Assembly: GCF_016026235.1 (NCBI RefSeq)
Contig: NZ_CP065613.1
DNA length: 64,000 nt
From: Escherichia coli
GTDB taxonomy: Bacteria > Pseudomonadota > Gammaproteobacteria > Enterobacterales > Enterobacteriaceae
Reading direction: 5' to 3' (one strand)
Shown here: piece by piece, positions 1-64,000 of the stretch
How positions within the stretch are numbered: position 1 is the first letter of the stretch
How the letters are laid out: every line of letters starts with the position of its first letter
Made by a program: the position numbers and the translations under genes
The notes under the pieces: generated by a model
What the model saw: only the letters and a program-made list of their open reading frames with translations
Databases searched by the model: none
Told to the model about the DNA's origin: nothing

Positions 1-9858: not shown

Positions 9859-11346
9859 TTATTCCGACACAGCTGGCTTTTTTTCACACTTTTGCGGTTC
9901 GGGTCGAGGGTATTTCCACAGCCAACGTCCAGTAACCATTCGCCAGTAAAACAGCACGGCCCGCACAGCCCAGTCGGCAAACATTCCCATCCAGACACCA
10001 ACCACACCCCAGCCAAGCATGATGCCCAGCACATAACCGACGACAACCCGGCAACCCCACATGCTCAACATAGAAACCCACATAGCGTAACGGGCGTCAC
10101 GAGCCCCCTTAAATCCAGCGGGTAGCACCCATGAAGCGGACCAAATAGGCATAAATAAAGCATTTAGCCAAATCAGAATCACAACGACATGTTTAACCTG
10201 TGGATCCTGGGTGTAAAACGATGCCATAACCCCGGCAAAGGGAGCCGTTAGCCAGGCGATGGCCGTTAATCCAAGAGTGGACAGCCAAAACACATGCCGC
10301 AACTGAATCTCTGCTTGCGCTATCTGCCCTACCCCCAACCTTCGGCCTGTAATGATCGTAGAAGCAGAACCGAGCGCACTTCCGGGTAAGTTGATAAGAG
10401 CCGCAATTGAAAACGCGATAAAATTTCCGGCAATAACACTGGTCCCCATTCCGGCAACGAACATTTGGGTTAATAACCGACCACTGGTAAATAACACTGA
10501 TTCGACACTCGCTGGAATACCAATCCCCATGACTTCCCAGATAATGCTAAAATTCAGCGGTTTAAAATAGCTCTTTAACGAAATCCTTAGCGCAGGATTA
10601 AAACCAATCGCCAGCACCCACAAAATTGCAACTGCGCCAATATAACGAGAAATGGTTAAACCCAACCCAGCCCCGACAAATCCCAGTCCCGGCCAGGAGA
10701 AAAGGCCGTAAATCAATATGCCGCTAATAATAATATTAAGAATATTCAGGCTACCGTTAATCAGTAGCGGTATTTTCGTATTCCCTGCACCACGAAGTGC
10801 CCCGCTACCAATTAGAGTGATGGCAGCTGCTGGATAACTGAGTACCGTCAGCTCCAGATAAGTCAACGCCAGTGCTTTAACTTCTGTCGTGGCATCACCC
10901 GCGACGAAATCAATAATTTGCTCGCCAAAATGATGAATAAGCGTTGCCAACAGTACGGCAAACAACGTCATGATCACCAATGACTGCCGCGTCGCCACCC
11001 TCGCTCGTCGTCGATCCCGCTTACCGAGACTAAATGCCACAACGACAGTAGTACCAAGATCGATAGCAGCAAAAAAAGCCATAATGACCATATTGAAGCT
11101 GTCCGCCAATCCCACGCCGGCCATCGCATCTTTTCCCAGCCAGCTGACCAGAAAAGTGCTCAGAACCCCCATCAACAGGACACAGGCATTCTCCATGAAG
11201 ATAGGAACAGCAAGCGGGGTTATCTCGCGCCAGAACAACACTTTGTAGCTCTTGCGTTTAGCGTGCCAGCGAGTGCCGTGAACAACCTGGCGTAAAGCAG
11301 AGGAGATATTCAAAGCCGACCTTAATTGCAGAAAGTGAAACCACAT
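9859..11346 (-). CDS. yeeO: MATE-family multidrug/flavin efflux transporter
   Basis: Polytopic membrane protein. Chosen start MWFHFLQLRS gives 495 aa; the ORF extends a further 51 codons upstream to 11499. Confidence 0.85.
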   Translation of the reverse strand: MWFHFLQLRSALNISSALRQVVHGTRWHAKRKSYKVLFWREITPLAVPIFMENACVLLMGVLSTFLVSWLGKDAMAGVGLADSFNMVIMAFFAAIDLGTTVVVAFSLGKRDRRRARVATRQSLVIMTLFAVLLATLIHHFGEQIIDFVAGDATTEVKALALTYLELTVLSYPAAAITLIGSGALRGAGNTKIPLLINGSLNILNIIISGILIYGLFSWPGLGFVGAGLGLTISRYIGAVAILWVLAIGFNPALRISLKSYFKPLNFSIIWEVMGIGIPASVESVLFTSGRLLTQMFVAGMGTSVIAGNFIAFSIAALINLPGSALGSASTIITGRRLGVGQIAQAEIQLRHVFWLSTLGLTAIAWLTAPFAGVMASFYTQDPQVKHVVVILIWLNALFMPIWSASWVLPAGFKGARDARYAMWVSMLSMWGCRVVVGYVLGIMLGWGVVGVWMGMFADWAVRAVLFYWRMVTGRWLWKYPRPEPQKCEKKPAVSE

Positions 11347-11506
11347 TTCAAATAATGAGGGAGAATCAGCAAAGCTGCAAAGATTTTCGCCATCAAATTG
11401 TCTGCAAATGCAACAAACTGTTGATAGAAACGGCAAACAGTTGGGAAAATTAAAAATCGGGTTTGACAAAAGATTTTTCGCCGTTAAGATGTGCCTCAAC
11501 AGCGAT

Positions 11507-11582
11507 TCCTCTGTAGTTCAGTCGGTAGAACGGCGGACTGTTAATCCGTATGTCACTGGTTCGAGTCCAGTCAGAGGAGCCA
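11507..11582 (+). tRNA. asnU: tRNA-Asn (GUU)
   Basis: Exact 76-nt tRNA-Asn sequence, identical to the asnW and asnV copies. Confidence 0.95.
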
Positions 11583-11590
11583 AATTTCTG

Positions 11591-11619
11591 AAAAGCCCGC
11601 TTTTATAGCGGGCTTTTTG
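11591..11619. terminator. Bidirectional terminator between asnU and cbl
   Basis: Hairpin aaaagcccgc ttttata gcgggctttt with T/A runs on both sides. Confidence 0.5.
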
Positions 11620-12570
11620 CTATATCTGATAATCAATTTCCTCTTCACTGTTTTCCATCACCTGCCGCTTGATATCCTCAACTGAAAGTCCTGCATTACA
11701 AAGTTCCAGAAAGCGCCAGACATAGTTACGCTGAAGTTGTCCTCGCTTCAGTCCCAACCAGACAGTATTAGCATCGAAAAGATGCCGCGTATCCAGGCGG
11801 ATTAAATTCTTTTCCTCTTGTTCACCGCTGGATTGTTCGGCAACTAATCCGATCCCAAGCCCAAGAGCAACATAGGTTTTAATGACATCAGAATCCTGCG
11901 CACTTAATATAATATCTGCCAGCAAACCTTTGCGGGCAAATGCGTCATCAATACGTGAGCGCCCCGTAATCCCCTGTCGGTAAGTGATTAACGGCCACTT
12001 CGCTATTGATTCCAGCGTCAATGGTGTAATTTGCGTCAAGGGATGATCGTGTGGAACAAGCAAACTATGGTGCCAACGAAACCACGGGAAGGCGACGAGC
12101 TGCGGGTCATTACTCAAACGCTCGCTGGCGATACCAATATCAGCTTCACCATTATGCAACAACGTCGCAATTTCCTGTGGCGTCCCCTGGATTAGCTCGA
12201 GCCGAACCTCCGGGAAAAGTTCGCGAAAAGCTTTAATGACCTCTGGCAAGCTATAACGTGCCTGAGTATGCGTCGTTGCAATAGTGAGAACGCCAGACGT
12301 ATCGTTGGTAAACAGGTCTGCAAGCCGACGAACATTACTGGCTTCATTGAGAATACGTTCTGCAATGACCAGTAATGCTTTGCCCGGTTCAGTCATGCCC
12401 AGCAGTCGCTTACCTCGTCGAACAAATATTTCGATGCCAAGTTCATCCTCCAGTTCCCGAATATGACGGCTGACGCCTGACTGTGAGGTAAAAAGCATAT
12501 TCGCAACCTCTGTCAGGTTGTAATCCTGACGTGCAGCTTCGCGGATTATCTTTAGTTGTTGGAAATTCAC
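11620..12570 (-). CDS. cbl: LysR-family regulator of sulfonate utilisation
   Basis: 316-aa LysR-type protein (N-terminal HTH, MNFQQLKIIREAARQDYNLTEVANMLFTSQSGVSRHIRELE); recognised as Cbl. Confidence 0.9.
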   Translation of the reverse strand: MNFQQLKIIREAARQDYNLTEVANMLFTSQSGVSRHIRELEDELGIEIFVRRGKRLLGMTEPGKALLVIAERILNEASNVRRLADLFTNDTSGVLTIATTHTQARYSLPEVIKAFRELFPEVRLELIQGTPQEIATLLHNGEADIGIASERLSNDPQLVAFPWFRWHHSLLVPHDHPLTQITPLTLESIAKWPLITYRQGITGRSRIDDAFARKGLLADIILSAQDSDVIKTYVALGLGIGLVAEQSSGEQEEKNLIRLDTRHLFDANTVWLGLKRGQLQRNYVWRFLELCNAGLSVEDIKRQVMENSEEEIDYQI

Positions 12571-12671
12571 GGTAAACTCCGGGCAGTTCAGATATCCCGT
12601 TATTGTTAAAGTCTAACGCCCAGCATAACAAATAATAAAAACCCGCATCTTATTCCATCCCGATATAACGC

Positions 12672-13589
12672 TTAGCTCACCAATTGCCACTGCCTTTTTT
12701 CCATCACTGGAGAACTAATCACTGACATTAACAACTCTTTCACTGCCTGTGCCTGTGGCGATAAGTTCGCTCTGGCGGGTAAATTTAATGACAAAGAGAG
12801 ACTCATGGAAGGCGTGGTAATGCGTGACATCCACCCATTTACTGCGCCACATAACGAACGCGCGGCCGATTCGGGTAATACTGCAACGCCCATGCCGCTG
12901 GCAATCGCTGCGGTAAGCGTAGCAATAGACTCAATTTCACCAATGACTTTTGCCGTGAGCCGCCGTAGGGAAAACGCCTCATCAACACGAAGTCTAACAG
13001 CGCTGTAATCACTGGGGAGAAAAAGGTTCATTTGTGCAATAGCATTAACATCAACGCTTTGCCCCGGGCAATCTTGAGTTCCTACCAGGAAAAGAGCTTC
13101 TTTCAGCAAAGCCTGACTGGATACACCAGCCACAGGGGAATGCTCATAAATCACCGCCATATCGAGTTGGTGATTTATCAGTTTTTCGTTAAGCACTGCA
13201 CCGCTATTTTCATGAAGATAGATAACGACCTCCGGGAATTCAGCGCGAACCGCCTGTAATAAGGGCATGGTGATGGATGACGCAGCGGTTCCTGGCGCAA
13301 AGCCAATCGAGACTTGCCCCGATAATGCCTGACCAACGTTATGCACCGCCAGTTGGGCCTGCTCACACTGACGTAAAATGGCCCGCGCATGGGTATAGAG
13401 AATTTTTCCGGCGTCTGTTGGCGTAACGCCCCGTTTTGTGCGAATCAAAAGTTGTTGATTTAACTCACCTTCGAGTGTGGCAACCTGCTGGCTGAGCGCT
13501 GGTTGTGCGATATGCAATACTTCAGCAGCCTGAGTCAGGCTACCAATATCTACAATTTTTACGAAGTATTTCAGGCGTCTGAAGTTCAT
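12672..13589 (-). CDS. nac: Nitrogen assimilation control protein (LysR family)
   Basis: 305-aa product from MNFRRLKYFVKIVDIGSLTQAAEVLHIAQPALSQQ; recognised as Nac. ORF has a 10-codon upstream extension. Confidence 0.9.
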   Translation of the reverse strand: MNFRRLKYFVKIVDIGSLTQAAEVLHIAQPALSQQVATLEGELNQQLLIRTKRGVTPTDAGKILYTHARAILRQCEQAQLAVHNVGQALSGQVSIGFAPGTAASSITMPLLQAVRAEFPEVVIYLHENSGAVLNEKLINHQLDMAVIYEHSPVAGVSSQALLKEALFLVGTQDCPGQSVDVNAIAQMNLFLPSDYSAVRLRVDEAFSLRRLTAKVIGEIESIATLTAAIASGMGVAVLPESAARSLCGAVNGWMSRITTPSMSLSLSLNLPARANLSPQAQAVKELLMSVISSPVMEKRQWQLVS

Positions 13590-13914
13590 GTTGCCTCCGG
13601 TTTTTGAGAATCGGCCCAAGTGCCGCCATTACTTACAACCAGATTGCAAGATGCTTGCCAGTTTTATTTTGGCGTTGATGTACAAGCTAACCAACTGTCA
13701 AATAAGAGATTATGATAGATTCGTCATTGGCTCTTTTCACCAGCAGTCGCGTTCCCCTGCCCTATAAAAGGAGGGTATGCACCACGATGGTTCATTACCA
13801 ATAAGATTGAAATCTCATCACTTTGTTGAAATTGACAGCAAACAAACAAAAAAATGCATTTCACCCTTTGACATCACCATGCACTGCCATTAATATGCGC
13901 CCCGTTCACACGAT

Positions 13915-13990
13915 TCCTCTGTAGTTCAGTCGGTAGAACGGCGGACTGTTAATCCGTATGTCACTGGTTCGAGTCCAGTCAGAGGAGCCA
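13915..13990 (+). tRNA. asnV: tRNA-Asn (GUU)
   Basis: Exact 76-nt tRNA-Asn sequence. Confidence 0.95.
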
Positions 13991-13997
13991 AATTCAA

Positions 13998-14027
13998 AAA
14001 AGCCTGCTTTCTAGCAGGCTTTTTGCT
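13998..14027 (+). terminator. Terminator after asnV
   Basis: Hairpin aaaagcctgctttctagcaggcttttt. Confidence 0.5.
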
Positions 14028-14045
14028 TTCTAATTACCAACGCTC

Positions 14046-14978
14046 TTAAAACATCTGTCTTGAACCAGAACTAATTTGCACAGGCATTCCCGATCGACGT
14101 TGCAACGCAGCATTTGCGCGATTCACATCAACTTCTTGCCCGTTGATAAACGCCCGCAAAGATGGGGTTACCGGCAATGGCACTTTTCGGTCAGACTCAT
14201 ATTCAGCACGATTGCGCGACAGCGGCTCATGAACTTCCAGCCACTTTGAACCATCCGGTTCCGTTGTGTATTTCACTGGCTGATCAATAATTTGCACACG
14301 AGTACCTACAGGAACATTATCAAACAGATATTTGATATCGTCATTGCGCAGACGAATACAGCCCTGACTTACCCGGAGCCCAATACCAAAATTGGCATTG
14401 GTACCGTGGATGGCATATAGCCTGCCAATATAAATCGCGTACAGCCCCATGGGATTATCGGGCCCCGCAGGAACAAATGCGGGCAAACTCTCCCCTCGTT
14501 TCGCATATTCGCGCCGGGTGTTCGGCGTTGGCGTCCAGGTTGGTGCTTCTTGTTTACGTTCAACGGTAGTCACCCAGTTACGCGGGGTTTCTCGCCCAGC
14601 CTGGCCGATACCAATAGGAAAGACTTCCACAGTATTACTGTCTGGTGGGTAGTAATAAAGACGCATCTCAGCGACGTTAACCACAATCCCTTTACGAACA
14701 GTGGCGGGCAAAATCAGTTGCTGCGGAATGGTGAGTTGCGAACCTGACTTCGGTAAGAAGACATCAGCGCCCGGATTCGCTTCCAGCATGTTACTTAACC
14801 CTTGCCCGTATTGTGCGGCAAAAGTCTCCAGCGGCTGGGTATTGTGATCAGGAACAGTTACAGTAAGCGACTGCCCCACTAAACGGCTACCCTCTGGAGG
14901 TAATGGATAAGTTACCGCCAGGCTAGTATGGCTGGCAAAAAGCAGAGCAAATGAGCAAAGAATATTTACACGACGCAT
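14046..14978 (-). CDS. ldtA: L,D-transpeptidase (YkuD/ErfK family)
   Basis: Signal peptide followed by an L,D-transpeptidase catalytic domain (HGT...GCIRL motif: [23 protein letters not shown]); recognised as ErfK/LdtA. Confidence 0.9.
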
Positions 14979-15042
14979 CATGTCCCTTTCCTAAGTCGCG
15001 AAAGCTATCGGTTAAGTATAGCTTTTATCAGACTTTTCGTTT

Positions 15043-16122
15043 TTAACTGTTCAAATCAGAAGTCGTATTCCCCGGTAGAACAATTTTACTGGCAGCAAGT
15101 TCGCCCATGTTGTTGTATATCGCACAAGCAGCTTCGATGATGGGCATCGCCAGAGCTGCGCCACTCCCCTCACCTAAACGCATCTCCATATTGAGAAAAG
15201 GCTCCAGCCCCAAATGCGACAGCGCTATACGCGCCCCTTTTTCTGCCGACAGGTGAGAAGGAATGAGATACGGTTTGATTGCAGGAGACATCTGGCAGGC
15301 TGCGAGCGCAGCAGCATAAGAAAGAAATCCATCCAGCAACACGGGTAAACCGCAGGAAGCAGCGCCTAACATCACGCCAGCCATTCCGACCAAATCAAAT
15401 CCACCCACTTTTGCCAGAACATTAACGCCATCCTGCGGATTTGGCTGATTCAACGTAATCGCCCGGCGCACAACATCAATTTTATTAGCCAGTTTATCTG
15501 TCGGCAGGTTTGCGCCAATCCCAACCACTTCTTCAGGATCCCGGCCAGTGATTGTGCTGACTATTGCTGCTGCCGGTGTCGTGTTTGCCATCCCCAGTTC
15601 ACCTACACCAAACAGCGTGACACCGTTTTTTGCCAGCTCCCGCGTATAACATATGACGTCCAAAAGTAACTTTTCAGCCTGACGGCGACTCATTGCCGGA
15701 GCTGAAGCAATATTGCCGCTACCTCGTGCGACACGCATGTTGATAAGCCCGGGGATAGGCTCAGCAGTATCAATACCAACATCAATTACGTGGACGTTAG
15801 CGCCCGCTTGTGCTGCCAGCACACACACGCCGGTTGTTCCGCGGGTCATATTTTCAGCCTGAATGGCTGTCACTTCTTTTGGGGAAATAGCGACCCCTTC
15901 CTCCCAGACGCCGTGATCGGCACACATAACCAGTACCGCTTTTTTGCCCACATGCGGTATGCCATTCAACCCCGGCATTCCCGCCAGTTGTACGCCAAGC
16001 GCCTCCAGCCTTCCCAGGCTACCAACAGGTTTGAGTAACCCGTCAATATGCCGTTGTGCACGCGACATAGCGGCAGGATCGATGGCAGGGATCGTATTCA
16101 GTAAATTGGCAAGTGTTTGCAT
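15043..16122 (-). CDS. cobT: Nicotinate-nucleotide--dimethylbenzimidazole phosphoribosyltransferase
   Basis: 359-aa product; recognised as CobT. Confidence 0.9.
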
Positions 16123-16133
16123 GTCACGTCTCT

Positions 16134-16877
16134 TTATAGCAGTGCCAGCAGGAAGACCAGTTCACCAAGCTCTATGGCTGCTCCCAGCGTATCGCCGGTT
16201 TGCCCGCCCAGCGTACGTTTGAGAAGCTGACCGAGGATGAAAATCGCCACCATCGTCACCACCATAGCAGCCACACCATGCATACCCGGCAATAATACGG
16301 CAGCAAAAATAGCGGCTAAGCCGAGTGTGACGCAGGTTTGTCGCCCATCAATTTTGCCAATGAACACATTGCCAAGCCCTTCTTCCCGGGCATAACGATG
16401 ACGATACATCAATAATGCGGCAGTCCCGCGGCTGACCGCACATGCTGCCGCCAGCGATGCAAGGATCGGTTCGCCACGCAGAGCCAACTCGCTTAACACC
16501 AAAATCTTTGCCAGTACAACAAAAATCAATGCCAGACCGCCGTGGGTACCTAAACGGCTATCACGCATGATTTCCAACATGCGATCGCGGCTACGTGCAG
16601 AAAATACGCCATCACAGGTATCAGCGAGGCCGTCCAGATGGAATCCCCCGGTCATCAGCACCAGCACAAGTACGCTAAACAGTGCCGCCAGTGGTGCGCC
16701 ACACCATGCCTGCAGCACCATGAAGACCAGCCCGCTAATCGCGCCAAGCAATAATCCAATCAAAGGAAAAGTAATAATACCGCGAGAATAATGCTCGAAA
16801 TCCAGTCCCTGGGACCAGCGACGCGGTACAGGCAGACGCGTAATAAATGAGAGCATCGCCCAAAATAATTTACTCAT
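16134..16877 (-). CDS. cobS: Cobalamin (5'-phosphate) synthase
   Basis: 247-aa membrane protein from [16 protein letters not shown]. Start overlaps the cobU stop by 4 nt (ATGA), typical of translational coupling. Confidence 0.9.
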
Positions 16878-17419
16878 TTGATTTTTACTCCAATACCCGA
16901 AACCACCAGCCATACTTCATTTGCCGCAGCGGCCAACTGCTGATTTACCCGCCCGGCAATATCACGAAAATGTCGTGCCAGACGACTCTCCGGCACAATC
17001 CCCATTCCCACTTCGTTAGTCACTAATACAACCTTTGCGGGGCAACGTTGGCAGGCAGCAATCAACGACTGAATCTCAGCATTAATCGCCTGTTCCATCG
17101 CCTGATAATCCCATTCATCAGGGTCTTTATCGCCGCCATAATCAAACAACAGATTAGTCACCATTGTGGTAACGCATTCAAGCAACACAACCTCATTCGG
17201 GTTAATGTCTGCATGAATTAATTCATCAAGATGTTGCCAGCGCTCCACTGTGCGCCAGTGCTCCGGGCGGCCTTGCCGATGATGTTCTATCCGTGCAGCC
17301 ATCTCATCATCAAGGATTTGCGAGGTAGCGATATACAGAACCTGTGAAGAGTCCCCAATAAGCGCCTCTGCGTGGCGACTCTTCCCGCTCCGTGCGCCCC
17401 CCGTCACCAAAATCATCAT
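16874..17419 (-). CDS. cobU: Adenosylcobinamide kinase / adenosylcobinamide-phosphate guanylyltransferase
   Basis: 181-aa product with P-loop GGARSGKS; recognised as CobU. Confidence 0.9.
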
Positions 17420-18692
17420 ACCGACTCCTGATTCAAATGTATGATGGTATTCATTGAACAGAACAATGGATCCCCCACCGTTGCTGACCGCAAAACATTT
17501 ACGCGATTAATACTGCGCGTAATATAATTAAAAATCCAGCATTCTCAATCCATTACGAAATAAGATGGCATTACGGAATAGCCAGACTTTCTCGTGTTAA
17601 CGTCCGACAAAATGCGTCATTGACAGCGGTTTCTGTGGATTGACACATTTCATTCAGATAATGAATTAATGCTACTGCCGGAACAACCAGCAAACGGGCA
17701 TTGTGTTCTGAAATCCAGGCTATTGATTCAACGTCAGCGACAGATCTGCGCTGTAAAAGAACTTGTAAAACAACGTAATAGAATTATCCGGAATGGTGGC
17801 GACTATGCACTAGAACACCACAATTTCGCTCTCTCGGTAAGGCACTGTCACAGCATTCAACAGAATGTGACTTGCCAGATTTATTAGCGCCACCAGATGT
17901 TTAACCGGGTAACCACGACCCAGTCGGGGATATATTCCATCTTCTCGCTGACATCATCAAGAATAAAAAGGTTTATCACACTCAGAGCAACGTTCTTCAG
18001 CAGGCGGGATAATTCTTCAACATTTAAAAGATGTGTTATTAAAGGCATACAAACTGGACGTATTGTATTTTCTTTTGGTGGTTGACCTAAGGTAGCAGTT
18101 TATCCTGATGCGCTGAGATTTCTGTAATATCTACGTCAACATTCTCCTCGAATAGAAAATGCAGCCCCGGCAAGTGATTCACATTTTTTAACAAAACGTT
18201 GTTAGCGTGCCATTTTCAGAAGCTCTCCAAGAAAGCGAATTCTTTTCTCAAATTCTGCATTCTCAGACACAGCTTTCTACTCCATGGCAATGGCCCAAAT
18301 ACGAAGTTGCTCAGGATCATTAGTGGTGCTGAGAAGTTAAATAACCATGCGGAGTACCACTCGTCATCACGTATTTATATATCATGAAGCTATTGTTGTG
18401 TTTTGTACATCAGTAGATGTATTCTGATATACTCCTTTTGCTAGACATAACCTTTCACCTGCTTGCAAAGCTTCTGTGTTCTGACATTGCCAAATTGTTG
18501 CAATTCTGTATCCAGCCTTCTTTCAGTCATAGCTTCGGGCCGCGATAAGACTCACTGATCTGACCCTGATTCCTCTTGCAGACTTTATAGACCAATTAAA
18601 ATGCAGTTTCTGCAGGTCAACGTCTGACCATCATTGTCATCACTCTGGCCATTAGAGTAACCTTCTGCATTCATCCTTTTGTAAAAAGTTTA

Positions 18693-19335
18693 TAGACTGG
18701 CCCCCTGAATCTCCAGACAACCAATATCACTTAAATAAGTGATAGTCCTGATACAAGTTTTTAGAGTAGTCATTAGTGAACAGATAATTGTTAACTTAGA
18801 ACCAGTAAAATGCAAACGACGCACCACGCTGGGAAAATCGCTGCTATTCAGCAGAGTTTTGTACCGAGAATTGTGGCCAGCCACTTATTGCTCTCGCGTA
18901 AGCAGGTATCCCTATCGTTTACCAGTCCAGCACATCTTGTGGTCAGGCAGAAGAAGAGCAAACTGTTACTGGACTCACTGCATGCATGGTGGAGAAAAAT
19001 GCCACGCTATCCAAAAATCCAGACTGGGAGAATGGTTCAGCTGTGTACTGAATCAGTGGGGCGCACTCTGTTATTACAGTGTTGACGGTCAGGCGGAGGC
19101 AGACATAATGCCGCGGAAAAAGCCCTTTGTGCCATCTGTCTCGGAAATAAAAACTTTATGTTCTTCGGCGGCGAGCGCAGTGCACTGTTGTATGGGCTTA
19201 TCGGCACTTGCCTTCTGAACGACATTGATCCGGAAGCGTATCTGCGCCATATCCTGAGCGTACTGCCGGAATAACCTTCCAACCGTATTGATGAACTCCT
19301 GCCATGGAACGTAGCACTCACCAATAAATAAGCGT
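18693..19335 (+). mobile_element. Composite IS relic: IS2-type left end with decayed orfA, followed by the C-terminal fragment of an IS66-family TnpC
   Basis: 18693-18747 is identical to the first ~55 bp of the IS2 left end at 27064, then diverges. At 19150-19330 the translation KNFMFFGGERSALLYGLIGTCLLNDIDPEAYLRHILSVLPE ... DELLPWNVALTNK matches the conserved IS66 TnpC C-terminus. No intact ORF. Confidence 0.5.
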
Positions 19336-19360
19336 CAATACGGCACTCCGTTAACGCTGA

Positions 19361-20871
19361 TATGACTTTCCGTGTCAAACCGGAATCTCTAATTTTGACG
19401 ATTTTCTTTTTAGGTTTAATTCCCTGAGGGCGACGTAGCAGTAAATCCGACGGTGAATCACGCTGATATTCGCGGGTTGGATACCGCATTACAGAGGTCC
19501 GTCATATGAGCCTGCCACTTTCTTACGTCGCGAATCAGCTTTGTTCCGCCGTCGCCAAGCGCTAACGTGGGTTACTCTTGTACCGGGCTACGTCGCCTTC
19601 AGGGAACTGGTTATTCTCATTTTTTATTTGTGACATTGTGGTTGTTGTGCGACAGACATTGCTATTCGGCCCATATCCCAGATAAAACCCGCCAGCTCAC
19701 GTGCAACAGCAACAATTGTAATATTGACATTCTTTCCTTTGGCCTGAAGTTTTCGATACCTCTTACAAAGCCTGAGTTGAGCATCCCATGCTCTGTCAAT
19801 GACGGGGCGGGGTAAATTTTCCTGCCTTTTTGTATTGCCGGACTGATGCGTGCCGGATGACGGTAACTCCACGCTGCCTCGACCAATAGCTTTCTGGCAT
19901 AGCTGTTTCCGGCTTTGGTAATGCTGCCCTGATGTCTGCTTCCACCCGATGAATATTCTGATGGCGTGATACCAAACCATGACATCAGTTGTCGTGGATG
20001 TTCAAAACGGGTCAGATCACCCAGTTCAGAAATTAATCCAACCGCAGTAATAAACTGAATCCCTCGCATGGCTTGCAGCGCCTCTACTACCGGATACAGC
20101 CTCCATTCGGTAACGGCCTCCTTCAGGGCGGATTCCAGCCGTTCACATTGTGCCTGCCGGTCTTCTATTGTACGACGGTGTTCGTCAAAAGCTAATTGTC
20201 GCCAGGGACTTTCGAATGAGTATTTGCTGAGCCAGCGTCGGTGTGCAGGGCCCCAATCTGCTCGCCCGACATAATGGACCCCATGAACCAGAAGAAACGA
20301 TTTCAGACGTTGCCTTGCATGCCGTAAATCATCGCGGGCAGATGCCCATGCCCGGGCCAAATCCCGGAATGCCTCATCTTCAATGCCGGGTACGTAGACA
20401 GCAGAAAGATCTCCTGCACGCAGTGAACGCACAAGTCTGATGGCATCACGGCGATCGGTTTTAACCCGCTCCCCCGGTTTTTTCGGGATAAGTGAGGGGG
20501 CGCAGACCATGCAGTCAAAACCGGATTTCACCAGCCGACGATAAAGTCCATAACCACAGGGCCCCGCTTCATAAACGATACTGACCTGCGATGACTTTGA
20601 CCTGAGACGTTTACAAAGATTCTGAATATCAGTAGGTGATGTGCCAATTTTACCCATCAGTTCAACAGGTTCTGAATTGATAGCATAAGCGACAGTAATC
20701 GATTCTTTGTGAACATCTAACCCGACGTACAATGTGTTATTGTTGTTCATGCTGGCCTCCGTGGTGGAAATACCGGGGTGTAGCAACAGCTCACCCATGC
20801 GGCTCTGACAACGATGTTAACCCGCGTTAAATATCCCACGTTGGCCAGCATCTGTCTCACGGAAAGTCATA
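19361..20871 (-). mobile_element. IS110/IS1111-family insertion sequence (about 1.5 kb) bounded by 14-bp inverted repeats
   Basis: Perfect inverted repeat TATGACTTTCCGTG at 19361-19374 and its reverse complement CACGGAAAGTCATA at 20858-20871 enclose a single transposase gene plus about 290 bp of non-coding sequence on its 3' side. Confidence 0.6.
19662..20750 (-). CDS. IS110-family (DEDD-type) transposase/recombinase
   Basis: Product MNNNNTLYVGLDVHKESI... has the N-terminal DEDD/RuvC-like domain and the C-terminal transposase_20-type domain (…FGITPSEYSSGGSRHQGSITKAGNSYARKLLVEAAW…). Confidence 0.8.
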   Translation of the reverse strand: MNNNNTLYVGLDVHKESITVAYAINSEPVELMGKIGTSPTDIQNLCKRLRSKSSQVSIVYEAGPCGYGLYRRLVKSGFDCMVCAPSLIPKKPGERVKTDRRDAIRLVRSLRAGDLSAVYVPGIEDEAFRDLARAWASARDDLRHARQRLKSFLLVHGVHYVGRADWGPAHRRWLSKYSFESPWRQLAFDEHRRTIEDRQAQCERLESALKEAVTEWRLYPVVEALQAMRGIQFITAVGLISELGDLTRFEHPRQLMSWFGITPSEYSSGGSRHQGSITKAGNSYARKLLVEAAWSYRHPARISPAIQKGRKIYPAPSLTEHGMLNSGFVRGIENFRPKERMSILQLLLLHVSWRVLSGIWAE

Positions 20872-20988
20872 CTGCCTTACCTTTTCTCAGGCTATTTTTG
20901 CTTTTTTTTGCTTTTCCCCGCCACTTTATGGTGATTATCACATCAATATACATCGATAGATATTAACGTAACTGAAGTGAGGTGAAGC

Positions 20989-22203
20989 ATGAAATTTGAA
21001 CGCCATCATGAAATATTGAAACGACTCAGTAAATTCGGTTCTGTAAAAGTATCCGATCTGTCCAATAGCCTCAATGTAACGAAAGAAACTATTCGTTCAG
21101 ATCTTAATGAACTTGCCAGGCTTGGCTATCTGACTCGATGTCATGGCGGTGCTTTTATCGTCCTAGACTCGCTTGATACTATTGCGAAAAATGAAATCGC
21201 TTATGCGCTTGAAAATTATGATACAGCCCAGGGAATAAAAAAAGGCCACTCAACTATGAAAAGTCAAGTATGCGTTATTGGTTCGTTTAATGTTGATATC
21301 ATCAGTTATTTGCCGAGGCTTCCCACTATCGGAGAATCGCTTCTGGCAAGTAATTTTATATTTTCACCGGGGGGAAAAGGCTGTAACCAGGCGCTGGCAG
21401 CAAGCTTTGCCGATACTGATGTTTATTTCATAACAAAAGTAGGTACAGATCACTTTAGTGATTATGCGATCAACTTTATGAATTCGTCTAAGATTTATAA
21501 AAGTATAATTTATCAAACGAAAGAAACGCAAACCGGAACTGCCACGATCCTTGTTAATGAAGGTACTGGCGATAATGTTATTGCGATCTATCCCGGTGCC
21601 AACATGACAATGTCGTCCGATGAAATAACTATTCAGAAAGAAGCGATTATTAATTCTGATGTCATACTTCTGCAGCTCGAAACAAATTATACCGCTCTGC
21701 AACAAGCGATCACATTGGCGCAAAAAAACAGTATCCCGGTCATTATTAACCCGGCACCCTATAATGATATCGTCAACGAACTTATTCAGGATGTTGATTA
21801 TATCACCCCCAATGAAACAGAAGCTGGTTTACTGTCCGGCATAGACGTACACGATCTTGAATCAGCTAAACGAGCTGCAGAAGCTATCCACAATAAAGGG
21901 GTAAAAAACACGGTTATCACGCTCGGTAGCAAGGGCTCGCTCGCATTTGATGGCAAAAAATTCATTCATTCGCCAGCGTTTCCAGCGGTCGTTAAAAATA
22001 CGGCAGGAGCCGGGGATGCGTTTAACGGCTCTCTGGCATCAGGACTTGCGAAAGGAAAATCACTGGAATCAGCACTGTGTTATGCCAGCGCCTTTGCATC
22101 CCTAGCGGTGGAGACAAGCAATGCTTCCGACATGCCTGAACATGAATCTGTGATACATCGAATTCAGAGTATACATTATCAGCAAACTATTTTTACGCAT
22201 TAA
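20989..22203 (+). CDS. Fusion protein: N-terminal DeoR-type HTH domain plus PfkB/ribokinase-family carbohydrate kinase
   Basis: Single 404-codon ORF. Residues 1-60 look like a DeoR HTH (VKVSDLSNSLNVTKETIRSDLNELARLGYLTR). The remainder carries both PfkB signatures (GGKGCNQA and AGAGDAFNG). Confidence 0.7.
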   Translation: MKFERHHEILKRLSKFGSVKVSDLSNSLNVTKETIRSDLNELARLGYLTRCHGGAFIVLDSLDTIAKNEIAYALENYDTAQGIKKGHSTMKSQVCVIGSFNVDIISYLPRLPTIGESLLASNFIFSPGGKGCNQALAASFADTDVYFITKVGTDHFSDYAINFMNSSKIYKSIIYQTKETQTGTATILVNEGTGDNVIAIYPGANMTMSSDEITIQKEAIINSDVILLQLETNYTALQQAITLAQKNSIPVIINPAPYNDIVNELIQDVDYITPNETEAGLLSGIDVHDLESAKRAAEAIHNKGVKNTVITLGSKGSLAFDGKKFIHSPAFPAVVKNTAGAGDAFNGSLASGLAKGKSLESALCYASAFASLAVETSNASDMPEHESVIHRIQSIHYQQTIFTH

Positions 22204-22216
22204 GAAGGGACAGAGA

Positions 22217-22975
22217 ATGAATAACACCAAAAAATCACTAAAAGTGCTCTTTATTGGGGAATCCTGGCATATTCATATGATTCATTCAAAAGGATATGAC
22301 AGTTTTACCTCAAGTAAATATGAAGAAGGTGCGACCTGGTTACTCCAGTGTCTGAAAAATAGTCAGGTAGATGTCACCTATATGCCAGCACATACGGTAC
22401 AAATTGCCTTCCCTGAAGATGTGGCACAGTTAGAACAATATGATGCCATCGTTATTAGTGATATTGGTAGTAATACTTTCCTGCTACAAAATGATACTTT
22501 TTATCAGCTTCGCATAAAACCAAACGCTCTCGAACTGATTAAAGAATATGTGAATAACGGTGGTGGGTTATTGATGATTGGCGGCTATCTCTCATTCATG
22601 GGAATTGAAGCAAAAGCCAATTATAAAAATACAGTTCTGGCTGATGTGCTCCCGGTTACGATGTTAGATGGTGACGATCGTGTCGAAAAACCAGAGGGTG
22701 TTATTGCACAGCCATCACAACCTGAACATCCAGTTATTAAAGGGTTCTCTGAATATCCTTTTTTCCTAGGTTATAACCGGGCGATCGCTAAAGAAAATGC
22801 TGAGGTGGTATTAACAATAAACAACGCTCCATTACTGGTCTTTGGTAACTATCACAACGGGAAAATAGCCTGCTTTATGAGTGACTGTTCACCGCACTGG
22901 GGTACACAGCAGTTTATGTCCTGGCCGTTCTATACCGCGTTGTGGGTAAATATACTGACTCATATTGCAAGATAA
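22217..22975 (+). CDS. Hypothetical protein (possible class-I glutamine-amidotransferase-like / ThuA-like fold)
   Basis: 252-aa ORF 14 bp downstream of the kinase gene. Fold assignment comes only from the overall pattern (VLFIGESWH..., NGGGLLMIGGY) and is weak. Confidence 0.35.
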   Translation: MNNTKKSLKVLFIGESWHIHMIHSKGYDSFTSSKYEEGATWLLQCLKNSQVDVTYMPAHTVQIAFPEDVAQLEQYDAIVISDIGSNTFLLQNDTFYQLRIKPNALELIKEYVNNGGGLLMIGGYLSFMGIEAKANYKNTVLADVLPVTMLDGDDRVEKPEGVIAQPSQPEHPVIKGFSEYPFFLGYNRAIAKENAEVVLTINNAPLLVFGNYHNGKIACFMSDCSPHWGTQQFMSWPFYTALWVNILTHIAR

Positions 22976-23031
22976 TAATAATAATGGGGTAACTCCAGTT
23001 ACTCCATTTACTATAATAGAAGGATTGATGT

Positions 23032-23997
23032 ATGAAAAAGAATAAGTACTCAACTCCCTTATGGATGCTTGCCACGATTCTTGCGGGTATGCTCTCCCCT
23101 ATGCAATCAGCGGTGAATGGTCAATTAGGTCACTGGTTACAGGATGGTAATGCATGCGCAGTTATCTCCTTTGCCAGTGGTTTAGTCGTGATGTTTTTTA
23201 TTATTATGGCGCGAAAAGAAACCCGGCAACAATTTGCGGCAATTCCTTCTCTGATTAAAAACCGAAAAGTTCCTCTCTGGAACTGGTTTGCCGGTCTCTG
23301 TGGAGCGATGGTGGTATTTTCTGAAGGCGCATCAGCCAGCGCACTCGGGGTCGCAACGTTTCAAACCGCACTGATCTCCGCGCTATTGCTGTCTGGTTTA
23401 CTTTGCGATCGCTTTGGTATCGGTGTCGACGAGAAAAAATACTTTACCCCTTATCGCATCATCGGTGCATTATTTGCGGTTATTGCTACGATTTTTGTTG
23501 TGTCACCTCAGTGGCATTCTACCTCTTTCATCTTACTTGCCATTCTTCCGTTCTTAGCTGGTTTGCTTGCAGGATGGCAGCCCGCTGGAAATGCAAAAGT
23601 AGCTGAAGCTACGGGATCCATGCTGGTTTCAATCACCTAGAATTTCATCGTTGGATTTTGTGTTTTAGGCACAGCGCTAGCTATTCGTGTCGCATTAGGG
23701 CACGTCACTGTTCAATTACCAGATGTCTGGTGGATGTATCTTGGCGGCCCGCTTGGACTAATGTCTATCGGTTTAATGGCCATTTTGGTCAGAGGTCTGG
23801 GGTTACTGATGCTGGGGGTTGCTTCAACGGCGGGCCAGTTACTGGGATCAGTATTGATTGACGTATTAATTCCATCGCTGGGCAATAGCGTTTATCTGGT
23901 CACGATCATCGGAACACTGTTTGCACTGGTCGGTGCAATTGTTACCACTATTCCGGAATACAGAACCTCGAAAACAATGAAGAAAATGGAGGTATAA
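23032..23997 (+). pseudogene. DMT-superfamily (tandem DUF606 / YdcZ-like) inner-membrane transporter interrupted by an in-frame amber codon
   Basis: ORFs 23032-23640 and 23734-23997 are in the same frame. The intervening codons read on as membrane-protein sequence (...NFIVGFCVLGTALAIRVALGHVTVQLPDVWW-MYLGGPLGLMSIGL...) once TAG at 23638-23640 is read through. Confidence 0.55.
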
Positions 23998-23999
23998 TC

Positions 24000-25034
24000 A
24001 TGAAAGATTATCTACAAACTGTGACGGGCCCCGTCGCCCGTGAAGATATGGGGCTAACACTTCCTCATGAACATCTGTTCAACGATCTTTCCTCTGTTGT
24101 GGATGCTCCTTGCTATCCTTTTTCACAACGGCTTGTTGATAAAAAAGTCACGGCAGAAATCCAGTGGGCATTAAAACACGATCCTTATTGCTGCGCTGAT
24201 AATATGGACCGCAAACCTATTGAAGATGTGATCTTCGAAATTAATAACTTTATCTCGCTCGGTGGTCGCACCATTGTTGATGCCACAGGGTCTGAGTCTA
24301 TCGGACGAGATGCGCAGGCATTACGAGAAGTCGCATTAAAAACAGGTCTGAATATTGTTGCTTCCTCCGGTCCCTACCTGGAAAAATTTGAAAGCCAGAG
24401 AATTCATAAAACGGTTGATGAACTGGCGACAACGATCGATAAAGAATTGAATCAAGGGATTGGCGATACGGATATTCGTGCCGGAATGATCGGTGAAATA
24501 GGTGTTTCACCGACATTTACCGAAGCCGAGCATAACAGCTTGCGGGCTGCCTCGCTGGCACAGATTAACAATCCTCATGTGGCGATGAATATTCACATGC
24601 CGGGCTGGCTTCGTCGCGGTGATGAAGTACTCGACATTGTGTTAGGTGAAATGGGCGTCTCGCCAAATAAAGTCTCTCTCGCACACTCGGATCCGTCAGG
24701 AAAAGACGTGGCGTATCAGCGGAAAATGCTTGATAGAGGTGTCTGGCTGGAATTCGACATGATTGGCCTAGACATTACCTTCCCGAAAGAGGGAATAGCG
24801 CCAGGGGTGCAGGAGACTGCCGATGCCGTCGCTCATCTCATTGAGTTGGGATACGCCGATCAGCTTGTTCTCAGCCACGATGTCTTCCTTAAACAAATGT
24901 GGGCTAAAAATGGCGGTAATGGCTGGGGATTTGTTCCAGATGTTTTTCTGGCCTATCTGGCGGAGCGCGGCGTCGATAAAACGATCCTCAAAAAACTCTG
25001 TATCGATAATCCCGGACGATTATTGACCGCATAA
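24000..25034 (+). CDS. Phosphotriesterase-family (PTE/Php-like) metal-dependent hydrolase
   Basis: 344-aa product with the N-terminal metal-binding motif TLPHEHL and overall amidohydrolase/PTE layout. Confidence 0.75.
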   Translation: MKDYLQTVTGPVAREDMGLTLPHEHLFNDLSSVVDAPCYPFSQRLVDKKVTAEIQWALKHDPYCCADNMDRKPIEDVIFEINNFISLGGRTIVDATGSESIGRDAQALREVALKTGLNIVASSGPYLEKFESQRIHKTVDELATTIDKELNQGIGDTDIRAGMIGEIGVSPTFTEAEHNSLRAASLAQINNPHVAMNIHMPGWLRRGDEVLDIVLGEMGVSPNKVSLAHSDPSGKDVAYQRKMLDRGVWLEFDMIGLDITFPKEGIAPGVQETADAVAHLIELGYADQLVLSHDVFLKQMWAKNGGNGWGFVPDVFLAYLAERGVDKTILKKLCIDNPGRLLTA

Positions 25035-25043
25035 AACCATTAT

Positions 25044-25066
25044 CCCCCGGCACATTGCGCCGGGGG
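25044..25066. terminator. Bidirectional terminator between the PTE-like gene and the ggt remnant
   Basis: Perfect hairpin cccccggcacattgcgccggggg. Confidence 0.45.
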
Positions 25067-25073
25067 ATGTCAA

Positions 25074-25410
25074 TTAATACCCCGCCGTTAAATCATCCAC
25101 CAAGCGCGAGTCGGATGCGCCGTACAACTCACCATCCGACCCAACCATAATGCTTTGCGTGCTGCCCAACACCTCATTCAGCGCCACTTTCTGACCTTTT
25201 GCTTCCAGCAGCTTGAGCGTATCCGGACTAACCCCTTTTCAACACGCAGCTCGTCCGGCAACCACTGATGGTGGAAACGAGGCGTATTGGTCGCTTCGGC
25301 AACATTCATTCCACAATTGATGCTGTTCACCACCATTTGCAGCACGGTAGTGATGATCCAGCTACCGGTAACAAAGTGAGTACATAAAGGCCATACTGTC
25401 ACGAACAGTG
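25074..25410 (-). pseudogene. 3' remnant of a gamma-glutamyltranspeptidase paralogue, truncated by the ISL3 element
   Basis: Minus-strand translation gives the GGT C-terminus ...IITTVLQMVVNSINCGMNVAEATNTPRFHHQWLPDELRVEKG and ...ALNEVLGSTQSIMVGSDGELYGASDSRLVDDLTAGY with one frameshift. It ends at the ISL3 inverted repeat at 25411. Confidence 0.55.
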
Positions 25411-25685
25411 CAAAAGTGGCTCTTCCGCAACCTAGGTGAAGATTTTCATGCCAGTGGACTCATTACCCTCCGCCTAAGTAGTTCAAGTCCGGCTCGACCA
25501 TACATCTGGCGTATCAGCACCTTCAGGCGATTTACATGACCTTCGACAACACCAGTACTCCAGCGACTGCTGATTGCCTCACGTATAGCCGCAGCATCAG
25601 CTTCCATCCCCGCAGCTACGCACCGAAGTTCTGCTGAGCCGCTTTCGTGGACCCGAGTGAACCAGCTGCTTAGCTGTGATTTATT

Positions 25686-27063
25686 TTAGGTTTTCAGAAT
25701 ACGGTAGAACTCGAGTACCAGTTGCTGCGCTATTTTCAACTCCGGTTCTTTTTCACACATCAGACTAATAAATCGGAAAGCATAATTTTCTTCACCCCTG
25801 ATTATTCTCCGGGGCATCAACCAGCGGCTTACCCGGGACACTGAAGGAAGTCTTGCGGCAGTAGTAACCGGTGGGATCCAGCCTTTACGCCATTTGGCAA
25901 CAGCATCCCTGACGATGGTTTCACTGCCTGTAACCCCCCTGGCCACCATTTCCCGCCATATCCGGCCGGAGTTATAATTACCACATTCTCGTTGCTCTTT
26001 TAACCACTCCCTCCATGGGTCCAGAAGCCCTCGCTTTGGAGGCCTAGTTGACATTTCAGGGAATGTTCCTGAACCCACCCAGCGACTGACTGTCACTCGC
26101 GACAGGCCTGTAATACGGGATATTTCCCTGAAACTACATCCCTTGTTATGCAGGGCCATAACCTCTGTCCAACGCTGATGCCGTTTTTTGCGGGTGTGCT
26201 GTTTAAGGCGTTCCAGACGACGGAGCGATGCTACAGGCACAGATATTTCTGGCTCAGGTGATTTCTTCAGTGATAACTCTCTGACAACAAGACGTATCAG
26301 AGGCATATGTCTGTACATCATTCGTTCAGGCTCATCACCAATATTTTTTAGCAGGTGCCATCGATAGGCCACCTGTCTGGCCTGAGGTGCACCTTCACGT
26401 GCTGCTGTCGCATAGACTCCACTGCGATCACGCGATACAACCTGTATTTCCGGACCTTTTCTGAACCAGGTCGCCAGCGTACGCTGATCACGGCCGGGAA
26501 GCAGGACCAGGGGGCGGTGAGTATCAAGATTGAATATTAACGTACCGTAACGGTGGCCCCAATGCCACGCCCACTCATCAATACCGACATGAGGCGCGCC
26601 TGACTGTTTCGTCTCCGGGGTATTGATAAGCCTGCGAAGAAGAGTATCAGCACTGCAACGGAGACCCGCTGCCGTTGCAGCCCGTTTTCCAGCCTCACCT
26701 CCAGCTATTAATCCCAGTTGACGTTGTTAATTTTGTAACGCCTGTGAAGACTGCTGGTGTGAACTGGCGAAGGGAGCAAGCGACTCGGCAAAAATTTTAC
26801 GTGACAAGCCGGGTTACGGCAGTACCAGTGGCGGACGGAAAATACAAGCCATAGCGTCTGCCCTGAGCAGGGTAGATGCTGTATCCGGCGCCGACGACAA
26901 CTATGAACAGAGTCGCTACGCTTAAAGCATTCAGGACATTGTGCTGTTTTGCGTTTTCCGTGGAGATGGAGGGTTATACCGTCAGAGCTAATAATTTGTC
27001 GACTGCATCGCCATCCGCAAGGTAACTTTAGAAGTGTCTTAAGAGAGTGCATTGCGTTGCCCA
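25686..27063 (-). pseudogene. ISL3-family transposase, frameshifted; its start region is separated from the body by the IS2 insertion
   Basis: N-terminal zf-ISL3-like region (...CPECFKRSDSVHSCRRRRIQHLP...RHWYCRNPAC), a central part in another frame, and a C-terminal part (…YRWHLLKNIGDE…). The first two codons (ATG GGC) lie beyond the IS2, at 28395-28400 on the minus strand. Confidence 0.6.
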
Positions 27064-27155
27064 TTAGACTGGCCCCCTGAATCTCCAGACAACCAATATC
27101 ACTTAAATAAGTGATAGTCTTAATACTAGTTTTTAGACTAGTCATTGGAGAGCAG

Positions 27156-27521
27156 ATGATTGATGTCTTAGGACCGGAGAAACGCAGACGGCGTACTACA
27201 CAGGAAAAGATCGCTATTGTTCAGCAGAGTTTTGAACCGGGAATGACGGTCTCCCTTGTTGCCCGGCAACACGGTGTGGCAGCCAGCCAGTTATTTCTCT
27301 GGCGCAAGCAATACCAGGAGGGAAGTCTTACTGCTGTGGCCGCAGGAGAGCAGGTCGTTCCTGCCTCTGAACTTGCTGCTGCCATGAAGCAGATTAAAGA
27401 ACTCCAGCGCCTGCTCGGCAAAAAAACGATGGAAAATGAACTCCTTAAAGAAGCCGTTGAATACGGGCGTGCAAAAAAGTGGATAGCGCACGCGCCCTTA
27501 TTGCCCGGGGATGGGGAGTAA
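27156..27521 (+). CDS. insC: IS2 OrfA (InsC)
   Basis: [56 protein letters not shown]... recognised as InsC. Confidence 0.85.
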
Positions 27522-28384
27522 GCTTAGTCAGCCGTTGTCTCCGGGTGTCGCGTGCGCAGTTGCACGTAATTCTCAGACGAACCGATAACTGGAAAGATGG
27601 TCGCCGCAGCCGTCACTCAGATGATACGGATGTGCTTCTCCGTATACACCATGTTATCGGAGAGCTGCCCACGTATGGTTATCGTCGGGTATGGGCGCTG
27701 CTTCGCAGACAGGCCGAACTTGATGGTATGCCTGCGATCAATGCCAAACGTGTTTACCGGATCATGCGCCAGAATGCGCTGTTGCTTGAGCGAAAAACCG
27801 CTGTACCGCCATCGAAACGGGCACATACTGGCAAAGTGGCCGTGAAAGAAAGCAATCAACGATGGTGCTCTGACGGGTTCGAGTTCCGCTGTGATAACGG
27901 AGAAAAACTGCGAGTCACGTTCGCGCTGGACTGCTGTGACCGTGAGGCACTGCACTGGGCAGTCACTACGGGCGGCTTCGACAGTGAAACAGTACAGGAC
28001 GTAATGCTGGGAGCGGTGGAACGCCGCTTCGGCAACGAGCTTCCGGCGTCTCCAGTAGAGTGGCTGACGGATAATGGTTCATGCTACCGGGCTAATGAAA
28101 CACGGCAGTTTGCCCGGATGTTGGGGCTTGAACCGAAGAACACGGCGGTGCGGAGTCCGGAGAGTAACGGCATAGCAGAGAGCTTCGTGAAAACGATAAA
28201 GCGTGACTACATCAGTATCATGCCTAAACCAGACGGGTTAACGGCAGCAAAGAACCTTGCAGAGGCGTTCGAGCATTATAACGAATGGCATCCGCATAGT
28301 GCACTGGGTTATCGCTCGCCACGGGAATATCTGCGGCAGCAGGCCAGTAATGGGTTAAGTGATAACAGGTGTCTGGAAATATAG
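27479..28384 (+). CDS. insD: IS2 OrfB (InsD, DDE transposase)
   Basis: 301-aa product overlapping insC in the -1 frame (programmed frameshift arrangement of IS3-family elements). Confidence 0.85.
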
Positions 28385-28518
28385 GGGCAAATCCACCCAT
28401 AACTTAAATCAGCTTAGATTGCGTATTCCGCTCTATTCGATCACGGATTGGCATCGAAGTCCGATCAGCGATTCGCATACATTCGATCAACCGGGAACTT
28501 AACTTTTTCTACCGCTTT

Positions 28519-29274
28519 TTAACTCGTTTTTTCGCTGCTTTCCACTGTCGGGGGATTTTTCCTCAGGGACTCTCCCTGAAGGACCACTCTGTGTGAGTTA
28601 TGTACCAGTCTGTCCAGGATGGCATCTGCTGTTGTTGGGATTTCCATCAGACCATGCCATTTATCTACCGGGAACTGGCTTACCACTATCGTGCTGCTTT
28701 GTCCGTAACGATCCTCTATGATCTCCAGAAGGTCATTACACTGGGCGTTACTTAACTGTTCCAGCCCCAGATCGTCCAGGATTAGAACCTGTATTTTTTG
28801 CAACTGTTTCAGATATTTCAGCCAGCTGCCATCAACACGTCCCTGAGCCAGCTGTTCCAGTAATCGCCCGGTTCTACTGTACCGGACGCTGTATTTCTGT
28901 CGACATGCCTGTTCGCCCAGCGCATTGGCTATCCAGCTCTTACCGCATCCTGTCGGACCGGTTATCAGCAGGTTTTTCCTGTGGATTATGTAGTGACCGT
29001 TCAGCAGCTCCCTCATCTGTTCAGCCCGCAGACCTCTTGAGGCCGGATAACGCAGCCCTTCCGGTGTTGCCTGGTATTTCAGGCCGGCATTTTTTCTCAA
29101 CCGTGCCACACGACTGTTTTCTCTGCTCAGAAGCTCGTCATCAACCAGCAGTGTCAGCCTTTCCTCGAAAGACAGCTCGTCATAGGTCTGAGGCGTTTCC
29201 CGCTGCCGTATCAGGCTCCCGGCCATCGCCGGGAGTTTCAGTTGGGTCAGTTTGTTTAACAGGTTATCACTCAT
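28519..29274 (-). CDS. istB: IS21-family helper ATPase IstB
   Basis: Walker A GPTGCGKS and IstB-like layout; start MSDNLLNKL. Confidence 0.8.
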   Translation of the reverse strand: MSDNLLNKLTQLKLPAMAGSLIRQRETPQTYDELSFEERLTLLVDDELLSRENSRVARLRKNAGLKYQATPEGLRYPASRGLRAEQMRELLNGHYIIHRKNLLITGPTGCGKSWIANALGEQACRQKYSVRYSRTGRLLEQLAQGRVDGSWLKYLKQLQKIQVLILDDLGLEQLSNAQCNDLLEIIEDRYGQSSTIVVSQFPVDKWHGLMEIPTTADAILDRLVHNSHRVVLQGESLRKNPPTVESSEKTS

Positions 29275-29290
29275 ACTGTTGTTCCTTTTG

Positions 29291-30826
29291 TCAGTGGTAG
29301 TAGCCCGGGCCACGCAGGTTTTCATGCTCTGAAGCATATGCCGGATGTTGTTCGCCCTGGCGGGATAATGGAAGCTCAAGGTTTTCCCGATGGTGACGCA
29401 GCAGATTGTCGATAAAGCGTCTGTCCGGGGCGTTATAGTGCAGGGCAACGTAACAGGCCTTTTCCAGCCGTTCCGGGCCGTATTTTTTCTGAAGAGCCAG
29501 CAGCCCCAGGACTGCACGGTAAGCCAGTTCCGGATGGGGTTTTGCCTTCAGCATGGATTCAACCACCCGGCCAGTGGACGGGCCTGTACGTTTTCCCTGC
29601 CCGATAAGGCGTTCCGGTGTCCATGTCCCGTGCCGCCGGTGGCGCTCTGGCATGTGAAGCGGATTGGTTGTGTGTTTATATTCATGTGTGCTGCGCGGAT
29701 GTTGCGCCACACACTGCCCCTTGTGCCAGAGTTGTACCACAGACTGCCCCGCCTTCAGTGACAGACGCTGACCGACCAGTTCGTGTGGAACGGAGTACCA
29801 GTGACGGGCATATTCAACGTGATAGTCAGGGCCAACCTTCACGGCTTTGTATTCCGTGTATTCATAAGGTGCCAGAGGCAGCGGAGAGAGTGCTGGCGCA
29901 TCCAGCATGCGGAAGCGTTCTGCACGGGTTTGATTGCCGTACCCCTTCATTGGCCGGTTATTCATGTCCATCAGTAACTCCCGAAGGCGCGCATTCAGCG
30001 CCCTGAGCGTGTGGAAGGTTTCATTACGGATGCGGGCAAGAAGCCATCGTTCGACGATGAGGACGCCGTTTTCTGCTTTTGGTTTATCTTTAGGTTTGCG
30101 CGGGCGGGCCGGGATAATAACCGTGCCATAGTGCTCAGCCAGCGCCTGATAACTGTCGTTGATGACAGGCTCATAGCGATCGGCTTTTTTGACTGCACTT
30201 TTGAGATTATCGGGGATGAGCAGCTTCGGCACGCCGCCCAGGAAGGTCAGGCAACGGCTGTGGGCATTTAACCATGACATCATGTCCTGACCTTCGCACG
30301 CTTCAACGTAGGTATAGTTGGATGCCTCCATCACGGCCACGAAGATTGCCACGCGGCGTATCTCTCCGGTGTCCGGATTAATAACAGGAACCGTAGGACC
30401 GCAGAAGTCGATAAAGAGCTTTTCGCCGGCACGATGCTCCTGGCGCATGGAGAGGCGTCGCGTTTTTTTCCACTCCCGGTAGCAACGGCAGAAGTGCGAG
30501 TATCCCATCGCTTTGTCACCCGCCTGTGCCTTGTATTCCATCCACAACAGCTGGCGCGTCACGCCCGGTTTTCTCATTTCCGTATCGAAGTACAGCATGT
30601 CAGGCATAACAAGCTCTGACGCAGAGGTGTCTTTGGGCGGGTAAATGAGTTTCTCCAGCGTGTCATGGGATATATCAGCAGGTAATGGCCATGACAGAGA
30701 AGAGGCTTTGAAGCGTGCAAGAACCTCAAAAACGGTTGAGGCGCTGATGTGTAACGTCAGTCCGATACAACGGTTAGTCAGCTTCTGGTCGAACTTGAGC
30801 TGAAGGATCTTAAAACAGGTTTCCAT
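29291..30826 (-). CDS. istA: IS21-family transposase IstA
   Basis: N-terminal HTH followed by a DDE domain (…LFIDFCGPTVPVINPDTGEIRRVAIFVAVMEASNYTYVEA…); start chosen at METCFKILQ. Confidence 0.8.
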   Translation of the reverse strand: METCFKILQLKFDQKLTNRCIGLTLHISASTVFEVLARFKASSLSWPLPADISHDTLEKLIYPPKDTSASELVMPDMLYFDTEMRKPGVTRQLLWMEYKAQAGDKAMGYSHFCRCYREWKKTRRLSMRQEHRAGEKLFIDFCGPTVPVINPDTGEIRRVAIFVAVMEASNYTYVEACEGQDMMSWLNAHSRCLTFLGGVPKLLIPDNLKSAVKKADRYEPVINDSYQALAEHYGTVIIPARPRKPKDKPKAENGVLIVERWLLARIRNETFHTLRALNARLRELLMDMNNRPMKGYGNQTRAERFRMLDAPALSPLPLAPYEYTEYKAVKVGPDYHVEYARHWYSVPHELVGQRLSLKAGQSVVQLWHKGQCVAQHPRSTHEYKHTTNPLHMPERHRRHGTWTPERLIGQGKRTGPSTGRVVESMLKAKPHPELAYRAVLGLLALQKKYGPERLEKACYVALHYNAPDRRFIDNLLRHHRENLELPLSRQGEQHPAYASEHENLRGPGYYH

Positions 30827-31289
30827 AGTGCTCCTGGATTTTCTCTTTCTGGACATTGCCGTCTCCACTGGTTTAAACACGGCAATGAAGACTGTGGTGA
30901 AAAGAGTTAATTCCCGGAGTGACTGGCAGGATGCCAATCAATGATCGGAAGCATGCCAAATCGTGATCGATTTAGATGCCAAACCATGATCGATTCAGAT
31001 GCCATTTTGCACTTAGATCCTTGTTCACCAGAAAGTTTCATCCATTTTCTTCCACCCAAGTTGCGGAAGAACCACTTTTCATCCGTCGTTGACAGCTGTG
31101 AAGTATGCGGGAGAAAAAGCGAATATCTAACTGTAATAACTCAGGCCGGTACGAGTACTCGGGACGTCTACAATCATTCAGGGCAAAGTGCTAAAATTTC
31201 TCTATCCCGGGATGCCCCTACCAACGCAGCACTCCAGGAGATATCATTACAGCTCTGCAACTGATTTCCGCGACTGAACCGCTCAGTTC

Positions 31290-31694
31290 CTATCCTTCCA
31301 GTTGCCCTCCTGCAGCCCCCCTCTCCCTGCTGTATACCCCGGTACCACAACGCGGGCAGCACTTTTCCCCCTCATAATCTTCGTCACACATCACACAAAA
31401 CCACTTTCTCACCTTCACCGTATAATCCGGAACCGTCATGCCCTGCAGATGCAAACGACGGGCCTCTTTCTCTGCCGGGTCAAGCCAGGTGCATCGCAGC
31501 AGGATTTTCGCAGCAACAGTCATCTGGTCATGTTCAAACCACGGCGGTTGTCCGTCATTGCCCCGCTTAAGTGTTAACGGACAACCACAGGACACACAGC
31601 ACAAAACGTCCTGTCGGTTGTTCTTCGCGGCTTCTTTCGCCGTAACAAAATGGCCTTTGCTGTCATTCGCCATATAGCAGTTCAGAATTCGCAT
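31290..31694 (-). CDS. Hypothetical Cys-rich (putative zinc-binding) protein, paralogue A
   Basis: 134-aa ORF with CxxC...PWFEH...WFCxxC...CCPRC arrangement; paralogous to the ORF at 32852-33256. Confidence 0.5.
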   Translation of the reverse strand: MRILNCYMANDSKGHFVTAKEAAKNNRQDVLCCVSCGCPLTLKRGNDGQPPWFEHDQMTVAAKILLRCTWLDPAEKEARRLHLQGMTVPDYTVKVRKWFCVMCDEDYEGEKCCPRCGTGVYSRERGAAGGQLEG

Positions 31695-31879
31695 ATCTCC
31701 TCCTTGTATCTTGACAATTGGTTAAAATAACTGTGATTAGATTTGGCAAGGTGTATGCAGCCCGATCCCTCAAGGGGTTCATAGCCCGTAGCTCAGCGAA
31801 TGGCGCATACACTGAGCCACTCATCAGAAACCCGAACAGTTGTCAGTACGCCATAACGCATTTGCAAGGATGGGTAATC

Positions 31880-32848
<969 letters not shown>

Positions 32849-32851
32849 TTT

Positions 32852-33256
32852 TTACGTGCAAGACAGTTGCTGAGCTGTCCGGGGAAGACTGAATCCTCCG
32901 GTCTGGCAGTGTGTGCAGTACCACTCCCCATAATAATCGTGGTGACATTGTCTGCAGTGCCAGCTGGCTTTACGCACCACGGGTAAGGCATCCGGTACGA
33001 ATTGCTGCAGACGTTTAATCAACTGTATTTCTCTGCGCTCCGGCCTGACATAAGGGCACTGTTGACCGTGCTCTGTCAGCCTGTCGTCAGTGTGTTCAAA
33101 CCAAGGAAGTTCAGTGTCGTATTGCGGATGGTATCTGAGTGCACTGCCACACAAGTGGCAGGTGTAGTTAGCATAAGGTGCGGCCTGTGCTGTACGGGCG
33201 CCCGTCAGACGTCCGTTGCCATCAAGAGCGATAAAGGATTTTGCGTACATAGTCAT
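32852..33256 (-). CDS. Hypothetical Cys-rich (putative zinc-binding) protein, paralogue B
   Basis: 134-aa ORF with CHLC...PWFEH...WHCRQC...CTHC; same cysteine architecture as paralogue A. Confidence 0.5.
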   Translation of the reverse strand: MTMYAKSFIALDGNGRLTGARTAQAAPYANYTCHLCGSALRYHPQYDTELPWFEHTDDRLTEHGQQCPYVRPERREIQLIKRLQQFVPDALPVVRKASWHCRQCHHDYYGEWYCTHCQTGGFSLPRTAQQLSCT

Positions 33257-33415
33257 ATTCCTCAGCCGCCAGACGACACGCAGGCAACAGCCGTCCCGGT
33301 ACGGGCAGCGTGGTCCGGTGTGAATGGCGGTTTCAGTTCAGTCTCAGAAGGGAAAATCAGTGTGGTGGCCGTGAACACGTCATCACACTGAAGTCAGATA
33401 ACTCGTCTGTCTGGC

Positions 33416-33985
33416 TCAGCCACGACTGCAGCCAAAGTTGCGCTCACCGGTGCAGTGAGCTTTGGTATGCTCCTTCGCCAGATAGTCAGCACGTTCCAGC
33501 ACTTGCTGAAAGCCGGTGTCATCATTACGCGCCAGCCACACCGCCGGCCAGGCCGGAAAATGCACCAGCGTGGCATGGCACCCGACATCCACTCCCAGGG
33601 CACTGCACCACGCCTGTTTAATCATCCCGGCCAGTGATCCCGGAGCGCGGTAATCACCGGCACGACACCAGGTATCCCGGTTGACCAGCAGCATCAGGTG
33701 ATAGTGTTTTTTACCTTTGCACTCCCCAAACTCCCGGGCCCAGACGTAATGCAGGGTTGTGGGATGCACGCGTTTACCTTCCCGATGCTTACGTTTCTGG
33801 TAAGCGTCGATTCGGGCTTTCAGGGCATTGATGAAGCGGGATATCACAGCTGCGTCCGTTGCTGCCGGTACATCCGGGAGACGCAGGTCAACCCGCAATG
33901 CCGTCAGGCGGGGATGAACATTCAGTGCGTGCCGCACCGTCTCACGAATACGTTGCTGCCAGAAGGGGTTGTATTTGTAGGTCAT
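33416..33985 (-). CDS. YagK/YfjJ-family (inovirus Gp2-like) prophage protein
   Basis: Product starting MTYKYNPFWQQRIRETV... resembles the CP4-type YagK/YfjJ family; assigned from memory only. Confidence 0.55.
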   Translation of the reverse strand: MTYKYNPFWQQRIRETVRHALNVHPRLTALRVDLRLPDVPAATDAAVISRFINALKARIDAYQKRKHREGKRVHPTTLHYVWAREFGECKGKKHYHLMLLVNRDTWCRAGDYRAPGSLAGMIKQAWCSALGVDVGCHATLVHFPAWPAVWLARNDDTGFQQVLERADYLAKEHTKAHCTGERNFGCSRG

Positions 33986-34183
33986 GGTTAAATCTCCGTA
34001 TGGTTCATACGGAATAGCCACGTCGTAAAAAATGCGCAGAGTCCCTGAAGTGACCTCCGGCAGGACACTGTCTCAGGCACTCTGTGATAACCCGAACGGT
34101 CGTCTCCGGACTGACGGTTGAATTTTCAGCGTTGTTTTTTAATGTAAAAAACCGGTTACGGGTAAGGCTGTGAGGAGGGAGTT

Positions 34184-34384
34184 ATGGTGATACGCAAAAA
34201 GAAGTGCAGGGACTGTGGAAACGCGATTACTCATAATACAGTGTGTTGCCCGTATTGTGGTTCTGTCGACCCCTTCGGCTACTACCGGAATACAGACCGT
34301 ATCGTTACCATACTGCTGGCGCTGATTATTGTGGTCCTGCTGACTACTGTCAGCGTCAGTGTGTGTATACTGTGTAGCTGGTGA
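34184..34384 (+). CDS. Small zinc-ribbon protein with a C-terminal transmembrane helix
   Basis: 66-aa ORF preceded by a strong Shine-Dalgarno (gaggagggag). CRDCGN...CCPYCGS zinc-ribbon followed by a hydrophobic segment IVTILLALIIVVLLTTVSVSVCIL. Confidence 0.4.
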   Translation: MVIRKKKCRDCGNAITHNTVCCPYCGSVDPFGYYRNTDRIVTILLALIIVVLLTTVSVSVCILCSW

Positions 34385-35614
34385 GATAACGGTTCATGTA
34401 TCCCCTGAGCTGACAGTGTACCGTGTATATTAAGCGTAACCGACAGGTTCTCCTTCATACCATATTAAATTTTTCCAGGTATTGCCGCTGCCTTATTTCG
34501 TCCCATACAGGAAAACTCATCTGGGTTTCTGACAAATACGCGAAACTCACAGCCCCTCAATATCAACCACACGTTGTAAGCCGGTAATACCTGAAAATCA
34601 GCCTATTACCGCCCACGCCTCCGGCACCATTCCCTTTTGATTTCGAATTCTTTGTTGTCGCTATACCGCTTAATGTTCCCGGTCCTCCGGTGCAGATAAC
34701 ACCGGAGTCATCGTAGCGCTGCTTCAATATTCAGGTGACATATTTCCAGACAGAAGCCGGCGCGCGATCGTAAAGTTTGTTCATTGTCAGTTCTGCCAGC
34801 CGGTTGTCAACGGCAGAGTTAAAGGCTTCCAGCTCCGCAAGGGTAAGTTTATAACGCGTGTGGGAATTCACTTTTCCCGCGTCTCCTGACGTATTACGGG
34901 CTGCCACTTACCTGGTGTCCCGCAATACAGCCTTAGTGTTCCGTTATCGGGGATCCGGACGCACCGCAACAACCGGGGAAGTATTTCTGGTTTAGAGCAG
35001 TGTCAAGAGGGATTTCTCAGCCCCTCACTCACCGGCTCAGTCTCAAGGCAGGAGAATTAATACGCTCAGTTCATGTCTTATACAGGAATGGGCACAGGGG
35101 GAGCTAGCGTGTCACTGCTGATTTTACGCATCAGCGTTCATGTATCTGCACTCTGATACATGAACGATTCACAGCGCTCTGTTACCGGAGAGATTTACTC
35201 TCTTAGCTTACTCTGGCAAATCCTTTACGTTACTCTCTGATGACTTCTTATATTTATAATACCAATCAGACAGCCTTATCCCATCGGTGATATCAGTCTC
35301 CTCCTCGCCAGGAACGGGCTGACTCACTGTAACCACCTCCGAAAACAACTCTGCAATTATCAGAACGCCTGCTTCTCTCCCTGTCCTCACGAAAACTATC
35401 CCCTCTTTATCGCGCGTGCGTGCGGAAGCATCTTTTCGCAACAACCACCCAGTATACCGGTACGGCTCAGCCACCGCAACCTCCCCGTTTATCTCCTGGC
35501 GGTCACATTCCCGATTATTTTTTACGTTTCTCCCCGGTTGTTATGCCGGTGAAGGTGGCGCGCTGTTTTCATGACCACACCGGCTGGTTTAACAACATCC
35601 GGAGGAACATTCTC

Positions 35615-35821
35615 ATGGCTACCCCAGTTTCACTGATGGATGACCAGATGGTCGACATGGCATTTATCACTCAACTGACCGGCCTGACAGATAAGTGGTT
35701 TTACAGGCTCATCAGGGATGGGGCCTTTCCGGCTCCCATCAAGCTGGGCCGCAGCTCCCGCTGGCTGAAAAGTGAAGTGGAAGCCTGGCTGCAGGCGCGT
35801 ATTGCACAGCCCCGCCCGTAA
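35615..35821 (+). CDS. alpA: AlpA-family phage/prophage transcriptional regulator
   Basis: 68-aa product with the AlpA pattern ...ITQLTGLTDKWFYRLIRDGAFPAPIKLGRSSRWLKSEVEAWL... Confidence 0.7.
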   Translation: MATPVSLMDDQMVDMAFITQLTGLTDKWFYRLIRDGAFPAPIKLGRSSRWLKSEVEAWLQARIAQPRP

Positions 35822-35909
35822 TTTCTGACCGTTATCCGTTCACCCGCAGCAGACGTAATCCCCGGCCTGCCGGCGGCATTCTGCTGCCTGTTATATCCCC
35901 GTGAGGAAT

Positions 35910-36518
35910 ATGAAAATGAAACAACAGTATCAGACCCGCTACGAATGGCTCCACGAAAGCTACCAGAAATGGCTGACCGGCTTCACCCGGCACGCCGTAT
36001 CCTGGGGCGTGTGTCATCCGAATATCTACTACTTCCATAATCTGACGCCCGGTTGGGTGTCATTCAATGGTGAAAAACCGGAGATTGCCATCGTACCCCA
36101 GAGCCTGCACCGGCTGATTTATGGCCCTGACAAACGGGCCACGCCGCCCCTGGATGATGATCTGATCGTGAATTTATGCACCAGTGAACATCTGCTGGTT
36201 CATCATCCGATGCTGGAAGGCATTCTCCTGTCTGAATGTGAACGTCTGAGGCAGCGTTCTCTGGCAAATAAACTGATCAGCCTCTTCCGTCAGTTTGGTG
36301 GCACGGAGTTGCGCCTCAAACTGGTCTGGCTTTGCTGGCTTGATTTAATGACCGGAAACAGCCTTGAAGACTGGAAAGAGAACCTGAAACGGAAATCAGA
36401 AAAAGAGCTGGAGGAATGGATCATCAACCGTCAGAGGCAGAGCGCAGCACTGACGGATCTGATGGATCAGTACGTGCTCCTGGCATACCGCACAACGGTT
36501 GACGATAACCGCAACTGA
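35910..36518 (+). CDS. Hypothetical protein (island-encoded)
   Basis: About 200-aa ORF directly downstream of alpA with a Shine-Dalgarno (gagga) upstream of tandem ATGs; no recognisable domain. Confidence 0.5.
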   Translation: MKMKQQYQTRYEWLHESYQKWLTGFTRHAVSWGVCHPNIYYFHNLTPGWVSFNGEKPEIAIVPQSLHRLIYGPDKRATPPLDDDLIVNLCTSEHLLVHHPMLEGILLSECERLRQRSLANKLISLFRQFGGTELRLKLVWLCWLDLMTGNSLEDWKENLKRKSEKELEEWIINRQRQSAALTDLMDQYVLLAYRTTVDDNRN

Positions 36519-37718
36519 TGCCGGTTGCTTCCGGAAGGTGTGACAAAATACGGAAATGATGATGCTCCCGGCCCCGCATGCTCACCTGCAGAGCGTGTTC
36601 GTCGTCATCATACTGAGCCATGACGGGCGTCTTAAGGGCATCCTGTCATTGCTGAGCAGGCAACACCACCAGAGGAGCCACGGACAGGGATGTTCTTTAC
36701 AGCCCGATGCACGCCAGGTTCTCAGCAGACTGAATGTGCAGGTGCGGTTATTCACCAGAAATGGCATGCTGCGGTACATACCCATCCTGGTGACAATATG
36801 TACGTGGCGACAGCGATCCCGGCACTGTGGAAGAGACTCACTCAGCCTGCAGGATATTCTTTCCGGCATCCGGGAATGTCCGCCTGAATGCAAACAGGAT
36901 GATATTTGAATCCGTAATACTGTTCTTTCATCATAAATAATTTATGCAGATACAGTTAACCGTCACAGTAGCAGGTTTGTTTTCCCGGGAAATAATATCC
37001 GTCAGACTGATGCCGGAACATATCTGAAACACGTTATGATGTTTTGTTATCAGAAATGTTGTATATTCTTATCCGTGACGGCAGTTTAATGCCCTCTGGT
37101 ATCACCTGATAATGCATATCCTGCGATGATTCGTTATATTTACGGGACACGTCTCTTTTCATTGTGCTCCTTTTCAGACTTCATTTTCCATAAGTGTTCC
37201 CCGGCATAAAGGAGGTACCTTTCTGGCGTTTATAACTCTCTTTATCGGTGACGCCGGTAATACAGGGAATACCACACCGACAAACGAGGTATTAACGGAC
37301 GATATTTCAGTGTCCATAATTTTGCTGTCCGGTTAAATAACGTCAGTCTGCTGCCCTCTGACTGTAATCATCAAAGCCGGAATGCATACCGGGTTACAAC
37401 GTAAAAAAAGTGATGCTGGCCCCCGGTGCAGCTGGCGGGCGAAACATGTTTACCTTTCAATACCCCCTGTCTGCAGTCTCCACTCTTCCATCCTCTTAAG
37501 CTACGTCGGCCACATGAGTGCACTTCCATGATAACAGGTATTCCTGTCAGCATAACGAAGCCGGTTACCTTCCCTTCCTCCTGCATTTCCTATCAGAATG
37601 ACTGTACAGCGCGCAGATTGCCTTTTTATTGACCACCTTAATATACCATTATAAACTTCTTTTTATCATGTTATTATCACCTTATTATGTTTAATTTTTA
37701 AGCAGCCAGAGAAAGAGG

Positions 37719-38636
37719 ATGGTTCAGAAAATTTTGTCGGATAAGGTTATGAATGAAAGAACAAATGCGTATTACTCTTATTATCTTGGAGGGCGTAATA
37801 TCTCCGTACTGCCCCTTAATGTTTATGATCCCCCGGAACGTTTTATCGCTTACATAAAAAAAAACAGAGAAAATCTGAACATCACACTTTCAGATTTTGA
37901 ACTTGAACAAATAATTTCTGGTATGCGTCTGAAGGCCCTGGCCTTCCTGGTCCCCCTGGAAAAAATATCCTGGATCGCAGGCAGTGAACGCGCATGCTTA
38001 TTTTCCTGGTATCTGTTGATGCAGTTTATCCAGAATAACAGGGCAAAAATAAGCGCAGACTTGCTTCAAAAGAATAAACTGTATCTTAAAGAAGAGTATC
38101 TGGAAGGGAATGCCTTCCCGTCGGACTCATCGACACAGTTCAGACAAATACTCAGAGTTCTCGATATTCTTTCTGATAAGAATTTGCGGGATGAGTGGAT
38201 AATCCAGACCAAAGACAGATGGATACGGGCATTTAAATCAAAGAGTCCTTTCAGTTACCTCCTCCCGGAGAACGAACATGAATGCATATGGACATGGAAT
38301 TATTTGAAGGGAAAAAATATTGCACTGGAAAAACTGGCCAGTTTTCCTGATTCTGCTGATATTTACCACGCAATTCACCTTTCATTTGACATATGGGTTA
38401 CCTGTACACTCACCTCACCTGACGATATAAAAAATTTCAGAAACAGTTTCAATAAGGCCAAGGCGCAGCGCAAGTACAAAAAAATGCAGGAAGATAAAGT
38501 CAATGTACAGTTTTTTCTTGACGCAGAAACCAGGGCGCAGCTCAAAGAATTATCGAGGGTCAGAAGACTCAGTACCGGCGAAATGCTGCATGACCTGATT
38601 GTTGAAGAGTATAAAAGGTACCGACATTCCAGATAA
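37719..38636 (+). CDS. Hypothetical protein with a C-terminal ribbon-helix-helix-like motif
   Basis: 305-aa ORF, visibly AT-rich. C-terminus VNVQFFLDAETRAQLKELSRVRRLSTGEMLHDLIVEEY resembles an RHH (CopG/Arc-type) DNA-binding module. Confidence 0.5.
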   Translation: MVQKILSDKVMNERTNAYYSYYLGGRNISVLPLNVYDPPERFIAYIKKNRENLNITLSDFELEQIISGMRLKALAFLVPLEKISWIAGSERACLFSWYLLMQFIQNNRAKISADLLQKNKLYLKEEYLEGNAFPSDSSTQFRQILRVLDILSDKNLRDEWIIQTKDRWIRAFKSKSPFSYLLPENEHECIWTWNYLKGKNIALEKLASFPDSADIYHAIHLSFDIWVTCTLTSPDDIKNFRNSFNKAKAQRKYKKMQEDKVNVQFFLDAETRAQLKELSRVRRLSTGEMLHDLIVEEYKRYRHSR

Positions 38637-38905
38637 TTTCAGACATATATTATCTCCGTGAGTCCCCCGCCACCTTTCCGGTGTGCGGGGTTTTTGTCTT
38701 TTTTCACCGGGAATACATGTATGAATCCGTCTGATGCCATTGAGGCAATTGAAAAACCGCTCTCCTCCCTGCCTTACTCACTTTCCCGTCACATCCTGGA
38801 ACATCTGCGCAAACTCACCAGTCACGAACCCGTGATTGGCATTATGGGTAAAAGCGGGGCCGGTAAATCCTCACTCTGTAATGCACTGTTTCAGGGGGAG
38901 GTCAC

Positions 38906-40199
38906 CTGAGGGATCCCCAGAAAATTTAGTAAACCATTATCATATTGGTATACCGTTGCTGTAGAACTTTCAGCCCTGCGTCAAGTGACAGTGTGTTTAG
39001 TATGAGTGGAGAATGTCGAATCACATTCTCCGCCAGTTTTAATAACGAGATGACTCGCCTGTGCTTCACTGTATTTGCCTGATATTTATGATGTATCCCT
39101 TTGTTTTCCAGGCTGAAACCGCTTAACCACATAATGATACTGGCTAATGTTGCGATCAGACTCAATACCGTGACCCGCCCGGATGAATGACTGGCACCAA
39201 ACCGTAATCCAAATCCCCAGCGAGGATTTTTTTCATCCCTGAAATTTTGCTCAATTTGCATTCTACGGCTGTATAATTTCATTACCTGTTTTGGCGAGAA
39301 CTCAGTACTGTTTGTGAAAATAAACCATGGTGATTTCCCGGCAGTACGAGCTTTAGCCGTCACCGATGGTCTGGTTGCTCTTTCCTTCGAGCGTTTAAAT
39401 CAACGACCTTTAGGCTTACTTTTATAAAGATAAAAATGCCCTTCATGTTGTGCATTTTTATCTCGACCCAGCAGGCCTTCACCTAAATAAATTGCTGTCG
39501 TTGATGCTTTTGTGCCTGAGTCCGACACCTTTTCCCAGCCATTACCAACATTGTAATAATGATTGCCCAGTACCCGGCAAATATAGGTCCAGCCACGGGA
39601 GCGGAGCTGTTGGAACCATCGCCCCTGAAAACCGGCATCTGTAATAACAATGACATCAGTCCCGGGGGAAAAGCACTCAGCAAGCGATTCCAGAAAACGC
39701 TCATGTACATCTGCATTCGCTGTCTGTGATGATGGAACGACACAACTCATCAACGGTAAAGAACGCCCGTCACATGCCAGGCTTGCCCGCAAAAGCTGAA
39801 AACGAGAGGCATGATAAGCACTCCAGTCAATGAGTATCACAACACGAGACATTCCCCGCGTAATCTTTTGGGTAATTCGCTGAAAAATGGTGGAAACCTC
39901 ATTTTGCAAATGTCGATTCCCCAACAGTCGATCCACCCGCTTTATTTTGTTTTTAACTGATGCCGTACCGGTTAAATGACGCCCGATACTGGTAAGTGTG
40001 AGGGAAGCGCCATTTATTACAGCATTAGTTGCGTCAATCAGTGATTTTTGACGGTAAAGATGCAAAGGGGCCAGTATGTTGTTAAGGAAATTTTGGCATA
40101 ATGAACGTGCAGGCATAGTGGTGATCTCCTTGAAATTGTTAGCACAATCAATTAGATCACATCTCACTATGCCTGTCTTGTTTTCTGGGGATTCCTCAG
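38906..40199 (-). mobile_element. IS10-like IS4-family insertion sequence inside yeeP
   Basis: Terminal inverted repeats CTGAGGGATCCCCAGAAAA (38906-38924) and CTGAGGAATCCCCAGAAAA (reverse complement of 40181-40199). Flanking direct repeat GGGAGGTCAC at 38896-38905 and 40200-40209. Confidence 0.7.
38926..40116 (-). pseudogene. IS4-family (IS10-like) DDE transposase, in two frames
   Basis: Segments resemble the IS10 transposase (NKIKRVDRLLGNRHL; VIVITDAGFQGRWF; YSRRMQIEQNFRDEKNPRWGFGLRF) but are split between ORFs 39400-40116 and 38926-39363. Confidence 0.7.
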
Positions 40200-41009
40200 G
40201 GGAGGTCACCCCGGTCAGTGATGTTCACGCCGGCACCCGGGAAGTGCGGCGCTTCCGTCTGAGTGGCCACGGTCACAGCATGATTATCACTGACCTGCCC
40301 GGGGTGGGCGAGAGCCGGGACAGGGATGCAGAGTATGAAGCCCTGTACCGTGACATTCTGCCTGAACTTGACCTGGTACTGTGGCTGATTAAAGCCGATG
40401 ACCGTGCCCTGTCTGTGGATGAGTATTTCTGGCGACACATCCTGCACCGGGGACATCAGCAGGTGCTGTTTGTGGTGACGCAGGCCGACAAAACGGAGCC
40501 CTGCCATGAATGGGATATGGCCGGCATTCAGCCTTCTCCCGCACAGGCACAGAACATTCGTGAGAAAACAGATGCGGTATTCCGGCTGTTCCGGCCCGTA
40601 CATCCGGTTGTGGCCGTATCGGCCTGCACCGGCTGGGAACTGGATACGCTGGTCAGTGCGCTCATGACAGCGCTTCCCGACCATGCCGCCAGTCCCCTGA
40701 TGACCCGCCTGCAGGACGAGCTGCGCACGGAATCTGTCCGGTCTCAGGCCCGTGAACAGTTTACCGGTGCGGTGGACCGGATATTTGACACGGCGGAGAG
40801 CGTCTGTATTGCCTCTGTTGCACGCACGGTTCTGCGTGCCGTCCGTGACTCGGTGGTCTCTGTTGCCCGCGCTGTATGGAACTGGATTTTCTTCTGAACA
40901 GTCTGCCAGGGGAAATGCCTGATTACATTGCGTTAACCAACTGAAAACATGATACACCCCCCTCATATCCACCTCTTTCTCTTGCGTGACTGCCTTGCTG
41001 TTAATAGAA

Positions 41010-41060
41010 TAAAACGATCGATAAAACAGGTATCGATCGTTGATATCGATCGTTTATAGT
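41010..41060 (+). promoter_or_regulatory. flu (agn43) phase-variation switch: three GATC Dam sites in the OxyR-binding region
   Basis: GATC at 41016, 41035 and 41048, clustered about 220-250 bp upstream of the flu start codon, as described for the agn43 regulatory region. Confidence 0.6.
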
Positions 41061-43251
41061 GGTTAATGGCCTGCGAAAAGGCAGCTGAATCTCTTCATCA
41101 TGCAGAACGGAATTGCACACAACGGACTGATACTTCTCTGGCGGATGAGAGAGGGGAAGCATTTATGTCCGGGAAAAACCACTTTATCTGACCATGCTGT
41201 TTTGTACCTGCCGGTATCCACATTTGTGGGTACCGGCTTTTTTATTCACCCTCTGTAAGGAAAAGCTGATGAAACGACATCTGAACACCAGCTACAGGCT
41301 GGTATGGAATCACATTACGGGCACCCTGGTGGTGGCTTCCGAACTGGCGCGCTCACGGGGAAAACGCACCGGTGTGGCGGTTGCGCTGTCTCTTGCTGCT
41401 GTCACGTCAGTCCCGGTACTGGCTGCTGACACGGTCGTACAGGCGGGAGAAACCGTGAGCGGCGGAACACTGACAAATCATGACAACCAGATTGTCTTCG
41501 GTACGGCCAACGGAATGACCATCAGTACCGGTCTGGAGTATGGGCCGGATAACGAGGCCAATACCGGCGGACAATGGATACAAAATGGCGGTATCGCCAA
41601 CAACACTACTGTCACCGGTGGTGGTCTTCAGAGAGTGAATGCTGGAGGAAGCGTTTCAGACACGGTTATCAGTGCCGGAGGCGGACAGAGCCTTCAGGGG
41701 CAGGCAGTGAACACCACTCTGAACGGCGGTGAGCAGTGGGTACATGAAGGCGGGATTGCAACGGTTACCGTCATTAATGAGAAGGGCTGGCAGGCCGTCA
41801 AATCCGGCGCAATGGCAACCGACACGGTTGTGAATACCGGCGCGGAAGGGGGACCGGATGCAGAAAATGGTGATACCGGGCAGACCGTCTACGGAGATGC
41901 CGTACGCACCACCATCAATAAAAATGGTCGTCAGATTGTGGCTGCTGAAGGAACGGCAAATACCACTGTGGTTTATGCCGGCGGCGACCAGACTGTACAT
42001 GGTCACGCACTGGATACCACGCTGAATGGGGGGTACCAGTATGTGCACAACGGCGGTACGGCGTCTGGCACTGTTGTAAACAGTGACGGCTGGCAGATTA
42101 TCAAGGAAGGTGGTCTGGCGGATTTCACCACCGTTAACCAGAAAGGCAAACTGCAGGTGAACGCCGGTGGTACCGCCACACATGTCACCCTGAAACAGGG
42201 TGGAGCACTGGTTACCAGTACTGCGGCAACGGTTCTTGGCAGCAACCGTTTGGGCAATTTCACGGTGGAAAACGGTAAGGCTGACGGCGTTGTTCTGGAG
42301 TCCGGCGGTCGCCTAGATGTACTGGAAGGCCATTCAGCGCAGAAAACACGGGTGGATGACGGCGGAACCCTGGCAGTGTCTGCCGGTGGTAAGGCAACAG
42401 GTGTCACCATGACATCCGGTGGTGCCCTGATTGCAGACAGTGGTGCCACTGTTGAGGGGACCAATGCCAGCGGTAAGTTCAGTATTGATGGCATATCCGG
42501 TCAGGCCAGCGGCCTGCTGCTGGAAAATGGCGGCAGCTTTACGGTTAATGCCGGGGGACAGGCCAGCAACACCACTGTCGGACATCGTGGAACACTGATG
42601 CTGGCTGCCGGGGGAAGTCTGAGTGGCAGAACACAGCTCAGTAAAGGCGCCAGCATGGTACTGAATGGTGATGTGGTCAGTACCGGCGATATTGTTAACG
42701 CAGGGGAGATTTACTTTGACAATCAGACAACACCGGATGCCGTACTGAGCCGTGCTGTTGCAAAAGGCAACGCCCCGGTAACGTTCCATAAACTGACAAC
42801 CAGTAACCTCACCGGTCAGGGTGGCACCATCAATATGCGTGTTCGCCTTGATGGCAGCAATGCCTCTGACCAGCTGGTGATTAATGGTGGTCAGGCAACC
42901 GGCAAAACCTGGCTTGCGTTTACAAATGTCGGAAACAGCAACCTCGGGGTGGCAACCACCGGACAGGGTATCCGGGTTGTGGATGCACAGAATGGCGCCA
43001 CCACAGAAGAAGGTGCGTTTGCCCTGAGTCGCCCGCTTCAGGCCGGCGCCTTTAACTACACCCTGAACCGTGACAGCGATGAAGACTGGTACCTGCGCAG
43101 TGAAAATGCTTATCGTGCTGAAGTCCCCCTGTATACATCCATGTTGACACAGGCAATGGACTATGATGCGTATTACCGTGAAGGAGATCGGTGAGTAACA
43201 TCGATGGAGATCGGTTCGTGTCACTTTCACAGAACCGTTTTTAAATTACCT

Positions 43252-44001
43252 TCACTGATCTCCTTCGGTCAACGGAGATTGTATTTTCCGCATTGATTCT
43301 CCTTTAAGTTCAATCTTGATACTGCCATGAACCAGTCGATCTAGGATGGCATCCGCATGTGTGGAGTCTCCGATCATTTTGTACCAGTTTTCCACCGGCA
43401 ACTGGCTCACTACGATGATTGAGCCTCGTTGGTACATCAGATCCACTATTTCCAGCAGGTCGCTACGCTGTTCTGATGAGAGAGGTTCCAGCCCCCAGTC
43501 ATCCAGAAGCAGCAGATCGCTATTATTCAGCCTAGTCAAAAGTTTGCTGTATCTTCCATCAGCATGCCCCTGATAGCACTGTTCCATCAGCGCTTTAAGG
43601 CGATAATAGTAGACCTTGTATCCCTGTCGGCAGGCATTATGACCAAGTGCACATGCCAGGAACGTTTTACCGCTGCCGGTGGCCCCGGTCAGTAAAATAT
43701 TTTGTTTCAGGGTTAACCAGTTTCCCTGACTGAGTGAACGGATGAGGGCCCTGTCCAGCCCTCTATTGTTACGATAATCCAGCTTTGATAACTCAGCATT
43801 AAGTCTGAACCGTGCATGTTTGATCAGACGCTCTGCCTTCCTGTTTTCACGGCAGGTTAGTTCTTCTGCTGTCAGTAATGACAGGCGTTCTTCGAAGCCC
43901 AGCTCCTGGTATGTGCCCGGCTGAGCAAGTTGCTTTTTAAGCGCATCACGGAAGCCGGTGAGTTTAAGTGCGGTCAGTTGTTCGTAAAGATGATTCATCA
44001 T
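43252..44001 (-). CDS. istB: IS21-family helper ATPase IstB
   Basis: Walker A GATGSGKT; 249 aa. Confidence 0.8.
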   Translation of the reverse strand: MMNHLYEQLTALKLTGFRDALKKQLAQPGTYQELGFEERLSLLTAEELTCRENRKAERLIKHARFRLNAELSKLDYRNNRGLDRALIRSLSQGNWLTLKQNILLTGATGSGKTFLACALGHNACRQGYKVYYYRLKALMEQCYQGHADGRYSKLLTRLNNSDLLLLDDWGLEPLSSEQRSDLLEIVDLMYQRGSIIVVSQLPVENWYKMIGDSTHADAILDRLVHGSIKIELKGESMRKIQSPLTEGDQ

Positions 44002-44012
44002 TGGATCCCGTA

Positions 44013-45533
44013 TCAGTGGTAATACTCACTGCCGCGTACGTTTTCGTGTTCCATCGTGGATAACAGATCTGGTTTTGGATCCTGAACAGGTTGTTTATCC
44101 AGACCTTTTTCCAGGATCGATTTAATACCTGACAGACGCCATACCTTTGTTTTCAGAGCTCTTGCACATGCTGCATTAAGTCTGGCTTTACTGTATTTTT
44201 TATGAAGGTTCAGGAGTCCAAGGCAGAAGCGATAGCTTTGTTCCGGATGTGGACGAGAGTTCAGTATATGAAGCACATAACTATGAGTTTCACTGCCTAT
44301 GTGCCCCGCCCATTCCAGAAGACGCTCTGGCGTCCAGGTGGCATGCTGTCGATGAGCTTCAGGCATGTGCTCGTTGCGGGTACTGTAGCCATAAGTACGC
44401 TTGCGCGGGTGCACAGCAACCTCCTGCCCCTGATTGAAGAGTCTTACCAGTTCTCCGGAGATCCATGCTTCCAGTTGCTGGCCTAACAGCGAACATGGAA
44501 CCGAGTAGTAATGTTTGTCGATTTCCACGTGGTAATCGGCATGAACTCTGACTTTCTTCACCAGGGTGTAACTGTAACTGGCTTCAGGAAGAGGCTTCAG
44601 TGCGGGTTTATCAAGCTGGATGAAGAGTTCTGCACGTGAATAACCCAACTTCTGCATTATTTTGTTATTCAGTCTTTCCAGCAACTCCCGAATGCGCTGA
44701 TTAAGCGATGCAAGGCTGTAGAAGATCTCATGCCTGATTCGGGCCATGATCCAGCGTTCAACAACCTGAACGCCAACTTCAGCTTTGGCTTTATCTTTCG
44801 GTTTACGTGGCCGCGCAGGCAAAACTGCGACATTATAATGCTCAAGCATCTGCTGGTAGGTAGGGTTAACGTCAGGATCATACTTACATGCCCTGGATGT
44901 GGCGCTTTTCAGATTGTCCGGAACAACAAGTTCAGGAACGCCACCCAACCACTGGAAGCAGCGAACATGACTCATCACCCAGTCTTCAAGCTGCTGAGAC
45001 CAGGTGGCCTCTGCCCATGTGTAACTTGATGCCCCGAGAACAGCTACGATGACCTGAGCAGTTCTTATTTCTCCGGTCTCAGGGTCGGTAACGCCAACGG
45101 TAGGTCCACAGTAATCAACGAAAAGTTTTTCGCCAGCTTTATGTACCTGACGCATTGATGGTGAAGTGGTTTTGAGCCATTCACGGTACATCCGGCAGTA
45201 ATGGTTATAGCTGTAAAAACCGCCTGGATTACGCTCACAGTATTCTTCCCAGAGTAGCTGCAGCGTCACGCATTTATTACGCAGTTCCCAGTGTACTGTA
45301 GCCCAGTCAGGCAGAGAGTGCTTCTTCATCTTAACCTGGGTCTGAAGGAACGCATGTTTTAGTTTTGTATCATCCCATCCTGTAGGTAAGGGCCACTGCT
45401 TTATGCCAAGTTGAGCCGCCCGATTAGCATATCTGGATACAACGGAAGGGGAGATTGCAAGACTACGACCAATTTGTCGATGGCTGAGTCCAACACCGTA
45501 TTTAAGCCTAAGAATTTCTTTAAGTTTTCTCAT
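44013..45533 (-). CDS. istA: IS21-family transposase IstA
   Basis: HTH plus DDE domain; about 50% similar to the IstA of copy 1. Confidence 0.8.
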   Translation of the reverse strand: MRKLKEILRLKYGVGLSHRQIGRSLAISPSVVSRYANRAAQLGIKQWPLPTGWDDTKLKHAFLQTQVKMKKHSLPDWATVHWELRNKCVTLQLLWEEYCERNPGGFYSYNHYCRMYREWLKTTSPSMRQVHKAGEKLFVDYCGPTVGVTDPETGEIRTAQVIVAVLGASSYTWAEATWSQQLEDWVMSHVRCFQWLGGVPELVVPDNLKSATSRACKYDPDVNPTYQQMLEHYNVAVLPARPRKPKDKAKAEVGVQVVERWIMARIRHEIFYSLASLNQRIRELLERLNNKIMQKLGYSRAELFIQLDKPALKPLPEASYSYTLVKKVRVHADYHVEIDKHYYSVPCSLLGQQLEAWISGELVRLFNQGQEVAVHPRKRTYGYSTRNEHMPEAHRQHATWTPERLLEWAGHIGSETHSYVLHILNSRPHPEQSYRFCLGLLNLHKKYSKARLNAACARALKTKVWRLSGIKSILEKGLDKQPVQDPKPDLLSTMEHENVRGSEYYH

Positions 45534-46724
45534 AGAAATTGGAACTGTTGGCATAGGTATCCTTTACCGGAATGGCAAAAGATACAGATCAACACACCTG
45601 TGAAGTTCCAATAACATTGATGGAGATCACTGAATAACAAAATGAGTCAAAAGTGATCTCCATCGATGTTATTCAGCGATCTGTTCAAATGTTATTACCC
45701 GATCTCGATGGAAGTTATTGAGTGATCTCCTTTCATGAAAATACGCACTATGACCGGATTCTGGCAGGCTCCCGCAGCCATCAGACCGGTGTAAACGGTG
45801 AAAATAACAGCGTCCGTCTCAGCATTCAGGGCGGTCATCTCGGTCACGATAACAACGGCGGTATTGCCCGTGGAGCCACGCCGGAAAGCAGCGGCAGCTA
45901 TGGCTTCGTCCGTCTGGAGGGTGACCTGCTGAGAACAGAGGTTGCCGGTATGTCTCTGACGACAGGGGTGTATGGTGCCGCAGGCCATTCTTCCGTTGAT
46001 GTTAAGGATGATGACGGTTCCCGCGCCGGCACGGTCCGGGATGATGCCGGCAGCCTGGGCGGATACCTGAATCTGACACACACGTCCTCCGGCCTGTGGG
46101 CTGACATTGTGGCACAGGGAACCCGCCACAGCATGAAAGCGTCATCGGACAATAACGACTTCCGCGCCCGGGGCTGGGGCTGGCTGGGCTCACTGGAAAC
46201 CGGTCTGCCCTTCAGTATCACTGACAACCTGATGCTGGAGCCACAACTGCAGTACACCTGGCAGGGGCTCTCCCTGGATGACGGCCAGGATAACGCCGGT
46301 TATGTGAAGTTCGGGCATGGCAGTACACAACATGTGCGTGCCGGTTTCCGTCTGGGCAGCCACAACGATATGACCTTTGGTGAAGGCACCTCATCCCGTG
46401 ACACCCTGCGCGACAGTACAAAACACGGTGTGAGTGAACTGCCTGTGAACTGGTGGGTACAGCCTTCTGTTATCCGCACTTTCAGCTCCCGGGGTGACAT
46501 GAGCATGGGTACAGCCGCCGCCGGCAGTAACATGACGTTCTCACCGTCCCGGAATGGCACGTCACTGGACCTGCAGGCCGGACTGGAAGCCCGTGTCCGG
46601 GAAAATATCACCCTGGGCGTTCAGGCCGGTTATGCCCACAGCGTCAGCGGCAGCAGCGCTGAAGGTTATAACGGTCAGGCCACGCTGAATGTGACTTTCT
46701 GATAATCAGGTCACTCTCCTTCAG

Positions 46725-46751
46725 GCCCCGGTCATCATGACCGGGGCTTTT
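46725..46751 (+). terminator. Terminator after flu
   Basis: Hairpin ccccggtcatcatgaccgggg followed by cttttt. Confidence 0.45.
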
Positions 46752-47085
46752 TACTTTCAGGGAGCAACAGATATGCCGGGTTGTACATCACGTTTATTGC
46801 CCGAAGGCCCTTTCTCACGCGAACAGGCTGTTGCCGTCAAAACAGCTTACCGCAATGTGTTTACTGAAGATGACTAGGGAACATATTCCCGGCTGGTTAT
46901 CCGTAATGCTGAAGGTCAGTTGCGCTGGTGATGCCGGAACACAGCTTAATACTCAGCTCGCCAGTTAAGGGCTTCTCAGACAATAAACGTCATTCATTTC
47001 ATCTGTCAGGCCGCGTCTTCTCCGGGAGACGTGGCTTTTTCATTTATTACACCAGTAAATCTTAACCACCGATAAGGAGCAAATT

Positions 47086-47904
47086 ATGCGACTAGCCAGT
47101 CGTTTTGGTTATACGAACCAGATACGCCGTGACCGTCCGCTGACACACGAAGAACTGATGCACTATGTTCCCAGTATTTTCGGTGAAGACCGGCATACTT
47201 CCCGCAGTAAACGATATGCGTACATTCCCACCATCACCGTACTGGAAAGCCTGCAGCGGGAAGGCTTTCAGCCATTCTTCGCCTGCCAGACCCGTGTGCG
47301 CGACCCGGGCCGCCGGGGATACACAAAACATATGCTGCGTCTGCGGCGGGCCGGAGAGATAAACGGAGAACATGTCCCTGAAATCATTCTGCTCAACTCC
47401 CATGACGGTACCTCCAGCTACCAGATGCTGCCGGGTTACTTCAGGTTCGTCTGTCAGAACGGATGCGTCTGTGGTCAGTCTCTGGGGGAAGTGCGTGTTC
47501 CGCACCGGGGAAATGTGGTGGAGAAAGTTATCGAAGGGGCTTACGAGGTGGTGGGCGTGTTTGACCGGATAGAGGAGAAGCGTGATGCCATGCAGTCGCT
47601 GGTCCTGCCGCCACCGGCACGCCAGGCGCTGGCACAGGCGGCACTGACTTACCGTTATGGTGACGAACATCAGCCCGTCACCACCGCCGACATTCTGACG
47701 CCACGACGCCGGGAGGATTACGGTAAGGACCTGTGGAGTGCTTATCAGACCATCCAGGAGAATATGCTGAAAGGCGGGATTTCCGGTCGCAGTGCAAAAG
47801 GAAAACGTATCCATACCCGGGCCATTCACAGCATTGATACCGACATTAAGCTCAATCGCGCATTGTGGGTGATGGCAGAAACGATGCTGGAGAGCCTGCG
47901 CTGA
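47086..47904 (+). CDS. DUF932-family protein (YfjQ/YafZ-like)
   Basis: 272-aa product MRLASRFGYTNQIRRDRPLTHEELMHYVPSIFGEDRHTSRS...; recognised from memory as the CP4-type DUF932 family. Confidence 0.65.
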   Translation: MRLASRFGYTNQIRRDRPLTHEELMHYVPSIFGEDRHTSRSKRYAYIPTITVLESLQREGFQPFFACQTRVRDPGRRGYTKHMLRLRRAGEINGEHVPEIILLNSHDGTSSYQMLPGYFRFVCQNGCVCGQSLGEVRVPHRGNVVEKVIEGAYEVVGVFDRIEEKRDAMQSLVLPPPARQALAQAALTYRYGDEHQPVTTADILTPRRREDYGKDLWSAYQTIQENMLKGGISGRSAKGKRIHTRAIHSIDTDIKLNRALWVMAETMLESLR

Positions 47905-47985
47905 TGCCGTTTCCCTGAGTGAGGGAATCATTCAGCTTTCGTTCCTGAAAAACACACATTTATTTGTTATTTAAGGAGTTATCTC

Positions 47986-48465
47986 ATGAAAAGCGTTTCT
48001 CAGAATACCCCCACAATTTATTCAGCTACAACACCAGAGAATAATCCGCCTCAGTTTGTTGCCAGCCTCGTCCCTGATGAACAGCGCATCAGCTTCTGGC
48101 CGCAGCACTTTGGCCTCATTCCACAGTGGGTGACCCTGGAGCCCCGTGTCTTCGGCTGGATGGACCGTCTGTGCGAAGACTACTGCGGTGGTATCTGGAA
48201 TCTGTACACCCTGAACAACGGCGGGGCATTTATGGCACCCGAACCGGATGACGATGATGACGAAACATGGGTACTGTTCAATGCCATGAACGGTAACCGC
48301 GCTGAAATGAGCCCGGAAGCCGCCGGTATTGCCGCCTGTCTGATGACGTACAGTCATCATGCCTGTCGTATGGAGAATTATGCCATGACGGTCCATTATT
48401 ACCGGTTGCGGGATTACGCCCTGCAGCATCCGGAATGCAGCGCCATTATGCGCATCATCGACTGA
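47986..48465 (+). CDS. Antirestriction protein (KlcA/ArdB-like, YfjX/YafX family)
   Basis: 159-aa acidic protein (…APEPDDDDDETWVLFNAMNG…) in the position and of the size typical for CP4 antirestriction proteins. Confidence 0.6.
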   Translation: MKSVSQNTPTIYSATTPENNPPQFVASLVPDEQRISFWPQHFGLIPQWVTLEPRVFGWMDRLCEDYCGGIWNLYTLNNGGAFMAPEPDDDDDETWVLFNAMNGNRAEMSPEAAGIAACLMTYSHHACRMENYAMTVHYYRLRDYALQHPECSAIMRIID

Positions 48466-48480
48466 ATGGAGAGAAGCACA

Positions 48481-48957
48481 ATGCAACAACTTTCCTTTCT
48501 GCCCGGAGAGATGACGCCCGGCGAGCGCAGCCTCATTCAACGGGCCCTGAAAACCCTGGACCGCCATCTTCATGAACCCGGCGTGGCCTTCACCTCCACC
48601 CGGGCGGCACGGGAATGGCTGATTCTGAACATGGCGGGACTGGAGCGTGAAGAGTTCCGGGTGCTGTATCTGAACAACCAGAATCAGCTGATTGCCGGTG
48701 AAACCCTCTTCACCGGCACCATCAACCGCACGGAAGTCCATCCCCGGGAAGTGATTAAACGCGCCCTGTACCACAATGCCGCTGCCGTGGTACTGGCACA
48801 CAATCACCCGTCCGGTGAAGTCACACCCAGTAAGGCAGACCGGCTTATCACCGAACGTCTGGTACAGGCACTGGGCCTGGTGGATATCCGGGTGCCGGAC
48901 CATCTGATAGTCGGTGGCAACCAGGTTTTCTCCTTTGCCGAACATGGTCTGCTTTAA
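48481..48957 (+). CDS. yeeS: RadC-like JAB-domain protein
   Basis: JAMM-like motif HNHPSGEVTPSKAD and RadC-family layout. Confidence 0.75.
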   Translation: MQQLSFLPGEMTPGERSLIQRALKTLDRHLHEPGVAFTSTRAAREWLILNMAGLEREEFRVLYLNNQNQLIAGETLFTGTINRTEVHPREVIKRALYHNAAAVVLAHNHPSGEVTPSKADRLITERLVQALGLVDIRVPDHLIVGGNQVFSFAEHGLL

Positions 48958-49019
48958 CCCGTCACAACCACATCACACCTGTTTTCACTTTTATCTTCTG
49001 TCTTCAGAGGTATCCCATT

Positions 49020-49241
49020 ATGAAAATTATCACCCGTGGTGAAGCCATGCGTATTCACCAACAACATCCGACATCCCGTCTTTTTCCGTTCTGTACCGGC
49101 AAATACCGCTGGCACGGCAGTGCTGAAGCGTATACCGGTCGTGAAGTGCAGGATATTCCCGGTGTGCTGGCCGTGTTTGCAGAACGCCGTAAGGACAGTT
49201 TTGGTCCGTATGTCCGGCTGATGAGCGTCACCCTGAACTGA
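49020..49241 (+). CDS. yeeT: DUF987 protein YeeT
   Basis: 73-aa product MKIITRGEAMRIHQQHPTSRLFPFCTGKYRWHG...; recognised as YeeT. Confidence 0.8.
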   Translation: MKIITRGEAMRIHQQHPTSRLFPFCTGKYRWHGSAEAYTGREVQDIPGVLAVFAERRKDSFGPYVRLMSVTLN

Positions 49242-49403
49242 TGTTCCGTCACCCGGAAAACGAGTACGACTGGCTGAGCTCAGACGCCGCTGTGGATGAG
49301 GTCCTGCTCATCAACGAATACACCTTTACCGAAGCCGGTCTGCGCGCCGGCTGACCCGTCATCGTTAAACTATCATTCACCGATTTTCTGTGAGGATTTT
49401 ATC

Positions 49404-49772
49404 GTGTCAGACACACTTTCCGGGACAACGCATCCCGATGACAATGACGACCATCCCTGGTGGGGACTACCCTGCACAGTGACGCCCTGTTTCGGCGCCC
49501 GTCTGGTGCAGGAGGGTAACCGGTTGCATTACCTTGCCGACCGTGCCGGTATCAGAGGCCGGTTCAGAGATGCGGATGCGTACCCTCTGGACCAGGCCTT
49601 TCCGCTGCTGATGAAACAACTGAAATTAATGCTCACCAGTGGTGAACTGAATCCCCGCCATCAGCATACCGTGACACTGTATGCGAAGGGGCTGACCTGT
49701 GAAGCCGACACCCTCGGCTCCTGTGGTTACGTTTATCTGGCTGTTTATCCGACACCTGAAACGAAAAAGTAA
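49404..49772 (+). CDS. cbeA: Type IV antitoxin CbeA (YeeU)
   Basis: 122-aa product with GTG start (VSDTLSGTTHPDDNDDHPWWGLPCTVTPCFGARLVQEGNRLHYLADRAG...). Confidence 0.85.
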   Translation: MSDTLSGTTHPDDNDDHPWWGLPCTVTPCFGARLVQEGNRLHYLADRAGIRGRFRDADAYPLDQAFPLLMKQLKLMLTSGELNPRHQHTVTLYAKGLTCEADTLGSCGYVYLAVYPTPETKK

Positions 49773-49861
49773 ACCACCAGAATAACCTTCTGCTCCGGCC
49801 TGGTGTTTTCACCACGCCACTGTCCCATTTTTTATCTCTGCATATCAGGAAAATCTTCAGT

Positions 49862-50239
49862 ATGAAAACATTACCCGACACGCATGTACGGGAGGTATCG
49901 TGCTGCCCGTCTCTCGTCACCATCTGGCAGACACTGCTCACCCGACTGCTGGACCAGCACTACGGCCTTACGCTGAATGACACACCGTTCGCTGATGAAC
50001 GTGTGATTGAACAGCATATTGAGGCAGGCATTTCACTGTGTGACGCGGTGAACTTTCTCGTTGTAAAATACGCGCTGGTACGTACCGACCAGTCGGGATT
50101 CAGCGCCTGTACCCACTCTCAGTTAATAAACAGCATCGATATCCTCCGAGCTCGCCGGGCAACAGGCCTGATGACCCGCGACAATTACAGAACGGTAAAT
50201 AACATTACCCTGGGGAAGCATCCGGAGGCGAAACGATGA
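49862..50239 (+). CDS. cbtA: Type IV toxin CbtA (YeeV), cytoskeleton-targeting
   Basis: 125-aa product MKTLPDTHVREVSCCPSLVTIWQTLLTRLLDQHYGLTLNDTPF... Confidence 0.85.
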   Translation: MKTLPDTHVREVSCCPSLVTIWQTLLTRLLDQHYGLTLNDTPFADERVIEQHIEAGISLCDAVNFLVVKYALVRTDQSGFSACTHSQLINSIDILRARRATGLMTRDNYRTVNNITLGKHPEAKR

Positions 50240-50439
50240 AACTGGCCCTGACGCTGGAAGCCGACAGCGTTAACGTGCAGGCGCTGAACATGGGGCGCAT
50301 TGTCGTTGACGTCGATGGTGTTAATCTCGCTGAACTGATTAACAAGGTCGCTGAAAACGGTGATTCACTCCGCGTGGTGGATGAACGTGACTCTACCGAA
50401 ACACCGGCAACTTATGCCAGCCCTCACCAGTTGCTGTAA
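50236..50439 (+). CDS. yeeW: Small CP4-type protein YeeW
   Basis: 67-aa ORF overlapping the cbtA stop by 4 nt (ATGA). Confidence 0.7.
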   Translation: MKLALTLEADSVNVQALNMGRIVVDVDGVNLAELINKVAENGDSLRVVDERDSTETPATYASPHQLL

Positions 50440-50713
50440 GACAATGCAGTGATACAGGGTATAGTGCCATTAACCACAGAAACAGCACTGTTGTCCTGTA
50501 TTAAGCAGGCAAGAGAAGATGTCCTTACCCTGCGCCATCTGCAGCTTCTGCACCAGAACCAGTGAATCTCACTCAACAGGCTTCATTTCCCCTGACGCCA
50601 GCCTGAATACAGCTGGCGTTTTCATTTATAAACAGAAAGGAAAACCGATAATAATGGAATGGACGCCCCTACCATGAAGCAACGGTAGGATATTACTGAT
50701 AAACCTTCCAGTG

Positions 50714-51752
50714 GAGGTGCGTTATGGCCGTTTTAACGATTAGCATTGACCTGACAAAAAATGAATTCCAAATCCACGGTCTGGGTAGGAACAGAAAAAT
50801 CTAAGCTCAGAAAACGGATTAAACGTTCCCTGATGCCCGTATTCTTCGCGAATATGTCTTCCTGTCGGATTGGGATGGAGGTCTGCGCCGGAGCGCGTCA
50901 TTAGTGAGAATGCTGTCTACTTAGGGGCATAATGTCAGACTAATGCCCGCGATTTGTAAAGCCATATGTGAAAACAAACAAGAATGATATGGCTGCTGCC
51001 GAGGCCATCTGTGAAGCCGTTACCCGACCTAATATGCGGTTTGTCAGCATCAAGACGCCTGAGCAGTAGTCATTACTGTCTTTTCATCGTGCCCAAACGG
51101 GATTTGTTAAATCAAGGACTGCGCAGATAAACCAGATCAGAGGATTACTGGCTGAATTTGGCATCGTTCTCCCGCCCGACATTGTAGCATTCAGTCGTCA
51201 TGTCCCTGCCCTGCTTGAAGACGCGGAAAACTGTTTAACAATGCCGTTCAGACAGCTGTCGTCCTATCTCTAATGAAAATGTGTAACAACTGAGCGTACA
51301 CATTGAAACCATAGAAGCCGTGAGCAACGAACACGTCGGGAACGACGAACTGTGCAGGAAAATTGCCACCATTTCGGGGATTGCTATTCTTACCACCACT
51401 GCAATTGTCAGCACCGGGTAGTATCGGCTTCAAAAACCGGCGTCAGCTTGCTGCATGGCTTGGACTGGTTCCCCGACAGTGCTTCAGCGTAGGTAAAAAC
51501 ACGCTGGGGTCTATCAGTAAACAGGACGATGTCTATATCAGAACGCTACTGTTCCATGGTGCGAAGACAGTGTCAAACGCCAGAAAGGGCAGACAGGTCC
51601 AGGAAAGTTGGCTGGGCAGACCAGTCTCGCGGCGGAATAAAAATGTTGCCACCGTAGCGCTGAACAACAAAAATGCCAGAGTGCTCTGGGTATTGCTAAC
51701 CAACGATAAAGAGATTTCACCAGAAGAAGTGATGGTAGCTGCATATATGTAA
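50714..51752 (+). pseudogene. Degraded IS110-family transposase (yoeD-like remnant)
   Basis: N-terminal stub MAVLTISIDLTKNEFQIHGLG and C-terminal segment ...RQLAAWLGLVPRQCFSVGKNTLGSISKQDDVYIRTLLFHGAKTV..., separated by frameshifts and stops. Confidence 0.6.
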
Positions 51753-52189
51753 ATGAAACTACTTCTGTCTGTTGAAAAATAAAACCAACCTACTGATTGC
51801 TAAGGATAAACAAGTATTAAAGGCCAGACTGATAAGACCGCGACTAAGTGAACCTGTATCTGACATTGCATAGCTTCGCTAATGTGTCAATCATGATTAG
51901 GACTAAATCTGTGAATTCCTTTAGGAAGCACGGACACAGGCCAATCTGAGTCCATATGTATGATTGGAATCTTACACAGATGACTTTTTGACACGGGGAC
52001 TTGGCAAACAGGGGCGACCATGTATGTCAGATATGACAATCTCACTTCCGAAAGAAGTCAACGGGCACGTTATCTGTTCAACCAGAATCCGACACATTCT
52101 GGCTATACGAAAGAGCATACTTATGCAAATCTATATGCTTTTCCGGCAACAAGCAGGAATCTCAGCGCTGAGGCAGGAATTAGAGGTAA

Positions 52190-52389
52190 AAACGCCCTAC
52201 CGGGCCATGAATCACCCGGTCATTGGAGTAGTAACCAAAGCAGATTTAGCCAGCATGGAACACATATCTTTGGTGAAATGTTGGTTACGGGAAGCTGGAG
52301 CGCACAACGTGTTAGTAACCAGTGCGGTTAATAACAATGGAGTTACAGAACTTTTTGCCTTGCTGCATACAGAAGAAGGCTGTTGCTAA
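52190..52389 (+). pseudogene. Remnant resembling the C-terminus of a EutP/PduV-type GTPase (yoeF-like)
   Basis: Translation PVIGVVTKADLASMEHISLVKCWLREAGAHNVLVTSAVNNNGVTELFAL; no intact N-terminal part. Confidence 0.35.
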
Positions 52390-52489
52390 TTTCGATAGGT
52401 TCTCAGATGAGAATGATGACGGTGATACACAGATAAGAATCAATGAGCAATGAGGGTTGCCGGGCAACCCTCATTGAATAAAACAGGAA

Positions 52490-52819
52490 TTACTTCGCTT
52501 CGCCGTTTTTCATTTCGCCCATAGCTTTCAGCTTTTTGGAGATATCGCGGCGTTCTTTGGAGAGCTCGGCATTTTTGATGATGTAATCGTCAACGCGATC
52601 TTCATAGTCACCTTTCATGCTGGCGATGATGCCCTGGATTGCTTCAACGCTCATCCCGGGCTTGATGTAATCGCTCAGGTTGTCCAGCAACAGGACGCGC
52701 TTCTGGTTGTCACGGATCTTTTTCTCAACGTCCTGAATTTCACGTTGCAGTTTGTTCTTACGACGGAACAGACGAACAAATTCCAGTACGTCCTGGAATG
52801 AAGGCTTGGTAGTTTCCAT
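52490..52819 (-). CDS. yeeX: UPF0265 / DUF496 protein
   Basis: 109-aa product [30 protein letters not shown]... Confidence 0.85.
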
Positions 52820-52990
52820 TTTTATACCCCTGATAATGTGAGAGTCGGATTCGTTTAAGCAACCGCTATTCGTTAGGGCCAACATTACTCATAGCTGCCG
52901 CAGATGACAATGCTTTTATCCCTTTTCACTATCATACCCTTTATCCTTGCTGAATCGAAGCAGCAGCAAGATGATTCTGAAGTTCAGGAA

Positions 52991-54049
52991 TTATTTGCGC
53001 AAGGCCCGGCAAATCAGACTCGATAGCAACTCAAGCTGATGTGCCGTTTCCATGTTCAGCCACACATAACCATAGATTGGTGTTTCCACAACCTTCAGGT
53101 CATGGTGGTTATTCAGCAACTGACGCAGCTCTTCCACAGCATCGTTCAATTTTTCCGTATTGGCAAAAACCGGCTGCGGATTACCTTCGTACAGCGCATG
53201 AACAAGGCTCAGCAGTATTTGCTGCATCATGTGCTGGGTATCACGAAGTTTTTGCGCGTTCAATAACACGAAATGGCTGGGGCGCGTGGCCCAGTATGCA
53301 TTGATTTGCAACTCCAGCATACAAACCAGATTGCGGTTAATGGTCTGGATACCTTCATATATCGATTTTGGAATACGAGTTTCTTTGCTGGCGGGCGCAA
53401 TCAGCCCACGCATTTTCACGGCATCGGTCAGGAGTTTTTGTAGATGGCTTTCCAGACGTGGGCGTTCGAGTAAGTTCGGTGAGAATGCAGATTGATAAAC
53501 CCGATTATACTCGGTCAGACTTTTCGCCAGTTGAATGCGCCAGTGGATGAACGCCCGTTGTGGCCAGATACCGGTAAACAACATTGCCAGTAAAGAGCCG
53601 AGGATCACATCGCCGCTTCGCCATAACGCCGTATCAATTTCACCTGTCGGGGAACCCACAACAATTGCCAGCGTCACCCCAATCAATAATCCTTGATACG
53701 GTTTCTTGCCCAGCGCCAGCCAACCGCAAAGAAACATAGCCGCCGCGCACCAGACTAACATCAGCGGTAACGAAATTAACTCCAGTTGCAGAGCGATAAG
53801 ACCTAAAATCGAACCCAACACCGTACCGCCAATACGTTCGAAGGCGCGAGGGACAACGTTACCCCAGAACGAGATTGGCCCCATAATCACCACCATGGTG
53901 ACCAGCGGCCAGGTGCTTTCCGGGATAGTAAACAGGCGGATAATGAGAAAAGTGAGCAGGAATGCCAGCGCGACCCGAGTACCATGCACAATGCGGTAAT
54001 GGCGGTATACCCGGATTTCAAACGGGCTTAATGACTTATCGGCACGCAC
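52991..54049 (-). CDS. yeeA: Inner-membrane protein YeeA (FUSC-like)
   Basis: 352-aa protein with an N-terminal membrane domain. Confidence 0.85.
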   Translation of the reverse strand: MRADKSLSPFEIRVYRHYRIVHGTRVALAFLLTFLIIRLFTIPESTWPLVTMVVIMGPISFWGNVVPRAFERIGGTVLGSILGLIALQLELISLPLMLVWCAAAMFLCGWLALGKKPYQGLLIGVTLAIVVGSPTGEIDTALWRSGDVILGSLLAMLFTGIWPQRAFIHWRIQLAKSLTEYNRVYQSAFSPNLLERPRLESHLQKLLTDAVKMRGLIAPASKETRIPKSIYEGIQTINRNLVCMLELQINAYWATRPSHFVLLNAQKLRDTQHMMQQILLSLVHALYEGNPQPVFANTEKLNDAVEELRQLLNNHHDLKVVETPIYGYVWLNMETAHQLELLSSLICRALRK

Positions 54050-54246
54050 GCAGAAACTCCGTAATGAAGATTAAAAGCGCTCATAACACATCTGTCGGCC
54101 AGAAGGCGCGCCTCTGAGTTATCCGACGGACATACCGGGAACAGTGTAATTTCCCGGCAGGAGCGAAAAATTTGAAAGGCGCATCTTACTCTTTTCGCTT
54201 TCAAAAAAAGAGTGGTCTTCGCGTCAACACACCGCCCTGAGATGAA

Positions 54247-54720
54247 TTAGTGATGTTTTGGCTGCACCGCAACATACATTTCGATATCCCAGTACCCATC
54301 TTCCGCGCCATTGTTCAAGTAAACCTCGAAGCAGGGCTTTGGTAACATTTCATAAGCACTGTCCTGCAAGAGGCTATTAAAGAACTGATACCAGGGTTTA
54401 GCAAAATCATCACCGACTACACGAGCTACCGCCACCGCATACTGACCACCTGAAATTTCTGTCAGAATGACGCCCTCACTGTTTTCGGGAAGCGTAAAGT
54501 AACCCGGCACCGTCACGACGGTGTCGCAGCGTAATTTTTCGGCGGGTGTTTCATCTGGATTGTCGTAATAGATAGCAACCCACTCCTTCGGCACAATATT
54601 TTTACTATCTACCCACATCATCAACTGCTCAAAACCTTTCTTTACCGTCTGTTCCCACGGGCCAACGAGATGGAAACCTGCAACGGTACGTTTATCTTCC
54701 TGCTTAATCTCGTAGTTCAT
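54247..54720 (-). CDS. sbmC: DNA gyrase inhibitor SbmC (GyrI)
   Basis: 157-aa product [26 protein letters not shown]... Confidence 0.9.
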
Positions 54721-54838
54721 GACGCCTCCATTAATACTGTTTTTATATACAGTATAGTTGCAAAATTAAAACCACAAGGAATGAGTGTTGATTATGCGAG
54801 CAGACTCGCACTCCTGCCAGTCTGCTGCAAAAGAAAGG

Positions 54839-56011
54839 TCAGGCCTTATGGTGGAAATAATCACTCAGGCGGGAAAACATGCCGCCTTCCCCGACAGATT
54901 CCAGGGTAACCAGCGGCCAGTGCGCCACCTGTTTATCACGGTCGTAAAGTTCAATTTCCCCTACCCGCTGATGGGCGCTAATTGGCGCGGTGAGCTCTTT
55001 ACCATCAAGGGTATATTTGGCTTTGATATGTGGAATTTCGGCTTTCGGTAGCACCATCCAGAACTCTTGTTCCGTTCCCAGGTCGATATTTTCTTTATCG
55101 CCATACCAGATGCGTTCCGTTCCGACCTTTTTCCCACGGCGCAAAATTTGCACCGTAGTAAAGTTTTGTTGCCCCCAACGTAGTAATTTTCTTGCCTCTT
55201 CCTCACGACCTTTTGCACTGTCAGCCCCCATTACCACTGCAATGAGACGACGCTGCCCATCTACAGCCGAAGCAATGAGATTAAACCCGGCACCAGAAGT
55301 ATGACCCGTTTTCAGGCCGTCAACATTCATGGTTTTATCCCACAACAACCCGTTACGGTTTTGCTGGGTGATACCGTTCCAGGTGAGGCTTTTCTCACTG
55401 TACATATGATAAAACTCGGGCTCGCCGTGGATGATAGCGCGAGAAAGCACAGCTAAATCATAAGCCAAGCTATGCTGGCCAGGTGCATCCAGACCATGCA
55501 CTGTTTCAAAATGCGTATCCTTGAGATGCAGCTTCTCGGCATAGTTGTTCATCATTTCAACAAACTGCCGTTGCCCACCGGCAATATAGTCAGCCAGTGC
55601 AACACAAGCGTCATTTCCGGAATCCACAATTAAACCACGGCTTAAATCACGTACCGATACGCGATCGCCCTCTTTCAAAAACATCAGTGAAGAACCGACA
55701 AACACCGGATTATCTTTCGCCCACGCATCGCGCCCCACGGTGACAATATCGTCTGGCGTAATGCGATGACTATCGATAGCGCGATCCACGACATAGCCCG
55801 TCATCAGCTTTGTCAGGCTGGCGGGATTGCGCTGTTGATGCTCATTACCCGCGGTGAGAATCTGACCGGTGGTGTAATCCATCAATACCCAGGACCCGGC
55901 ATGAATCTCTGGAGGCTGAGGTGAAAAAGGAATGTTTTCCGCCGCAAAACCAGACGATAAATTAAAAACGAACAAAGAAGCAGCAATAATAAGACGGCGT
56001 TTCAACAGCAA
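54839..56011 (-). CDS. dacD: D-alanyl-D-alanine carboxypeptidase (PBP6b)
   Basis: Signal peptide plus serine-peptidase S11 motifs (SLTK, SGN, KTG). Confidence 0.9.
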   Translation of the reverse strand: MLLKRRLIIAASLFVFNLSSGFAAENIPFSPQPPEIHAGSWVLMDYTTGQILTAGNEHQQRNPASLTKLMTGYVVDRAIDSHRITPDDIVTVGRDAWAKDNPVFVGSSLMFLKEGDRVSVRDLSRGLIVDSGNDACVALADYIAGGQRQFVEMMNNYAEKLHLKDTHFETVHGLDAPGQHSLAYDLAVLSRAIIHGEPEFYHMYSEKSLTWNGITQQNRNGLLWDKTMNVDGLKTGHTSGAGFNLIASAVDGQRRLIAVVMGADSAKGREEEARKLLRWGQQNFTTVQILRRGKKVGTERIWYGDKENIDLGTEQEFWMVLPKAEIPHIKAKYTLDGKELTAPISAHQRVGEIELYDRDKQVAHWPLVTLESVGEGGMFSRLSDYFHHKA

Positions 56012-56213
56012 ACCCTCAGGTGTTTCAAATAGCTGTTCTTTTTACGGAAATACTTATGAACTGGCTGGAATAAAGTGCAAGAAAATGTGACTACTATCTC
56101 ATTTTTATCTGACATGATCTGTTGCCACTCGCTGCCAAATTGTCGCGCTAAAGCTGATTAGCACGGTGATATTTGATACTCTGGCAGACAGCAGAAATAA
56201 CGGATTTAACCTA

Positions 56214-57641
56214 ATGATGAATGACGGTAAGCAACAATCTACCTTTTTGTTTCACGATTACGAAACCTTTGGAACGCACCCCGCGTTAGATCGCCCTGCA
56301 CAGTTCGCAGCCATTCGCACTGATAACGAATTCAATGTCATCGGCGAACCCGAAGTCTTTTACTGCAAGCCCGCGGATGACTATTTACCCCAGCCTGGAG
56401 CAGTATTAATTACCGGTATTACCCCGCAGGAGGCACGGGCGAAAGGAGAAAACGAAGCCGCGTTTGCCGCCCGTATTCACTCGCTTTTTACCGTACCGAA
56501 GACCTGTATTCTGGGCTACAACAATGTGCGTTTCGACGACGAAGTCACACGCAACGTTTTTTATCGTAATTTCTACGATCCTTACGCCTGGAGCTGGCAG
56601 CATGATAACTCGCGCTGGGATTTACTGGATGTTATGCGTGCCTGTTATGCCCTGCGCCCGGAAGGAATAAACTGGCCTGAAAATGATGACGGTCTACCGA
56701 GCTTTCGCCTTGAGCATTTAACCAAAGCGAATGGCATTGAACATAGCAACGCCCACGATGCGATGGCTGATGTGTACGCCACTATTGCGATGGCGAAACT
56801 GGTAAAAACGCGTCAGCCACGCCTGTTTGATTATCTCTTTACCCATCGTAATAAACACAAACTGATGGCGTTGATTGATGTTCCGCAGATGAAACCCCTG
56901 GTTCACGTTTCCGGAATGTTTGGGGCATGGCGCGGCAATACCAGCTGGGTGGCACCGCTGGCGTGGCATCCTGAAAATCGCAATGCCGTAATTATGGTGG
57001 ATTTGGCAGGAGACATTTCGCCATTACTGGAGCTGGATAGCGACACATTGCGCGAGCGTTTATATACCGCAAAAGCCGATCTTGGCGATAACGCCGCCGT
57101 TCCGGTTAAGCTGGTGCATATCAATAAATGTCCGGTACTGGCCCAGGCGAATACGCTACGCCCGGAAGATGCCGACCGACTGGGAATTAATCGTCAGCAT
57201 TGCCTCGATAACCTAAAAATTCTGCGTGAAAATCCGCAAGTGCGTGAAAAAGTGGTGGCGATATTCGCGGAAGCCGAACCGTTTACGCCTTCAGATAACG
57301 TGGATGCACAGCTTTATAATGGCTTTTTCAGTGACGCCGATCGTGCAGCAATGAAAATTGTGCTGGAAACCGAGCCGCGTAATTTACCGGCACTGGATAT
57401 CACTTTTGTTGATAAACGAATTGAAAAACTGTTGTTCAATTATCGAGCGCGCAACTTCCCGGGGACGCTGGATTATGCCGAGCAGCAACGCTGGCTGGAG
57501 CACCGCCGCCAGGTCTTCACGCCAGAGTTTTTGCAGGTCTACGCTGATGAATTGCAGATGCTGGCACAACAGTATGCCGATGACAAAGAGAAAGTGGCGC
57601 TGTTAAAAGCGCTTTGGCAGTACGCGGAAGAGATCGTCTGA
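56214..57641 (+). CDS. sbcB: Exodeoxyribonuclease I
   Basis: 475-aa product from MMNDGKQQSTFLFHDYETFGTHPALDRPAQFAAIR (DnaQ-like exonuclease motif). Confidence 0.9.
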   Translation: MMNDGKQQSTFLFHDYETFGTHPALDRPAQFAAIRTDNEFNVIGEPEVFYCKPADDYLPQPGAVLITGITPQEARAKGENEAAFAARIHSLFTVPKTCILGYNNVRFDDEVTRNVFYRNFYDPYAWSWQHDNSRWDLLDVMRACYALRPEGINWPENDDGLPSFRLEHLTKANGIEHSNAHDAMADVYATIAMAKLVKTRQPRLFDYLFTHRNKHKLMALIDVPQMKPLVHVSGMFGAWRGNTSWVAPLAWHPENRNAVIMVDLAGDISPLLELDSDTLRERLYTAKADLGDNAAVPVKLVHINKCPVLAQANTLRPEDADRLGINRQHCLDNLKILRENPQVREKVVAIFAEAEPFTPSDNVDAQLYNGFFSDADRAAMKIVLETEPRNLPALDITFVDKRIEKLLFNYRARNFPGTLDYAEQQRWLEHRRQVFTPEFLQVYADELQMLAQQYADDKEKVALLKALWQYAEEIV

Positions 57642-57644
57642 AAC

Positions 57645-57677
57645 AAAAAAGCCGGAGCGACAAACTCCGGCTTTTTG
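57645..57677. terminator. Bidirectional terminator between convergent sbcB and plaP
   Basis: Hairpin aaaaaagccggagcgacaaactccggcttttt; a second hairpin accggatgattatgtcatccggt follows at 57684-57706. Confidence 0.5.
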
Positions 57678-57714
57678 AGATTTACCGGATGATTATGTCA
57701 TCCGGTTTGTAAGA

Positions 57715-59073
57715 TTACGCTACGTCTTCGTACTGCGGAACCGGGTTACGGAAACTCTTGGTTACGCAAGCCAGATAAATCAGGCCGATAGCAGCCCAGA
57801 TCAGACCCAGAACCATTGAGCTTTCTTCCAGGTTAACCCACAGCGCACCAACGGTCAGCGCACCACACATCGGCAGGAACAGATACTGGAAGTGATCTTT
57901 CAGCGTCTTGTTACGCTTCTCACGGATCCAAAACTGCGAGATGACCGACAGGTTAACGAAGGTGAACGCCACCAACGCACCAAAGTTAATCAGCGCCGTA
58001 GCCATTACCAGGTCGAAGTTGATTGCCAGCAGGGCAATCGCGCCAACCAGGATGATGTTCATCGCCGGAGTACGCCATTTCGGGTGTACATAACCGAAGA
58101 AGCTTTTCGGGAACACGCCGTCACGACCCATTACGTACATCAGACGCGCAACGCCTGCGTGCGCCGCCATACCGGACGCCAGTACGGTAATGGTGGAGAA
58201 GATCAGCGCGCCAACCTGGAACGCTTTACCCGCCACGTACAGCATGATTTCAGGCTGTGACGCATCCGGATCTTTAAAGCGAGAGATATCCGGGAAGTAC
58301 AACTGCAGGAAGTAAGTTGCAAAGATGAAGATCATGCCGCCGATCAGCGCGGTCAGGAAAATCGCACGCGGGATCACGCGCTCTGCATCTTTGGTTTCTT
58401 CCGACAGGTTGCTGATGCCGTCAAAGCCGGTAAAGGAGAAGCACAGGATTGTCGCCCCGGTAATCATCGGGATAACATGCGCATCGCCAGACCAGAACGG
58501 ACGCGTGCTCGCCAGCGTACCAGCGCCTTCACCTTCAAATACGCCATAAACAACCATGCCCAGAATCACCGCGATCAGCACTACCTGCAACACGACGATT
58601 ACAGTGTTGAAGTTCGCTACGGATTTCAGACTACGCAGGTTAAAGGCGGTCATAAAGGCCACCAGCGCCACCACAAACATCCACGATGGAATGGAAGGCA
58701 CCAGAGCTTCAAAATAGATTTTCGCCAGCAGAATGTTGATCATCGGCGCGAACAGATAGTCGAGCAGAGAAGACCACCCCACCATAAAGCCGACAGTCGG
58801 GCTAATGGATTTCTGGGCGTAAGTGTATGCAGAGCCAGCAGAAGGATAGCGGCGAACCAGCTTCCCGTAGCTCAGAGCCGTAAACAGGATCGCAATCAAT
58901 GCGAACGCATAGGCTGTCGGCACATGACCATCCGTGAGGCCTGAAACGATACCAAATGTATCAAACAGCGTCATCGGCTGCATATAGGCTAGACCCATCA
59001 TTACAACCGGAACTAACGTAAGCGTTTTACGCAATTCCACGCGAGAGGTGTTTGGAGTAACGTTATGCGACAT
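57715..59073 (-). CDS. plaP: Putrescine importer (APC family)
   Basis: 452-aa 12-TM permease from [24 protein letters not shown]... Confidence 0.9.
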
Positions 59074-59339
59074 GGTCATTCTCCTTTACGGTGATAACCG
59101 TCGCGTAAGCAAAAAATTGCCCCATTTTTTTGGATTCCTCAGCGACAACAACTGTCGATTTTTAGTAAATATCTATCCGGTACGAAGCCCGGCCTCTTGG
59201 TATGAATGATTGGTTTGAAGCAAAAAATAACCGACGCTGATGAAACGTCGGTTTTTAGTCATTTTTTGACAGCGGCGCATTGTGCCTAAATGGGGGGGAA
59301 ATGACAAGAGAATGAGAGGCTTGTCATAATAATTTTTCT

Positions 59340-60269
59340 TTAAATGGCTGATTTTCCGTCATCAGATTTTGCATAAACACCGGCGATCGCACTATTTGCT
59401 AAAATTTCATCTCGCCACCAGCCGCTGGCAAGCCCTGCGGTCTGTTCGTTCCAGCCAATCCAGACGGGTTCAAAGAGAGTTTGGGCGACCACTTTCTTCT
59501 CGATTAACGCGCCACTATCGAGAAAACGTTGCGCCAGATAACGGGGTAAATAGCCGCAGCCGAGGCCGCTAATTTGCAGCTCCAGCTTGGTTTTAAAATC
59601 GAAAACGGTAATGGCTTCTTGTTCGTCGAGAAGTTGTGAGGCCGTAGAAGCGCCTGCCTGCACAGTATCCCCCACCACAATCGCCCGATATCGCTTAATA
59701 ATACGACGATTTAACGGATCTTCTTCCAGGGCTAACGGATGATGAGGCGCGACCGCAAAGACTTGTTCCAGATCGCCCAACCGCGAGAAACCAAACTCAC
59801 TGGAAGATGGTGGCTCATGCATTGCGCCAACAATAATATCCGCTCGCCCCTGAGTCAGGGCATCCCAGGAACCACCGAGTACGCCATTGATAAACTTCAG
59901 GCGCGTCACGCTATGATGTTGATAAAAAGCTTCAATGAGTGGAGCAAGCAGAGAAAAAGGAAACGTGTCGTCCACGCCAATCACCAGCTCGTTTTCCCAG
60001 CCTTCGTGCAGTTTGATCGCCTGCTTTTCCAGTTCCCGCACGGTATGCAGAACTTCCCGCCCTTTCTCTAATAACATTTTTCCGGTACGGGTGAATTTAG
60101 CGCGGTGACCGCTACGATCAAGCAATTGAATATTAAGGTCGCTTTCCAGCTTGTGAACGGTGTAACTCAGAGCGGACGGCGTCTTGTAGAGTTTGGCCGA
60201 CGCCGCCGCAAAACTGCCTTCTTTTTCTAAGGCATCGAGGATCATCAACACATCCAGCAGTGGTTTCAT
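59340..60269 (-). CDS. yeeY: LysR-family transcriptional regulator
   Basis: N-terminal HTH (…FAAASAKLYKTPSALSYTVHKLE…); start chosen at MKPLLDVL. Confidence 0.85.
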   Translation of the reverse strand: MKPLLDVLMILDALEKEGSFAAASAKLYKTPSALSYTVHKLESDLNIQLLDRSGHRAKFTRTGKMLLEKGREVLHTVRELEKQAIKLHEGWENELVIGVDDTFPFSLLAPLIEAFYQHHSVTRLKFINGVLGGSWDALTQGRADIIVGAMHEPPSSSEFGFSRLGDLEQVFAVAPHHPLALEEDPLNRRIIKRYRAIVVGDTVQAGASTASQLLDEQEAITVFDFKTKLELQISGLGCGYLPRYLAQRFLDSGALIEKKVVAQTLFEPVWIGWNEQTAGLASGWWRDEILANSAIAGVYAKSDDGKSAI

Positions 60270-60314
60270 ACACGCCCCCTTGCAGTGCATGCGGCGTCCT
60301 GCTGGCGTGATCGT

Positions 60315-61139
60315 TTACTCCAGCGGCATTACCAGCGGATCGGGATACTGGTATTCAAATCCCAGTTCATTACAAATCCGACTGCCATCAATAATCTTAC
60401 CTTTGCCGCTGTCCAGACTATTTCTGAACTGCGGAGGTTCCAGCCCCAGTAAACGGGCCATCTGCGGATAGAAAACATTACGCGCAGGGTGAGCTGGCGC
60501 ACATATATTATAGATGTGTCCGCCTTTAGGTGCCTGTAACAACAGAGTGATAGCGCCAATAACATCTTCTAAATGGACTAAATTAACACCATGTTCACCA
60601 TCAGGCGCGGTTTTTCCGGCAAAGAAGCGTCCGGGATGACGCCCCGGTCCGACCAGCCCCGCAAGACGCAGAATATCGACCGAAGTACCGGGTAAATTGT
60701 GCAACCAGTCTTCGAGTTCTTCTAATACTCGTCCACTGTTGGTCACCGGATTACGCGGGGTGGTTTCTTTCACCGTGCCTTGCGCGTCGCCATAGACAGA
60801 CGTTGAGCTGGTAAAAATAATTCGGGGAATACGATGGGCCAGCGCGCTATCCACTAACTCTTGTACCGCTTGTAAATAGAACTCATCGCCGGGGCCGCTA
60901 CGACGTGCCGGAAGCGTAATGACCAGCGCATCGGCATCCATCAGGGCATCCAGATCGTCAGAATCGCAAACTAACTCAGGCTCCATGCGAAGCAGATAGC
61001 TGTCAATGCCACTCATTCGGGCCGCTTCGACACCATCTTGTGTGGTTTTACTCCCGGTGACTTGCCAGCCTCGCGCTGAAAGTGACATCGCCAGCGGCAT
61101 GCCTAACCACCCTAACCCGACAATTGCGACCTTTTTCAT
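60315..61139 (-). CDS. yeeZ: NAD(P)-binding epimerase/dehydratase-family protein
   Basis: Rossmann motif VAIVGLGWLG at the N-terminus. Confidence 0.85.
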   Translation of the reverse strand: MKKVAIVGLGWLGMPLAMSLSARGWQVTGSKTTQDGVEAARMSGIDSYLLRMEPELVCDSDDLDALMDADALVITLPARRSGPGDEFYLQAVQELVDSALAHRIPRIIFTSSTSVYGDAQGTVKETTPRNPVTNSGRVLEELEDWLHNLPGTSVDILRLAGLVGPGRHPGRFFAGKTAPDGEHGVNLVHLEDVIGAITLLLQAPKGGHIYNICAPAHPARNVFYPQMARLLGLEPPQFRNSLDSGKGKIIDGSRICNELGFEYQYPDPLVMPLE

Positions 61140-61221
61140 CCGTTATCTCCTGATACACCTTAGATCTATAAGGCTACGCTAGCGTATCAAAACTGACAAT
61201 TCATTCTATGAATGAATCTGT

Positions 61222-61476
61222 TCAATAATGATAACGACATGCTGCAATGAGCAGTGAATCATCAGTAACCGCGTATACCAGACGGTGCTCCTCTGTAATG
61301 CGTCGGGACCAGAAACCTGACAAATTATGTTTCAGGGGTTCTGGTTTCCCCTTACCTTCAAATGGTGTTCTGCGGGTATCTTTGATAAGTTCATTGATCT
61401 TTTTAACAATTCGCTTATCTGTTTCCTGCCAGTACAGATAATCATCCCATGATTCCTCAGACCAGATTAGTTTCAC
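61222..61476 (-). CDS. yoeB: Type II toxin YoeB (ribosome-dependent mRNA interferase)
   Basis: 84-aa product [50 protein letters not shown]... Confidence 0.9.
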
Positions 61477-61724
61477 TCAATAATGTCCTTTTCCGTTCCT
61501 TTGCCTGATTTCAGGCTATCGATTGAGTCCATCAATCTCCGGGCGTTAGCGGGGGAACGCAGTAGATAAGCCGTCTCTTCCAGCGAGTTGTATTCTTCGA
61601 GTGACATCAGAACACAAGCCTCTCCATTCTGACGAGTAATGAGGATCGGGGCATGATCTTCAACGGCTTTCATCATTGTTGCCGACAAATTCTGACGCGC
61701 TTCGCTGTAGCTAATTGTACGCAT
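61473..61724 (-). CDS. yefM: Type II antitoxin YefM
   Basis: 83-aa product [45 protein letters not shown]...; its stop overlaps the yoeB start (ATGA). Confidence 0.9.
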
Positions 61725-61737
61725 GTAAATCTCCTCT

Positions 61738-61765
61738 TTTGTACAGTTCATTGTACAATGATGGG
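61738..61765 (-). promoter_or_regulatory. yefM-yoeB operator (paired TGTACA palindromes)
   Basis: ttgtacagttcattgtacaatg immediately upstream of yefM contains two TGTACA cores (61742-61747 and 61754-61759). Confidence 0.5.
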
Positions 61766-62006
61766 TGTTAATTAACTATTTATTAATTAGTTTGTAGATC
61801 AAGACATTGTCAGCGAGACGAAAAATCAGACTTTGCTCTTTTTGGTGCTGTCAAGTTAGAGGACAGTCCTCTTAGCCCCCTCCTTTCCCCGCTCATTCAT
61901 TAAACAAATCCATCGCCATAAAATATATAAAAAAGCCCTTGCTTTCTAACGTGAAAGTGGTTTAGGTTAAAAGACATCAGTTGAATAAACATTCACAGAG
62001 ACTTTT

Positions 62007-62057
62007 ATGACACGCGTTCAATTTAAACACCACCATCATCACCATCATCCTGACTAG
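62007..62057 (+). CDS. hisL: his operon leader peptide
   Basis: ATG ACA CGC GTT CAA TTT AAA followed by seven consecutive His codons, CCT GAC TAG (MTRVQFKHHHHHHHPD). Confidence 0.9.
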   Translation: MTRVQFKHHHHHHHPD

Positions 62058-62119
62058 TCTTTCAGGCGATGTGTGCTGGAAGACATTCAGATCTTCCAGT
62101 GGTGCATGAACGCATGAGA

Positions 62120-62154
62120 AAGCCCCCGGAAGATCACCTTCCGGGGGCTTTTTT
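62120..62154 (+). terminator. his attenuator terminator
   Basis: agcccccggaagatcaccttccgggggct followed by tttttt, between hisL and hisG. Confidence 0.8.
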
Positions 62155-62202
62155 ATTGCGCGGTTGATAACGGTTCAGACAGGTTTAAAGAGGAATAACA
62201 AA

Positions 62203-63102
62203 ATGACAGACAACACTCGTTTACGCATAGCTATGCAGAAATCCGGCCGTTTAAGTGATGACTCACGCGAATTGCTGGCGCGCTGTGGCATTAAAATTAA
62301 TCTTCACACCCAGCGCCTGATCGCGATGGCAGAAAACATGCCGATTGATATTCTGCGCGTGCGTGACGACGACATTCCCGGTCTGGTAATGGACGGCGTG
62401 GTAGACCTTGGAATTATCGGCGAAAACGTGCTGGAAGAAGAACTGCTTAACCGCCGCGCCCAGGGTGAAGATCCGCGCTACTTTACCTTGCGTCGTCTGG
62501 ATTTCGGCGGCTGCCGCCTTTCGCTGGCAACGCCGGTTGATGAAGCCTGGGACGGCCCGCTCTCCTTAAATGGTAAACGTATCGCCACCTCTTATCCTCA
62601 CCTGCTCAAGCGTTATCTCGACCAGAAAGGCATCTCTTTTAAATCCTGCTTACTGAACGGTTCTGTTGAAGTCGCCCCGCGTGCCGGACTGGCGGATGCG
62701 ATTTGCGATCTGGTTTCCACCGGTGCCACGCTGGAAGCTAACGGCCTGCGAGAAGTCGAAGTTATCTACCGCTCGAAAGCCTGCCTGATCCAGCGCGATG
62801 GCGAAATGGAAGAATCCAAACAGCAACTGATCGACAAACTGCTGACCCGTATTCAGGGTGTGATCCAGGCACGCGAATCAAAATACATCATGATGCACGC
62901 ACCGACCGAACGTCTGGATGAAGTCATCGCCCTGCTGCCAGGTGCCGAACGCCCAACCATTCTGCCGCTGGCGGGAGACCAACAACGCGTAGCGATGCAC
63001 ATGGTCAGTAGCGAAACCCTGTTCTGGGAAACGATGGAAAAACTGAAAGCGCTGGGTGCCAGTTCAATCCTGGTCTTGCCGATTGAGAAGATGATGGAGT
63101 GA
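62203..63102 (+). CDS. hisG: ATP phosphoribosyltransferase
   Basis: 299-aa product from [20 protein letters not shown]... Confidence 0.9.
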
Positions 63103-63107
63103 TCGCC

Positions 63108-64000
63108 ATGAGCTTTAACACAATCATTGACTGGAATAGCTGTACTGCGGAGCAACAACGCCAGTTGTTAATGCGCCCGGCGATCTCCGCTTCTGAAAGC
63201 ATTACCCGCACTGTTAACGTTATTCTCGATAACGTGAAAGCACGCGGCGATGAGGCCCTGCGGGAATACAGCGCGAAGTTTGATAAAACCACGGTTACCG
63301 CGCTGAAGGTGTCTGCAGAGGAAATTGCCGCCCCCAGCGAACGCCTGAGCGACGAGCTAAAACAGGCGATGGCGGTGGCAGTAAAGAATATTGAAACCTT
63401 CCACACTGCGCAAAAACTACCGCCGGTAGATGTAGAAACGCAGCCAGGCGTACGTTGCCGGCAGGTCACGCGCCCGGTGGCTTCAGTGGGTTTGTATATT
63501 CCTGGCGGCTCCGCCCCGCTCTTCTCAACGGTATTAATGCTGGCAACTCCGGCGCGTATTGCGGGCTGTAAAAAAGTGGTGCTGTGCTCACCGCCGCCGA
63601 TTGCCGATGAGATCCTTTATGCGGCGCAGCTGTGCGGTGTGCAGGACGTGTTTAACGTCGGCGGCGCACAGGCCATTGCCGCGCTGGCGTTTGGTACGGA
63701 ATCTGTGCCGAAAGTGGACAAAATCTTCGGGCCGGGTAACGCCTTTGTCACCGAAGCAAAACGCCAGGTAAGCCAGCGTCTGGACGGTGCGGCGATCGAT
63801 ATGCCCGCAGGCCCGTCGGAAGTGCTGGTGATTGCTGACAGCGGCGCTACGCCGGATTTCGTGGCTTCTGATTTGCTTTCTCAGGCTGAACACGGTCCGG
63901 ACTCACAGGTGATTTTACTGACGCCCGATGCTGATATGGCGCGTCGCGTTGCCGAGGCTGTCGAACGCCAATTGGCAGAACTGCCGCGTGCCGAAACCGC
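63108..64000 (+). CDS. hisD: Histidinol dehydrogenase, N-terminal part (3' end outside window)
   Basis: ATG at 63108, 5 bp after the hisG stop; frame open to the window end ([27 protein letters not shown]...). Confidence 0.9.

Follow-up and report, generated by a model that had tools for sequence, protein, structure and literature searches.

Genomic setting of the region upstream of alpA

The window analyzed here comprises 64 kb of Escherichia coli DNA, and the stretch of interest within it is a 1.23-kb interval (34385–35614) that lies between two small genes of the plus strand. On the left, a 66-aa zinc-ribbon/transmembrane ORF (34184–34384, + strand) ends at 34384, and on the right, an alpA-like gene encoding a 68-aa helix-turn-helix protein (35615–35821, + strand) starts at 35615. 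The latter belongs to the AlpA family, as its match to Pfam Phage_AlpA (PF05930, E = 4.9e-9) scores 36.4 bits, above the gathering cutoff of 21. Its alignment with the AlpA of K-12 (CP4-57) covers 30 aa only, at 37% identity; this falls short of high full-length identity, and orthology with the CP4-57 gene was therefore rejected. Further to the left, a YagK/YfjJ (“inovirus Gp2 family”) gene and two zinc-ribbon genes are found on the minus strand. The initial annotation had described the interval as an ORF-poor 1.2 kb between the zinc-ribbon gene and alpA, and both its coordinates and its contents proved to be as described.

In a near-identical RefSeq genome, the region lies in an island at the CP4-44 locus, flanked by cobUST/tRNA-Asn and yeeA-sbmC, and the cargo of the same island includes an IS-split Ag43 autotransporter gene, an antirestriction gene, yeeS, yeeT and the cbeA/cbtA toxin-antitoxin pair. 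The 1.23-kb stretch is found at 80% coverage or more in 1723 of 5426 complete E. coli genomes. Moreover, genomes with any match to the stretch carry it at a median of two places each, which indicates that it is part of a repeated island module. The order of the module is a left-pointing YagK/YfjJ-like gene, the right-pointing 66-aa zinc-ribbon ORF, a left-pointing hha paralogue, ∼700 bp of non-coding DNA and the right-pointing alpA-like gene. An identical gene order is seen in at least 10 other E. coli loci, and hha is intact (70–74 aa) in three of them (L003, L007 and L009). These results suggest that CP4-44-type genomic islands of E. coli share a conserved module, of which 34385–35614, with its broken hha paralogue, is very probably the non-coding core. 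A decayed hha together with a putative alpA control region is ordinary content for an E. coli genomic island, and the stretch matters little by itself. Its useful results are negative ones, namely no hidden recombinase and a probable false gene call of 88 codons, and one modest lead is left, a selected and possibly structured alpA leader.

Search for a recombinase and evaluation of the 88-codon ORF

The position of the stretch in a P4/CP4-like island beside an alpA-like gene made a degraded recombinase a reasonable idea beforehand, and the initial annotation had named it as one possible content. We translated the six frames of the stretch with stops masked and scanned them against Pfam (E ≤ 1) and PHROGs (E ≤ 0.1). 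No profile similarity to a recombinase, an integrase or a P4-type primase was detected in any frame, and HHA was the only family recovered; the check for protein-level similarity to integrase, primase and other P4-like proteins thus gave none of these, but did reveal a member of another family. At the DNA level, a search of 50,697 phage records in distant mode returned no match to the stretch. In island copies with an intact hha, the corresponding spacer is still non-coding and of similar length, and a Pfam scan of this spacer finds no protein signal and no tomB. As far as profile and DNA similarity can tell, a remnant of a recombinase in the stretch is excluded, and it is hardly conceivable that the stretch is what is left of a gene for a recombinase, an integrase or a P4-type primase. 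The six-frame PHROG scan also gave one meaningless match of 12 residues.

The sole ORF of at least 60 aa wholly within 34385–35614 lies on the minus strand over the DNA upstream of alpA (35208–35474, 88 aa, GTG start). When the stretch was shuffled 1000 times, the longest ORF had a median length of exactly 88 codons (88 codons or more in 52% of the shuffles), and the ORF-poverty of the stretch is therefore what chance predicts for non-coding DNA. The ORF could nevertheless be a real small gene, with coding constraint explaining the conservation upstream of alpA, since RefSeq lists it in near-identical copies as the hypothetical protein WP_000840364.1 and some diverged copies keep an ORF of ∼85 codons open. 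However, these diverged ∼85-aa versions are open only through a frame switch in the middle of the ORF, and the 88-codon frame itself is broken by a 2-nt indel or stop codons in 7/7 other copies; among the copies compared, it is open only in those at least 99% identical to the window. The variable sites show no codon periodicity (24, 19 and 26 at codon positions 1, 2 and 3, respectively; P = 0.57, chi-square test), and an excess at third positions is not seen. A search of 5.8 billion proteins with the 88-aa sequence returned 107 matches of 48–134 aa, all from Escherichia, Shigella or Escherichia sp. and nearly all named “hypothetical”, and none of them has a Pfam domain except two transposase-fused calls. 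The ORF itself was assigned to no Pfam or NCBIfam family, and the most conserved DNA of the stretch (35487–35614) falls outside it. These comparisons indicate that the ORF at 35208–35474 arose by chance within conserved non-coding DNA and is not a gene, in agreement with the initial annotation, which had regarded it as unsupported. We consider a real gene at this position very improbable, and the many RefSeq annotations that list the 88-codon “hypothetical protein” probably reflect a false gene call.

A truncated hha paralogue

Pfam HHA, RefSeq and an alignment to intact 70-aa copies all identify a 58-codon ORF with a GTG start (34731–34907, − strand) as a truncated hha paralogue. Its product matches positions 14–57 of the 57 in the Pfam HHA profile (PF05321, Hha/YmoA family) with E = 1.5e-17 and 64.1 bits, above the gathering cutoff of 25, and the same match is found by the six-frame scan. 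Residues 12–57 of the ORF align with residues 26–71 of the 72 in Hha (PDB 1JW2 and 4ICG, E = 2.7e-12), and the Hha-homologous in-frame codons run from 34874 to 34734. The minus-strand peptide-like remnant previously noted at 34734–34871 is therefore real, and its homologous in-frame part extends over 34734–34874. The gene decay that this remnant had been taken to suggest is real too, but the decayed gene is a paralogue of hha, which encodes a small H-NS co-regulator, and not a recombinase.

The homology with the DNA of intact copies stops at 34886, and one base has been deleted between 34879 and 34878. Beyond 34886, unrelated DNA (type A, see below) has taken the place of the promoter, the GAGAGG ribosome-binding site and the initial ∼23 codons, and the annotated 58-aa ORF thus consists of 11 foreign codons followed by Hha residues ∼26–72. 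Compared with a complete Hha/YmoA protein of ∼70 aa, the N-terminal helix and the conserved RRC motif are absent, and the start of the intact paralogues, MEVKTKEDWLYQLRRCSSRETLE, is missing. The 58-aa ORF stays below the cutoff of the NCBIfam Hha subfamily (NF008191; 66.1 bits vs. 90) and likewise does not reach that of NCBIfam YdgT. In RefSeq, the hha copy of the window is labeled either as “Hha/YmoA family” (58 aa) or as a pseudogene “missing N-terminus”. At the equivalent position in L003, L007 and L009, hha is annotated and its product reads MEVKTKEDWLYQLRRCSSRETLEKVISHTRYKL…, and the intact 70-aa island copies are 58% identical to core Hha; the K-12 Hha query behind this value is consistent with the PDB alignment.

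It is of interest whether the 58-aa ORF might be a working, shortened Hha-like protein, which might bind H-NS via helices 3–4 or act in a dominant-negative manner. Some RefSeq genomes annotate the same 58-aa protein (WP_001344112.1) as the product of an ordinary gene, the Hha fragment is identical across many genomes, and the Hha-homologous part retains 88–94% DNA identity to the intact paralogues, with only 2 amino-acid differences from L008. Yet Hha residues 1–25, which include helix 1 as well as the RRC motif, are lost, the score is that of a sequence below the NCBIfam Hha cutoff, other RefSeq annotations flag the ORF as a pseudogene, the ancestral promoter is gone and, as read from the sequence, the GTG start has no well-spaced ribosome-binding site. 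Moreover, the sister type A copy L005, which shares the same junction, has decayed further and carries indels that destroy the frame of the hha remnant. We therefore regard a functional short protein as unlikely, and the hha copy in the window is most likely a pseudogene.

Island-borne hha paralogues are already published, and the truncated paralogue is already annotated in RefSeq. The chromosomal paralogues hha2 and hha3 of pathogenic E. coli are carried on islands and linked to the flu-yeeR cluster (PMC4864382, PMC6480617), and the island hha paralogues of EAEC 042 are EC042_4516 and EC042_4796 (Prieto et al. 2016, PMC4864382; Bernabeu et al. 2019, PMC6480617). Judging from context and family, the intact 70-aa island copies appear to be hha2/hha3-type paralogues, and the copy in the window is most simply explained as a dead member of the same group. 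It resembles hha2 and hha3 in belonging to the Hha family and in lying on a horizontally acquired island, where it accompanies the flu (Ag43)-yeeR-yeeS-yeeT-cbtA cluster at the CP4-44 locus; unlike them, it has no residues 1–25, no ribosome-binding site and no promoter, has one base deleted and is probably non-functional. Similarly, an 11-residue motif of core Hha/YmoA (PDB 1JW2, 4ICG and 2K5S) is conserved in the ORF of the window, whereas the N-terminal third of the protein is lacking and, unlike at the core gene, no tomB-like gene is present upstream.

Mosaic spacers around the hha remnant

The non-coding anatomy of the stretch was derived from a comparison of 15 island copies. The spacer between the convergent zinc-ribbon gene and hha remnant (34385–34730) is non-coding, with no Pfam or PHROG match, and it is a mosaic between island copies, in which similarity begins and ends at differing points. 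Read from the sequence, it contains a perfect 8-bp GC hairpin (34685–34692 paired with 34700–34707) that lies 24 nt beyond the hha stop codon and has no U-tract, and for which we infer a putative terminator role.

On the other side of the remnant, the spacer between hha and an AT-rich box upstream of alpA exists in two unrelated forms, type A accompanying the truncated hha and type B accompanying an hha that is intact or damaged in another way. The type A replacement segment in the window (34887–35248) is unrelated to the type B spacer and shows no protein signal. A repeat search found in it GTTCATGT motifs on the reverse strand (35069, 35136 and 35156) and a hairpin (35114–35132), and the segment also holds a 12-bp perfect palindrome (35135–35166) and a 12-mer (34968–34979) complementary to 35531–35542. 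The palindrome was considered as a conserved operator, and this is weakened by its imperfect form in L005, L013 and L016. The type A segment is 96–97% identical among type A copies vs. 72% for the adjoining hha remnant, a contrast that could stem from constraint on the segment or, equally, from recombination between island copies.

Conservation and promoter candidates upstream of alpA

The conservation common to type A and type B copies begins sharply at 35249, at an AT-rich box (35249–35264) that marks the onset of similarity between island copies. On the plus strand, the box contains TATAAT (35255–35260), and on the minus strand it contains TGgTATTAT (35264–35256), an extended −10 element that was called promoter-like in L009. 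These two elements are candidates for overlapping promoters that would drive alpA and hha in opposite directions. In a simple sigma-70 scan of the window, no good promoter was found on the plus strand, and the TATAAT site, which has no −35 element, was not called. Likewise, the sigma-70 scan called no promoter within the proximal 130 nt upstream of alpA, and inspection by eye revealed no convincing sigma-70 or sigma-54 match there. The earlier proposal that the stretch could hold the alpA promoter or operator is thus plausible in view of the strong conservation beside alpA, the AT-rich TATAAT box and a clustered repeat, although the scan offers no good plus-strand sigma-70 promoter in its favor. 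With the hha remnant set aside, the remaining stretch is plausibly the alpA control region.

The conserved DNA can be divided into two parts. The distal part, a putative alpA leader (35262–35486, + strand), is C-rich and G-poor and appears to change at a near-neutral rate, with a mean pairwise identity of 83.6% vs. 86.5% at the third codon positions of alpA; an exception is an invariant 21-mer, AACTCTGCAATTATCAGAACG, at 35347–35367. The proximal part (35487–35614, + strand; ∼129 nt) shows a mean pairwise identity of 93.8%, compared with 86.5% at the third and 96% at the first and second codon positions of alpA. It is also the only upstream part kept in L011 and L012, in which a different gene lies upstream and the DNA is otherwise unrelated. 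This identity and the retention in L011 and L012 suggest that the proximal ∼129 nt are under purifying selection, and indels of 1–2 nt in the proximal region rule out coding as the reason. Since the copies are recombining paralogues, mosaicism, instead of selection, may underlie the local differences in conservation.

A 20-mer of the invariant core of the proximal region was compared with 100,044 species genomes, and the only hit was a single contig, probably of a mis-binned “Collinsella” MAG. Judging from this 20-mer search, the alpA-proximal leader is restricted to E. coli/Shigella. Searching viral contigs with the AlpA protein gave 6 loci, and the three with 70–79% protein identity have unrelated upstream DNA. 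An upstream ORF starting at ATG 35543 was considered as a peptide gene and rejected, as it has no ribosome-binding site and no conservation of frame. In the window this ORF is in frame with alpA; elsewhere two 1-nt insertions make it end at a TGA that overlaps the alpA ATG.

A predicted hairpin over the alpA ribosome-binding site

The proximal region is predicted to fold into a hairpin of ∼25 bp (35526–35608, + strand). Its outer stem pairs GUUUCUCC (35526–35533) with GGAGGAAC (35601–35608), and the second arm includes the alpA ribosome-binding site GGAGG (35601–35605). The predicted fold has three further stems, a second (35537–35543 with 35590–35596), a third (35545–35551 with 35578–35584) and a fourth (35554–35556 with 35574–35576). 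Among 11 distinct sequences, 98.9% of the pair cells are paired. The variable pairs are of five types, all of them one-sided and wobble-compatible, and 0 compensatory changes are seen because the stems are almost invariant. The ribosome-binding site is predicted to be paired with P > 0.99 in the ensemble, and its probability of being unpaired is 0.002–0.009 in 7/8 variants when folded in a 120-nt context and in 8/8 in a 350-nt context. The pairing of the ribosome-binding site is thus kept across the copies. However, 5% of shuffled leaders conceal it to the same degree, and the energy of the hairpin is unremarkable (z = −1.37 vs. shuffles).

The composition of the upstream part is also unusual. 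The plus strand at ∼35190–35530 is C-rich and G-poor (C/G = 2.2, skew −0.40), which places it in the top 0.3% of the 200-nt windows in the 64 kb, and the RNA structure of the distal part or of the whole leader is not stronger than that of shuffles (z = −0.78). A C-rich, G-poor and weakly folded RNA is the composition expected where Rho loads, and the composition of a Rho-dependent attenuator upstream of a gene is thus what is seen here. The putative leader resembles known leaders that hide a ribosome-binding site in that its stem pairs UUUCUCC with GGAGGAA, and it resembles Rho-dependent leader attenuators in being long and in having a C-rich, G-poor stretch; unlike curated RNA families, it matches none of them and shows no covariation, and the statistical support for it is marginal.

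The stretch might instead encode a small regulatory RNA, either trans-acting or antisense, which would originate in the well-conserved type A segment or on the complementary strand of the hha remnant. A candidate of this kind would act through 34968–34979, whose pairing with the arm that covers the ribosome-binding site (35531–35542) would open the alpA hairpin. The higher identity of the type A segment than of the hha remnant between copies, the presence of two adjacent hairpins in this segment and the predicted duplex with the covering arm (−29.9 kcal/mol, matched by ≤1% of shuffles) are consistent with such an RNA. On the other hand, the uneven identity of the type A segment can be explained by mosaic recombination, the 12-nt match is marginal in a local search (E = 0.023) and was spotted after the fact, and type B copies lack the complementarity even though their alpA leader is the same. 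In addition, no intrinsic terminator is predicted in the type A segment, and no Rfam family was found in 33000–37000 at E ≤ 1. A small RNA is, in our judgment, quite unlikely.

Repeated motifs, probable silencing and a possible mechanism

The 10-mer GTTCATGTMT occurs exactly 4 times in the 64 kb, and all four occurrences are within the stretch. The GTTCATGTAT motif clusters upstream of the proximal alpA region, and one copy (34392–34401) is located in the spacer between the zinc-ribbon gene and hha. Among 14 loci, which include both non-homologous spacer types, 22 of the 23 occurrences of the core 8-mer are within 1.3 kb upstream of alpA. This clustering suggests that the motif is an operator candidate.

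Control of alpA by nucleoid-associated proteins has been described in related elements. H-NS represses alpA in CP4So, a CP4-type prophage of Shewanella (Zeng et al. 2016, PMC5148205), and Hha induces the excision of CP4-57 in E. coli K-12 (PMC5148205). In strain 042, all genes of the CP4-44-locus region are up 2–6 fold in hha-null and hns mutants (PMC6480617). As in CP4So and CP4-57, the window has an alpA-family gene in a CP4-like element, and in those elements the upstream region is the control point for nucleoid-associated silencers. The window differs from them in that its AlpA-like protein is distant from K-12 AlpA and no integrase is adjacent. In the window, the gene for an Hha paralogue points away from alpA. 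By analogy with these systems, silencing of the module by H-NS/Hha is likely.

A mechanism can be sketched from these observations. As divergent genes, hha and alpA would have the stretch outside the hha remnant as their common control region, in which the AT-rich −10 box (35255–35264) may fire one or both ways. The alpA gene would then be made from a leader of ∼345 nt, the C-rich, G-poor distal part of which could load Rho, while the invariant proximal hairpin would hide the ribosome-binding site and keep AlpA low until a trigger opens the hairpin; the repeated GTTCATGTAT sites would be the operator candidates. In its most specific form, the proposal is that the alpA-proximal ∼130 nt constitute an undescribed cis-regulatory leader, in which a hairpin of ∼25 bp hides the ribosome-binding site after a C-rich candidate Rho-loading stretch, and which would be opened by upstream sequences (34968–34979 in type A copies) or by regulators at GTTCATGTAT, forming a switch with the divergent island hha. 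We put this specific form forward as a tentative model that is possible but, taken as a whole, rather improbable. If it is true, the leader and the divergent island hha would set when the island regulator is made. The alpA-proximal 130 nt, which are under selection, could be an element that controls translation of the regulator in a common island family. The island family with the alpA-proximal ∼130 nt is very common and virulence-associated, being represented in 3640 of 5426 complete E. coli genomes.

Features of the putative alpA leader and the type A spacer

Upstream of the alpA-like gene (35615-35821, plus strand), an invariant hairpin of about 25 bp is predicted at window positions 35526-35608, in which UUUCUCC would pair with the ribosome-binding site GGAGGAA. 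This hairpin is more conserved than the synonymous sites of alpA; the statistics for it are only marginal, and no compensatory changes were found within it. The arm predicted to pair with the ribosome-binding site (35531-35542) has a perfect 12-nt complement at 34968-34979, in the type A spacer (34887-35248) that lies beside the truncated hha paralogue. The predicted duplex of these two segments is -29.9 kcal/mol, a value reached by at most 1% of shuffles for a complementarity that was spotted post hoc. The 12-nt complement is not present in type B copies, in which an unrelated spacer lies beside an intact or differently damaged hha. Moreover, a conserved ATG upstream of alpA opens a frame of 24 codons (35543-35617), which continues in frame into alpA in the window copy; where two 1-nt insertions are present, as in some other copies, it stops instead at a TGA that overlaps the ATG of alpA. 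Having no ribosome-binding site, this frame is probably not a peptide gene.

The plus strand at 35190-35530 shows a strong bias of C over G (skew about -0.40, in the top 0.3% of 200-nt windows) and, judged from this composition, would be a good candidate Rho loading site when read on the alpA strand. A strong bias of this kind is present also at 34450-34650. Among the other loci carrying related island copies, L017 has 12 consecutive C residues at a distance of about 170 nt upstream from where alpA begins, L016 has 7 C at this position, and the corresponding site in the window (about 35443-35450) reads CCACCC. The L017 run could be a slippage-prone leader tract or else an assembly error.

The motif GTTCATGTMT occurs in four exact copies (34392-34401, 35069-35078, 35136-35145 and, on the reverse strand, 35156-35165) and is absent from the rest of the 64 kb. 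At the matching place in other loci, type B spacers contain two or three copies of TCATGT(A/G)TTTGATC. GTTCATGTMT may be regarded as a candidate regulator binding site.

The hha remnant and neighboring genes

Among type A copies (the window compared with L005, L013 and L016), identity is only 72% in the hha remnant (34745-34886, minus strand), whereas the adjoining 344-bp spacer (34905-35248) shows 96-97% identity. This contrast could be explained either by recombination of island copies within hha or by constraint on the spacer. A perfect 8-bp GC hairpin, CTCCGGTG-N7-CACCGGAG, is located at 34685-34707, 24 nt beyond the stop codon of hha; it lacks a U-tract and may serve as a terminator for the two convergent genes here, hha and the zinc-ribbon gene.

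After alpA, an ORF of 205 aa (35901-36518) matched no Pfam or NCBIfam family. Its position is conserved in every copy examined, but within the module its sequence diverges most, with a mean identity of 77%. In L011 and L012, a 263-aa ORF lies upstream in place of hha. L011 (JAIJJM010000108.1), from a "Collinsella sp." MAG, bears alpA of E. coli together with its leader at 3444-3782, and this contig is most likely mis-binned Escherichia DNA. Insertion-sequence damage flanks the module in the window (about 31700-32850 and 38900-40200): the two zinc-ribbon genes are separated by an IS110-family transposase pseudogene, and further downstream IS elements interrupt the region of the GTPase and Ag43.

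Follow-up and report, generated by a model that had tools for sequence, protein, structure and literature searches.

A conserved gene of an Enterobacterales-restricted family, coupled to alpA and a leader stem-loop, in the backbone of CP4-44/CP4-57-type islands

In the CP4-57 island of Escherichia coli K-12, alpA is followed directly by yfjI, which encodes a 469-aa protein with a DUF3987 domain, and then by yfjJ; the island has a core of GTPase, DUF932, antirestriction, and RadC genes with a CbtA-type toxin-antitoxin pair. In the Pseudomonas tmRNA islands I23, I44, and I55, a tyrosine integrase is combined with defense-rich variable cargo and no obvious transfer machinery (PNAS 2025, PMC12595487). 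AlpA, a Gp2-like protein, and RadC are treated as likely core functions of these islands, which are transduced by a jumbo phage (PMC12595487). In P4-like satellites, PICIs, and PIMEs, alpA heads a regulatory/replication module and the elements carry defense hotspots (bioRxiv 10.64898/2026.01.12.698999); alpA-bearing mobilizable elements also carry immune systems (bioRxiv 10.64898/2026.01.12.698999). In P. aeruginosa, a protein named AlpA enables RNA polymerase to bypass an intrinsic terminator downstream of the AlpA loading site (PMC7969949, PMC9371919).

Here we describe the gene that follows alpA in the window, that is, the whole 64,000-nt stretch of E. coli DNA that was analyzed (contig NZ_CP065613.1 of assembly GCF_016026235.1). 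This gene, referred to below as the ORF, occupies the slot that YfjI holds in CP4-57, with alpA immediately before it and a YagK/YfjJ-family gene alongside, in islands with the same core. An initial annotation made from the sequence had placed it where related elements carry replication or regulatory genes, and the corresponding CP4-57 slot, with yfjI and then yfjJ, agrees with that placement. The ORF encodes 200 aa without a Pfam domain, in contrast to the DUF3987 protein YfjI; hhalign of its family profile against YfjI gave a probability of 0.1%, and the shared position therefore does not imply a shared function. CP4-57 (L002) also differs in that the leader hairpin described below (R1) is absent there. 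The overall logic of the Pseudomonas islands is the same as that of the ORF-carrying islands, with AlpA adjoining an inovirus Gp2-like gene; however, no member of the ORF family was found outside Enterobacterales, and the ORF is therefore a lineage-specific addition to a shared module. Satellites, PICIs, and PIMEs have primase or replicase genes after alpA together with packaging/transfer genes, whereas the ORF island type has neither, and phage and viral collections are essentially devoid of the ORF. We conclude that the ORF is a component of the alpA-led module of P4-integrase-type islands, in which it makes an unprecedented partner.

The features of the window on which the comparison draws are as follows.

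31290-31694, minus strand: zinc-ribbon paralogue, 32% identical to the DUF7828 protein of the next line (PGAP annotates two zinc-ribbon proteins)
32852..33256, minus strand: DUF7828/Zn_ribbon_11 gene (Pfam DUF7828, E 2.7e-31)
33416..34021, minus strand: YagK/YfjJ-family gene, inovirus Gp2/REP-like (Pfam YagK_YfjJ_C, E 1.5e-47; weak REP_ORF2-G2P match)
35615..35821, plus strand: alpA, 68 aa (Pfam Phage_AlpA, E 4.9e-9; HTH_17, E 1.5e-7)
35846..35887, plus strand: two-tier stem-loop in the leader of the ORF (covariance-model match 35843-35899)
35903..35908, plus strand: Shine-Dalgarno sequence GAGGAA of the ORF, read from the sequence
35916..36518, plus strand: the ORF, 200 aa, Aec62 family (Enterobacterales restricted, uncharacterized)
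37719..38636, plus strand: 305-aa hypothetical gene (p305), which opens the conserved island core and bounds, on the far side, the junction that holds the alpA-ORF unit

The window contains the CP4-44 site of E. coli, with ldtA and cobT at the left as in K-12. Its left part holds IS110, metabolic cargo (PfkB/DeoR, GATase1-like, YdcZ, and phosphotriesterase genes), and then IS elements; these are followed by the two DUF7828 genes and the YagK/YfjJ-family gene on the minus strand, alpA and the ORF on the plus strand, a 1.2-kb spacer, and p305. The core after p305 (YeeP-type GTPase, Ag43, DUF932, antirestriction, RadC, CbeA, and CbtA genes) forms the right part, where the GTPase gene is cut by an IS4-like element and Ag43 by IS21. 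At locus WHM01_RS20940/20935, E. coli Nissle has the same layout. The YagK/YfjJ-family gene lies outside the putative alpA-ORF operon in the window and is listed as context. The 1.2-kb spacer (36530-37718) and the region 34030-35600 are matched by no ORF of any related locus. The product of p305, a gene that adjoins the GTPase gene in most loci, has no Pfam family and gave only weak Arc-like and MatP-like matches in the profile libraries. The nearest solved relatives of the window AlpA are an "AlpA family phage regulatory protein" (8c3t) and the excisionase TorI (1z4h).

The gene had been described as a real open reading frame with a good ribosome-binding site just after alpA, and the Shine-Dalgarno sequence, its presence in about 20 genera, and purifying selection all uphold this description. 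The start had been set at 35910 and should probably be moved. On the plus strand the open frame extends from a GTG at 35901 to 36518, with in-frame ATGs at 35910 and 35916; the latter (giving 200 aa) is most likely the real start, because the homologues of all other genera begin at the aligned "MK," because in some genera (e.g., at L017) the upstream ATG lies in a different frame, and because the Shine-Dalgarno spacing is 7 to 9 nt to 35916 versus 1 to 3 nt to 35910. The counterpart of GAGGAA in other genera is AAGGAA, and its distance to the start codon is kept. The PGAP product WP_000813455.1 ("hypothetical protein") also has 200 aa and is 100% identical to the window protein. By megablast, the ORF is present at a coverage of at least 80% in 3346 of the 5426 complete E. 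coli genomes (about 62%), with a median of 2 and a maximum of six copies, nearly all chromosomal. Pairwise comparison of six loci of different genera gave a pN far below pS throughout, with a dN/dS of 0.09 to 0.16 where dS is unsaturated; conservation therefore acts at the protein level. Synonymous sites are saturated between genera while amino acid identity is 55 to 65% (23 to 33% in distant members) and motifs are invariant, and both the reading frame and the length (174 to 208 aa) are retained over about 20 genera. We conclude that the ORF is a genuine protein-coding gene under purifying selection.

Protein homologues with 54 to 65% identity occur in Salmonella, Yersinia, Klebsiella, Enterobacter, Serratia, Hafnia, Pantoea, Cronobacter, and Citrobacter, and distant full-length members of the family have 23 to 46% identity. 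A scan of one genome each for 100,044 species gave 44 loci in about 20 genera, all of them Enterobacterales; two MAGs labeled Clostridiales and Bacillota, with a typical enterobacterial island, are probably mis-binned. The hallmark motif is G-[IV]-L-[LI]-S-E-C-x-R-L at residues 102 to 111, and a second hallmark motif is L-L-C-W (139 to 141). Numbered from the ATG at 35916, the invariant residues of the family are Y16, Q17, G31, L43, P61, L64, G102, L104, S106, E107, C108, R110, L111, L139, C140, W141, L144, and Y186. Tandem paralogues of the ORF are found at one locus (L010) and partial second copies at four others (L030-L033).

The initial annotation could assign the protein to no recognizable family, and this has been borne out in Pfam, NCBIfam, PHROGs, PADLOC, the PDB, and 1.84 billion proteins, where no match outside the family was found. 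The protein matched nothing in NCBIfam or in Pfam (empty even at E<=10), none of the PHROGs families, and no family of PADLOC-DB v2 at E<=1, and a comparison of 33 family members with Pfam at E<=10 yielded only scattered single matches, none of them consistent. Sequence searches of the PDB with the single protein and with the family profile returned only chance-level antithrombin and ICT1 matches (E>0.2). The exhaustive HMM search of the 1.84 billion representative proteins gave 125 matches, mostly fragments and none from outside the family; with distant members added to the profile, a second search gave 250 clusters, of which none had an informative name or a Pfam domain. When the family profile was compared by hhalign with 24 other island proteins (YfjI, YfjH, YfjJ, YagJ/K/L/M/N, p305, the zinc-ribbon proteins, AlpA, and others), the probability was at most 3% for each. 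There is thus neither a Pfam match nor hhalign homology of the DUF3987/YfjI type; the 60- to 100-aa winged-helix or HTH_17 domain of excisionases, AlpA, or MerR-type proteins is not found in the ORF, and profile scans detected no toxin or antitoxin domain.

Among 50,697 phage records, one matched the ORF, an UNVERIFIED low-coverage 3.6-kb contig, and 2.9 million viral contigs gave 2 matches. A phage or plasmid origin was considered and rejected, the ORF being essentially absent from phages, viral contigs, and plasmids. The sole database name of the family is "Aec62," an ORF number borne by a UniRef cluster member. It comes from the AGI-3 selC island of avian pathogenic E. coli BEN2908, whose Aec62 belongs to the same family as the window ORF. 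Aec62 has been listed among the genes of a tRNA-associated island in STEC, without function, domain, or structure (PMC6174562), and in the literature on YagK, YfjJ, Gp2, DUF7828, and Aec62 we found no functional study of the ORF.

The predicted structure is consistent with a real fold. AlphaFold gave a pLDDT of 68 with close homologues only and a pLDDT of 87.2 (pTM 0.86) once distant members were added, and this rise from 68 to 87 suggests a coevolution signal. In the model, a long N-terminal helix (residues 8 to 29), a short helix (35 to 41), and a beta-hairpin (43 to 48 and 56 to 61) are followed by a lower-confidence linker and then by seven helices. Compared with the PDB and with viral predicted structures, the pLDDT 87 model had no structural neighbor. 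An acidic or coiled C terminus had been proposed from a quoted peptide that corresponds to residues 151 to 175. This part of the earlier description has to be given up, as residues 148 to 176 are of mixed charge (7 K/R and 7 D/E; the whole-protein pI is 6.7), and the segment is modeled not as an extended coiled coil but as short helices (151 to 159, 162 to 173, and 177 to 193) packed into a compact domain with a pLDDT near 90. Judged by profile and model comparisons, the family is small, confined to Enterobacterales, and unrelated to any described family or solved fold.

The position behind alpA is a property of the family rather than of the window. Of the 44 loci from other species, about 40 have alpA directly upstream of the ORF on the same strand, with a gap of 65 to 117 nt in the loci measured (94 nt in the window). 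The exceptions are contig ends, two loci with a zinc-ribbon gene between alpA and the ORF, and a Providencia locus (L048) at which no alpA was detected. In E. coli, alpA and the ORF are covered as a single block in 3337 genomes, compared with 3346 for the ORF alone. No family member turned up when six-frame ORFs from K-12 CP4-57, CP4-44, and CP4-6 were searched by HMM; CP4-44 of K-12 is without this part, and CP4-6 is without both alpA and the ORF. The synteny with related islands, to which the initial annotation had pointed as a check, supports the gene: it is missing from the decayed K-12 islands, yet it stands beside alpA in the great majority of loci and carrier genomes just counted. Since K-12 is without any copy, the gene never received a y-name.

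Nearly all loci have a YagK/YfjJ gene that adjoins the unit, either ahead of alpA or behind the ORF, often together with a DUF7828 gene, and this zinc-ribbon gene is a frequent fourth member of the module that recurs in other genera. [quoted passage not shown] The sole universal partners of the ORF are alpA and the leader hairpin. In other genera, the core (305-aa gene, GTPase, DUF932, antirestriction, RadC, CbeA, and CbtA) is divergent on one side of the unit, and on the opposite side lie variable cargo and, where the contig is long enough, a P4-type integrase. Loci found via distant homologues have defense cargo (Dnd/Dpt, BREX, type I RM, and an LlaJI-like system), and at nine further loci PADLOC matches were obtained for 8 of 9 large cargo ORFs (Zorya ZacC, type I RM [three times], PD-Lambda-4, Dsr1, PDC-M54, and BrxC). 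Fimbriae and metabolic genes are also among the cargo across loci; in other genera, the cargo beside the module is mostly anti-phage defense. The ORF keeps a fixed place and the same neighbors while this cargo differs, and it is intact in the heavily IS-damaged island of the window. This constancy amid changing cargo shows that the ORF is itself no cargo gene. We conclude that it belongs to the conserved backbone of CP4-44/CP4-57-type islands, where it occupies the point at which the core gives way to variable cargo.

The second constant partner is the stem-loop in the leader. In the window it has an outer stem (GCAGCAGA/TCTGCTGC) and an inner stem (CCGG/CCGG), followed by CUGUUAUAU and then by the ribosome-binding site, and its MFE is -21.2 kcal/mol (z -2.67). 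Single-sequence folds from many genera show the same architecture with differing outer stems (GCAGCAGA/UCUGCUGC, CAGCCAG/CUGGCUG, GCCGU/ACGGC, and GACAGGCAG/CUGCCUGUC). The covariance model R1, built from 11 sequences, was found in 33 loci, on the sense strand every time, ending about 20 to 30 nt before the start codon of the homologue. At one locus (L043), R1 lies directly 5' of the ORF although a zinc-ribbon gene separates alpA from the ORF, and the element therefore belongs to the ORF and not to the 3' end of alpA. Strong leader hairpins unrelated to R1 occupy the same place in Pantoea (L006) and Edaphovirga (L039), and a search of three Providencia loci (L036, L037, and L045) with R1 gave no match. 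The Rfam 15 covariance models had no match at E<=1 in window positions 35000-38000.

In the model-guided alignment, which was fitted to the covariance model and so somewhat favors the structure, 85% of cells are paired versus 34 to 49% with the partners slid, and 32 cells have changes on both sides versus 3 to 12; the independent single-sequence folds agree. RNAalifold applied to a plain MAFFT alignment predicted no structure, with the 5' arm out of register, and the covariance-model alignment was used instead. The closing pair of the inner stem is G-C, C-G, A-U, or U-G among loci. G-U cells number 52 versus 17 for A-C, a bias that points to a stem-loop acting as RNA of this strand. The 3' arm and its flank (GGAGGYUU...GCUGCCUGU) are more sequence-conserved than pairing alone demands.

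A simple terminator scan flags the stem-loop as terminator-like. Its tail is U-rich and interrupted (UGUCAUUU, or UGUUAUAU in the window; about 5 U in 8), and because of this interruption terminator activity is doubtful; the stem-loop would be a weak or conditional terminator at best. A terminator-like hairpin between alpA and the next gene is the likeness to the P. aeruginosa AlpA system, and the poor U-tract of the window hairpin is the difference. As for the window AlpA itself, its identification as the Pseudomonas antiterminator was rejected, since it had no sequence match to the solved P. aeruginosa AlpA chains and matches 8c3t and TorI. By analogy, AlpA-dependent read-through of the leader is an attractive idea, and we keep it as a lead.

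How the gene might be expressed can be proposed from this arrangement. alpA and the ORF share a strand and the short gap given above, and a scan of the gap found no sigma-70-like site, as would be expected of an operon; however, the hairpin lies between the two genes. The start codon follows the hairpin at a distance of only about 28 nt, which leaves the ORF no room for a promoter of its own, and this distance together with the lack of a sigma-70-like site suggests that transcription would come from upstream, reading through the structured leader. The stem-loop would probably be a weak terminator, an attenuator, or a processing signal that limits or times expression of the ORF, and the protein would be made only upon island induction, with the alpA promoter strongly active.

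For the protein itself, we propose that it most likely works via protein-protein contacts and less likely as a classic DNA-binding regulator, because the model is compact and mostly helical, the pI is near neutral, and there is no helix-turn-helix. Because the ORF holds the slot of YfjI and accompanies AlpA and a Gp2/REP-like protein, we further propose that it may serve as an accessory to AlpA and/or the YagK-type protein after induction, either in excision control or in replication or processing of the excised island. Our preferred reading, put forward tentatively as possible rather than probable, is that the ORF encodes a backbone accessory protein of an AlpA/YagK excision-replication module, made only by read-through of the leader. 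The functional part of this explanation is drawn entirely from the gene neighborhood, and the permuted gene order, the interrupted U-tract of the hairpin, and the loci without R1 count against the reading. We consider it rather unlikely, by our own estimate, that the hairpin and the protein together form an undescribed switch of enterobacterial CP4-type islands, in which AlpA-dependent read-through would turn on a new-fold protein that commits the island to excision, replication, or transfer or that couples induction to expression of the defense hotspot. Should such a switch exist, it would provide a handle on how very common, "immobile-looking" islands move.

Other roles for the protein have to be weighed against that of an accessory in excision or replication. 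It could be a regulator that binds nucleic acid, perhaps its own leader hairpin, and controls the cargo or defense genes or the p305-GTPase core operon, or silences the island. The position of the unit at the hub between core and cargo would suit such a role, as would its reading, in other genera, into cargo that is mostly defense (8 of 9 tested); moreover, the leader element always travels with the ORF, and the extra conservation of the hairpin 3' arm and flank is as expected of a protein-binding site. The protein itself, however, has no nucleic-acid-binding signature, and we regard a regulator as unlikely, if worth keeping in view.

Somewhat harder to sustain, and in our judgment quite unlikely, is an effector directed against other mobile elements or host defenses, whether by interference with a phage or helper, by anti-defense, or as a single-gene defense deployed at induction. 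The island family does bear defense systems beside the module, the element invests in conflict functions (antirestriction and RadC in the core), and fast-evolving, lineage-restricted families without relatives are typical of such genes; the tandem paralogues of L010 and the partial second copies of L030-L033 point the same way. Against this, the protein had no PADLOC match, the ORF is constant over islands whose cargo differs, unlike cargo, phages, viral contigs, and plasmids are essentially free of it, and no arms race is apparent from its dN/dS of 0.09 to 0.16.

It seems improbable to us that the protein serves addiction or host manipulation, for example as a toxin-like protein or a growth modulator by which the island is stabilized and which the hairpin holds low. 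Expression of the ORF appears tightly gated by the structured leader, and its survival through heavy IS damage to the island would be explained by such a role. The island also already has the CbtA/CbeA toxin-antitoxin pair; however, there is no antitoxin-sized partner gene at a conserved position and no similarity to known toxin families, and AlpA is not known to act as an antitoxin, which also counts against this reading. Finally, the idea that the conserved object is not a functional protein at all, the frame simply accompanying alpA or the conservation being that of an RNA or DNA element, can appeal to the want of function, domain, or expression evidence for the ORF and to an overlapping antisense ORF annotated by PGAP (36424-36621) in a region that attracts doubtful gene calls, but it is largely refuted by the pN/pS comparison, is contradicted as well by saturated synonymous sites beside conserved amino acids and invariant motifs, by a frame and length kept in about 20 genera, and by the gain in pLDDT on adding distant members, and is in our view very improbable.

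The existence of the gene is already known, since thousands of genomes carry it under the annotation "hypothetical protein." The present analysis adds a definition of the family with its limits, the finding that it has neither relatives nor a solved structural neighbor, and the strict coupling of the ORF to alpA and to a covarying leader RNA that is not in Rfam, at the boundary of the defense cargo. Few accessory elements are as common in E. coli and its relatives as the CP4-44/CP4-57-type islands, which in other genera carry many anti-phage systems. Within them, the ORF is among the most constant backbone genes, found in about 62% of complete E. coli genomes and often multicopy, and it escaped study because K-12 lost the gene. 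Its constant partners (alpA and the leader RNA), its lack of relatives, and its place at the boundary of the defense-cargo slot offer starting points for work on island induction. If the function proves routine, for example, that of a structural accessory, the wider impact would be small; importance would be greater if the hairpin and the protein prove to be a mobilizing switch of these ubiquitous islands. The ORF family suggests a new Pfam family and the leader element a new Rfam family. A second copy of the inner hairpin motif lies just past the stop codon of the ORF, at 36521-36540, and is seen in the E. coli type only.

The leader of the ORF that encodes the 200-aa Aec62 family protein (35916-36518) contains a structured element that is conserved in other genera.

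35846-35887, + strand: two-tier stem-loop in the ORF leader (covariance-model match at 35843-35899)

With the covariance model, the leader stem-loop was also found at 33 related loci (e.g., L005:9923-9983 and L043:9906-9964). Its stems carry compensatory changes and are biased toward G-U (52 G-U versus 17 A-C cells), and the gene with which it is partnered is the ORF, not alpA. Rfam gave no match for it. We consider the stem-loop a candidate for a new cis-regulatory RNA, which could act as an attenuator, a weak terminator, or a processing or binding site.

The orientation of the module was compared between the window (33416-36518) and the related loci L005, L014-L056, and L059. In the E. coli arrangement (the window and Nissle), the alpA-ORF unit has the opposite orientation to the YagK and zinc-ribbon genes, and its reading direction is toward the island core. 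In the other genera, the YagK and AlpA genes, the ORF, and the zinc-ribbon gene all face the same way, toward the cargo, and occur in two permuted orders. On the core side of the E. coli unit, four features surround and follow the 3' end of the ORF.

36424-36621, - strand: 65-aa antisense ORF (PGAP hypothetical protein WP_001333284.1), with a 95-nt overlap onto the 3' end of the ORF
36521-36540, + strand: small hairpin, CCGGTTGCTTCCGGAAGG, just past the ORF stop codon
36519-37718: 1.2-kb spacer that separates the ORF from the 305-aa gene
37719-38636, + strand: gene for a 305-aa hypothetical protein, adjoining the YeeP-type GTPase gene and kept in most related islands

Outside E. coli, the region downstream of the ORF lacks conservation, and the antisense ORF is therefore probably a spurious call. 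The Klebsiella-type leader has an inner hairpin (CCGGTTGCTCCGGAGG) that is a near match to the small hairpin. The latter was met only in the E. coli arrangement and may be a terminator or the relic of a second leader. The spacer holds no conserved ORF, and at the protein level it resembles none of the ORFs in the related loci; several promoter-like sites lie within it, and it presumably serves the core operon as its long regulatory region. The 305-aa protein has no Pfam family, and its only matches are weak and C-terminal (Arc-like [phrog_582, E value of 0.074] and MatP-like). Its gene is a further, uncharacterized part of the backbone.

The slot adjoining the alpA-ORF-YagK module in other genera is an anti-phage system hotspot. 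The regions considered lie 1 to 8 kb downstream of the module in L018, L020, L024, L029, L039, L040, L044, and L051, together with those in L003-L007 and L010-L012. Their contents include Zorya, type I RM, PD-Lambda-4, Dsr1, PDC-M54, BREX, Dnd/Dpt, and an LlaJI-like system, and PADLOC models matched eight of the nine large ORFs tested.

The alpA-ORF pair is intact despite the decay of the window island, where the YeeP-type GTPase gene is broken by an IS4-like element (38658-40972 region) and the Ag43 autotransporter gene (41194-46702 region) is split by IS21 (istA/istB, 43252-45554). Metabolic cargo is found to the left of the module.

20989-25034: metabolic cargo cluster between IS elements

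This cluster encodes a DeoR-PfkB kinase fusion, a GATase1-like protein, a YdcZ exporter, and a phosphotriesterase-family protein. In one database protein (P0129), the phosphotriesterase of the cluster is joined to the ORF's C-terminal half; this points to a junction created by recombination or deletion in some strain.

Two metagenome bins labeled Clostridiales and Bacillota (L022, JAHAJA010000039.1, and L026, JAEWTL010000095.1) carry a complete enterobacterial island module, with homologues about 61 to 62% identical to the window protein; most likely, these contigs were misbinned. Of the "phage" records, just one has a homologue (L060, OR851001.1, "Salmonella phage S.Kent 1-2-1"). This UNVERIFIED 3.6-kb contig, covered 3x, came from a phage preparation; it most likely represents host DNA and is no evidence for phage carriage.

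Some genomes have second copies of the family, in tandem or nearby. Two full paralogues follow alpA in L010 (GCA_010619905.1; 7273-7848 and 8001-8525), and are 41% and 33% identical to the window protein. Short partial copies lie just downstream in L030-L033 (about 10658-10956), and whole second modules are present in L021 (13043-13624) and L032 (16677-17099).

Follow-up and report, generated by a model that had tools for sequence, protein, structure and literature searches.

The question raised by positions 36519 to 37718 of this Escherichia coli DNA (NZ_CP065613.1) is what 1,200 nt that appear to encode no protein are doing between two genes of an integrative island. An earlier note on the sequence had suggested a decayed gene, a long regulatory leader or a non-coding RNA. 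All positions refer to the window, i.e. the whole stretch of DNA that was analysed, with a length of 64 kb (64,000 nt), and the 1,200 nt are called the gap below. The edges of the gap are exact: its upstream neighbour, a 200-aa gene, has the last base of its TGA at 36518, and its downstream neighbour, a 305-aa gene, has the first base of its ATG at 37719; the latter start codon is fixed by the N-terminal residues, which are conserved from M1 onwards across homologs. Based on gene order and annotated relatives, the window represents a CP4-type integrative island with the following order:

Beginning of the island order: zinc-ribbon genes
33416-34021, minus strand: YagK/YfjJ-Gp2-family gene
Next in the listed order, before the Hha-family gene: 66-aa ORF
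34731-34907, minus strand: Hha-family gene
35615-35821, plus strand: intact alpA (Pfam Phage_AlpA, PF05930, E 4.9e-9)
35916-36518, plus strand: 200-aa gene, directly upstream of the gap
37719-38636, plus strand: 305-aa gene, directly downstream of the gap
After the 305-aa gene: YeeP-type GTPase gene, split by an IS4-family element
After the GTPase gene: Ag43, placed from annotated relatives

The same backbone order is found in the Shigella SRL pathogenicity island and other CP4-like islands, the SRL island carrying Gp2/YfjJ-like, Hha, Vis/AlpA, hypothetical ORFs, YeeP-type GTPase and Ag43 in this order (PMC6980539). In the SRL annotation the slot is filled by four ORFs with 'no similarity', whereas the ORFs of the gap studied here are not conserved between lineages. 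Of 5,426 complete E. coli genomes, 1,285 contain the gap in its entire length, in every case on the chromosome; it is found, for instance, in ST131 strains and in Nissle 1917 with an identity of about 99%. PGAP leaves about 1.1 kb of it without annotation in other E. coli genomes; its calls are an antisense ORF of 65 aa that extends over the end of the 200-aa gene (36424-36621, minus strand) and, in some genomes, a further 65-aa ORF (36690-36887, plus strand).

The longest complete ORF of the gap has 117 aa (36556-36909, plus strand), lies in the GC-rich left third and is overlapped by a 103-aa ORF on the minus strand. These ORFs are chance-sized, because 12% of 500 dinucleotide shuffles of the sequence reach 117 aa (longest ORF 89.7 +/- 22.4 aa). 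Equal ORF poverty was found in just 5.9% of the 1.2-kb windows across the 64 kb, the longest open run in the gap being 121 codons versus a median of 246. The GC content is 0.54-0.55 at 36500-36899, 0.37-0.40 at 36900-37199 and 0.33-0.39 at 37500-37799. The earlier note was therefore right in seeing no convincing ORF and two AT-rich blocks here.

Comparison with related islands by tblastx, which the same note had proposed as a check, revealed no coding signal between lineages: all six frames match to the same degree, and the frame of the match changes repeatedly. Candidate ORFs, among them the two called by PGAP, carry stops or frameshifts in L005, the most divergent lineage, and those on the plus strand do so already in close lineages, where the minus-strand 65-aa ORF remains open. 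Pfam and NCBIfam searches with the eight longest stop-to-stop frames and both flanking proteins gave nothing usable. In place of a global tblastx, every frame with 38 aa or more was joined into one query (1,151 aa), which was compared by phmmer with 1.84 billion protein representatives. The 46 matches were short ORFs called on the same DNA, which are 66-100% identical and cover every frame of both strands, with the exception of one marginal 48% match (E 4.5e-4) and of chimeras, namely P0127, which runs into Ag43, P0132, which runs into a biotin-synthesis protein, and P0152, which contains adaptor-like sequence. No ORF of the gap combines a frame kept between lineages with relatives outside the locus.

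Alignment to sister islands resolves the gap into segments of differing history, and by these alignments it is a mosaic. The region 35801-36841 goes with the upstream gene in lineages L004 (94%), L005 (80%) and L006 (93%, with a deletion of about 100 nt), and 37015-38700 goes with the downstream gene in L003 (86%), as determined by blastn. For the 173 nt between both blocks (36842-37014), local blastn found no match among the other island lineages. In L003 itself, about 34018-37014 have been cleanly deleted, and the junction shows a short microhomology, CGGAA(T/C)A. The order of the genes is unchanged in a further E. coli lineage, L034, whose gap of 1,442 nt (GC 0.43) consists of unrelated sequence; only about 21 nt past the stop codon of the upstream gene (to 36539) are common to both. 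The following segments were distinguished:

36519-36841, no strand: module A extension, GC about 0.55, the 3' flank that goes with the 200-aa gene in most E. coli island lineages
36842-37014, no strand: AT-rich bridge, lineage-specific, with an imperfect 23-nt inverted repeat at 36842-36864 and 36988-37010
37015-37134, no strand: AT-rich segment, its left edge being the breakpoint common to the deletion variant L003, which aligns from 37015 rightwards
About 37135-37317, minus strand: alpA pseudogene, unannotated, start codon kept at 37317, frame broken by 4-nt and 13-nt deletions
37318-37640, no strand: distal intergenic part, collinear with the alpA/305-aa intergenic region of Salmonella, Serratia and other loci
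37641-37700, plus strand: candidate promoter/operator block, about 60 nt under strong selection
37701-37718, plus strand: purine-rich ribosome-binding region AGAGAAAGAGG, read from the sequence, directly before the ATG at 37719

For the module A extension, the JC divergence (0.11, 0.38 and 0.10 towards L004, L005 and L006, respectively) is equal to or slightly above the dS of the 200-aa gene (0.06, 0.37 and 0.09), and the segment therefore evolves neutrally. Indels of 1, 4, 5, 7 and 8 nt were found in it, and its candidate ORFs are broken in other lineages; in-frame indels are confined to the triplet microsatellites GATGATGATG and GTCGTCGTC.

The AT-rich bridge resembles miniature inverted-repeat elements in its size (about 170 nt), its AT-richness and its 23-nt imperfect inverted repeats, which are 83% complementary. 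Unlike such elements it is not dispersed: one to three copies per genome, of at least 97.8% identity, occur solely within this island lineage and in the same context, and the assignment to this class was rejected for this reason. For the adjoining segment 37015-37134, no homology was detected by profile, protein or DNA search, including plasmid and phage collections. When the larger region 36519-37216 was compared with the plasmid and phage collections, other copies of the same island were found and no phage match. An exact 11-nt direct repeat, ACTGATGCCGG, is present at 36514 and 37006, about 0.17 such pairs being expected by chance according to our own estimate; homology supporting it as a duplication or target-site signature was not found.

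The one gene relic detected in the gap is a copy of alpA. A DNA profile of the canonical islands matches 37217-37714 (E 3e-53, model positions 797-1318), a match which covers the entire ancestral intergenic region and runs into about 100 nt of the alpA 5' end (model 797-898). An alpA-only nhmmer profile matches 37224-37285 on the minus strand with 9.7 bits (E 2.6e-4), compared with a maximum of 5.9 bits in 200 shuffles, and at the homologous position of L003 it reaches 35.2 bits (E 2.7e-12) over model positions 2-204, i.e. almost the full gene. Translations of the relic retain the motif FV.M.F...TG..DK..Y..L.K, a helix-turn-helix signature; the L003 relic reads FVGMVFVPHITGFADKGTYIRLKGVVF where AlpA reads FVDMTFITSLTGLTDKWFYKLIKDGTF. 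An AlpA protein HMM of our own build gave 6.4 bits at 37208-37270 (minus strand), and Pfam was silent on the long frames. From the canonical-profile match, the alpA-only profile and the AlpA-like translations together, the segment at about 37135-37317 is identified at the sequence level as an alpA pseudogene absent from the annotation. It is a pseudogene rather than a gene, since the deletions and stops break every frame and its AlpA-like peptides are split between two frames. A 42-aa ORF with an AAGGAG ribosome-binding site (37034-37162, minus strand) was noted inside the relic; it is lost in L003.

Compared with the alpA (PF05930) of CP4-57-type islands, the relic aligns at the DNA level and retains the start codon and the helix-turn-helix motif; the gene is intact there, whereas here it is frameshifted and shortened by deletions. 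The placement of the relic matches that of the intact alpA of L021, L022 and L025, which is divergent from the 305-aa/GTPase pair and separated from it by a shared intergenic region. In contrast to canonical islands, a second, intact alpA (35615-35821) is located upstream in the opposite orientation, and the layout is rearranged in this respect; the second match of the canonical DNA profile in the window is the intact 200-aa gene, likewise inverted (E 2e-84). The idea of a decayed gene thus holds for about 183 of the 1,200 nt, while elsewhere in the gap no other gene relic was detected, either in the six-frame search of 1.84 billion proteins or by family profiles.

The part to the right of the relic can be traced further. 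The nearest relatives of the 305-aa protein outside this lineage are found in Salmonella (78% protein identity) and in Serratia and another locus (69%), where the layout is YagK/Gp2, 197-aa gene and alpA on the minus strand, followed by the 305-aa gene and the GTPase gene on the plus strand. The alpA/305-aa intergenic region has a length of about 410-420 nt in Salmonella, Serratia and other Enterobacterales loci. By its collinearity, 37318-37718 is the ancestral divergent control region between alpA and the 305-aa gene. Constraint over 37015-37640 was compared between two E. coli lineages and three other genera. Between genera, the identity of 37318-37640 is 0.4-0.65 and rises to 0.80 in a small island at 37401-37420 (ACGTAAAAAAAG). 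An alpA-proximal motif, ACCGGGTTACAACGTAAAAAAAG, is located at 37388-37412 and recurs inverted at 35518-35549, upstream of the intact alpA. A C-rich, G-poor tract with C/G up to 2.7 extends over about 37414-37686. Towards L003, the JC divergence of the 700 nt upstream of the 305-aa gene is 0.29, versus 0.05 at the synonymous sites of the gene, and identity rises from 71-86% to 92-100% at its start codon, which marks a recombination breakpoint.

Within this control region, conservation is concentrated in 37641-37700, where cross-genus identity is 0.80, 1.00 and 0.90, versus about 0.75 in the 305-aa coding sequence. The invariant part is a 23-nt core, GTTnnTATnnCCTTnTTnTGnTT (= GTTATTATCACCTTATTATGTTT), at 37670-37692. 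Relatives whose protein is about 50% identical (Enterobacter, Edwardsiella and a second E. coli type) were added to the comparison: the core was unchanged in eight lineages, which span Escherichia to Edwardsiella with protein identities as low as 49%, and the sequence around it became unalignable. In all 19 fetched loci carrying a gene of the 305-aa family, the core occurs once and ends 25-27 nt before the ATG; in the window it is also a single copy, with 0.05 expected. The conservation of the block thus exceeds the neutral level, and its distance from the gene is constant.

Three direct repeats of TTAT(C/G)(A/T), spaced by 11 nt, are located at 37663, 37674 and 37685. TRF reports them as period 11 with 2.7 copies, and no other tandem repeat or iteron hinting at a replication origin was found. 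The block contains the -10-like hexamers TAAACT (37652-37657), TATCAT (37664-37669) and TATTAT (37683-37688). The best promoter-like site, TTGACC-17-TAAACT at 37629-37657, has 9 of 12 matches, and its -35 hexamer is not conserved between genera. RNAalifold predicted no pairs in an eight-lineage alignment of the last 170 nt of the gap, and the block is read as a DNA-level element for this reason. Only these approximately 60 nt near the start codon look functional in the gap, and we infer that they form the core promoter and a protein-binding operator of the 305-aa/GTPase operon.

Natural variants bear on how much of the upstream DNA is required. In the BL21-derived strain C43(DE3), about 153-161 nt are left upstream of the 305-aa gene, and strain W21 has lost part of the conserved block as well, with just 64 nt remaining. 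IS1 is inserted at 36855-36862, in the bridge, in L031 and at 37292-37301, inside the alpA relic, in L030. The 305-aa gene is annotated as intact in all four. Of the long regulatory leader that had been proposed, the element of regulation stands, as the last 401 nt are an ancestral divergent control region; the length is not supported, since just about 60 nt are conserved and the gene is annotated as intact after deletions down to 64-161 nt.

Which protein would bind the repeats can be approached through the 305-aa protein itself. The GTPase-adjacent protein in islands carrying BREX and Dnd is distantly related to it and collinear with it (20% identity, E 3e-5). The AlphaFold model of the 305-aa protein, which is of good confidence (pLDDT 83, pTM 0.71), is all-helical, the C-terminus being modelled as a short element followed by two helices, in a strand-helix-helix-like arrangement. 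A Foldseek search with the model gave no significant match; the protein shows weak structural similarity to TraM and MatP and no match to a ribbon-helix-helix Pfam family. The ribbon-helix-helix label that the protein had received is plausible as a tentative assignment. Arc/Mnt, CopG, ParG and omega are ribbon-helix-helix repressors with autoregulated operators. Like such operators, the block is extremely conserved and has short direct repeats one helical turn (11 nt) apart, which would overlap the -10/start-site region directly upstream of a gene whose product ends in a strand-helix-helix-like arrangement. The classical repressors differ in being far smaller than the 305-aa protein and in their Pfam assignment.

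For the three helically phased repeats, which would lie across the -10 region and the transcription start, the most likely ligand is the 305-aa protein, which would attach by the putative ribbon-helix-helix domain at its C-terminus and thereby regulate its own gene. A host factor such as IHF may bind them instead, because in our reading of the sequence they resemble two tandem near-matches to the IHF consensus. Other subfamilies of the protein have direct-repeat arrays of their own at the same place, ACGCA in six copies in L012 and ATCACTAC in four copies in L034, which suggests cognate operators. A bolder proposal, which we regard as speculative and rather unlikely, is that the 23-nt core is the operator of an uncharacterised two-gene backbone module under autoregulation, consisting of the RHH/MatP-like 305-aa protein and the YeeP-type GTPase, that is conserved in a large Enterobacterales family of integrative islands with cargo for defence, e.g. 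BREX and Dnd, and in which each subfamily co-evolved its own repeat array. If true, the 305-aa/GTPase module would be a specificity-determining maintenance or switch element of Enterobacterales integrative islands.

Taken as a whole, the gap is probably a mostly non-functional mosaic spacer that arose by rearrangement and decay in a CP4-type island backbone and contains an alpA relic and an ancestral control region. In the ancestral state, alpA and the 305-aa gene would have diverged from a common intergenic region of about 410-420 nt. This E. coli lineage carries an intact alpA-200-aa pair upstream in the opposite orientation, and the original alpA has decayed to the relic, which still adjoins its original intergenic region (37318-37718) and has about 620 nt of neutral or lineage-specific DNA to its left. 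The untranslated C-rich tract at 37414-37686 could load Rho, so that transcripts reading through from alpA and the 200-aa gene would be terminated; H-NS/Hha probably bind the AT-rich blocks.

The origin of the left 620 nt (36519-37134) allows a variant which would extend the fossil reading: one or more cargo or backbone genes, e.g. the original 197-aa gene, may have decayed there beyond recognition. A length argument points this way, as the ancestral 197-aa gene, spacer, alpA and intergenic region add up to about 1,318 nt versus the 1,200 nt observed. The same is true of the composition of the module A extension, where the GC content is 0.55 and the period-3 signal reaches 3.9, compared with 6.3 and 3.4 in the flanking genes and 0.87 at 37015-37718; given this signal, 36519-36841 may have an ancient coding origin, decayed beyond recognition. 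The corresponding slot in sister lineages holds a decayed AAA-ATPase together with IS66 and IS3 fragments, and an intact version of it, sought in the longer slot of L004, was not found among what were again only IS66/IS3 fragments and decayed ATPase pieces. The 197-aa protein gave one weak tblastn match (36648-36905, minus strand, E 0.03), which was treated as noise.

Against a decayed 197-aa partner of alpA, an 80-member profile HMM of that family scored at most 0.3 bits anywhere in the gap, and the nhmmer profile of the canonical locus was silent to the left of about 37203. Self-tblastx and self-blastn of the gap against the intact copy in the window were negative, and the identification of 36519-37134 as this partner was rejected on the two profile results. 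For 36519-36841, no protein homolog was found in Pfam, NCBIfam, the 1.84 billion proteins or family profiles. A related-locus search of genome contigs with the 200-aa protein yielded no confirmed relative. A Rep/Gp2 remnant was also considered and discarded, since blastn and tblastx against L008-L016 were negative. A gene lost beyond recognition on the left seems possible, though we would not expect it.

The spacer reading leaves the AT-rich blocks as likely H-NS/Hha targets; a stronger form holds that the gap is mainly a nucleation platform for these proteins, silencing the 305-aa/GTPase/Ag43 side, with length and composition under selection and the sequence itself free to change. It draws on the two AT-rich blocks (GC 0.33-0.40), on the Hha-family gene of the island and on the recurrence of long unrelated gaps at this position, as in L034. 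Silencing of CP4-type elements by H-NS is documented for Shewanella (PMC8034616). The canonical relatives, however, manage with just about 410-420 nt, the natural deletions leave as little as 64-161 nt, and half of the gap has a GC of 0.55. Such a platform is accordingly improbable as the main role of the gap.

That the gap encodes an RNA of its own, be it an sRNA, a transcript running antisense from the promoter of the alpA relic or a long 5' leader with structure that controls the 305-aa/GTPase pair, is very improbable. It could be suspected from the long untranslated sequence with promoter-like sites on both strands, which are modestly enriched (6 versus 2.9 +/- 1.7 expected), from the partial conservation of ACGTAAAAAAAG near the relic alpA and from the minus strand of the bridge, which folds marginally better than shuffles (z -2.2, compared with -1.1 on the plus strand). 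The Rfam 15 covariance scan of 35000-39500 on both strands, however, returned no match at E<=1. In the sliding 120-nt folding scan, the mean z across the gap was -0.02 on the plus and -0.30 on the minus strand, no better than in the flanking genes, and no value below -2.2 occurred inside the gap. The conserved block has no consensus structure, 36519-36841 diverges neutrally, natural isolates tolerate the IS1 insertions and large deletions, and the sequence is wholly different in L034. The non-coding RNA of the earlier note is accordingly unsupported.

Hardly credible, finally, is the reading of the short ORFs 36424-36621 (minus strand, 65 aa), 36690-36887 (plus, 65 aa), 36556-36909 (plus, 117 aa) or 37034-37162 (minus, 42 aa) as real small-protein genes: two of them are called by PGAP in many genomes, the minus-strand 65-aa ORF stays open in close lineages and 36519-36841 has some three-base periodicity, but all are broken in L005 and the plus-strand ones in close lineages too, in-frame indels fall in the triplet microsatellites, amino-acid changes predominate in both frames, database relatives belong to the same locus only, the lengths are those of chance and the 42-aa ORF belongs to the alpA relic.

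The gap is thus an ordinary decaying intergenic region, and about 1.1 kb present in about a quarter of the complete E. coli genomes is fossil DNA. For annotation, an alpA pseudogene is to be added, and the hypothetical ORFs placed in the gap by the pipeline are unsupported and to be dropped. The relic shows the derivation of the E. coli CP4-type backbone from the layout present in other Enterobacterales. The 23-nt core at its fixed distance offers a precise and testable handle on the control of the unstudied 305-aa/GTPase pair beside Ag43.

Upstream of the gene for the 305-aa putative RHH-type protein, the window shared 71-86% identity with L003, a locus of the sister lineage, while within the gene the identity was 92-100%, with a sharp step at position 37715. 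The divergence between the two amounted to JC 0.29 upstream, versus dS 0.05 in the 305-aa gene. A step in identity to L003 as sharp as this points to a recombination breakpoint at the gene's 5' end.

An exact 11-nt direct repeat, ACTGATGCCGG, is located at positions 36514-36524 and 37006-37016 of the window. The first copy coincides with the stop codon that ends the 200-aa gene, and the second lies where the segment in common with L003 has its left edge. By our own estimate, the chance expectation for such an exact pair is approximately 0.17, and the repeat may represent microhomology used in rearrangement. Immediately 3' of the same stop codon, a perfect 12-bp stem-loop (CCACAGGGCTGG...CCAGCCCTGTGG) was observed at 3897-3940 of L005, the most divergent lineage among those compared; at this site just a short CTTCCGGAAG palindrome remains in the window lineage.

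A second ORF-poor region, 33700-35700, extends from the Gp2/YagK-family gene to alpA; the rearrangement behind the gap at 36519-37718 probably produced this region as well. Within it lie a zinc-ribbon-like ORF of 66 aa and one short gene, flagged partial by PGAP in relatives:
34731-34907, minus strand, Hha-family gene (Pfam HHA, E 1.4e-17)
Further ORF-poor stretches, taken as 1.2-kb windows in which no open stretch exceeded about 130 codons, lay elsewhere in the 64 kb at about 8900-10200, 17200-19100, 24700-26000, 49900-51700 and 60800-62500.

The motif CCGG..CCGGG..ACGTAAAAAA occurs at 35518-35549 and 37377-37408, at comparable upstream distances from the intact alpA (plus strand) and the alpA relic (minus strand), respectively. 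It is kept across genera and is probably an alpA promoter or regulatory site.

Distant subfamilies of the 305-aa protein were seen to have direct-repeat arrays immediately 5' of the start codon, in two related island loci:
L012 3200-3330, minus strand, ACGCA six times, spaced 11-13 nt
L034 5420-5551, ATCACTAC four times
Since each of these subfamilies carries its own array, the repeats suggest putative protein-specific operators.

The YeeP-type GTPase gene (38658-40897), the downstream partner of the 305-aa gene, is in two pieces separated by the insertion of an IS4-family (DDE_Tnp_1) element, the transposase of which is itself broken into two ORFs:
38658-38909, N-terminal GTPase piece, carrying the P-loop
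38926-39363 and 39400-40209, minus strand, IS4-family transposase
40076-40897, rest of the GTPase gene

The canonical islands (L008-L016), loci from Klebsiella, Yersinia and E. coli, have a module of alpA, a 199-aa gene and Rep, followed by defence cargo consisting of BREX brxA/B/C, of DndB together with PAPS reductase and an SMC-like ATPase, or of an SNF2 helicase. As this cargo comes after the module, the island backbone serves as a carrier of anti-phage systems.

Follow-up and report, generated by a model that had tools for sequence, protein, structure and literature searches.

The closest described counterparts of the locus reported here come from chromosome organisation, from plasmid and phage regulation and from small genomic islands. 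MatP carries a C-terminal coiled coil through which it tetramerises and contacts ZapB, and its matS sites have a 5+3+5 geometry, GTGAC-RNY-GTCAC. In the rolling-circle plasmid pMV158, CopG represses the copG-repB promoter, and in CTX-phi the variable regulator gene rstR lies beside rstA, a gpII-type Rep gene. Among mobile islands, the defining genes of PICMI are int, alpA and a DUF3987/DUF5906 primase (PMC10803314). The gene described here, which together with its family we call FAM, was analysed within a 64,000-nucleotide stretch of Escherichia coli DNA (the window). FAM is a previously undescribed, uncharacterised and widespread family with a new architecture, in which repeated helical domains, probably of MatP type, are joined to a ribbon-helix-helix (RHH) module.

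A variable gene of a widespread island class

The features of the window that concern the gene and its island are as follows.

33416–34021, minus strand: inovirus Gp2 / YagK-YfjJ gene (PGAP name; PF11726 and PF23343 on homologues)
35616–35821, plus strand: AlpA-type helix-turn-helix gene (open reading frame, PGAP, table of contexts)
36842–38624, no strand assigned: variable cassette, FAM plus ~880 bp upstream (blastn of the window against the ST131 island, L038)
37719–38636, plus strand: FAM gene (open reading frame, PGAP call, orthologues and wider family, AlphaFold2 model)

The FAM gene encodes a protein of 305 residues whose C-terminal sequence is ...VNVQFFLDAETRAQLKELSRVRRLSTGEMLHDLIVEEYKRYRHSR. 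The same frame, with the same ends, is annotated by PGAP in E. coli UMNF18 as the hypothetical protein WP_000250227.1, followed there by 84 nt, an intact 'GTPase family protein' and then Ag43. The gene is AT-rich, as the initial annotation had noted, its GC content being 0.406, while the window has 0.491 and the GTPase gene 0.584. Full-length orthologues with 49–78% identity were found in Salmonella, Serratia (including Serratia fonticola), Enterobacter mori and Edwardsiella. When 1.84 billion cluster representatives were searched exhaustively with phmmer, 162 matched FAM at E ≤ 1e-3, most of them ~300 residues long, 20–32% identical and aligned across residues ~60–300. Since FAM has these orthologues and cluster matches, and since AlphaFold2 models it with a pLDDT of 91 and a pTM of 0.81, it is a real gene and not a chance reading frame. 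Of 5426 complete E. coli genomes, 1348 contain the window's allele (allele 1), counting those in which at least 80% of a gene-spanning query was matched.

At 50% identity the family comprises ~160 clusters across Gammaproteobacteria. A Foldseek search of AFDB50 with the FAM model returned uncharacterised relatives only, from many Gammaproteobacteria and an Alcaligenes; they are labelled 'uncharacterized', with a few bearing the names 'Ybl124' or 'CopG family'. 'Ybl124' is also the UniProt name of the FAM protein. With the single sequence as query, no significant match was obtained in Pfam, NCBIfam, PADLOC or PHROGs and the PDB yielded chance bromodomain matches only, and full-text literature searches (YeeP, YfjJ, Ybl124, 'MatP-like') found no paper on FAM. 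The family was absent from 50,697 phage records, and IMG/VR held one locus among 2.9 million contigs. Two proteins were considered as members and rejected: WP_001313577.1 and K-12 YfjH, the latter despite its being in the same position beside intA and alpA.

To place the gene in its surroundings, 26 loci from identified genomes were retrieved with a 12-sequence sub-alignment of the family alignment (A1, 109 sequences), and profiles made from annotated island genes served to identify the neighbouring reading frames. In each of the 25 loci that include upstream sequence, the first gene recognised upstream of FAM was an AlpA or Gp2/YfjJ homologue, and in 24 of them it was divergent from FAM. Among the loci added later, 5 of 6 had the same kind of neighbour, and one (L054) was without a called neighbour. 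The AlpA gene of the window is co-directional with FAM, unlike its counterparts in most other loci, which are divergent. The Gp2/YfjJ gene is the most constant partner of FAM in other genomes, and the FAM copy on Klebsiella IncFIB/HI1B plasmids likewise has an AlpA or Gp2/YfjJ neighbour. In Vibrio, Pseudoalteromonas, Shewanella, Photobacterium, Psychromonas, Amphritea and Kushneria, FAM lies in islands of 6–7 kb, made up of a P4-type integrase, FAM, Gp2/YfjJ, an integrase fragment, RadC and AlpA, and no GTPase. Such islands resemble the PICMI/AlpA satellites, which are likewise small, have a P4-type integrase and AlpA, and occur in marine Gammaproteobacteria (PMC10803314), but differ from them in carrying a Gp2/YfjJ-type gene, RadC and FAM. 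Identity with PICMI was rejected because PICMI have a primase in place of a Gp2-type gene. The genomic islands that carry FAM form a widespread class, of which it is a core gene and a highly variable one.

The variability is pronounced within E. coli. In ST131, the slot before the GTPase holds a 290-residue 'hypothetical protein' that is a second FAM allele (allele 2; 18% identity, hhalign 99.5%), present in 359 E. coli genomes, and in other strains the same slot holds a third allele of 383 residues (hhalign 98.8%). At least three E. coli alleles with ~18% mutual identity therefore share one slot, which in still other strains is occupied by IS debris or an unrelated gene, or is empty. When the window was compared with the ST131 island by blastn, the left flank (35249–36841) was 93% identical, no homology was found across 36842–38624, which has a GC content of 0.417, and identity resumed at 98.6% from 38625 on, a break that falls 12 nt ahead of the stop codon. 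Because a segment devoid of homology is thus framed by flanks this similar, FAM and its ~880 bp of upstream DNA are, by this comparison, swapped as one cassette. The 1.2 kb upstream of FAM contained no remnant of a known island gene and no Rfam family.

Helical repeats, an RHH module and the relation to MatP

The protein divides into four parts.

37719–37958, plus strand: residues 1–80, N-terminal helical region (helices 8–24, 39–48 and 59–76 in the AlphaFold2 model)
37959–38243, plus strand: helical repeat R1, residues ~81–175 (hhalign against R2; A1 consensus)
38244–38492, plus strand: helical repeat R2, residues ~176–258 (aligns with the MatP N-terminal domain)
38493–38633, plus strand: RHH module, residues ~259–305 (Pfam and PDB profile matches; AlphaFold2)

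With A1 as input, AlphaFold2 returned an all-helical model; the structure prediction proposed earlier as a check was thereby run, and it places a C-terminal strand-helix-helix after an all-helical N-terminal part. By hhalign, R1 and R2 align with each other with a probability of 98.7% (E = 2.2e-16, 73 columns). In A1 they have in common the motif F.W[IL]....C.W.W.Y ... FD.W ... K..L..LK..W, the version in R1 being F.WI....RAC.W.W ... P....R...I..FD......K..L..LK..W. Where the initial annotation had recognised no feature, hhalign and profile searches instead indicate that the N-terminal part of FAM is built of tandem internal helical repeats related to the N-domain of MatP. Residues 1–80, in which R14 and Y..YL are nearly invariant, possibly include a degenerate third copy at residues 8–27; hhalign of residues 1–60 against the repeats gave probabilities of just 59–81% over ~20 columns.

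At the C-terminus, a strand (VNVQFFLD) and two helices (269–282 and 286–304) form a strand-helix-helix unit of ~45 residues, as is characteristic of the RHH superfamily, and the protein ends 1–5 residues past RHH helix B. The Pfam model RepB-RCR_reg matches 23 of the 109 members at E ≤ 0.1, four of them at E ≤ 1e-3, and RHH_1 matches 12 of 109 at E ≤ 0.1, in both cases with weak scores; against the PDB, the FAM profile matched SvtR (E = 0.01) and CopG (E = 0.25–0.3), also weakly, and a PHROG Arc-like match had E = 0.074. An RHH fold at this position, which had been suggested from the sequence of the last residues, is supported by the Pfam and SvtR/CopG profile matches and by the high-confidence models. 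Unlike CopG, Arc, Mnt and AmrZ, which are 45–110 residues long with the RHH at or near the N-terminus, FAM sets ~255 helical residues in front of it. For a simple repressor this helical part is large, and it may serve otherwise, for example in sensing or protein contacts. An RHH antitoxin of a type II toxin-antitoxin system was considered and rejected, given the length of 305 residues, the C-terminal position of the RHH, and the 84-nt spacer with a terminator-like hairpin before the next gene.

A profile of residues 176–305 (A3) was searched against 177,635 PDB sequences. Its best match was MatP (7nyw_I, E = 5.9e-4), with profile positions 11–119 on MatP 8–128, and E. coli MatP 4d8j was matched at E = 0.013. 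By hhalign, FAM and MatP align with a probability of 89.5% over 107 columns, a comparison for which the MatP homologues retrieved were just ~99% identical E. coli sequences and hence gave no diverse MatP profile; with a single MatP sequence the alignment fell at the RHH alone. The aligned motifs are QC.WAW.Y of FAM with GWKWKY of MatP, and KAW.QKK.R with TIRARRKRH. R2 alone reached a probability of 22% against MatP, and the Pfam MatP model matched FAM weakly (E = 0.76, residues 186–220) and was undetected in other members. Like MatP (PF06303 and PF17414; 3VEA, 4D8J and 7NYW), FAM would have a helical N-domain with W-x-W-x-Y in its first helix, then a basic helix, then the RHH. Unlike MatP, it has one or two additional copies of the helical domain in front and no C-terminal coiled coil, the element by which MatP forms tetramers, and it resides as variable alleles on mobile islands and plasmids, whereas MatP is a single conserved chromosomal gene. 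Because the Pfam score is poor, R2 by itself scores low and the coiled coil is absent, we regard FAM as neither a MatP nor a MatP orthologue, and probably as a distant relative.

Candidate sites and a proposed regulatory role

A short palindrome recurs just upstream of many FAM members. In 20 of 28 loci, CTACGTAG with at most one mismatch is found in the 200 bp upstream of FAM; its density there is 4.46 per kb, against 0.15 per kb elsewhere. De novo, ACTACGTA was the most widespread 8-mer (9 of 25 non-redundant loci), exceeding the maximum of 200 shuffles. With inverted arms of 5 nt, upstream enrichment was ~180-fold for ACTAC-N0-GTAGT and ~110-fold for ACTAC-N3-GTAGT, with zero upstream sites at spacers 2 and 4 and one at spacer 1. 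The strict ACTAC/GTAGT site was absent in 12 of the 25 discovery loci. The palindrome was discovered on the same loci in which it was first counted, and the independent set consists of six loci obtained after its definition, of which four have the palindrome, two of them in perfect form.

Beside many FAM members the palindrome takes the 5+3+5 form also seen in matS. It differs from matS (GTGACRNYGTCAC) in sequence, and unlike matS, which is dispersed over the Ter region, it appears to be single and local. It is not enriched elsewhere in the islands, away from FAM, and we therefore favour a local operator over a dispersed set of the matS kind. Variants of the site track the RHH strand, with LNTY accompanied by CTACGTAG, ACSFVL by CTACTTAG and PLNVNI of ST131 by ATCACGTGTGAT. 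The candidate site of allele 2 (ST131) is AATCACGTGTGATT; those of an 'LNTY' member are ACTACGTAGT or ACTAC-N3-GTAGT. Consensus promoter scans of two loci placed no plus-strand promoter on the palindromes. The palindrome could also be the target of another island protein.

The clade of the window, with strand NVQFF, has no such palindrome upstream. Two other features are found there.

37670–37699, plus strand: conserved block GTTATTATCACCTTATTATGTTTAATTTTT (GTTATTATCACCTTATTATGTTTAAT), −49 to −20 from the start codon (orthologue comparison)
37634–37644 and 37678–37688, plus strand: CACCTTAWTAT repeats, two exact copies 44 bp apart

Orthologues from E. coli, Serratia, Edwardsiella and Enterobacter and one from a metagenome, with proteins 39–69% identical, were compared upstream of the gene, and no stretch there except this block was well conserved. 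The block may serve this clade as promoter or operator, and could be simply the promoter. The two CACCTTAWTAT copies, the only exact matches in the window, flank a promoter-like site, TTGACC-17-TAAACT, at 37629–37657. An inverted repeat around the FAM start codon (−43/+22) is conserved in part only.

On balance, we lean towards FAM being an autoregulated, allele-specific island regulator that binds DNA site-specifically. FAM would dimerise through its RHH, and the dimer would bind a short site immediately ahead of the FAM gene. For many members this site would be the ACTAC-N0/3-GTAGT palindrome; in the window's clade the candidate is the TTATTAT-CACC-TTATTAT block together with the CACCTTAWTAT repeats. 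Bound FAM would control its own promoter, presumably by repression, and would probably also control neighbouring island units, namely those on the AlpA/Gp2 side and perhaps the operon to the right. FAM would in this way act as a maintenance or 'immunity'-type regulator of the integrase/AlpA/Gp2 island, with possible effects on excision and replication. The GTPase is the next island module in enteric lineages and no obligate partner.

Such a regulator would follow a logic comparable to that of CopG beside repB. It would also recall RstR: the FAM gene is variable, lies beside and mostly divergent from a gpII-type gene, and has alleles that are swapped with their upstream DNA. The likeness to RstR is one of logic only, as RstR belongs to a filamentous phage, has a helix-turn-helix and is unrelated to FAM in sequence or fold, and 'immunity' is applied to FAM by analogy. 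A more far-reaching version, which we hold to be rather unlikely, would make FAM the mobile-element counterpart of MatP, as source pool or offshoot, and its alleles palindrome-specific 'immunity' repressors that silence integrase/AlpA/Gp2 rolling-circle islands and make them mutually exclusive. If this were true, the island class would be very common but unrecognised, and would include the CP4-44-type E. coli islands with Ag43 and CbtA toxins.

The main rival to the autoregulator assigns FAM to the Gp2/YfjJ-like protein, a rolling-circle Rep or HUH-type protein, as its accessory factor, which would bind beside an origin or transfer origin between the Gp2 and FAM genes. We consider this doubtful, and to the same degree the more specific proposal that FAM helps to nick or replicate the excised island, in the manner of TraY, TraM, PcfF and NikA in relaxosomes. 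FAM does adjoin a Gp2/YfjJ-type gene, but the palindrome lies near the start of FAM and not near the Gp2 gene, and the E. coli FAM cassette lies more than 3 kb from the Gp2 gene and has been exchanged independently of the AlpA/hyp200 segment. The generic RHH fold matches, which would fit an accessory factor, are shared by any RHH protein, since each structurally matches the relaxosome RHH proteins, and neither a nick site nor a hairpin origin was found.

The GTPase neighbour

Downstream of FAM, the window contains a second module with a leader of its own.

38639–38705, plus strand: GTPase-module leader, with box TCAGACATATATTAT (38639–38653), GC hairpin (38665–38690) and U-run (38691–38705) (conserved upstream of GTPase genes; fold; terminator scan)
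38721–40897, plus strand: yeeP-type GTPase, split by an IS (open reading frames, PGAP, GTPase family matches)

The initial annotation had paired FAM with this co-directional gene and proposed a dedicated two-component unit for defence or regulation. The arrangement itself holds: the FAM stop codon at 38636 is separated from the GTPase ATG at 38721 by a gap of 84–85 nt, and the GTPase of the window is interrupted by an IS10-like element at 38907–40198. The adjacency recurs in Enterobacterales and Morganellaceae, also across alleles of ~18% identity, and to that extent the co-occurrence that had been put forward as a check is borne out. It does not extend to the family at large. Among the 26 genome loci, the GTPase follows FAM directly in five, from Providencia, Proteus and Serratia liquefaciens only; it also follows the close FAM orthologues of E. 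coli, Serratia, Edwardsiella and Enterobacter. It is absent from the other 21 loci, from all six further metagenome or genome contexts and from the Klebsiella plasmid copy. Conversely, GTPases without FAM are found in K-12 CP4-57, where yfjP follows rnlAB, in O121 and in other strains. The complete E. coli genomes hold 9711 copies of the yeeP-type GTPase (in 4538 of 5426), whereas allele 1 is found in 1348 genomes and allele 2 in 359.

The leader belongs to the GTPase. A box, TCAGAyAkATATyAT, followed by a GC hairpin and a U-run precedes the GTPase ATG in every context examined, including K-12 yfjP. In the window the leader folds at −28 kcal/mol (z = −3.2) with a terminator-like hairpin. Two versions of the hairpin, unrelated in sequence, show compensatory changes. 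RNAalifold gave no structure when Providencia and Proteus sequences, which are without the hairpin, were included.

That FAM and the GTPase form a functional two-gene unit, be it an anti-phage defence or a regulator with its effector, seems to us improbable. The two genes are immediately adjacent and co-directional in E. coli, Serratia, Edwardsiella, Enterobacter, Providencia and Proteus, and the adjacency persists across three very divergent E. coli alleles, leaving room for a functional link; yet most lineages have FAM without the GTPase, the recombination boundary sits at the FAM stop codon, and the terminator-like hairpin and conserved leader stand between the genes. Neither protein belongs to a PADLOC defence family: the GTPase gives partial, generic and weak G-domain matches to LeoBC and LeoA, and neither FAM allele 1 nor allele 2 has a family there. 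Because the genes occur separately, the exchange boundary falls at the stop codon and the GTPase leader is autonomous, we find the dedicated unit unsupported: the layout is a modular juxtaposition and not a coupled operon, and the pairing is lineage-specific and not obligate. Least credible of all is a MatP-like architectural role, in which FAM would bridge or condense island DNA, for example by pairing island ends or organising the excised circle, for although it would suit the colinear similarity to MatP, the matS-like geometry of the 13-bp palindrome and the extra helical domains that could contact DNA or one another, FAM ends with the RHH, lacking the tetramerising coiled coil, and the palindrome is unenriched elsewhere in the islands.

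The family merits a profile in the domain databases, where its ~160 clusters are currently just 'hypothetical protein'. The link to MatP raises the question of the origin of a chromosome organiser that is restricted to a few gammaproteobacterial orders. Islands of the CP4-44/CP4-57 type are present in most E. coli genomes and carry adhesins, toxin-antitoxin systems and defence genes, and the control of their silencing, excision and replication is poorly understood. Placed at the junction of the AlpA/Gp2 genes and the cargo operon, FAM is an obvious candidate for this control, and with defined protein alleles and defined candidate sites it offers a testable handle on it.

The start of the FAM gene and its upstream DNA

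In the window, AlpA, an HTH gene, and the gene for FAM, the 305-aa MatP-like ribbon-helix-helix island protein, lie near two further features:

35901-36518, gene for a 205-aa hypothetical protein, adjoining AlpA
37676-37685 and 37741-37750, inverted repeat ATCACCTTAT / ATAAGGTTAT, flanking the FAM start codon on both sides

The 205-aa protein is kept in islands of E. coli, Serratia, Enterobacter and S. liquefaciens, and has no match in Pfam, NCBIfam, PADLOC or PHROG. A 1.2-kb stretch (36519-37718) separates its gene from that of FAM; searched for remains of island gene families and against Rfam, it gave no match to either. The right-hand ~880 bp of this stretch belong to the variable cassette, which lacks homology to the ST131 island.

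The Edwardsiella FAM gene has a different inverted-repeat pair at a similar position (-51/+26), the start-codon repeat is partial in Serratia, and it is absent from the Enterobacter orthologue and one metagenome orthologue. Six loci (L015, L016, L019, L020, L021 and L023) carry A-rich, iteron-like direct repeats, AAAACACTTTTA and CACATAAAAC, 60-160 nt 5' of the FAM start, between the genes for Gp2 (inovirus Gp2 / YagK-YfjJ family) and FAM. These are possibly Rep-binding sites or extra FAM-binding sites.

Minimal islands in marine Gammaproteobacteria

Marine Gammaproteobacteria harbor minimal FAM islands of 6-7 kb (L010, L012-L016, L021, L023, L025, L047, L051 and L053), comprising a P4-type integrase, FAM, Gp2/YfjJ, an integrase fragment, RadC and AlpA. 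The FAM and integrase genes are convergent, with an 8-nt overlap in L012 and L013. PICMI satellites are similar in size; however, they encode a primase, where the marine islands have a Gp2-type gene instead.

The GTPase gene and its leader

38639-38720, GTPase leader, in the order box TCAGAyAkATATyAT, GC-rich hairpin with U-run, ATG
38907-40198, IS10-like element (IS4-family), interrupting the yeeP GTPase gene

A leader of ~85 nt is common to all yeeP/yfjP-type GTPase genes compared (the window, L002, L005, L007, L008 and L037-L040), independent of upstream content, with the start codon immediately 3' of the hairpin and U-run. The hairpin occurs in two versions that are unrelated in sequence and show compensatory changes; in Providencia and Proteus the box is retained and the hairpin is absent. 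No Rfam family matched the leader, whose hairpin looks like an attenuator or terminator. The IS10-like element has a frameshifted transposase and is flanked by a duplication, about GGGGAGGTCACC.

Genes downstream of the GTPase

41014-41250, Rfam match to IS102 RNA (isrC), between the GTPase and Ag43 (flu) genes
L039 7196-11561, L041 and L044 from ~3690, and L005 10697-13938, dynamin-family loci downstream of the GTPase

K-12 CP4-44 has isrC at the same place, in the GTPase-Ag43 interval. Some E. coli strains and Edwardsiella tarda carry a dynamin-family protein gene, not Ag43, 3' of the GTPase, followed in E. coli O121 (L039) by an RdcB-family gene and then one for a patatin-like phospholipase. 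This set of four (GTPase, dynamin-family, RdcB-family and patatin-like phospholipase) seems a candidate for a module that is membrane-directed or acts in defence.

Follow-up and report, generated by a model that had tools for sequence, protein, structure and literature searches.

A nonsense allele shared by several ISEc60 copies, one of them inserted in a yeeP-type GTPase gene of Escherichia coli

IS10 (Tn10) inserts at targets with the consensus NGCTNAGCN, and the GATC asymmetry between its two ends underlies its control by Dam methylation. Transposases of the IS10 type act mainly in cis, as established for IS10 and IS50. The IS4 family is defined by the YREK signature, Y-(2)-R-(3)-E-(6)-K, and shows target duplications of about 10 bp (PMC2266710). 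For the IS10 subgroup, a size of 1200-1350 bp, 5'-CT ends and 9-bp repeats are given (PMC2266710 Table 1). The element described here lies in a 64,000-nucleotide stretch of E. coli DNA, which was analysed as a whole and is called the window below. A first annotation made from the letters of the window (the sequence-only reading) had described a GTPase gene, yeeP, split by an IS10-like element with an intact target duplication and a decayed transposase. The features of the locus are collected in Table 1.

Table 1. Features of the ISEc60 insertion and of the interrupted gene (positions in the window)
Feature	Position	Strand	Remark
yeeP-type GTPase, 5' fragment	38721..38905	+	codons 1-61 and most of 62, P-loop GKSGAGKS included
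Target site duplication, left copy, GGGAGGTCAC	38896..38905		abuts element end
ISEc60	38906..40199	-	2 substitutions relative to intact copies, 99.85% identity
Terminal inverted repeat, transposase-distal end (equivalent of IS10 inside end)	38906..38924	+	GATC at 38912
Transposase reading frame	38926..40116	-	396 codons and stop when intact; here interrupted in frame at codon 239
Synonymous substitution	39207	-	Leu304 CTA>TTA; plus strand A instead of G
Premature TGA	39400..39402	-	Arg239 AGA>TGA; plus strand 39402 A instead of T
Transposase-leader hairpin	40110..40175	-	perfect 11-nt arms and inner stem
Terminal inverted repeat, transposase-start end (equivalent of IS10 outside end)	40181..40199	-	without GATC
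Target site duplication, right copy, GGGAGGTCAC	40200..40209		abuts element end
yeeP-type GTPase, 3' fragment	40210..40897	+	codons 63-290 and stop

Identity, ends and target site of the element

By its sequence, the mobile element, 1294 bp long with the transposase on the minus strand, is ISEc60 (IS4 family, IS10 subgroup), an insertion sequence already catalogued under that name. A megablast search of 5,426 complete E. coli genomes found full-length 1294-bp copies with 98.6 to 99.8% identity, which RefSeq labels "IS4-like element ISEc60 family transposase". Against the copies annotated as ISEc60, the window copy is identical at 1292 of 1294 positions and at both ends; copies of the same length and with the same ends are found on the chromosome and on a plasmid of E. 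coli CFSAN029787, and in FDAARGOS_943. The two ends read CTGAGGGATCCCCAGAAAA (transposase-distal) and CTGAGGAATCCCCAGAAAA (transposase-start, reverse-complemented) and match at 18 of 19 positions. The 64-kb window contains this inverted-repeat pattern two times, whereas 0.02 occurrences would be expected by chance. The description of a 1.29-kb IS4-family element with 19-bp inverted repeats was thus borne out, and the length and the CTGAGG... termini at both ends are those of the IS10 subgroup.

Each of the three reference ISEc60 copies that were retrieved has one 1191-nt transposase gene encoding 396 aa (e.g., WP_001111632.1). A single transposase ORF without programmed frameshift is the IS4-family arrangement, and intact ISEc60 shows it. 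The intact protein matches NCBIfam transpos_IS4_2 with 360 bits (cut-off 152) as well as Pfam DDE_Tnp_1, and it carries the catalytic residues D97, D160 and E289 together with the motif Y282/R285/E289/K296. By analogy with IS10 and IS50, ISEc60 would be a cut-and-paste DDE element.

The duplication made by ISEc60 is exactly 10 bp at 16 insertion sites among the retrieved loci, and no site with 9 bp, the subgroup value, was found among the 16. The base preceding the duplication is G at 14 of the sites and the base following it is C at 15; the preceding base is T or A at two sites (L005 and L035) and the following base is T at a third (L014). Because the flanking G or C is missing at these three sites, the terminal C and G must be part of the element, which leaves a duplication of 10 bp. 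An apparent 12-bp repeat at yeeP (38895-38906 / 40199-40210) is explained by the element's terminal C and G being equal to the bases on either side of the target. The same three sites also ruled out element ends T...A with a 12-bp duplication. The sequence-only reading had left the duplication at 10 to 12 bp, with 9 bp to be checked: its intact direct repeat and the 10-bp value stand, and both 12 bp and 9 bp fall away.

The ISEc60 sites share the palindromic consensus cG/GGGAAATCCC/Cg, where the slashes enclose the duplicated part. Several are terminator-like, the target forming the loop of a hairpin that has a GC stem and a T run behind it. The yeeP target, caggGGGAGGTCACcccg, is a moderate match to the consensus and lies within a coding region; it was shown to fit the strong preference of ISEc60 for the palindromic target G/GGGAAATCCC/C.

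A very stable hairpin is predicted in the transposase leader (-38 to -41 kcal/mol; z about -5.5 for each of the two strands). The GGAG ribosome-binding site and the ATG at 40114-40116 are sequestered in it, and the hairpin could block the translation of read-through transcripts or be itself an antisense RNA. No Rfam match to the IS10 antisense RNA (RNA-OUT) was found at E<=1 within 38500-41300, and a sigma-70 promoter scan flagged nothing in the leader. Two GATC sites (40123 and 40155) lie within the hairpin. In the element termini GATC is found in the distal end, and the proximal end reads AATC, so that the window copy has GATC at one end only and also near the transposase start. A candidate extended -10 (TGaTCTAAT), read by eye from the letters, overlaps the GATC at 40155.

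The interrupted gene and the transposase defect

ISEc60 was shown to have entered codon 62 of the GTPase gene, just past the P-loop, by simple transposition. The 5' part of the gene now ends at a TGA supplied by the IS terminus and encodes a 62-aa product, and gene callers extend the 3' part to an ATG at 40169 within the IS, which gives a 242-aa hybrid ORF. Removal of 1304 bp (the element and one repeat) joins the two parts into an 873-nt ORF of 290 aa. This restored ORF has no nucleotide difference from that of a "GTPase family protein" (WP_001407301.1) of strain MSHS 472, which confirms a split yeeP gene, and its product has a Pfam MMR_HSR1 GTPase domain (55 bits). The simple insertion with an intact target duplication proposed earlier was likewise supported by an uninterrupted site, 1304 bp shorter, in the best-matching complete genomes. 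The yeeP::ISEc60 insertion was absent from all 5,426 complete E. coli genomes, the closest (FDAARGOS_943) included. The gene is located upstream of isrC (Rfam RF00124, 41014-41250), followed by flu/Ag43, and it occupies the yeeP position of a CP4-44-like island. The host has lost an accessory prophage GTPase, and no further consequence follows. The surrounding prophage island is decaying, with at least one further IS disruption.

Searching for the 62-aa truncated product of yeeP by exact match gave 463 blocks, a result rejected as proof of a widespread insertion, since requiring a length of exactly 62 residues creates a selection effect. Among the eight places listed, the IS is present in one only (L006); the other seven matches are contigs that stop at ...GGTCACCC, which is uninterrupted sequence.

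The transposase had been read as split between two frames. Both minus-strand ORFs (38926-39363 and 39400-40209) share one reading frame, and comparison of the window copy with intact copies of the same length revealed two substitutions, at 39402 and 39207, and no indel. Consequently there is no frameshift to be located by such a comparison. The frame is unchanged save for one TGA, and the protein encoded is identical to WP_001111632.1 apart from the stop at codon 239. In element coordinates the nonsense substitution at 39402 is T497A and the synonymous one at 39207 is G302A. The truncated product of 238 residues keeps D97 and D160 and has lost E289 and the YREK motif; from IS4-family chemistry, the yeeP copy would therefore make no complete transposase.

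Origin of the stop codon

Over 8189 bp, the window has the same sequence as contig UGFA01000005.1 of assembly GCA_900449985.1. A search for exact matches to the 238-aa product found five places, all in GCA_900449985.1 and in no other assembly of the collection: motB/motA, yeeP, the queD side, nupC/yfeA and glk/PTS. A sixth copy with T497A is located in lhr. At least six ISEc60 copies of this assembly thus carry the stop codon, and at least one is intact. All six differ from canonical ISEc60 by T497A and lie at different sites, with a perfect 10-bp duplication at five. G302A is private to the yeeP copy and was seen in no other ISEc60 copy examined. The intact copy (L063), beside the fec genes, has 497T and a copy-specific G1173A; the identical allele is present at the same site in a sister assembly, GCA_031665325.1, and this agreement indicates that both assemblies resolve copy-specific variants. 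Another ISEc60 copy adjoins a gene for the 50-aa HokC, a protein that is universal in E. coli and uninformative as a look-up query.

Look-up of the hybrid IS-yeeP ORF found the same yeeP insertion in three further assemblies. It was shown in this way that the insertion is older than the strain and occurs in no fewer than three additional assemblies of this E. coli clone. GCA_031665325.1 is the one sister assembly in which the whole element at yeeP can be read. Its yeeP copy is 100% canonical ISEc60 with a 396-aa transposase, and over the 5.7 kb of the yeeP locus it differs from GCA_900449985.1 by the two IS substitutions only. The insertions at yeeP, glk, nupC and the queD side are all intact in GCA_031665325.1, with 497T, and all four have the same orientation in both assemblies. 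At the queD side the flanks of the copy do not match each other and are the same in both assemblies; the shared mismatch argues for common descent and against repeated insertion. A 14-bp indel at the queD-side site is the one difference in the flanks compared at the four sites. About 17 kb of flanks were compared between the two assemblies and gave one SNP and one indel. The two assemblies are different isolates of one clone. The motA insertion is common to GCA_001907395.1 and four similar contigs; it was not found in GCA_031665325.1, and it was not found in any complete genome, the closest (FDAARGOS_943) included. The lhr insertion, with the stop codon and a fresh duplication, is on record in GCA_900449985.1 only.

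We consider it very probable that the locus results from a simple insertion of ISEc60 with a 10-bp duplication, and that the yeeP copy is a non-autonomous one carrying a nonsense allele that spread among the copies of the strain. The comparison shows that ISEc60 was intact when it entered yeeP in one of the clone's ancestors. T497A would have arisen once and would have spread among the resident copies by homologous recombination (gene conversion). As intact copies fill four of the sites in the sister assembly, the copies at these four sites at least predate the mutation and must have been converted. The yeeP copy is more likely a recipient than the founder, because none of the other copies has G302A, which is 195 bp away from the stop. 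The entry of one SNP into at least four pre-existing copies, with about 17 kb of flanks nearly unchanged, needs a high conversion rate or selection. Mobilisation in trans of an already defective copy possibly adds to the spread and may account for the lhr insertion; alternatively, an intact copy may have arrived in lhr and been converted later. Movement of a defective copy and later conversion are equally good accounts of the lhr copy.

An alternative that we regard as rather unlikely is that the nonsense element is a non-autonomous derivative multiplied by transposition with transposase from an intact copy, the yeeP copy being one of its progeny or siblings. The six distinct sites with five perfect duplications would be expected from such multiplication, the lhr insertion is private to GCA_900449985.1 and has the stop codon, and an intact transposase donor exists. 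However, in the sister assembly the copies at yeeP, glk, nupC and the queD side are intact and identically oriented, and at the queD side the mismatched flanks are shared; these copies were thus in place before the mutation and must have been converted, not newly inserted. The mainly cis action of IS10-type transposases also speaks against multiplication in trans. Re-insertion of defective copies at the same hot spots was ruled out by the common orientation at four sites and by the same non-matching flanks at the queD side.

It is improbable that an active copy inserted into yeeP, mutated in place and is now an immobile relic, which is close to what the sequence-only reading had proposed. An intact duplication and both ends beside a broken transposase would fit such a history, as would the extra private synonymous SNP at 39207 and the intact ancestral yeeP copy of the sister assembly. 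Against it, at least five other copies in GCA_900449985.1 have the identical T>A, and these copies lack G302A, so the yeeP copy is unlikely to have been their donor. Nor is immobility implied by a copy with intact ends in a genome that has an intact copy. The claim that the element has since been immobilised is therefore not upheld, given the same substitution in at least five other copies, the intact yeeP copy of the sister and an available source of intact transposase. A single intact transposase ORF, named beforehand as evidence against a decayed transposase, is present at yeeP in GCA_031665325.1 but absent there from GCA_900449985.1.

A stop codon created as an assembly or consensus artefact of the PacBio-era GCA_900449985.1, with the true element intact, is very improbable: GCA_031665325.1 has T at all four shared sites with identical flanks and the truncated product is in no other assembly, but GCA_900449985.1 itself has 497T in the fec-side copy (L063) together with a copy-specific SNP confirmed by the sister, assemblies with neighbouring accessions (GCA_9004..., presumably the NCTC long-read project) show 497T in ISEc60, the yeeP copy retains its private SNP so that copies were not homogenised, and the change is a substitution outside any homopolymer, which is not a typical long-read error.

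Under the preferred history of insertion followed by conversion, the yeeP copy is non-autonomous and not demonstrably immobile, since its ends and duplication are intact and an intact copy is present in the same genome. That intact copy could serve as a source of transposase in trans. If ISEc60 transposase acts mainly in cis like others of the IS10 type, movement of the yeeP copy would probably be inefficient.

We give only a small chance to the further idea that the stop-codon form of ISEc60 out-multiplied or overwrote the intact form in this strain, being favoured or still active. Three routes to a favoured variant are conceivable. It might be mobilised efficiently in trans; residues 1-238 might act as a dominant-negative brake on transposition; or a split but active transposase might be rebuilt from the N-terminal fragment and a C-terminal one translated on its own. 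The in-frame ORF 38926-39363 starts with GTG at codon 252, and the stop codon aligns with the basic linker region of the IS10A transposase. Kwon, Chalmers and Kleckner reportedly found in 1995 that proteolytic fragments of IS10 transposase, about residues 1-246 and 256-402, rebuild activity.

Significance and comparison with known systems

The insertion itself is ordinary: the element is known, and so is this kind of location. The analysis corrects its annotation to ISEc60 with a 10-bp duplication and a nonsense codon in place of a frameshift, and it describes an IS10-subgroup element with 10-bp duplications and a strongly palindromic, often terminator-like target. It also describes one inactivating allele in most ISEc60 copies of one strain, with the same insertions intact in a sister strain. 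Should read-level data bear out the allele pattern, it would offer a clean natural case for measuring gene conversion between IS copies, or mobilisation in trans, over a short evolutionary time.

The resemblance to IS10 suggested by the sequence-only reading holds at the subgroup level (ends, size and a transposase identity of 36%), but the element is ISEc60 and not IS10. The ends of IS10/IS10A (Tn10) start with CTGA.GRATCCCC as those of ISEc60 do, and a plasmid copy of IS10A (L056) has exactly the same GATC/AATC asymmetry between its ends. IS10 is 1328 bp and ISEc60 1294 bp long, and both have a single transposase ORF. The transposases of IS10A and ISVsa5 share 36% amino acid identity with that of ISEc60 over 93% of the length; the DDE and YREK residues of IS10A and ISEc60 align, and both elements prefer palindromic targets. 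The target consensus of ISEc60 is GGGAAATCCC-like, unlike that of IS10, and its duplication is 10 bp in contrast to the 9 bp given for the IS10 subgroup (PMC2266710 Table 1). The closest differently named relative found is ISSfl1 of Shigella flexneri, a distinct element whose transposase is 51.6% identical over the full length.

The interrupted gene is comparable to yeeP of E. coli K-12, the GTPase pseudogene of the cryptic prophage CP4-44, and the order GTPase-isrC-flu is the same in K-12 and in the window. K-12 yeeP is, we assume, a pseudogene for other reasons. The yeeP-type gene of the window differs from it in being a full 290-aa ORF but for the IS.

Target choice and copies of ISEc60

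The 16 insertion sites found in the comparison loci L001-L040 show that ISEc60 strongly prefers a palindromic target, with GGGAAATCCC preceded by cG and followed by Cg. Many of these sites are GC-rich hairpin loops followed by T runs and resemble terminators. Such a preference for terminator-like hairpin loops would explain why most ISEc60 copies are intergenic. In the source strain (GCA_900449985.1), ISEc60 also disrupts motA and lhr. The motA insertion (loci L014/L053) is common to GCA_001907395.1 and four similar contigs, and the lhr insertion (L040/L055) is private. The flanks of the queD-side copy (L016/L026) and of the copy at locus L024 do not match, suggesting IS-mediated rearrangements or deletions.

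Tandem dimers of ISEc60 with a spacer of exactly 10 bp were found in three loci (L002:197-2794; L020:177-2774 and L021). Plasmid pCFSAN029787_01 carries the arrangement GGTAAATCCC-IS-GGTAAATCCC-IS-GGTAAATCCC, meaning that one target was struck twice. The same IS-GGTAAATCCC-IS unit is present in GCA_031665585.1 but is bordered by another duplication, GGAAAATCCC; this looks like movement of the whole dimer as a single composite unit.

Damaged copies were detected in other GCA_9004... assemblies. In three plasmid-like contigs (L033, L036 and L037) ISEc60 is itself disrupted near element position 534-546 or 528-536. The inserted element in L033 and L036 encodes an IS4-type transposase (Nterm_IS4 domain), and the adjoining gene in L037 is IS1-type. 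Two further copies (L034 and L035) carry single-base indels within the transposase gene, which may be real or consensus errors.

Contig ends at yeeP

The 62-aa truncated YeeP product was used in an exact look-up. Seven of the eight places shown (L007-L013) are contigs ending at ...GGGGAGGTCACCC. These ends lie at most 1 base from the ISEc60 insertion point, yet the sequence there is uninterrupted. The upstream contexts vary and include aerobactin, restriction-modification or tellurite genes. The contig ends probably reflect a repeat boundary among yeeP paralogues combined with a selection effect of the 62-aa query. The 305-aa ORF next to yeeP gave no match in Pfam or NCBIfam. Other genomes of E. 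coli conserve it beside their GTPase gene and annotate it as hypothetical.

The flu region and chromosomal setting

The flu/Ag43 autotransporter gene is also disrupted, by an IS21-family element. The GATC region upstream of flu, the Dam/OxyR phase-variation switch with its TATCGATCGTT units, is intact; the ISEc60 insertion lies approximately 800 bp upstream of it. On the K-12 map of the E. coli chromosome, the three tRNA-Asn genes, STnc240 and the his leader fit the asnT/W/U-CP4-44-his region.

Features of the window around yeeP and flu and in the wider region
Feature	Position	Strand	Remark
tRNA-Asn (GTT)	9683-9758	minus	
tRNA-Asn (GTT)	11507-11582	plus	
tRNA-Asn (GTT)	13915-13990	plus	
305-aa ORF	37719-38636		directly upstream of yeeP
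Repeated TATCGATCGTT units	41012-41056		enclose three GATC sites (41016, 41035, 41048)
isrC sRNA	41014-41250		Rfam RF00124 'IS102', 76.7 bits; upstream region of flu
Disrupted flu/Ag43	41194-46702		
Ag43 N-terminal ORF	end at 43194		within 41194-46702
IS21-family istB	43252-44001	minus	
IS21-family istA	44013-45554	minus	
Ag43 C-terminal part resuming	45722-46702		NCBIfam auto_Ag43 positions 630-948
STnc240 sRNA and his operon leader	59220-59294; 62033-62156

Follow-up and report, generated by a model that had tools for sequence, protein, structure and literature searches.

Insertion of ISEc12 into flu (agn43) of a CP4-44-like island in Escherichia coli, with retention of the sequence elements of the Dam/OxyR phase switch

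In the 64-kb stretch of E. coli DNA analyzed here (hereafter, the window), flu (agn43) lies in a CP4-44-like island at its K-12 chromosomal place and has very probably been inactivated in recent times by a simple transposition of ISEc12. In this island of an E. coli NCTC-type lineage, the element entered a CTATGA hexamer within codons 631-633, doubling those 6 bp, and translation from the flu start would now stop 8 codons into ISEc12. The predicted 641-residue product would lack the beta-barrel but keep the signal peptide, all of the adhesive passenger, and the autochaperone; it should reach the periplasm, not be displayed, and probably be degraded, while the barrel fragment, having neither the native start codon nor a signal peptide, would be inert. 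Upstream, the control region is untouched: the -10 is in place, as are the GATC triad, which covers the presumed OxyR site from the transcription start onward, and the IsrC leader and terminator. Competition between Dam and OxyR should therefore still set heritable ON/OFF states, whose control would now be limited to IsrC leader RNA and to read-through transcription in antisense to istB and istA. Most likely, the insertion point was set by the target preference of ISEc12 itself; this site and four more in Ag43/Cah loci were hit independently, in either orientation, in unrelated strains. In this context, flu::ISEc12 is a real, ordinary pseudogene of a known kind, and the features on which this reading is based are given in Table 1.

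Table 1. Features identified at the flu::ISEc12 locus (positions are those of the window).
Feature	Position	Strand	Evidence or remark
-10-like hexamer TAGAAT, flu/agn43 promoter (inferred role)	41005-41010	+	Identical in K-12 MG1655 and E275a
flu leader RNA, IsrC sRNA (Rfam IS102)	41014-41250	+	RF00124, 76.7 bits versus gathering 46, full model 1-206
Three GATC sites, putative Dam/OxyR switch region	41016-41051	+	Sites at 41016, 41035, and 41048
Leader terminator hairpin and T-tract	41210-41245	+	Terminator scan: 12 pairs, 8 G-C, then TTTTTTATT
flu 5' part, codons 1-633	41269-43166	+	NCBIfam NF033177, 1212.8 bits over positions 1-634 of the 948-position profile
Target-site duplication, left copy CTATGA	43161-43166	.	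Read from sequence
ISEc12 (IS21 family), complete, 2,581 bp	43167-45747	-	Antisense to flu
IS-encoded tail of the cut Ag43 ORF, AYYREGDR and TGA stop	43167-43194	+	Translation of ORF 41194/41269-43194
istB, AAA+ helper ATPase	43252-44001	-	NCBIfam NF038214, 270 bits versus cut-off 200
istA, DDE transposase, 513 aa	44013-45554	-	NCBIfam NF033546, 310 bits versus cut-off 160
Target-site duplication, right copy CTATGA	45748-45753	.	Read from sequence
flu 3' part, codons 634-948 and stop	45754-46702	+	NF033177 positions 630-948, 759 bits; rest of linker and barrel
flu intrinsic terminator	46723-46749	+	12-pair stem, 8 G-C, then T-run

An earlier note on this DNA had described an IS21-family element that splits Ag43 at MDYD/RIL, with a CTATGA repeat on both sides denoting a simple insertion, and all of these observations were reproduced. 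The element is ISEc12, with ends TGCGTATT.../...AATACGCA; the left frame reads ...QAMDYD and runs on into AYYREGDR and a stop, the right frame resumes with RILAGSRS..., and both copies of the hexamer directly abut the element. Moreover, CTATGA is single-copy at this site in the intact allele of E275a, and its 6 bp fall within the 4-8 bp range of IS21-family target duplications, compared with 5-7 bp at other ISEc12 copies and 5 bp (ACTGC) in tssM::ISEc12 (PMC10711316). Because this 6-bp duplication is accompanied by flanks that run collinear to the uninterrupted Ag43/Cah gene of E275a, the event is read as a simple insertion. Once ISEc12 and one repeat are removed (41269-43166 joined to 45754-46702), an uninterrupted 2,847-nt ORF of 948 aa is restored; the insertion is evidently recent, since the rejoined ORF is intact and lies 13 of 2,847 nt and 2 of 948 aa from that of E275a (WP_159382627.1, 948-aa NF033177 class).

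With regard to the element itself, it aligned over 100% of its length and with 99.9% identity to copies annotated as ISEc12, matches being carried by 1,365 of 5,426 complete genomes, with 4-5 nt separating it from other ISEc12 copies. The IS21-family layout, istA followed by istB, was found with both genes intact; the IstB encoded in L002, WP_001016257.1, has the same sequence as the one here, and IstA differs from the common WP_001298859.1 at a single residue (W89 versus R89). Furthermore, the ends are TG...CA, with the first 8 nt identical at both, and subterminal repeats with 23-nt spacing are present, two at the istB end (43172-43223) and three at the opposite, istA end (45611-45728). Hence ISEc12 shares its istA-istB layout, its TG...CA ends, its repeated subterminal motifs, and its short variable duplications with IS21, the IstA/IstB paradigm, from which it differs as another member of the family.

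As judged from its sequence, flu in the window is a member of Ag43/Cah by descent and is now a pseudogene. The N-terminal fragment alone passes the 1,200-bit cut-off of NF033177, and the two fragments tile the 948-position model. On the rejoined protein, Pfam placed ESPR at residues 6-48, AIDA repeats at 100-455, AC_1 at 497-599, and Autotransporter at 673-924, which corresponds to a type Va architecture (extended signal peptide, AIDA-type passenger, autochaperone, and C-terminal beta-barrel). The first three of these domains, followed by the start of the linker, are contained in the 5' part. What the locus has lost is the single ORF of the family, split after codon 633 by 2,581 bp with a stop following 8 IS-encoded codons; ISEc12 supplies the last base of codon 633 (GAT instead of GAC, both Asp), and the resulting 641-aa product (633 native and 8 IS-encoded residues) has been deposited as STM86411.1.

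Since this predicted product of 633 plus 8 residues has no barrel, the flu copy at 41269-46702 is read as null for surface display. In autotransporters, a passenger without its barrel cannot cross the outer membrane. On that biology, the secreted-domain-only product that had been suggested is unlikely; the product would probably be exported to the periplasm and then degraded. The break after Asp633 does part the autochaperone domain from the beta-barrel, but it apparently does not coincide with the alpha/beta boundary. No residues of the shorter allele in the window align with the K-12 processing site (D551/P552); placed by inspection from the flanking VLNG motif, the site would be near residue 465, which would put ISEc12 inside the beta43-equivalent part. 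On the other side of the element, gene callers reported a 326-aa ORF with a GTG start (45722-46702), which begins within the ISEc12 end and has no signal peptide. Expression of the barrel fragment from an IS-borne promoter was considered and dropped, as a consensus scan of the ISEc12 end facing it returned no sigma-70 match.

The interrupted gene occupies the CP4-44 position of K-12, in a neighborhood that runs from cobU to yeeX/yeeA/sbcB, and no complete E. coli genome matches its flanks at more than 98.9% identity. In K-12 MG1655, flu (b2000, prophage CP4-44) has the same neighborhood and the same order (yeeP-like GTPase gene, isrC, flu), as well as the same GATC spacing, -10 hexamer, leader terminator, and ribosome-binding region, but it is intact, whereas flu in the window is split by ISEc12 at the point equivalent to K-12 residues D724/R725. 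The K-12 protein has 1,039 aa against 948 aa here, the two being 82% identical and the passenger being shorter in the window. The gene of E275a, with the same regulatory region, is likewise intact and resides in another island, between fec and fim; that island carries ISEc12 as well, not in flu but between yeeU-like and cbtA-like genes.

Several agn43 paralogues are common in a single E. coli strain. The earlier conclusion that Ag43 is knocked out holds for this flu locus, where the ORF is split, but is too broad for the whole cell, since the window covers 64 kb of the genome. In fact, an intact agn43/cah paralogue elsewhere could supply the function, and "knocked out" would then overstate the phenotype. 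Complete E. coli genomes have a median of 2 places matching the flu-containing region (up to 36), Ag43/Cah genes occur in several CP4-44-like islands, and the closest intact allele, that of E275a, sits in a different island, whereas tblastn found no second Ag43 copy within the 64-kb window. We regard such compensation as possible, with limited weight given to it, and the cell may still aggregate by means of an intact paralogue. Furthermore, Ag43 status can be misleading when scored by the passenger or the promoter alone.

Beyond this locus, ISEc12 was found inside an Ag43/Cah gene, at many positions, in at least about 45 complete genomes, and five Ag43/Cah-locus sites, including the one described here, have been used by the element in both orientations in unrelated strains. 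A literature search returned no prior description of ISEc12 in Ag43 and no study of ISEc12 target preference. The set examined comprised 22 junctions verified to the base pair, with further offsets derived from the spans of alignments, and retrieval began with junctions picked for their apparent coincidence. Were placement uniform, such coincidences would have a probability of ~8e-5 among the verified junctions and of 2.6e-3 when all estimated events are counted. On balance, we consider it probable that Ag43/Cah loci contain at least five precise, orientation-independent ISEc12 hot spots, the site in the window being one of them.

Recurrence of this kind might instead reflect selection for loss of the adhesin (immune evasion, less aggregation), and both the number of genomes with ISEc12 at many Ag43/Cah positions and the loss of GATC-III in PF9285, which resembles decay after inactivation, would fit such pressure. 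For selection, however, any position would serve, and the base-pair-exact agreement of oppositely oriented insertions at five sites, with the low probabilities given above, would be left unexplained; besides, one hot spot, ~100 nt downstream of the flu stop, leaves the gene intact. Selection in place of target preference is thus an unlikely explanation, and the two are not mutually exclusive. In-place inversion of one ancestral insertion was rejected as the origin of the same-site, opposite-orientation pairs, as the duplications of the partners differ in length and the strains are unrelated.

Regarding the basis of the target preference of ISEc12, no convincing common motif was found around 13 distinct target sites, with the exceptions of TATGAC, which occurs twice in the Ag43/Cah locus and was used by ISEc12 on both occasions, and ACATGAG, a related site; an ISEc12 end scanned against genome contigs gave 3 short matches only and no target logo. 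In IS21, a symmetric, structure-based target selection has been proposed for IstB, in which a C2-symmetric transpososome selects bendable DNA (PMC11208146), and the ISEc12 hot spots are consistent with this mechanism, which would explain the reuse of sites in both orientations. Site reuse suggests a mutational bias toward Ag43 loss and provides a natural data set for IS21-family target choice. If the hot spots are true, ISEc12 would be a recurrent mutational off-switch of a phase-variable adhesin in unrelated E. coli lineages, and they would constitute natural-population evidence for symmetric, structure-based target selection by IS21-family IstB.

Upstream of the split gene, the -10-like hexamer lies 5 nt before GATC-I, the G of which aligns with the annotated start of isrC in K-12; the -35 is weak, and a consensus scan upstream of flu returned no full sigma-70 promoter. 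The match of the three GATC sites to the known methylation-dependent switch, proposed in the earlier note, was confirmed in its positions and in its spacing of 19 and 13 nt, which is that of K-12. Indeed, the 64-kb window has a single instance of GATC-N15-GATC-N9-GATC, and 100 shuffles yielded none; the triad occupies about 36 bp, at or immediately after the transcription start. In the described mechanism, the unmethylated site is bound by OxyR and methylation abolishes binding (PMC3764049; PMC4872104). Moreover, K-12 annotates isrC at the equivalent place, and the leader hairpin is nearly invariant among the window, K-12, and E275a. Across 18 other Ag43/Cah loci the switch region is conserved, the exceptions being the trinucleotide at 41042-41044, the lost GATC-III of PF9285, and a divergent spacer between GATC-I and GATC-II in K-12.

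At the level of sequence, then, the DNA elements of the switch (GATC triad, spacing, -10 hexamer, leader, and terminator) are intact, and, judged from these cis elements, the circuit would still run, with one intact output left to it, the IsrC leader RNA. A switch that is present in the sequence but dead, e.g., with altered OxyR affinity, is improbable. The trinucleotide between GATC-II and GATC-III is GAT in the window, TAT in K-12, and TCT in E275a, which leaves this spacer 1 nt off the former and 2 nt off the latter, but the same position varies freely among alleles with intact coding sequence (GCT, TCT, ACC, TAT), so that a functional effect of GAT is unlikely. K-12 shares the triad, its spacing, the -10, and the distal leader (hairpin, ribosome-binding site, and start codon), and over the entire regulatory region the match to E275a is near-exact. 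With the switch read as functional, an epigenetic switch would have outlived its protein-coding output, and the strain would offer a natural test for a role of the switch beyond Ag43.

The insertion is not restricted to a single assembly. The window is 100% identical to GCA_900449985.1 over 13.9 kb, and the left ISEc12/flu junction was read directly in six other NCBI assemblies; among these seven, one has a 412-kb contig that spans the whole ISEc12 in flu. An assembly artefact, the possibility raised against the insertion in the earlier note, would be conceivable for an element that is multicopy in many genomes (median 3 places per carrier genome) and within which contigs from short reads break, but a perfect duplication at both junctions of a hexamer that is single-copy in the intact allele, and a left junction read through in seven independent assemblies, make a wrongly joined repeat so remote that it is effectively ruled out. 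By look-up, the flu::ISEc12 junction is present on nine contigs in all, and it was absent from all complete RefSeq E. coli genomes. This distribution, together with the target gene, distinguishes it from tssM::ISEc12 of E. coli ST131 clade C, where the same element, also by simple insertion, inactivates a surface-machinery gene and is an inherited lineage marker, a single ancestral event having been fixed in a large clone (PMC10711316). A use as lineage marker can also be proposed for flu::ISEc12.

In the 64-kb window, the Ag43 adhesin gene flu is split between its MDYD and RIL codons by an IS21-family insert, as proposed in the earlier note, and the reading frame joins across it (Table). Indeed, when the insert and one copy of the flanking repeat were removed, positions 41269-43166 and 45754-46702 formed an unbroken open reading frame (ORF) of 2,847 nt and 948 aa, and the two fragments tiled the NCBIfam Ag43/Cah equivalog NF033177 at positions 1-634 (1212.8 bits) and 630-948 (759 bits). 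The insert matched elements annotated as "IS21-like element ISEc12" with 100% coverage and 99.9% identity, copies of which were present in 1,365/5,426 complete E. coli genomes. On its minus strand, ISEc12 encodes IstA (513 aa; NF033546, 310 bits) and IstB (249 aa; NF038214, 270 bits); the latter was identical to the common ISEc12 protein, and IstA differed at a single residue. Repeated end motifs are expected in the IS21 family as transposase-binding sites, and motifs with 23-nt repeat spacing were identified at both ends. Since duplications flanking other ISEc12 copies measured 5-7 bp, and a 5-bp duplication has been published for tssM::ISEc12 in ST131 (PMC10711316), the 6-bp CTATGA repeat is what a simple insertion should leave behind, and the earlier note had read it correctly. 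No second ISEc12 copy was found in the 64-kb window.

Features of the flu locus and its surroundings (window coordinates, unless given as residues of the rejoined protein or as nt of the 2,847-nt rejoined flu; "same" and "opposite" refer to ISEc12 orientation relative to the window)
Feature	Position	Strand or side	Details
IS110-family transposase	19662-20798		
ISL3-like and IS21-like fragments	25686-27145		
IS2	27479-28384		
Second, different IS21-family element	28519-30937		with istA and istB
Frameshifted IS110-family gene	31718-32848		
IS4-family element	38907-40199		~1.29 kb; 11-bp duplication (GGGAGGTCACC); interrupts the yeeP-like GTPase gene directly preceding flu
GATC-I, GATC-II, GATC-III	41016, 41035, 41048	+	sequence
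flu 5' ORF	start ATG 41269	+	MKRHLNTSYRL..., native part to ...LTQAMDYD; ORF translation
Foreign tail of flu 5' ORF	TGA stop 43192-43194	+	eight codons, AYYREGDR; ORF translation
CTATGA direct repeat	43161-43166 and 45748-45753	both insert sides	sequence
Insert between flu halves (ISEc12)	43167-45747	minus-strand genes	2,581 bp; ends TGCGTATT.../...AATACGCA
IstA residue 89	gene 44013-45554	minus	Trp in window, Arg in commonest ISEc12 IstA (WP_001298859.1); sole difference
flu 3' part	frame resumes 45754; stop 46700-46702	+	RILAGSRSHQ...; translation
ESPR signal peptide	residues 6-48		Pfam
AIDA repeats	residues 100-455		Pfam
Autochaperone domain AC_1	residues 497-599		Pfam
Autotransporter beta-barrel	residues 673-924		Pfam
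Site C	nt 1576		same: 2024CK-00475 (TGTTC); opposite: CUVET16-819 (same upstream junction)
Site A	nt 1893-1899		same: window (CTATGA); opposite: PF9285 (CTATGAC), O25b:H4 (GGCAATG; 8 bp upstream)
Site B	nt 2068-2073		same: N18-04097 (ACCTG); opposite: MS 200-1 (GACCTG)
Site D	nt 2818-2825		same: muskdeer13-4 (GGTCAG); opposite: S10EC (GTCAGGC)
Site E	nt 2945-2950, ~100 nt past stop		same: GN03449 (CCCGA), 20-16 (CTTTCT; 10 bp further); opposite: 20-20 (CCCGAA)

An assembly artefact, named in the earlier note as what would refute it, was ruled out, since the left junction was continuous in all seven assemblies read (a 412-kb contig and six short-read contigs), and nine contigs were reported to carry the 641-aa product including the IS-encoded tail. 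Moreover, the window was 100% identical to contig UGFA01000005.1 (GCA_900449985.1) over 13.9 kb, and the truncated product has the public record STM86411.1, named "putative antigen 43 precursor [Escherichia coli]". Neither flu/ISEc12 junction occurred in one piece in complete RefSeq E. coli genomes (0), and the exact intact 948-aa ancestor was absent from a 15-billion-protein collection. The junction is lineage-restricted and without literature description, yet present in public assemblies, and its allele identifies a small lineage. The finding is real and ordinary: the Ag43/Cah autotransporter, the Dam/OxyR switch with its leader RNA IsrC, and ISEc12 are all catalogued entities, and gene disruption by an IS is routine.

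In the Pfam architecture, residue 633, the last before the break, belongs to the linker that joins the autochaperone domain to the barrel, and the break aligns with D724/R725 of K-12 Flu. The K-12 alpha/beta processing site (D551/P552) lies in an alignment gap relative to the shorter allele of the window, where inspection of the VLNG motif beside it suggests a position near residue 465; if so, the insert would interrupt the beta43-equivalent part, away from the alpha/beta boundary. Among intact relatives, the closest found was the Ag43/Cah gene of E. coli strain E275a, which is 13 nt and 2 aa apart from the rejoined gene. Neither flu half has decayed, which marks the insertion as evolutionarily recent.

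At flu, OxyR acts as a repressor on unmethylated GATC sites and is blocked once Dam has methylated them (PMC3764049; PMC4872104). The three sites do match the known switch, with the spacing of K-12, and the pattern GATC-N15-GATC-N9-GATC occurred once in the 64-kb window and in 0/100 dinucleotide-preserving shuffles. Alignment of the upstream region with K-12 MG1655 and E275a revealed conservation of the TAGAAT hexamer (41005-41010), the GATC sites and the distances between them (19 and 13 nt), the hairpin terminator of the leader (41210-41237 and its T-run), and the ribosome-binding region and start codon; K-12 differed in the GATC-I to GATC-II spacer, and its annotated isrC start aligned with the G of GATC-I. 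Furthermore, a full-length Rfam IS102/IsrC match (41014-41250; 76.7 bits, gathering score 46) coincided with the flu leader and terminator, so that an intact RNA output is left to the switch despite the broken coding gene. In a survey of 18 other Ag43/Cah loci (hypervariable patch recorded for loci L001-L022), CP4-44-type alleles were invariant save for one trinucleotide between GATC-II and GATC-III (41042-41044), being GAT in the window and GCT, GTT, TCT, ACC, ACT, or TAT elsewhere, and of these, GCT, TCT, ACC, and TAT precede genes with an intact annotation. In PF9285 (L014), whose allele is disrupted by ISEc12, GATC-III is lost and reads GATT, whereas the window retains all three. From the published mechanism, we infer that the cis part of the Dam/OxyR switch is intact; dam and oxyR themselves lie beyond the window.

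In ON cells, transcription would run from GATC-I, some transcripts ending as IsrC and others continuing across flu and entering the IS in antisense to istB and istA; the translated product would have 633 native residues, a signal peptide among them, followed by 8 foreign ones, and would lack the barrel. By general autotransporter biology, such a product would undergo Sec export, fail to cross the outer membrane, and be degraded in the periplasm. The "truncated, secreted-domain-only product, or none" of the earlier note is thus upheld as to truncation and not as to secretion, the weakest part of that note, because export followed by degradation is predicted for a barrel-less product. The ORF called on the barrel fragment has 326 codons and a GTG start that lies within the IS end, it lacks a signal peptide, and no promoter-like site facing it was found; consequently, the locus is predicted to be null for surface Ag43. 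Ag43 paralogues are frequent in E. coli, whose genomes have a median of 2 places that match, and it is their presence or absence outside this locus that decides whether the cell as a whole is Ag43-negative; tblastn detected no other Ag43-like gene in the 64-kb window.

In junction queries, many complete genomes had an Ag43/Cah gene that meets ISEc12 at a different offset, in one orientation or the other. Both junctions were mapped to the rejoined gene in 21 fetched loci of this kind (L001, L002, L014-L022, and L026-L035). Together with the window, they show five sites, its own among them, that unrelated strains have used in both orientations, to within 0-2 bp. Under uniform placement, five cross-orientation coincidences of ≤2 bp have P ~8e-5 in the verified set, which is biased because suspected coincidences were fetched first, and P = 2.6e-3 for the set of all events estimated from alignment spans. 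Selection for Ag43 loss may add to this pattern, but cannot account for coincidences to the base pair or for the hot spot that lies downstream of flu. The target sites of the fetched loci yielded no clear consensus; TATGAC occurs only twice in the locus, both times at insertion sites (that of the window, and NCTC9112 at 2513-2519). A cryo-EM study of IS21 described a transpososome with C2 symmetry whose IstB selects deformable DNA, and proposed kink-prone hot spots (PMC11208146); such a mechanism would explain how a site can be reused in either orientation with no need for a strong sequence motif. We lean towards the view that Ag43 contains genuine ISEc12 hot spots and that these drive its convergent inactivation. 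No paper linking ISEc12 with Ag43 was found in the literature searched. In two island variants, the complete ISEc12 is followed 180-450 bp downstream by a solitary remnant (~57 bp; L019, 7487-7536; L029, 7486-7541) of an ISEc12-like istA-side end, which is absent from the window.

The island sits where K-12 has prophage CP4-44, since it is flanked by yeeJ, shiA, amn, yeeN, yeeO, cbl, nac, erfK, and cobUST on the left and by yeeX, yeeA, dacD, and sbcB on the right. The chromosomal flanks (1-25000 and 46703-64000) were no more than 98.6-98.9% identical to their best match among 5,426 complete E. coli genomes, and the lineage is sparsely represented among finished genomes. Short-read contigs of the sister assemblies begin inside the IS4-family element or at its end, so this insertion is probably shared with them; its transposase is broken into two ORFs (269 and 145 aa). 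IS are dense upstream of the island (19662-32848). Downstream of flu, a DUF905 gene (46774-46878) is ended early by an in-frame stop, as it also is cut short in several related islands, where it is annotated as frameshifted, and ISEc12 site E falls in its 5' end.

Follow-up and report, generated by a model that had tools for sequence, protein, structure and literature searches.

The IS110-type remnant and the PduV tail at the right edge of the Escherichia coli cobU (CP4-44-type) island very probably arose through successive events at that edge. We analysed a 64,000-nucleotide stretch of the E. coli chromosome (RefSeq contig NZ_CP065613.1; hereafter the window), in which three tRNA-Asn genes, ldtA and cobTSU lie to the left of the island, and tmaR/yeeX (52490-52885, minus strand), yeeA, sbmC, dacD, sbcB, plaP and the his leader lie to the right of the junction (Table 1). 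cobU has been named as a site of islands in ExPEC (PMC7545054). The junction region (50440-52489) is matched in 5419 of 5426 complete E. coli genomes, with at least 80% query coverage in 531. The RefSeq annotation of the well-covered genomes has an "IS110 family transposase" pseudogene with frameshifts and, after it, an "EutP/PduV family microcompartment system protein". A first-pass annotation of the window had described this pair as remnants at the right island junction. Both are indeed gene remnants located there, but the boundary between island and core chromosome, 52206/52207, falls inside what that annotation took for the PduV fragment, the ORF called "EutP/PduV" by RefSeq in near-identical genomes. 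The junction is a case of ordinary genome decay, already annotated in public genomes.

Table 1 Features of the right island junction and the two other IS110-type genes of the island.
Feature	Position	Strand	Basis
ISSso6 transposase (gene A)	19624..20751	-	99.9% identity to FDAARGOS_943 copy
IS110-type gene with one in-frame stop (gene B)	31880..32848	+	Translation; Pfam domains on both halves; pseudogene in 39EVA
Truncated yeeW-like ORF, only DUF5983 N-terminal domain	50236..50439	+	Pfam PF25638 DUF5983_N, 100 bits; equivalent partial in 39EVA RefSeq
DUF957 gene remnant without N-terminal part	50473..50565	+	Partial DUF957 gene in annotation of near-identical genomes
Full-length IS110-family insertion sequence, IS1111-group architecture, ~1377 bp	~50650..52026	+	Termini aligned with independent copies
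IS left end, 74 nt	50650..50723	+	Includes subterminal inverted repeat IRL
IS110-family transposase pseudogene (gene C)	50724..51752	+	tblastn of intact homologues, segment translations, Pfam, NCBIfam
IS right end, 274 nt	51753..52026	+	Conserved block; holds putative guide and IRR
N-terminal 61 codons of island terminal gene (DUF4942-domain protein)	52024..52206	+	BLASTP, DNA alignment to L020
ATGAA microhomology at predicted deletion junction, island/core boundary	52207..52211	+	Three-way DNA alignment and paralogue sequence
pduV codons 88-147 and stop codon	52207..52389	+	Homology to NRG 857C, protein and DNA alignments
GC-rich inverted repeat between pduV and tmaR/yeeX	52448..52476	.	Core chromosome; self-inverted BLAST match

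The pduV tail and the island boundary

The ORF ending at 52389 resembles PduV/EutP in its last 60 codons. The Pfam PduV-EutP profile is matched only at positions 86-142 of 143 (46 bits versus a gathering score of 21), and the NCBIfam model TIGR02528 aligns over positions 86-141 with 41 bits versus 138.35, which falls short of a full-length match. Relative to full-length PduV, the ORF retains TKAD (G4) and the C-terminal part, while the P-loop GPSQCGKT (G1) and DTPGE (G3, DxxG) are absent. These partial matches bear out the first-pass description of the piece as the C-terminal fragment of a GTPase.

When the genome matches are listed by their spread along the query, one class of genomes aligns only from query position 1768, which corresponds to window position 52207. 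This class includes NRG 857C, where a full 147-aa PduV is encoded by the last gene of a complete pduA-V operon, directly against tmaR, with pocR, pduF, a cobalamin riboswitch and cobUST upstream of the operon. The homology between the window and NRG 857C starts exactly at 52207, at pduV nucleotide 262 (codon 88), with 99% identity, and continues through tmaR, yeeA and sbmC. At the protein level, 56 of the 60 residues 88-147 are identical to NRG 857C PduV. The tail differs from intact pduV by four non-synonymous substitutions and one synonymous one, numbers which are too small for a formal test of relaxed selection but would fit relaxed constraint. Across the complete E. coli genomes, the pduV 3′ end is found in 5419 of 5426 and the 5′ part in 816, 644 of them with coverage of at least 80%.

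On the left side, homology to NRG 857C stops at about 17715, some 300 bp past cobU. Because it stops there and resumes at 52207, the alignments place the island (17716-52206) where NRG 857C holds pocR-pdu. The boundary is thus set to the base, with the cobU/CP4-44 island sitting at the pdu operon's place in pdu-positive strains, a placement of use in pan-genome work and in studying pdu in adherent-invasive E. coli. Compared with PduV (PF10662 / TIGR02528), the last gene product of the pdu operon, the window holds orthologous residues 88-147, also next to tmaR. Unlike PduV, it has lost the first 87 codons including the P-loop, and a foreign N-terminus is fused to the rest. No pdu gene other than the pduV tail was found in the window, so the ORF does not lie in a microcompartment operon.

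The first-pass annotation had assigned the EutP/PduV fragment to a gene deleted in island erosion. This reading, in which the IS110 gene and the fragment are both leftover island genes and the junction results from erosion of the island itself, draws on the fact that both genes are clearly broken and lie at the island edge, where their neighbours (the DUF5983 gene, the DUF957 gene and the terminal gene) are truncated as well. We consider it very unlikely: the PduV part is collinear, at the 99% identity given above, with the chromosomal pduV-tmaR junction of pdu-positive E. coli, and paralogous CP4-type islands end with a DUF4942-domain protein gene and carry no PduV gene. The fragment is better described as codons 88-147 of the chromosomal pduV.

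Some further variation surrounds this locus. No pduW or pduX is annotated in pdu-positive NRG 857C, where the operon ends at pduV, and cbi genes are absent there between cobU and the cobalamin riboswitch. In NRG 857C, the left breakpoint (about 17420-17715) falls within a gene annotated as 'hypothetical protein' that lies between cobU and the cobalamin riboswitch/pocR and is possibly a remnant of the cbi operon. Another genome class keeps pduV from nucleotide 146 onward, a pattern that indicates an independent and different truncation at the same locus. The inverted repeat downstream of the pduV tail is probably a bidirectional terminator; it does not satisfy the T-run rule of our terminator scan, and the counts from the combined promoter and terminator scan were no different from those in shuffled sequence.

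A chimeric ORF at the proposed deletion junction

We searched E. coli genomes with a query joining the two flanks of the insertion sequence (IS; 50300-50649 and 52027-52206). Paralogous CP4-type islands match across the join at 82-84% identity and are annotated there with DUF5983, DUF957 and DUF4942 genes. In ESY001, the island end consists of cbtA, DUF5983, DUF957 and a gene for a 280-aa DUF4942-domain protein, followed by core genes. The product of 52024-52206 shows 56% amino acid identity to residues 1-59 of the 280-aa protein (BLASTP, E=5e-17), and the DNA is 75% identical to the paralogous island L020 from position 3943 onward. The ORF is thus EutP/PduV only in its second half: its first half is the N-terminus of the island's terminal gene. 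The DUF4942 domain itself (PF13708), at residues 87-275 of the paralogue, is absent from the window, which keeps residues 1-61. The DUF957 remnant nearby lacks about 85 bp that are present in the intact paralogue, the alignment to L020 skipping L020 positions 3692-3776.

At the junction between the two halves, the paralogue reads GGGCC-ATGAA-ACA, pduV reads GTCA-ATGAA-TCG and the window reads GGGCC-ATGAA-TCA. We infer from this three-way alignment that an in-frame deletion at the 5-nt microhomology made the 121-codon ORF (52024-52389). The DUF4942 domain is missing from this ORF, and so is the PduV P-loop, so that its product could not be a working NTPase.

RefSeq names the 121-aa product as a member of the EutP/PduV family, and a genuine small protein of this family would account for an open ORF with an ATG, annotated as WP_001282181.1 without a pseudogene flag, whose profile score exceeds the Pfam gathering score. 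The match is nevertheless confined to the end of the profile (positions 86-142 of 143) and far below the NCBIfam cut-off, the P-loop and the DTPG motif are absent, and the N-terminal half comes from an unrelated gene. In addition, a dead IS separates the ORF from any upstream operon, and K-12-like genomes keep only 60 of the 121 codons. We therefore regard a genuine EutP/PduV protein as highly improbable. The RefSeq label at this locus, which recurs in most E. coli genomes, marks a pseudogene chimera and is no evidence of microcompartment capacity.

With an open frame and 98-99% conservation among genomes, the chimeric ORF may be expressed. The right-end RNA region of the fossil IS shows the same conservation across hundreds of E. 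coli genomes. There is a slim chance, comparable to that of a genuine family member, that the ORF or the RNA has been kept for some function; if so, the products could be a domesticated small RNA, or a small protein that still has binding partners in the microcompartment or the cytoskeleton. It is likely that nothing at the right junction functions today.

A complete but decayed insertion sequence

The first-pass annotation reported a heavily degraded IS110-type transposase gene at the junction, with a start at 50714, which is 10 nt upstream of the transposase ATG. The degradation is evident in a three-frame translation, in which transposase pieces are spread over all three forward frames. Searching the window by tblastn with intact homologues (P0001, P0002 and P0005) yields four HSPs in three frames, with stops. 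The reading path of gene C requires at least five frame changes (near 50797, 50901, 50944, 51273 and 51420) and meets four in-frame stops: TAG at 50902-50904 (in the second segment, at the second frame change), TAG at 50922-50924, TAG at 51067-51069 and TAA at 51284-51286. Its stitched translation scores 36.2 bits versus a cut-off of 29 for PF01548 (N-terminal DEDD, RuvC-like), 54.6 versus 21.3 for PF02371 (C-terminal Transposase_20) and 248 versus 140 for NCBIfam NF033542. The closest intact relatives are found in Salmonella, Providencia and Photorhabdus, with 344-aa homologues matching at 75% (P0001, a contig from a sequencing-run assembly), 71% (Salmonella enterica) and 67% (Providencia stuartii, many copies). 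Gene C lacks the uninterrupted frame of these homologues that a functional IS110 transposase would have, and by this reading of its frames the element is functionally dead.

The element is complete in extent. Six independent Providencia copies share a common sequence that begins with TATAATGGAATGG 75 nt before the ATG and ends with GCGACCATGTATG about 270 nt past the stop codon, and identical ends occur in a Salmonella copy and in a 1379-bp contig that is the element itself. Both ends are present in the window together with their inverted repeats: IRL (50659-50669; ATGGACGCCCC) matches the reverse complement of IRR (52011-52021) at 10 of 11 positions. In the Providencia copies the inverted repeat is perfect at 11 of 11 positions (ATGGTCGCTCC / GGAGCGACCAT), as read by eye from the printed ends and not computed. 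The IS110 piece is therefore not the partial remnant it was first taken for. Two positions at which matches to NCTC strains break off, 50739 and 52004, were also considered as IS ends and rejected, as those strains carry insertions of ISEc12 and IS100 there.

The flanks of 12 copies display the common pattern ...TAT-G-YYAAAT, and the empty site without the IS in a paralogous island reads ACGAT-TAT-GTCTGAA. In the window, the IS sits on a TAT core that overlaps the ATG of the terminal gene, with the start codon regenerated at 52024-26. The IS thus shows the site-specific insertion at a conserved core that is expected of the IS1111 group, and its ends, short on the left (74 nt) and long on the right (274 nt), fit the layout of that group. 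Members such as ISEc11, IS4321 and IS5075 are RNA-guided DEDD/serine recombinase elements, and the window IS shares with them a two-domain transposase, subterminal inverted repeats, an extended right end past tnp and, putatively, an RNA segment that can pair with the target flank. It differs from them in that its transposase is dead and its predicted RNA structure is partly disrupted. In E. coli it also appears as a single copy fixed at one site, and PGAP assigns it no ISfinder name. About 770 E. coli genomes contain the IS body at no less than 95% identity, with a median of one place per genome, and all listed examples lie at this locus beside the PduV ORF. Among the E. coli matches listed, no intact near-identical copy was found elsewhere, the other matches being short and distant. 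On plasmid NZ_CP076275.1, an unannotated segment (123404-123806) is 78.5% identical to the transposase 3′ end and part of the right-end RNA region and may belong to a related element.

In the IS1111 group, the bridge RNA or seekRNA is encoded downstream of tnp (PMC12288879). The 274-nt right end of the window IS would be expected to encode such an RNA: the block is kept even in relatives at 55% protein identity, and RNAalifold predicts 70 pairs in it, 10 of them with compensatory changes. Eight predicted pairs are broken in the window copy versus 0-2 in close intact relatives. A 9-nt segment at 51858-51866 (ATCTGACAT) is the exact reverse complement of the junction and right flank at 52024-52032 (ATGTCAGAT). 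In eleven relatives, all of which carry ATTTAACAT and have flanks such as ATGTTAAAT, 8-9 of the 9 positions match. The two positions at which the window guide differs from its relatives are both matched by its own flank. This is as expected of RNA-guided target choice, and we regard the match as supportive rather than as proof of a putative guide because only six positions are free to vary. A search of Rfam with 50400-52600, at gathering and E<=1 thresholds, returned no bridge-RNA or other RNA family. In the fossil IS, the putative guide and its target covary, which makes it a natural example among IS1111-type elements of a mechanism that is already established.

The island contains two other IS110-type genes (Table 1), and the first-pass annotation considered the presence of three, one apparently intact and two decayed, to be notable. 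Three are indeed present, but the supposedly intact gene A is frameshifted. In FDAARGOS_943, the ISSso6 gene is intact (375 aa) and matches 13 places in the genome. In the window copy, one T is missing from a T6 run at 19826/19827, which shifts the frame of the last ~65 codons; either a true mutation or a sequencing error in the homopolymer could account for this. The pairwise comparison proposed in that annotation gives 22-27% protein identity over local stretches (E = 3e-11, 1e-6 and 0.05) and no DNA similarity, and blastn and tblastx self-comparison found no second copy of 50440-52489 within the window, the only match being a 45-aa, 40% tblastx match to element A. A single element that multiplied within the island, its copies decaying at different rates, would account for the two IS110-family Pfam domains found in all three genes. 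Given such low identity, and given that A is ISSso6, multi-copy in another genome, while the listed E. coli matches of C are all at one locus, we attach next to no probability to a common element. Three unrelated elements are unremarkable in an IS-rich island. The ORF at 24000-25034 was also considered as an IS110 gene and rejected, since it encodes a phosphotriesterase-family protein.

Proposed history and the K-12 form

The order of events at the right junction can be proposed from these comparisons. The ancestral chromosome would have carried cobTSU, pocR-pduF, pduA...pduV and tmaR (yeeX), the order still held by a minority of E. coli. In some lineages the pdu-positive state could in principle have been restored by recombination instead of being directly ancestral. 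A CP4-type island, ending in cbtA, DUF5983, DUF957 and the DUF4942-domain protein gene, would then have entered the interval. A deletion would have started within the terminal gene and run through the island's right end and the pdu operon to pduV codon 87, with the ATGAA join in frame. An IS1111-group element, presumably guided by its own right-end RNA, would have inserted at the TAT core over the start codon of the terminal gene, regenerating the ATG. The pdu-side deletion and the IS insertion could have occurred in either order. Without selection, the transposase gene would have gained its frameshifts (at least five) and its four stops, and the RNA region would have lost the eight predicted pairs.

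K-12-like genomes would have undergone a later event involving an IS66-family element, which removed 50824-52135 and gave rise to the yoeD and yoeF pseudogenes. In these genomes and in O157, the alignment covers 49800-50823 and 52136-52900, and the two blocks are separated by 159 bp of unrelated sequence. In the K-12 form, the 159 bp are a remnant of the C-terminal part of an IS66-family TnpC. The identification comes from 89% DNA identity to window 19203-19358, NCBIfam having returned nothing for K-12's 42-aa transposase fragment. This resemblance hints that an IS66-mediated rearrangement linked the two island ends. In the window, an IS66-family transposase remnant lies near the island's left end (18935-19358), and it is its 3′ part that resembles the K-12 fragment.

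We take K-12's pseudogene names yoeD and yoeF to apply to the two pieces left at this locus. yoeF is listed in the CP4-44 region (PMC11551758). A literature search on yoeD/yoeF found no paper describing the fusion of the terminal gene with pduV, and one y-ome list mentions yoeF. The right end of K-12 CP4-44, the cobU island of ExPEC, is at the same locus as the window and has the same terminal-gene/pduV junction, with cbtA and yeeW on the left and tmaR/yeeX, yeeA and sbmC on the right in both. Unlike K-12, the window retains the IS in full and the whole run of 61 N-terminal codons from the terminal gene. By this alignment, the window holds the older and longer form of the K-12 yoeD/yoeF region in the CP4-44/cobU island.

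Other differences and insertions were seen elsewhere in the window. At 57641-57715, plaP directly follows sbcB; tsuA/tsuB (yeeE/yeeD), present at this position in 39EVA, are absent in the window and in NRG 857C. Within the island, an Rfam IS102 (isrC-like) RNA match at 41014-41250 lies upstream of the Ag43 autotransporter gene, and at 43252-45554 the Ag43 gene is broken by the IS21-like ISEc12 (istA/istB).
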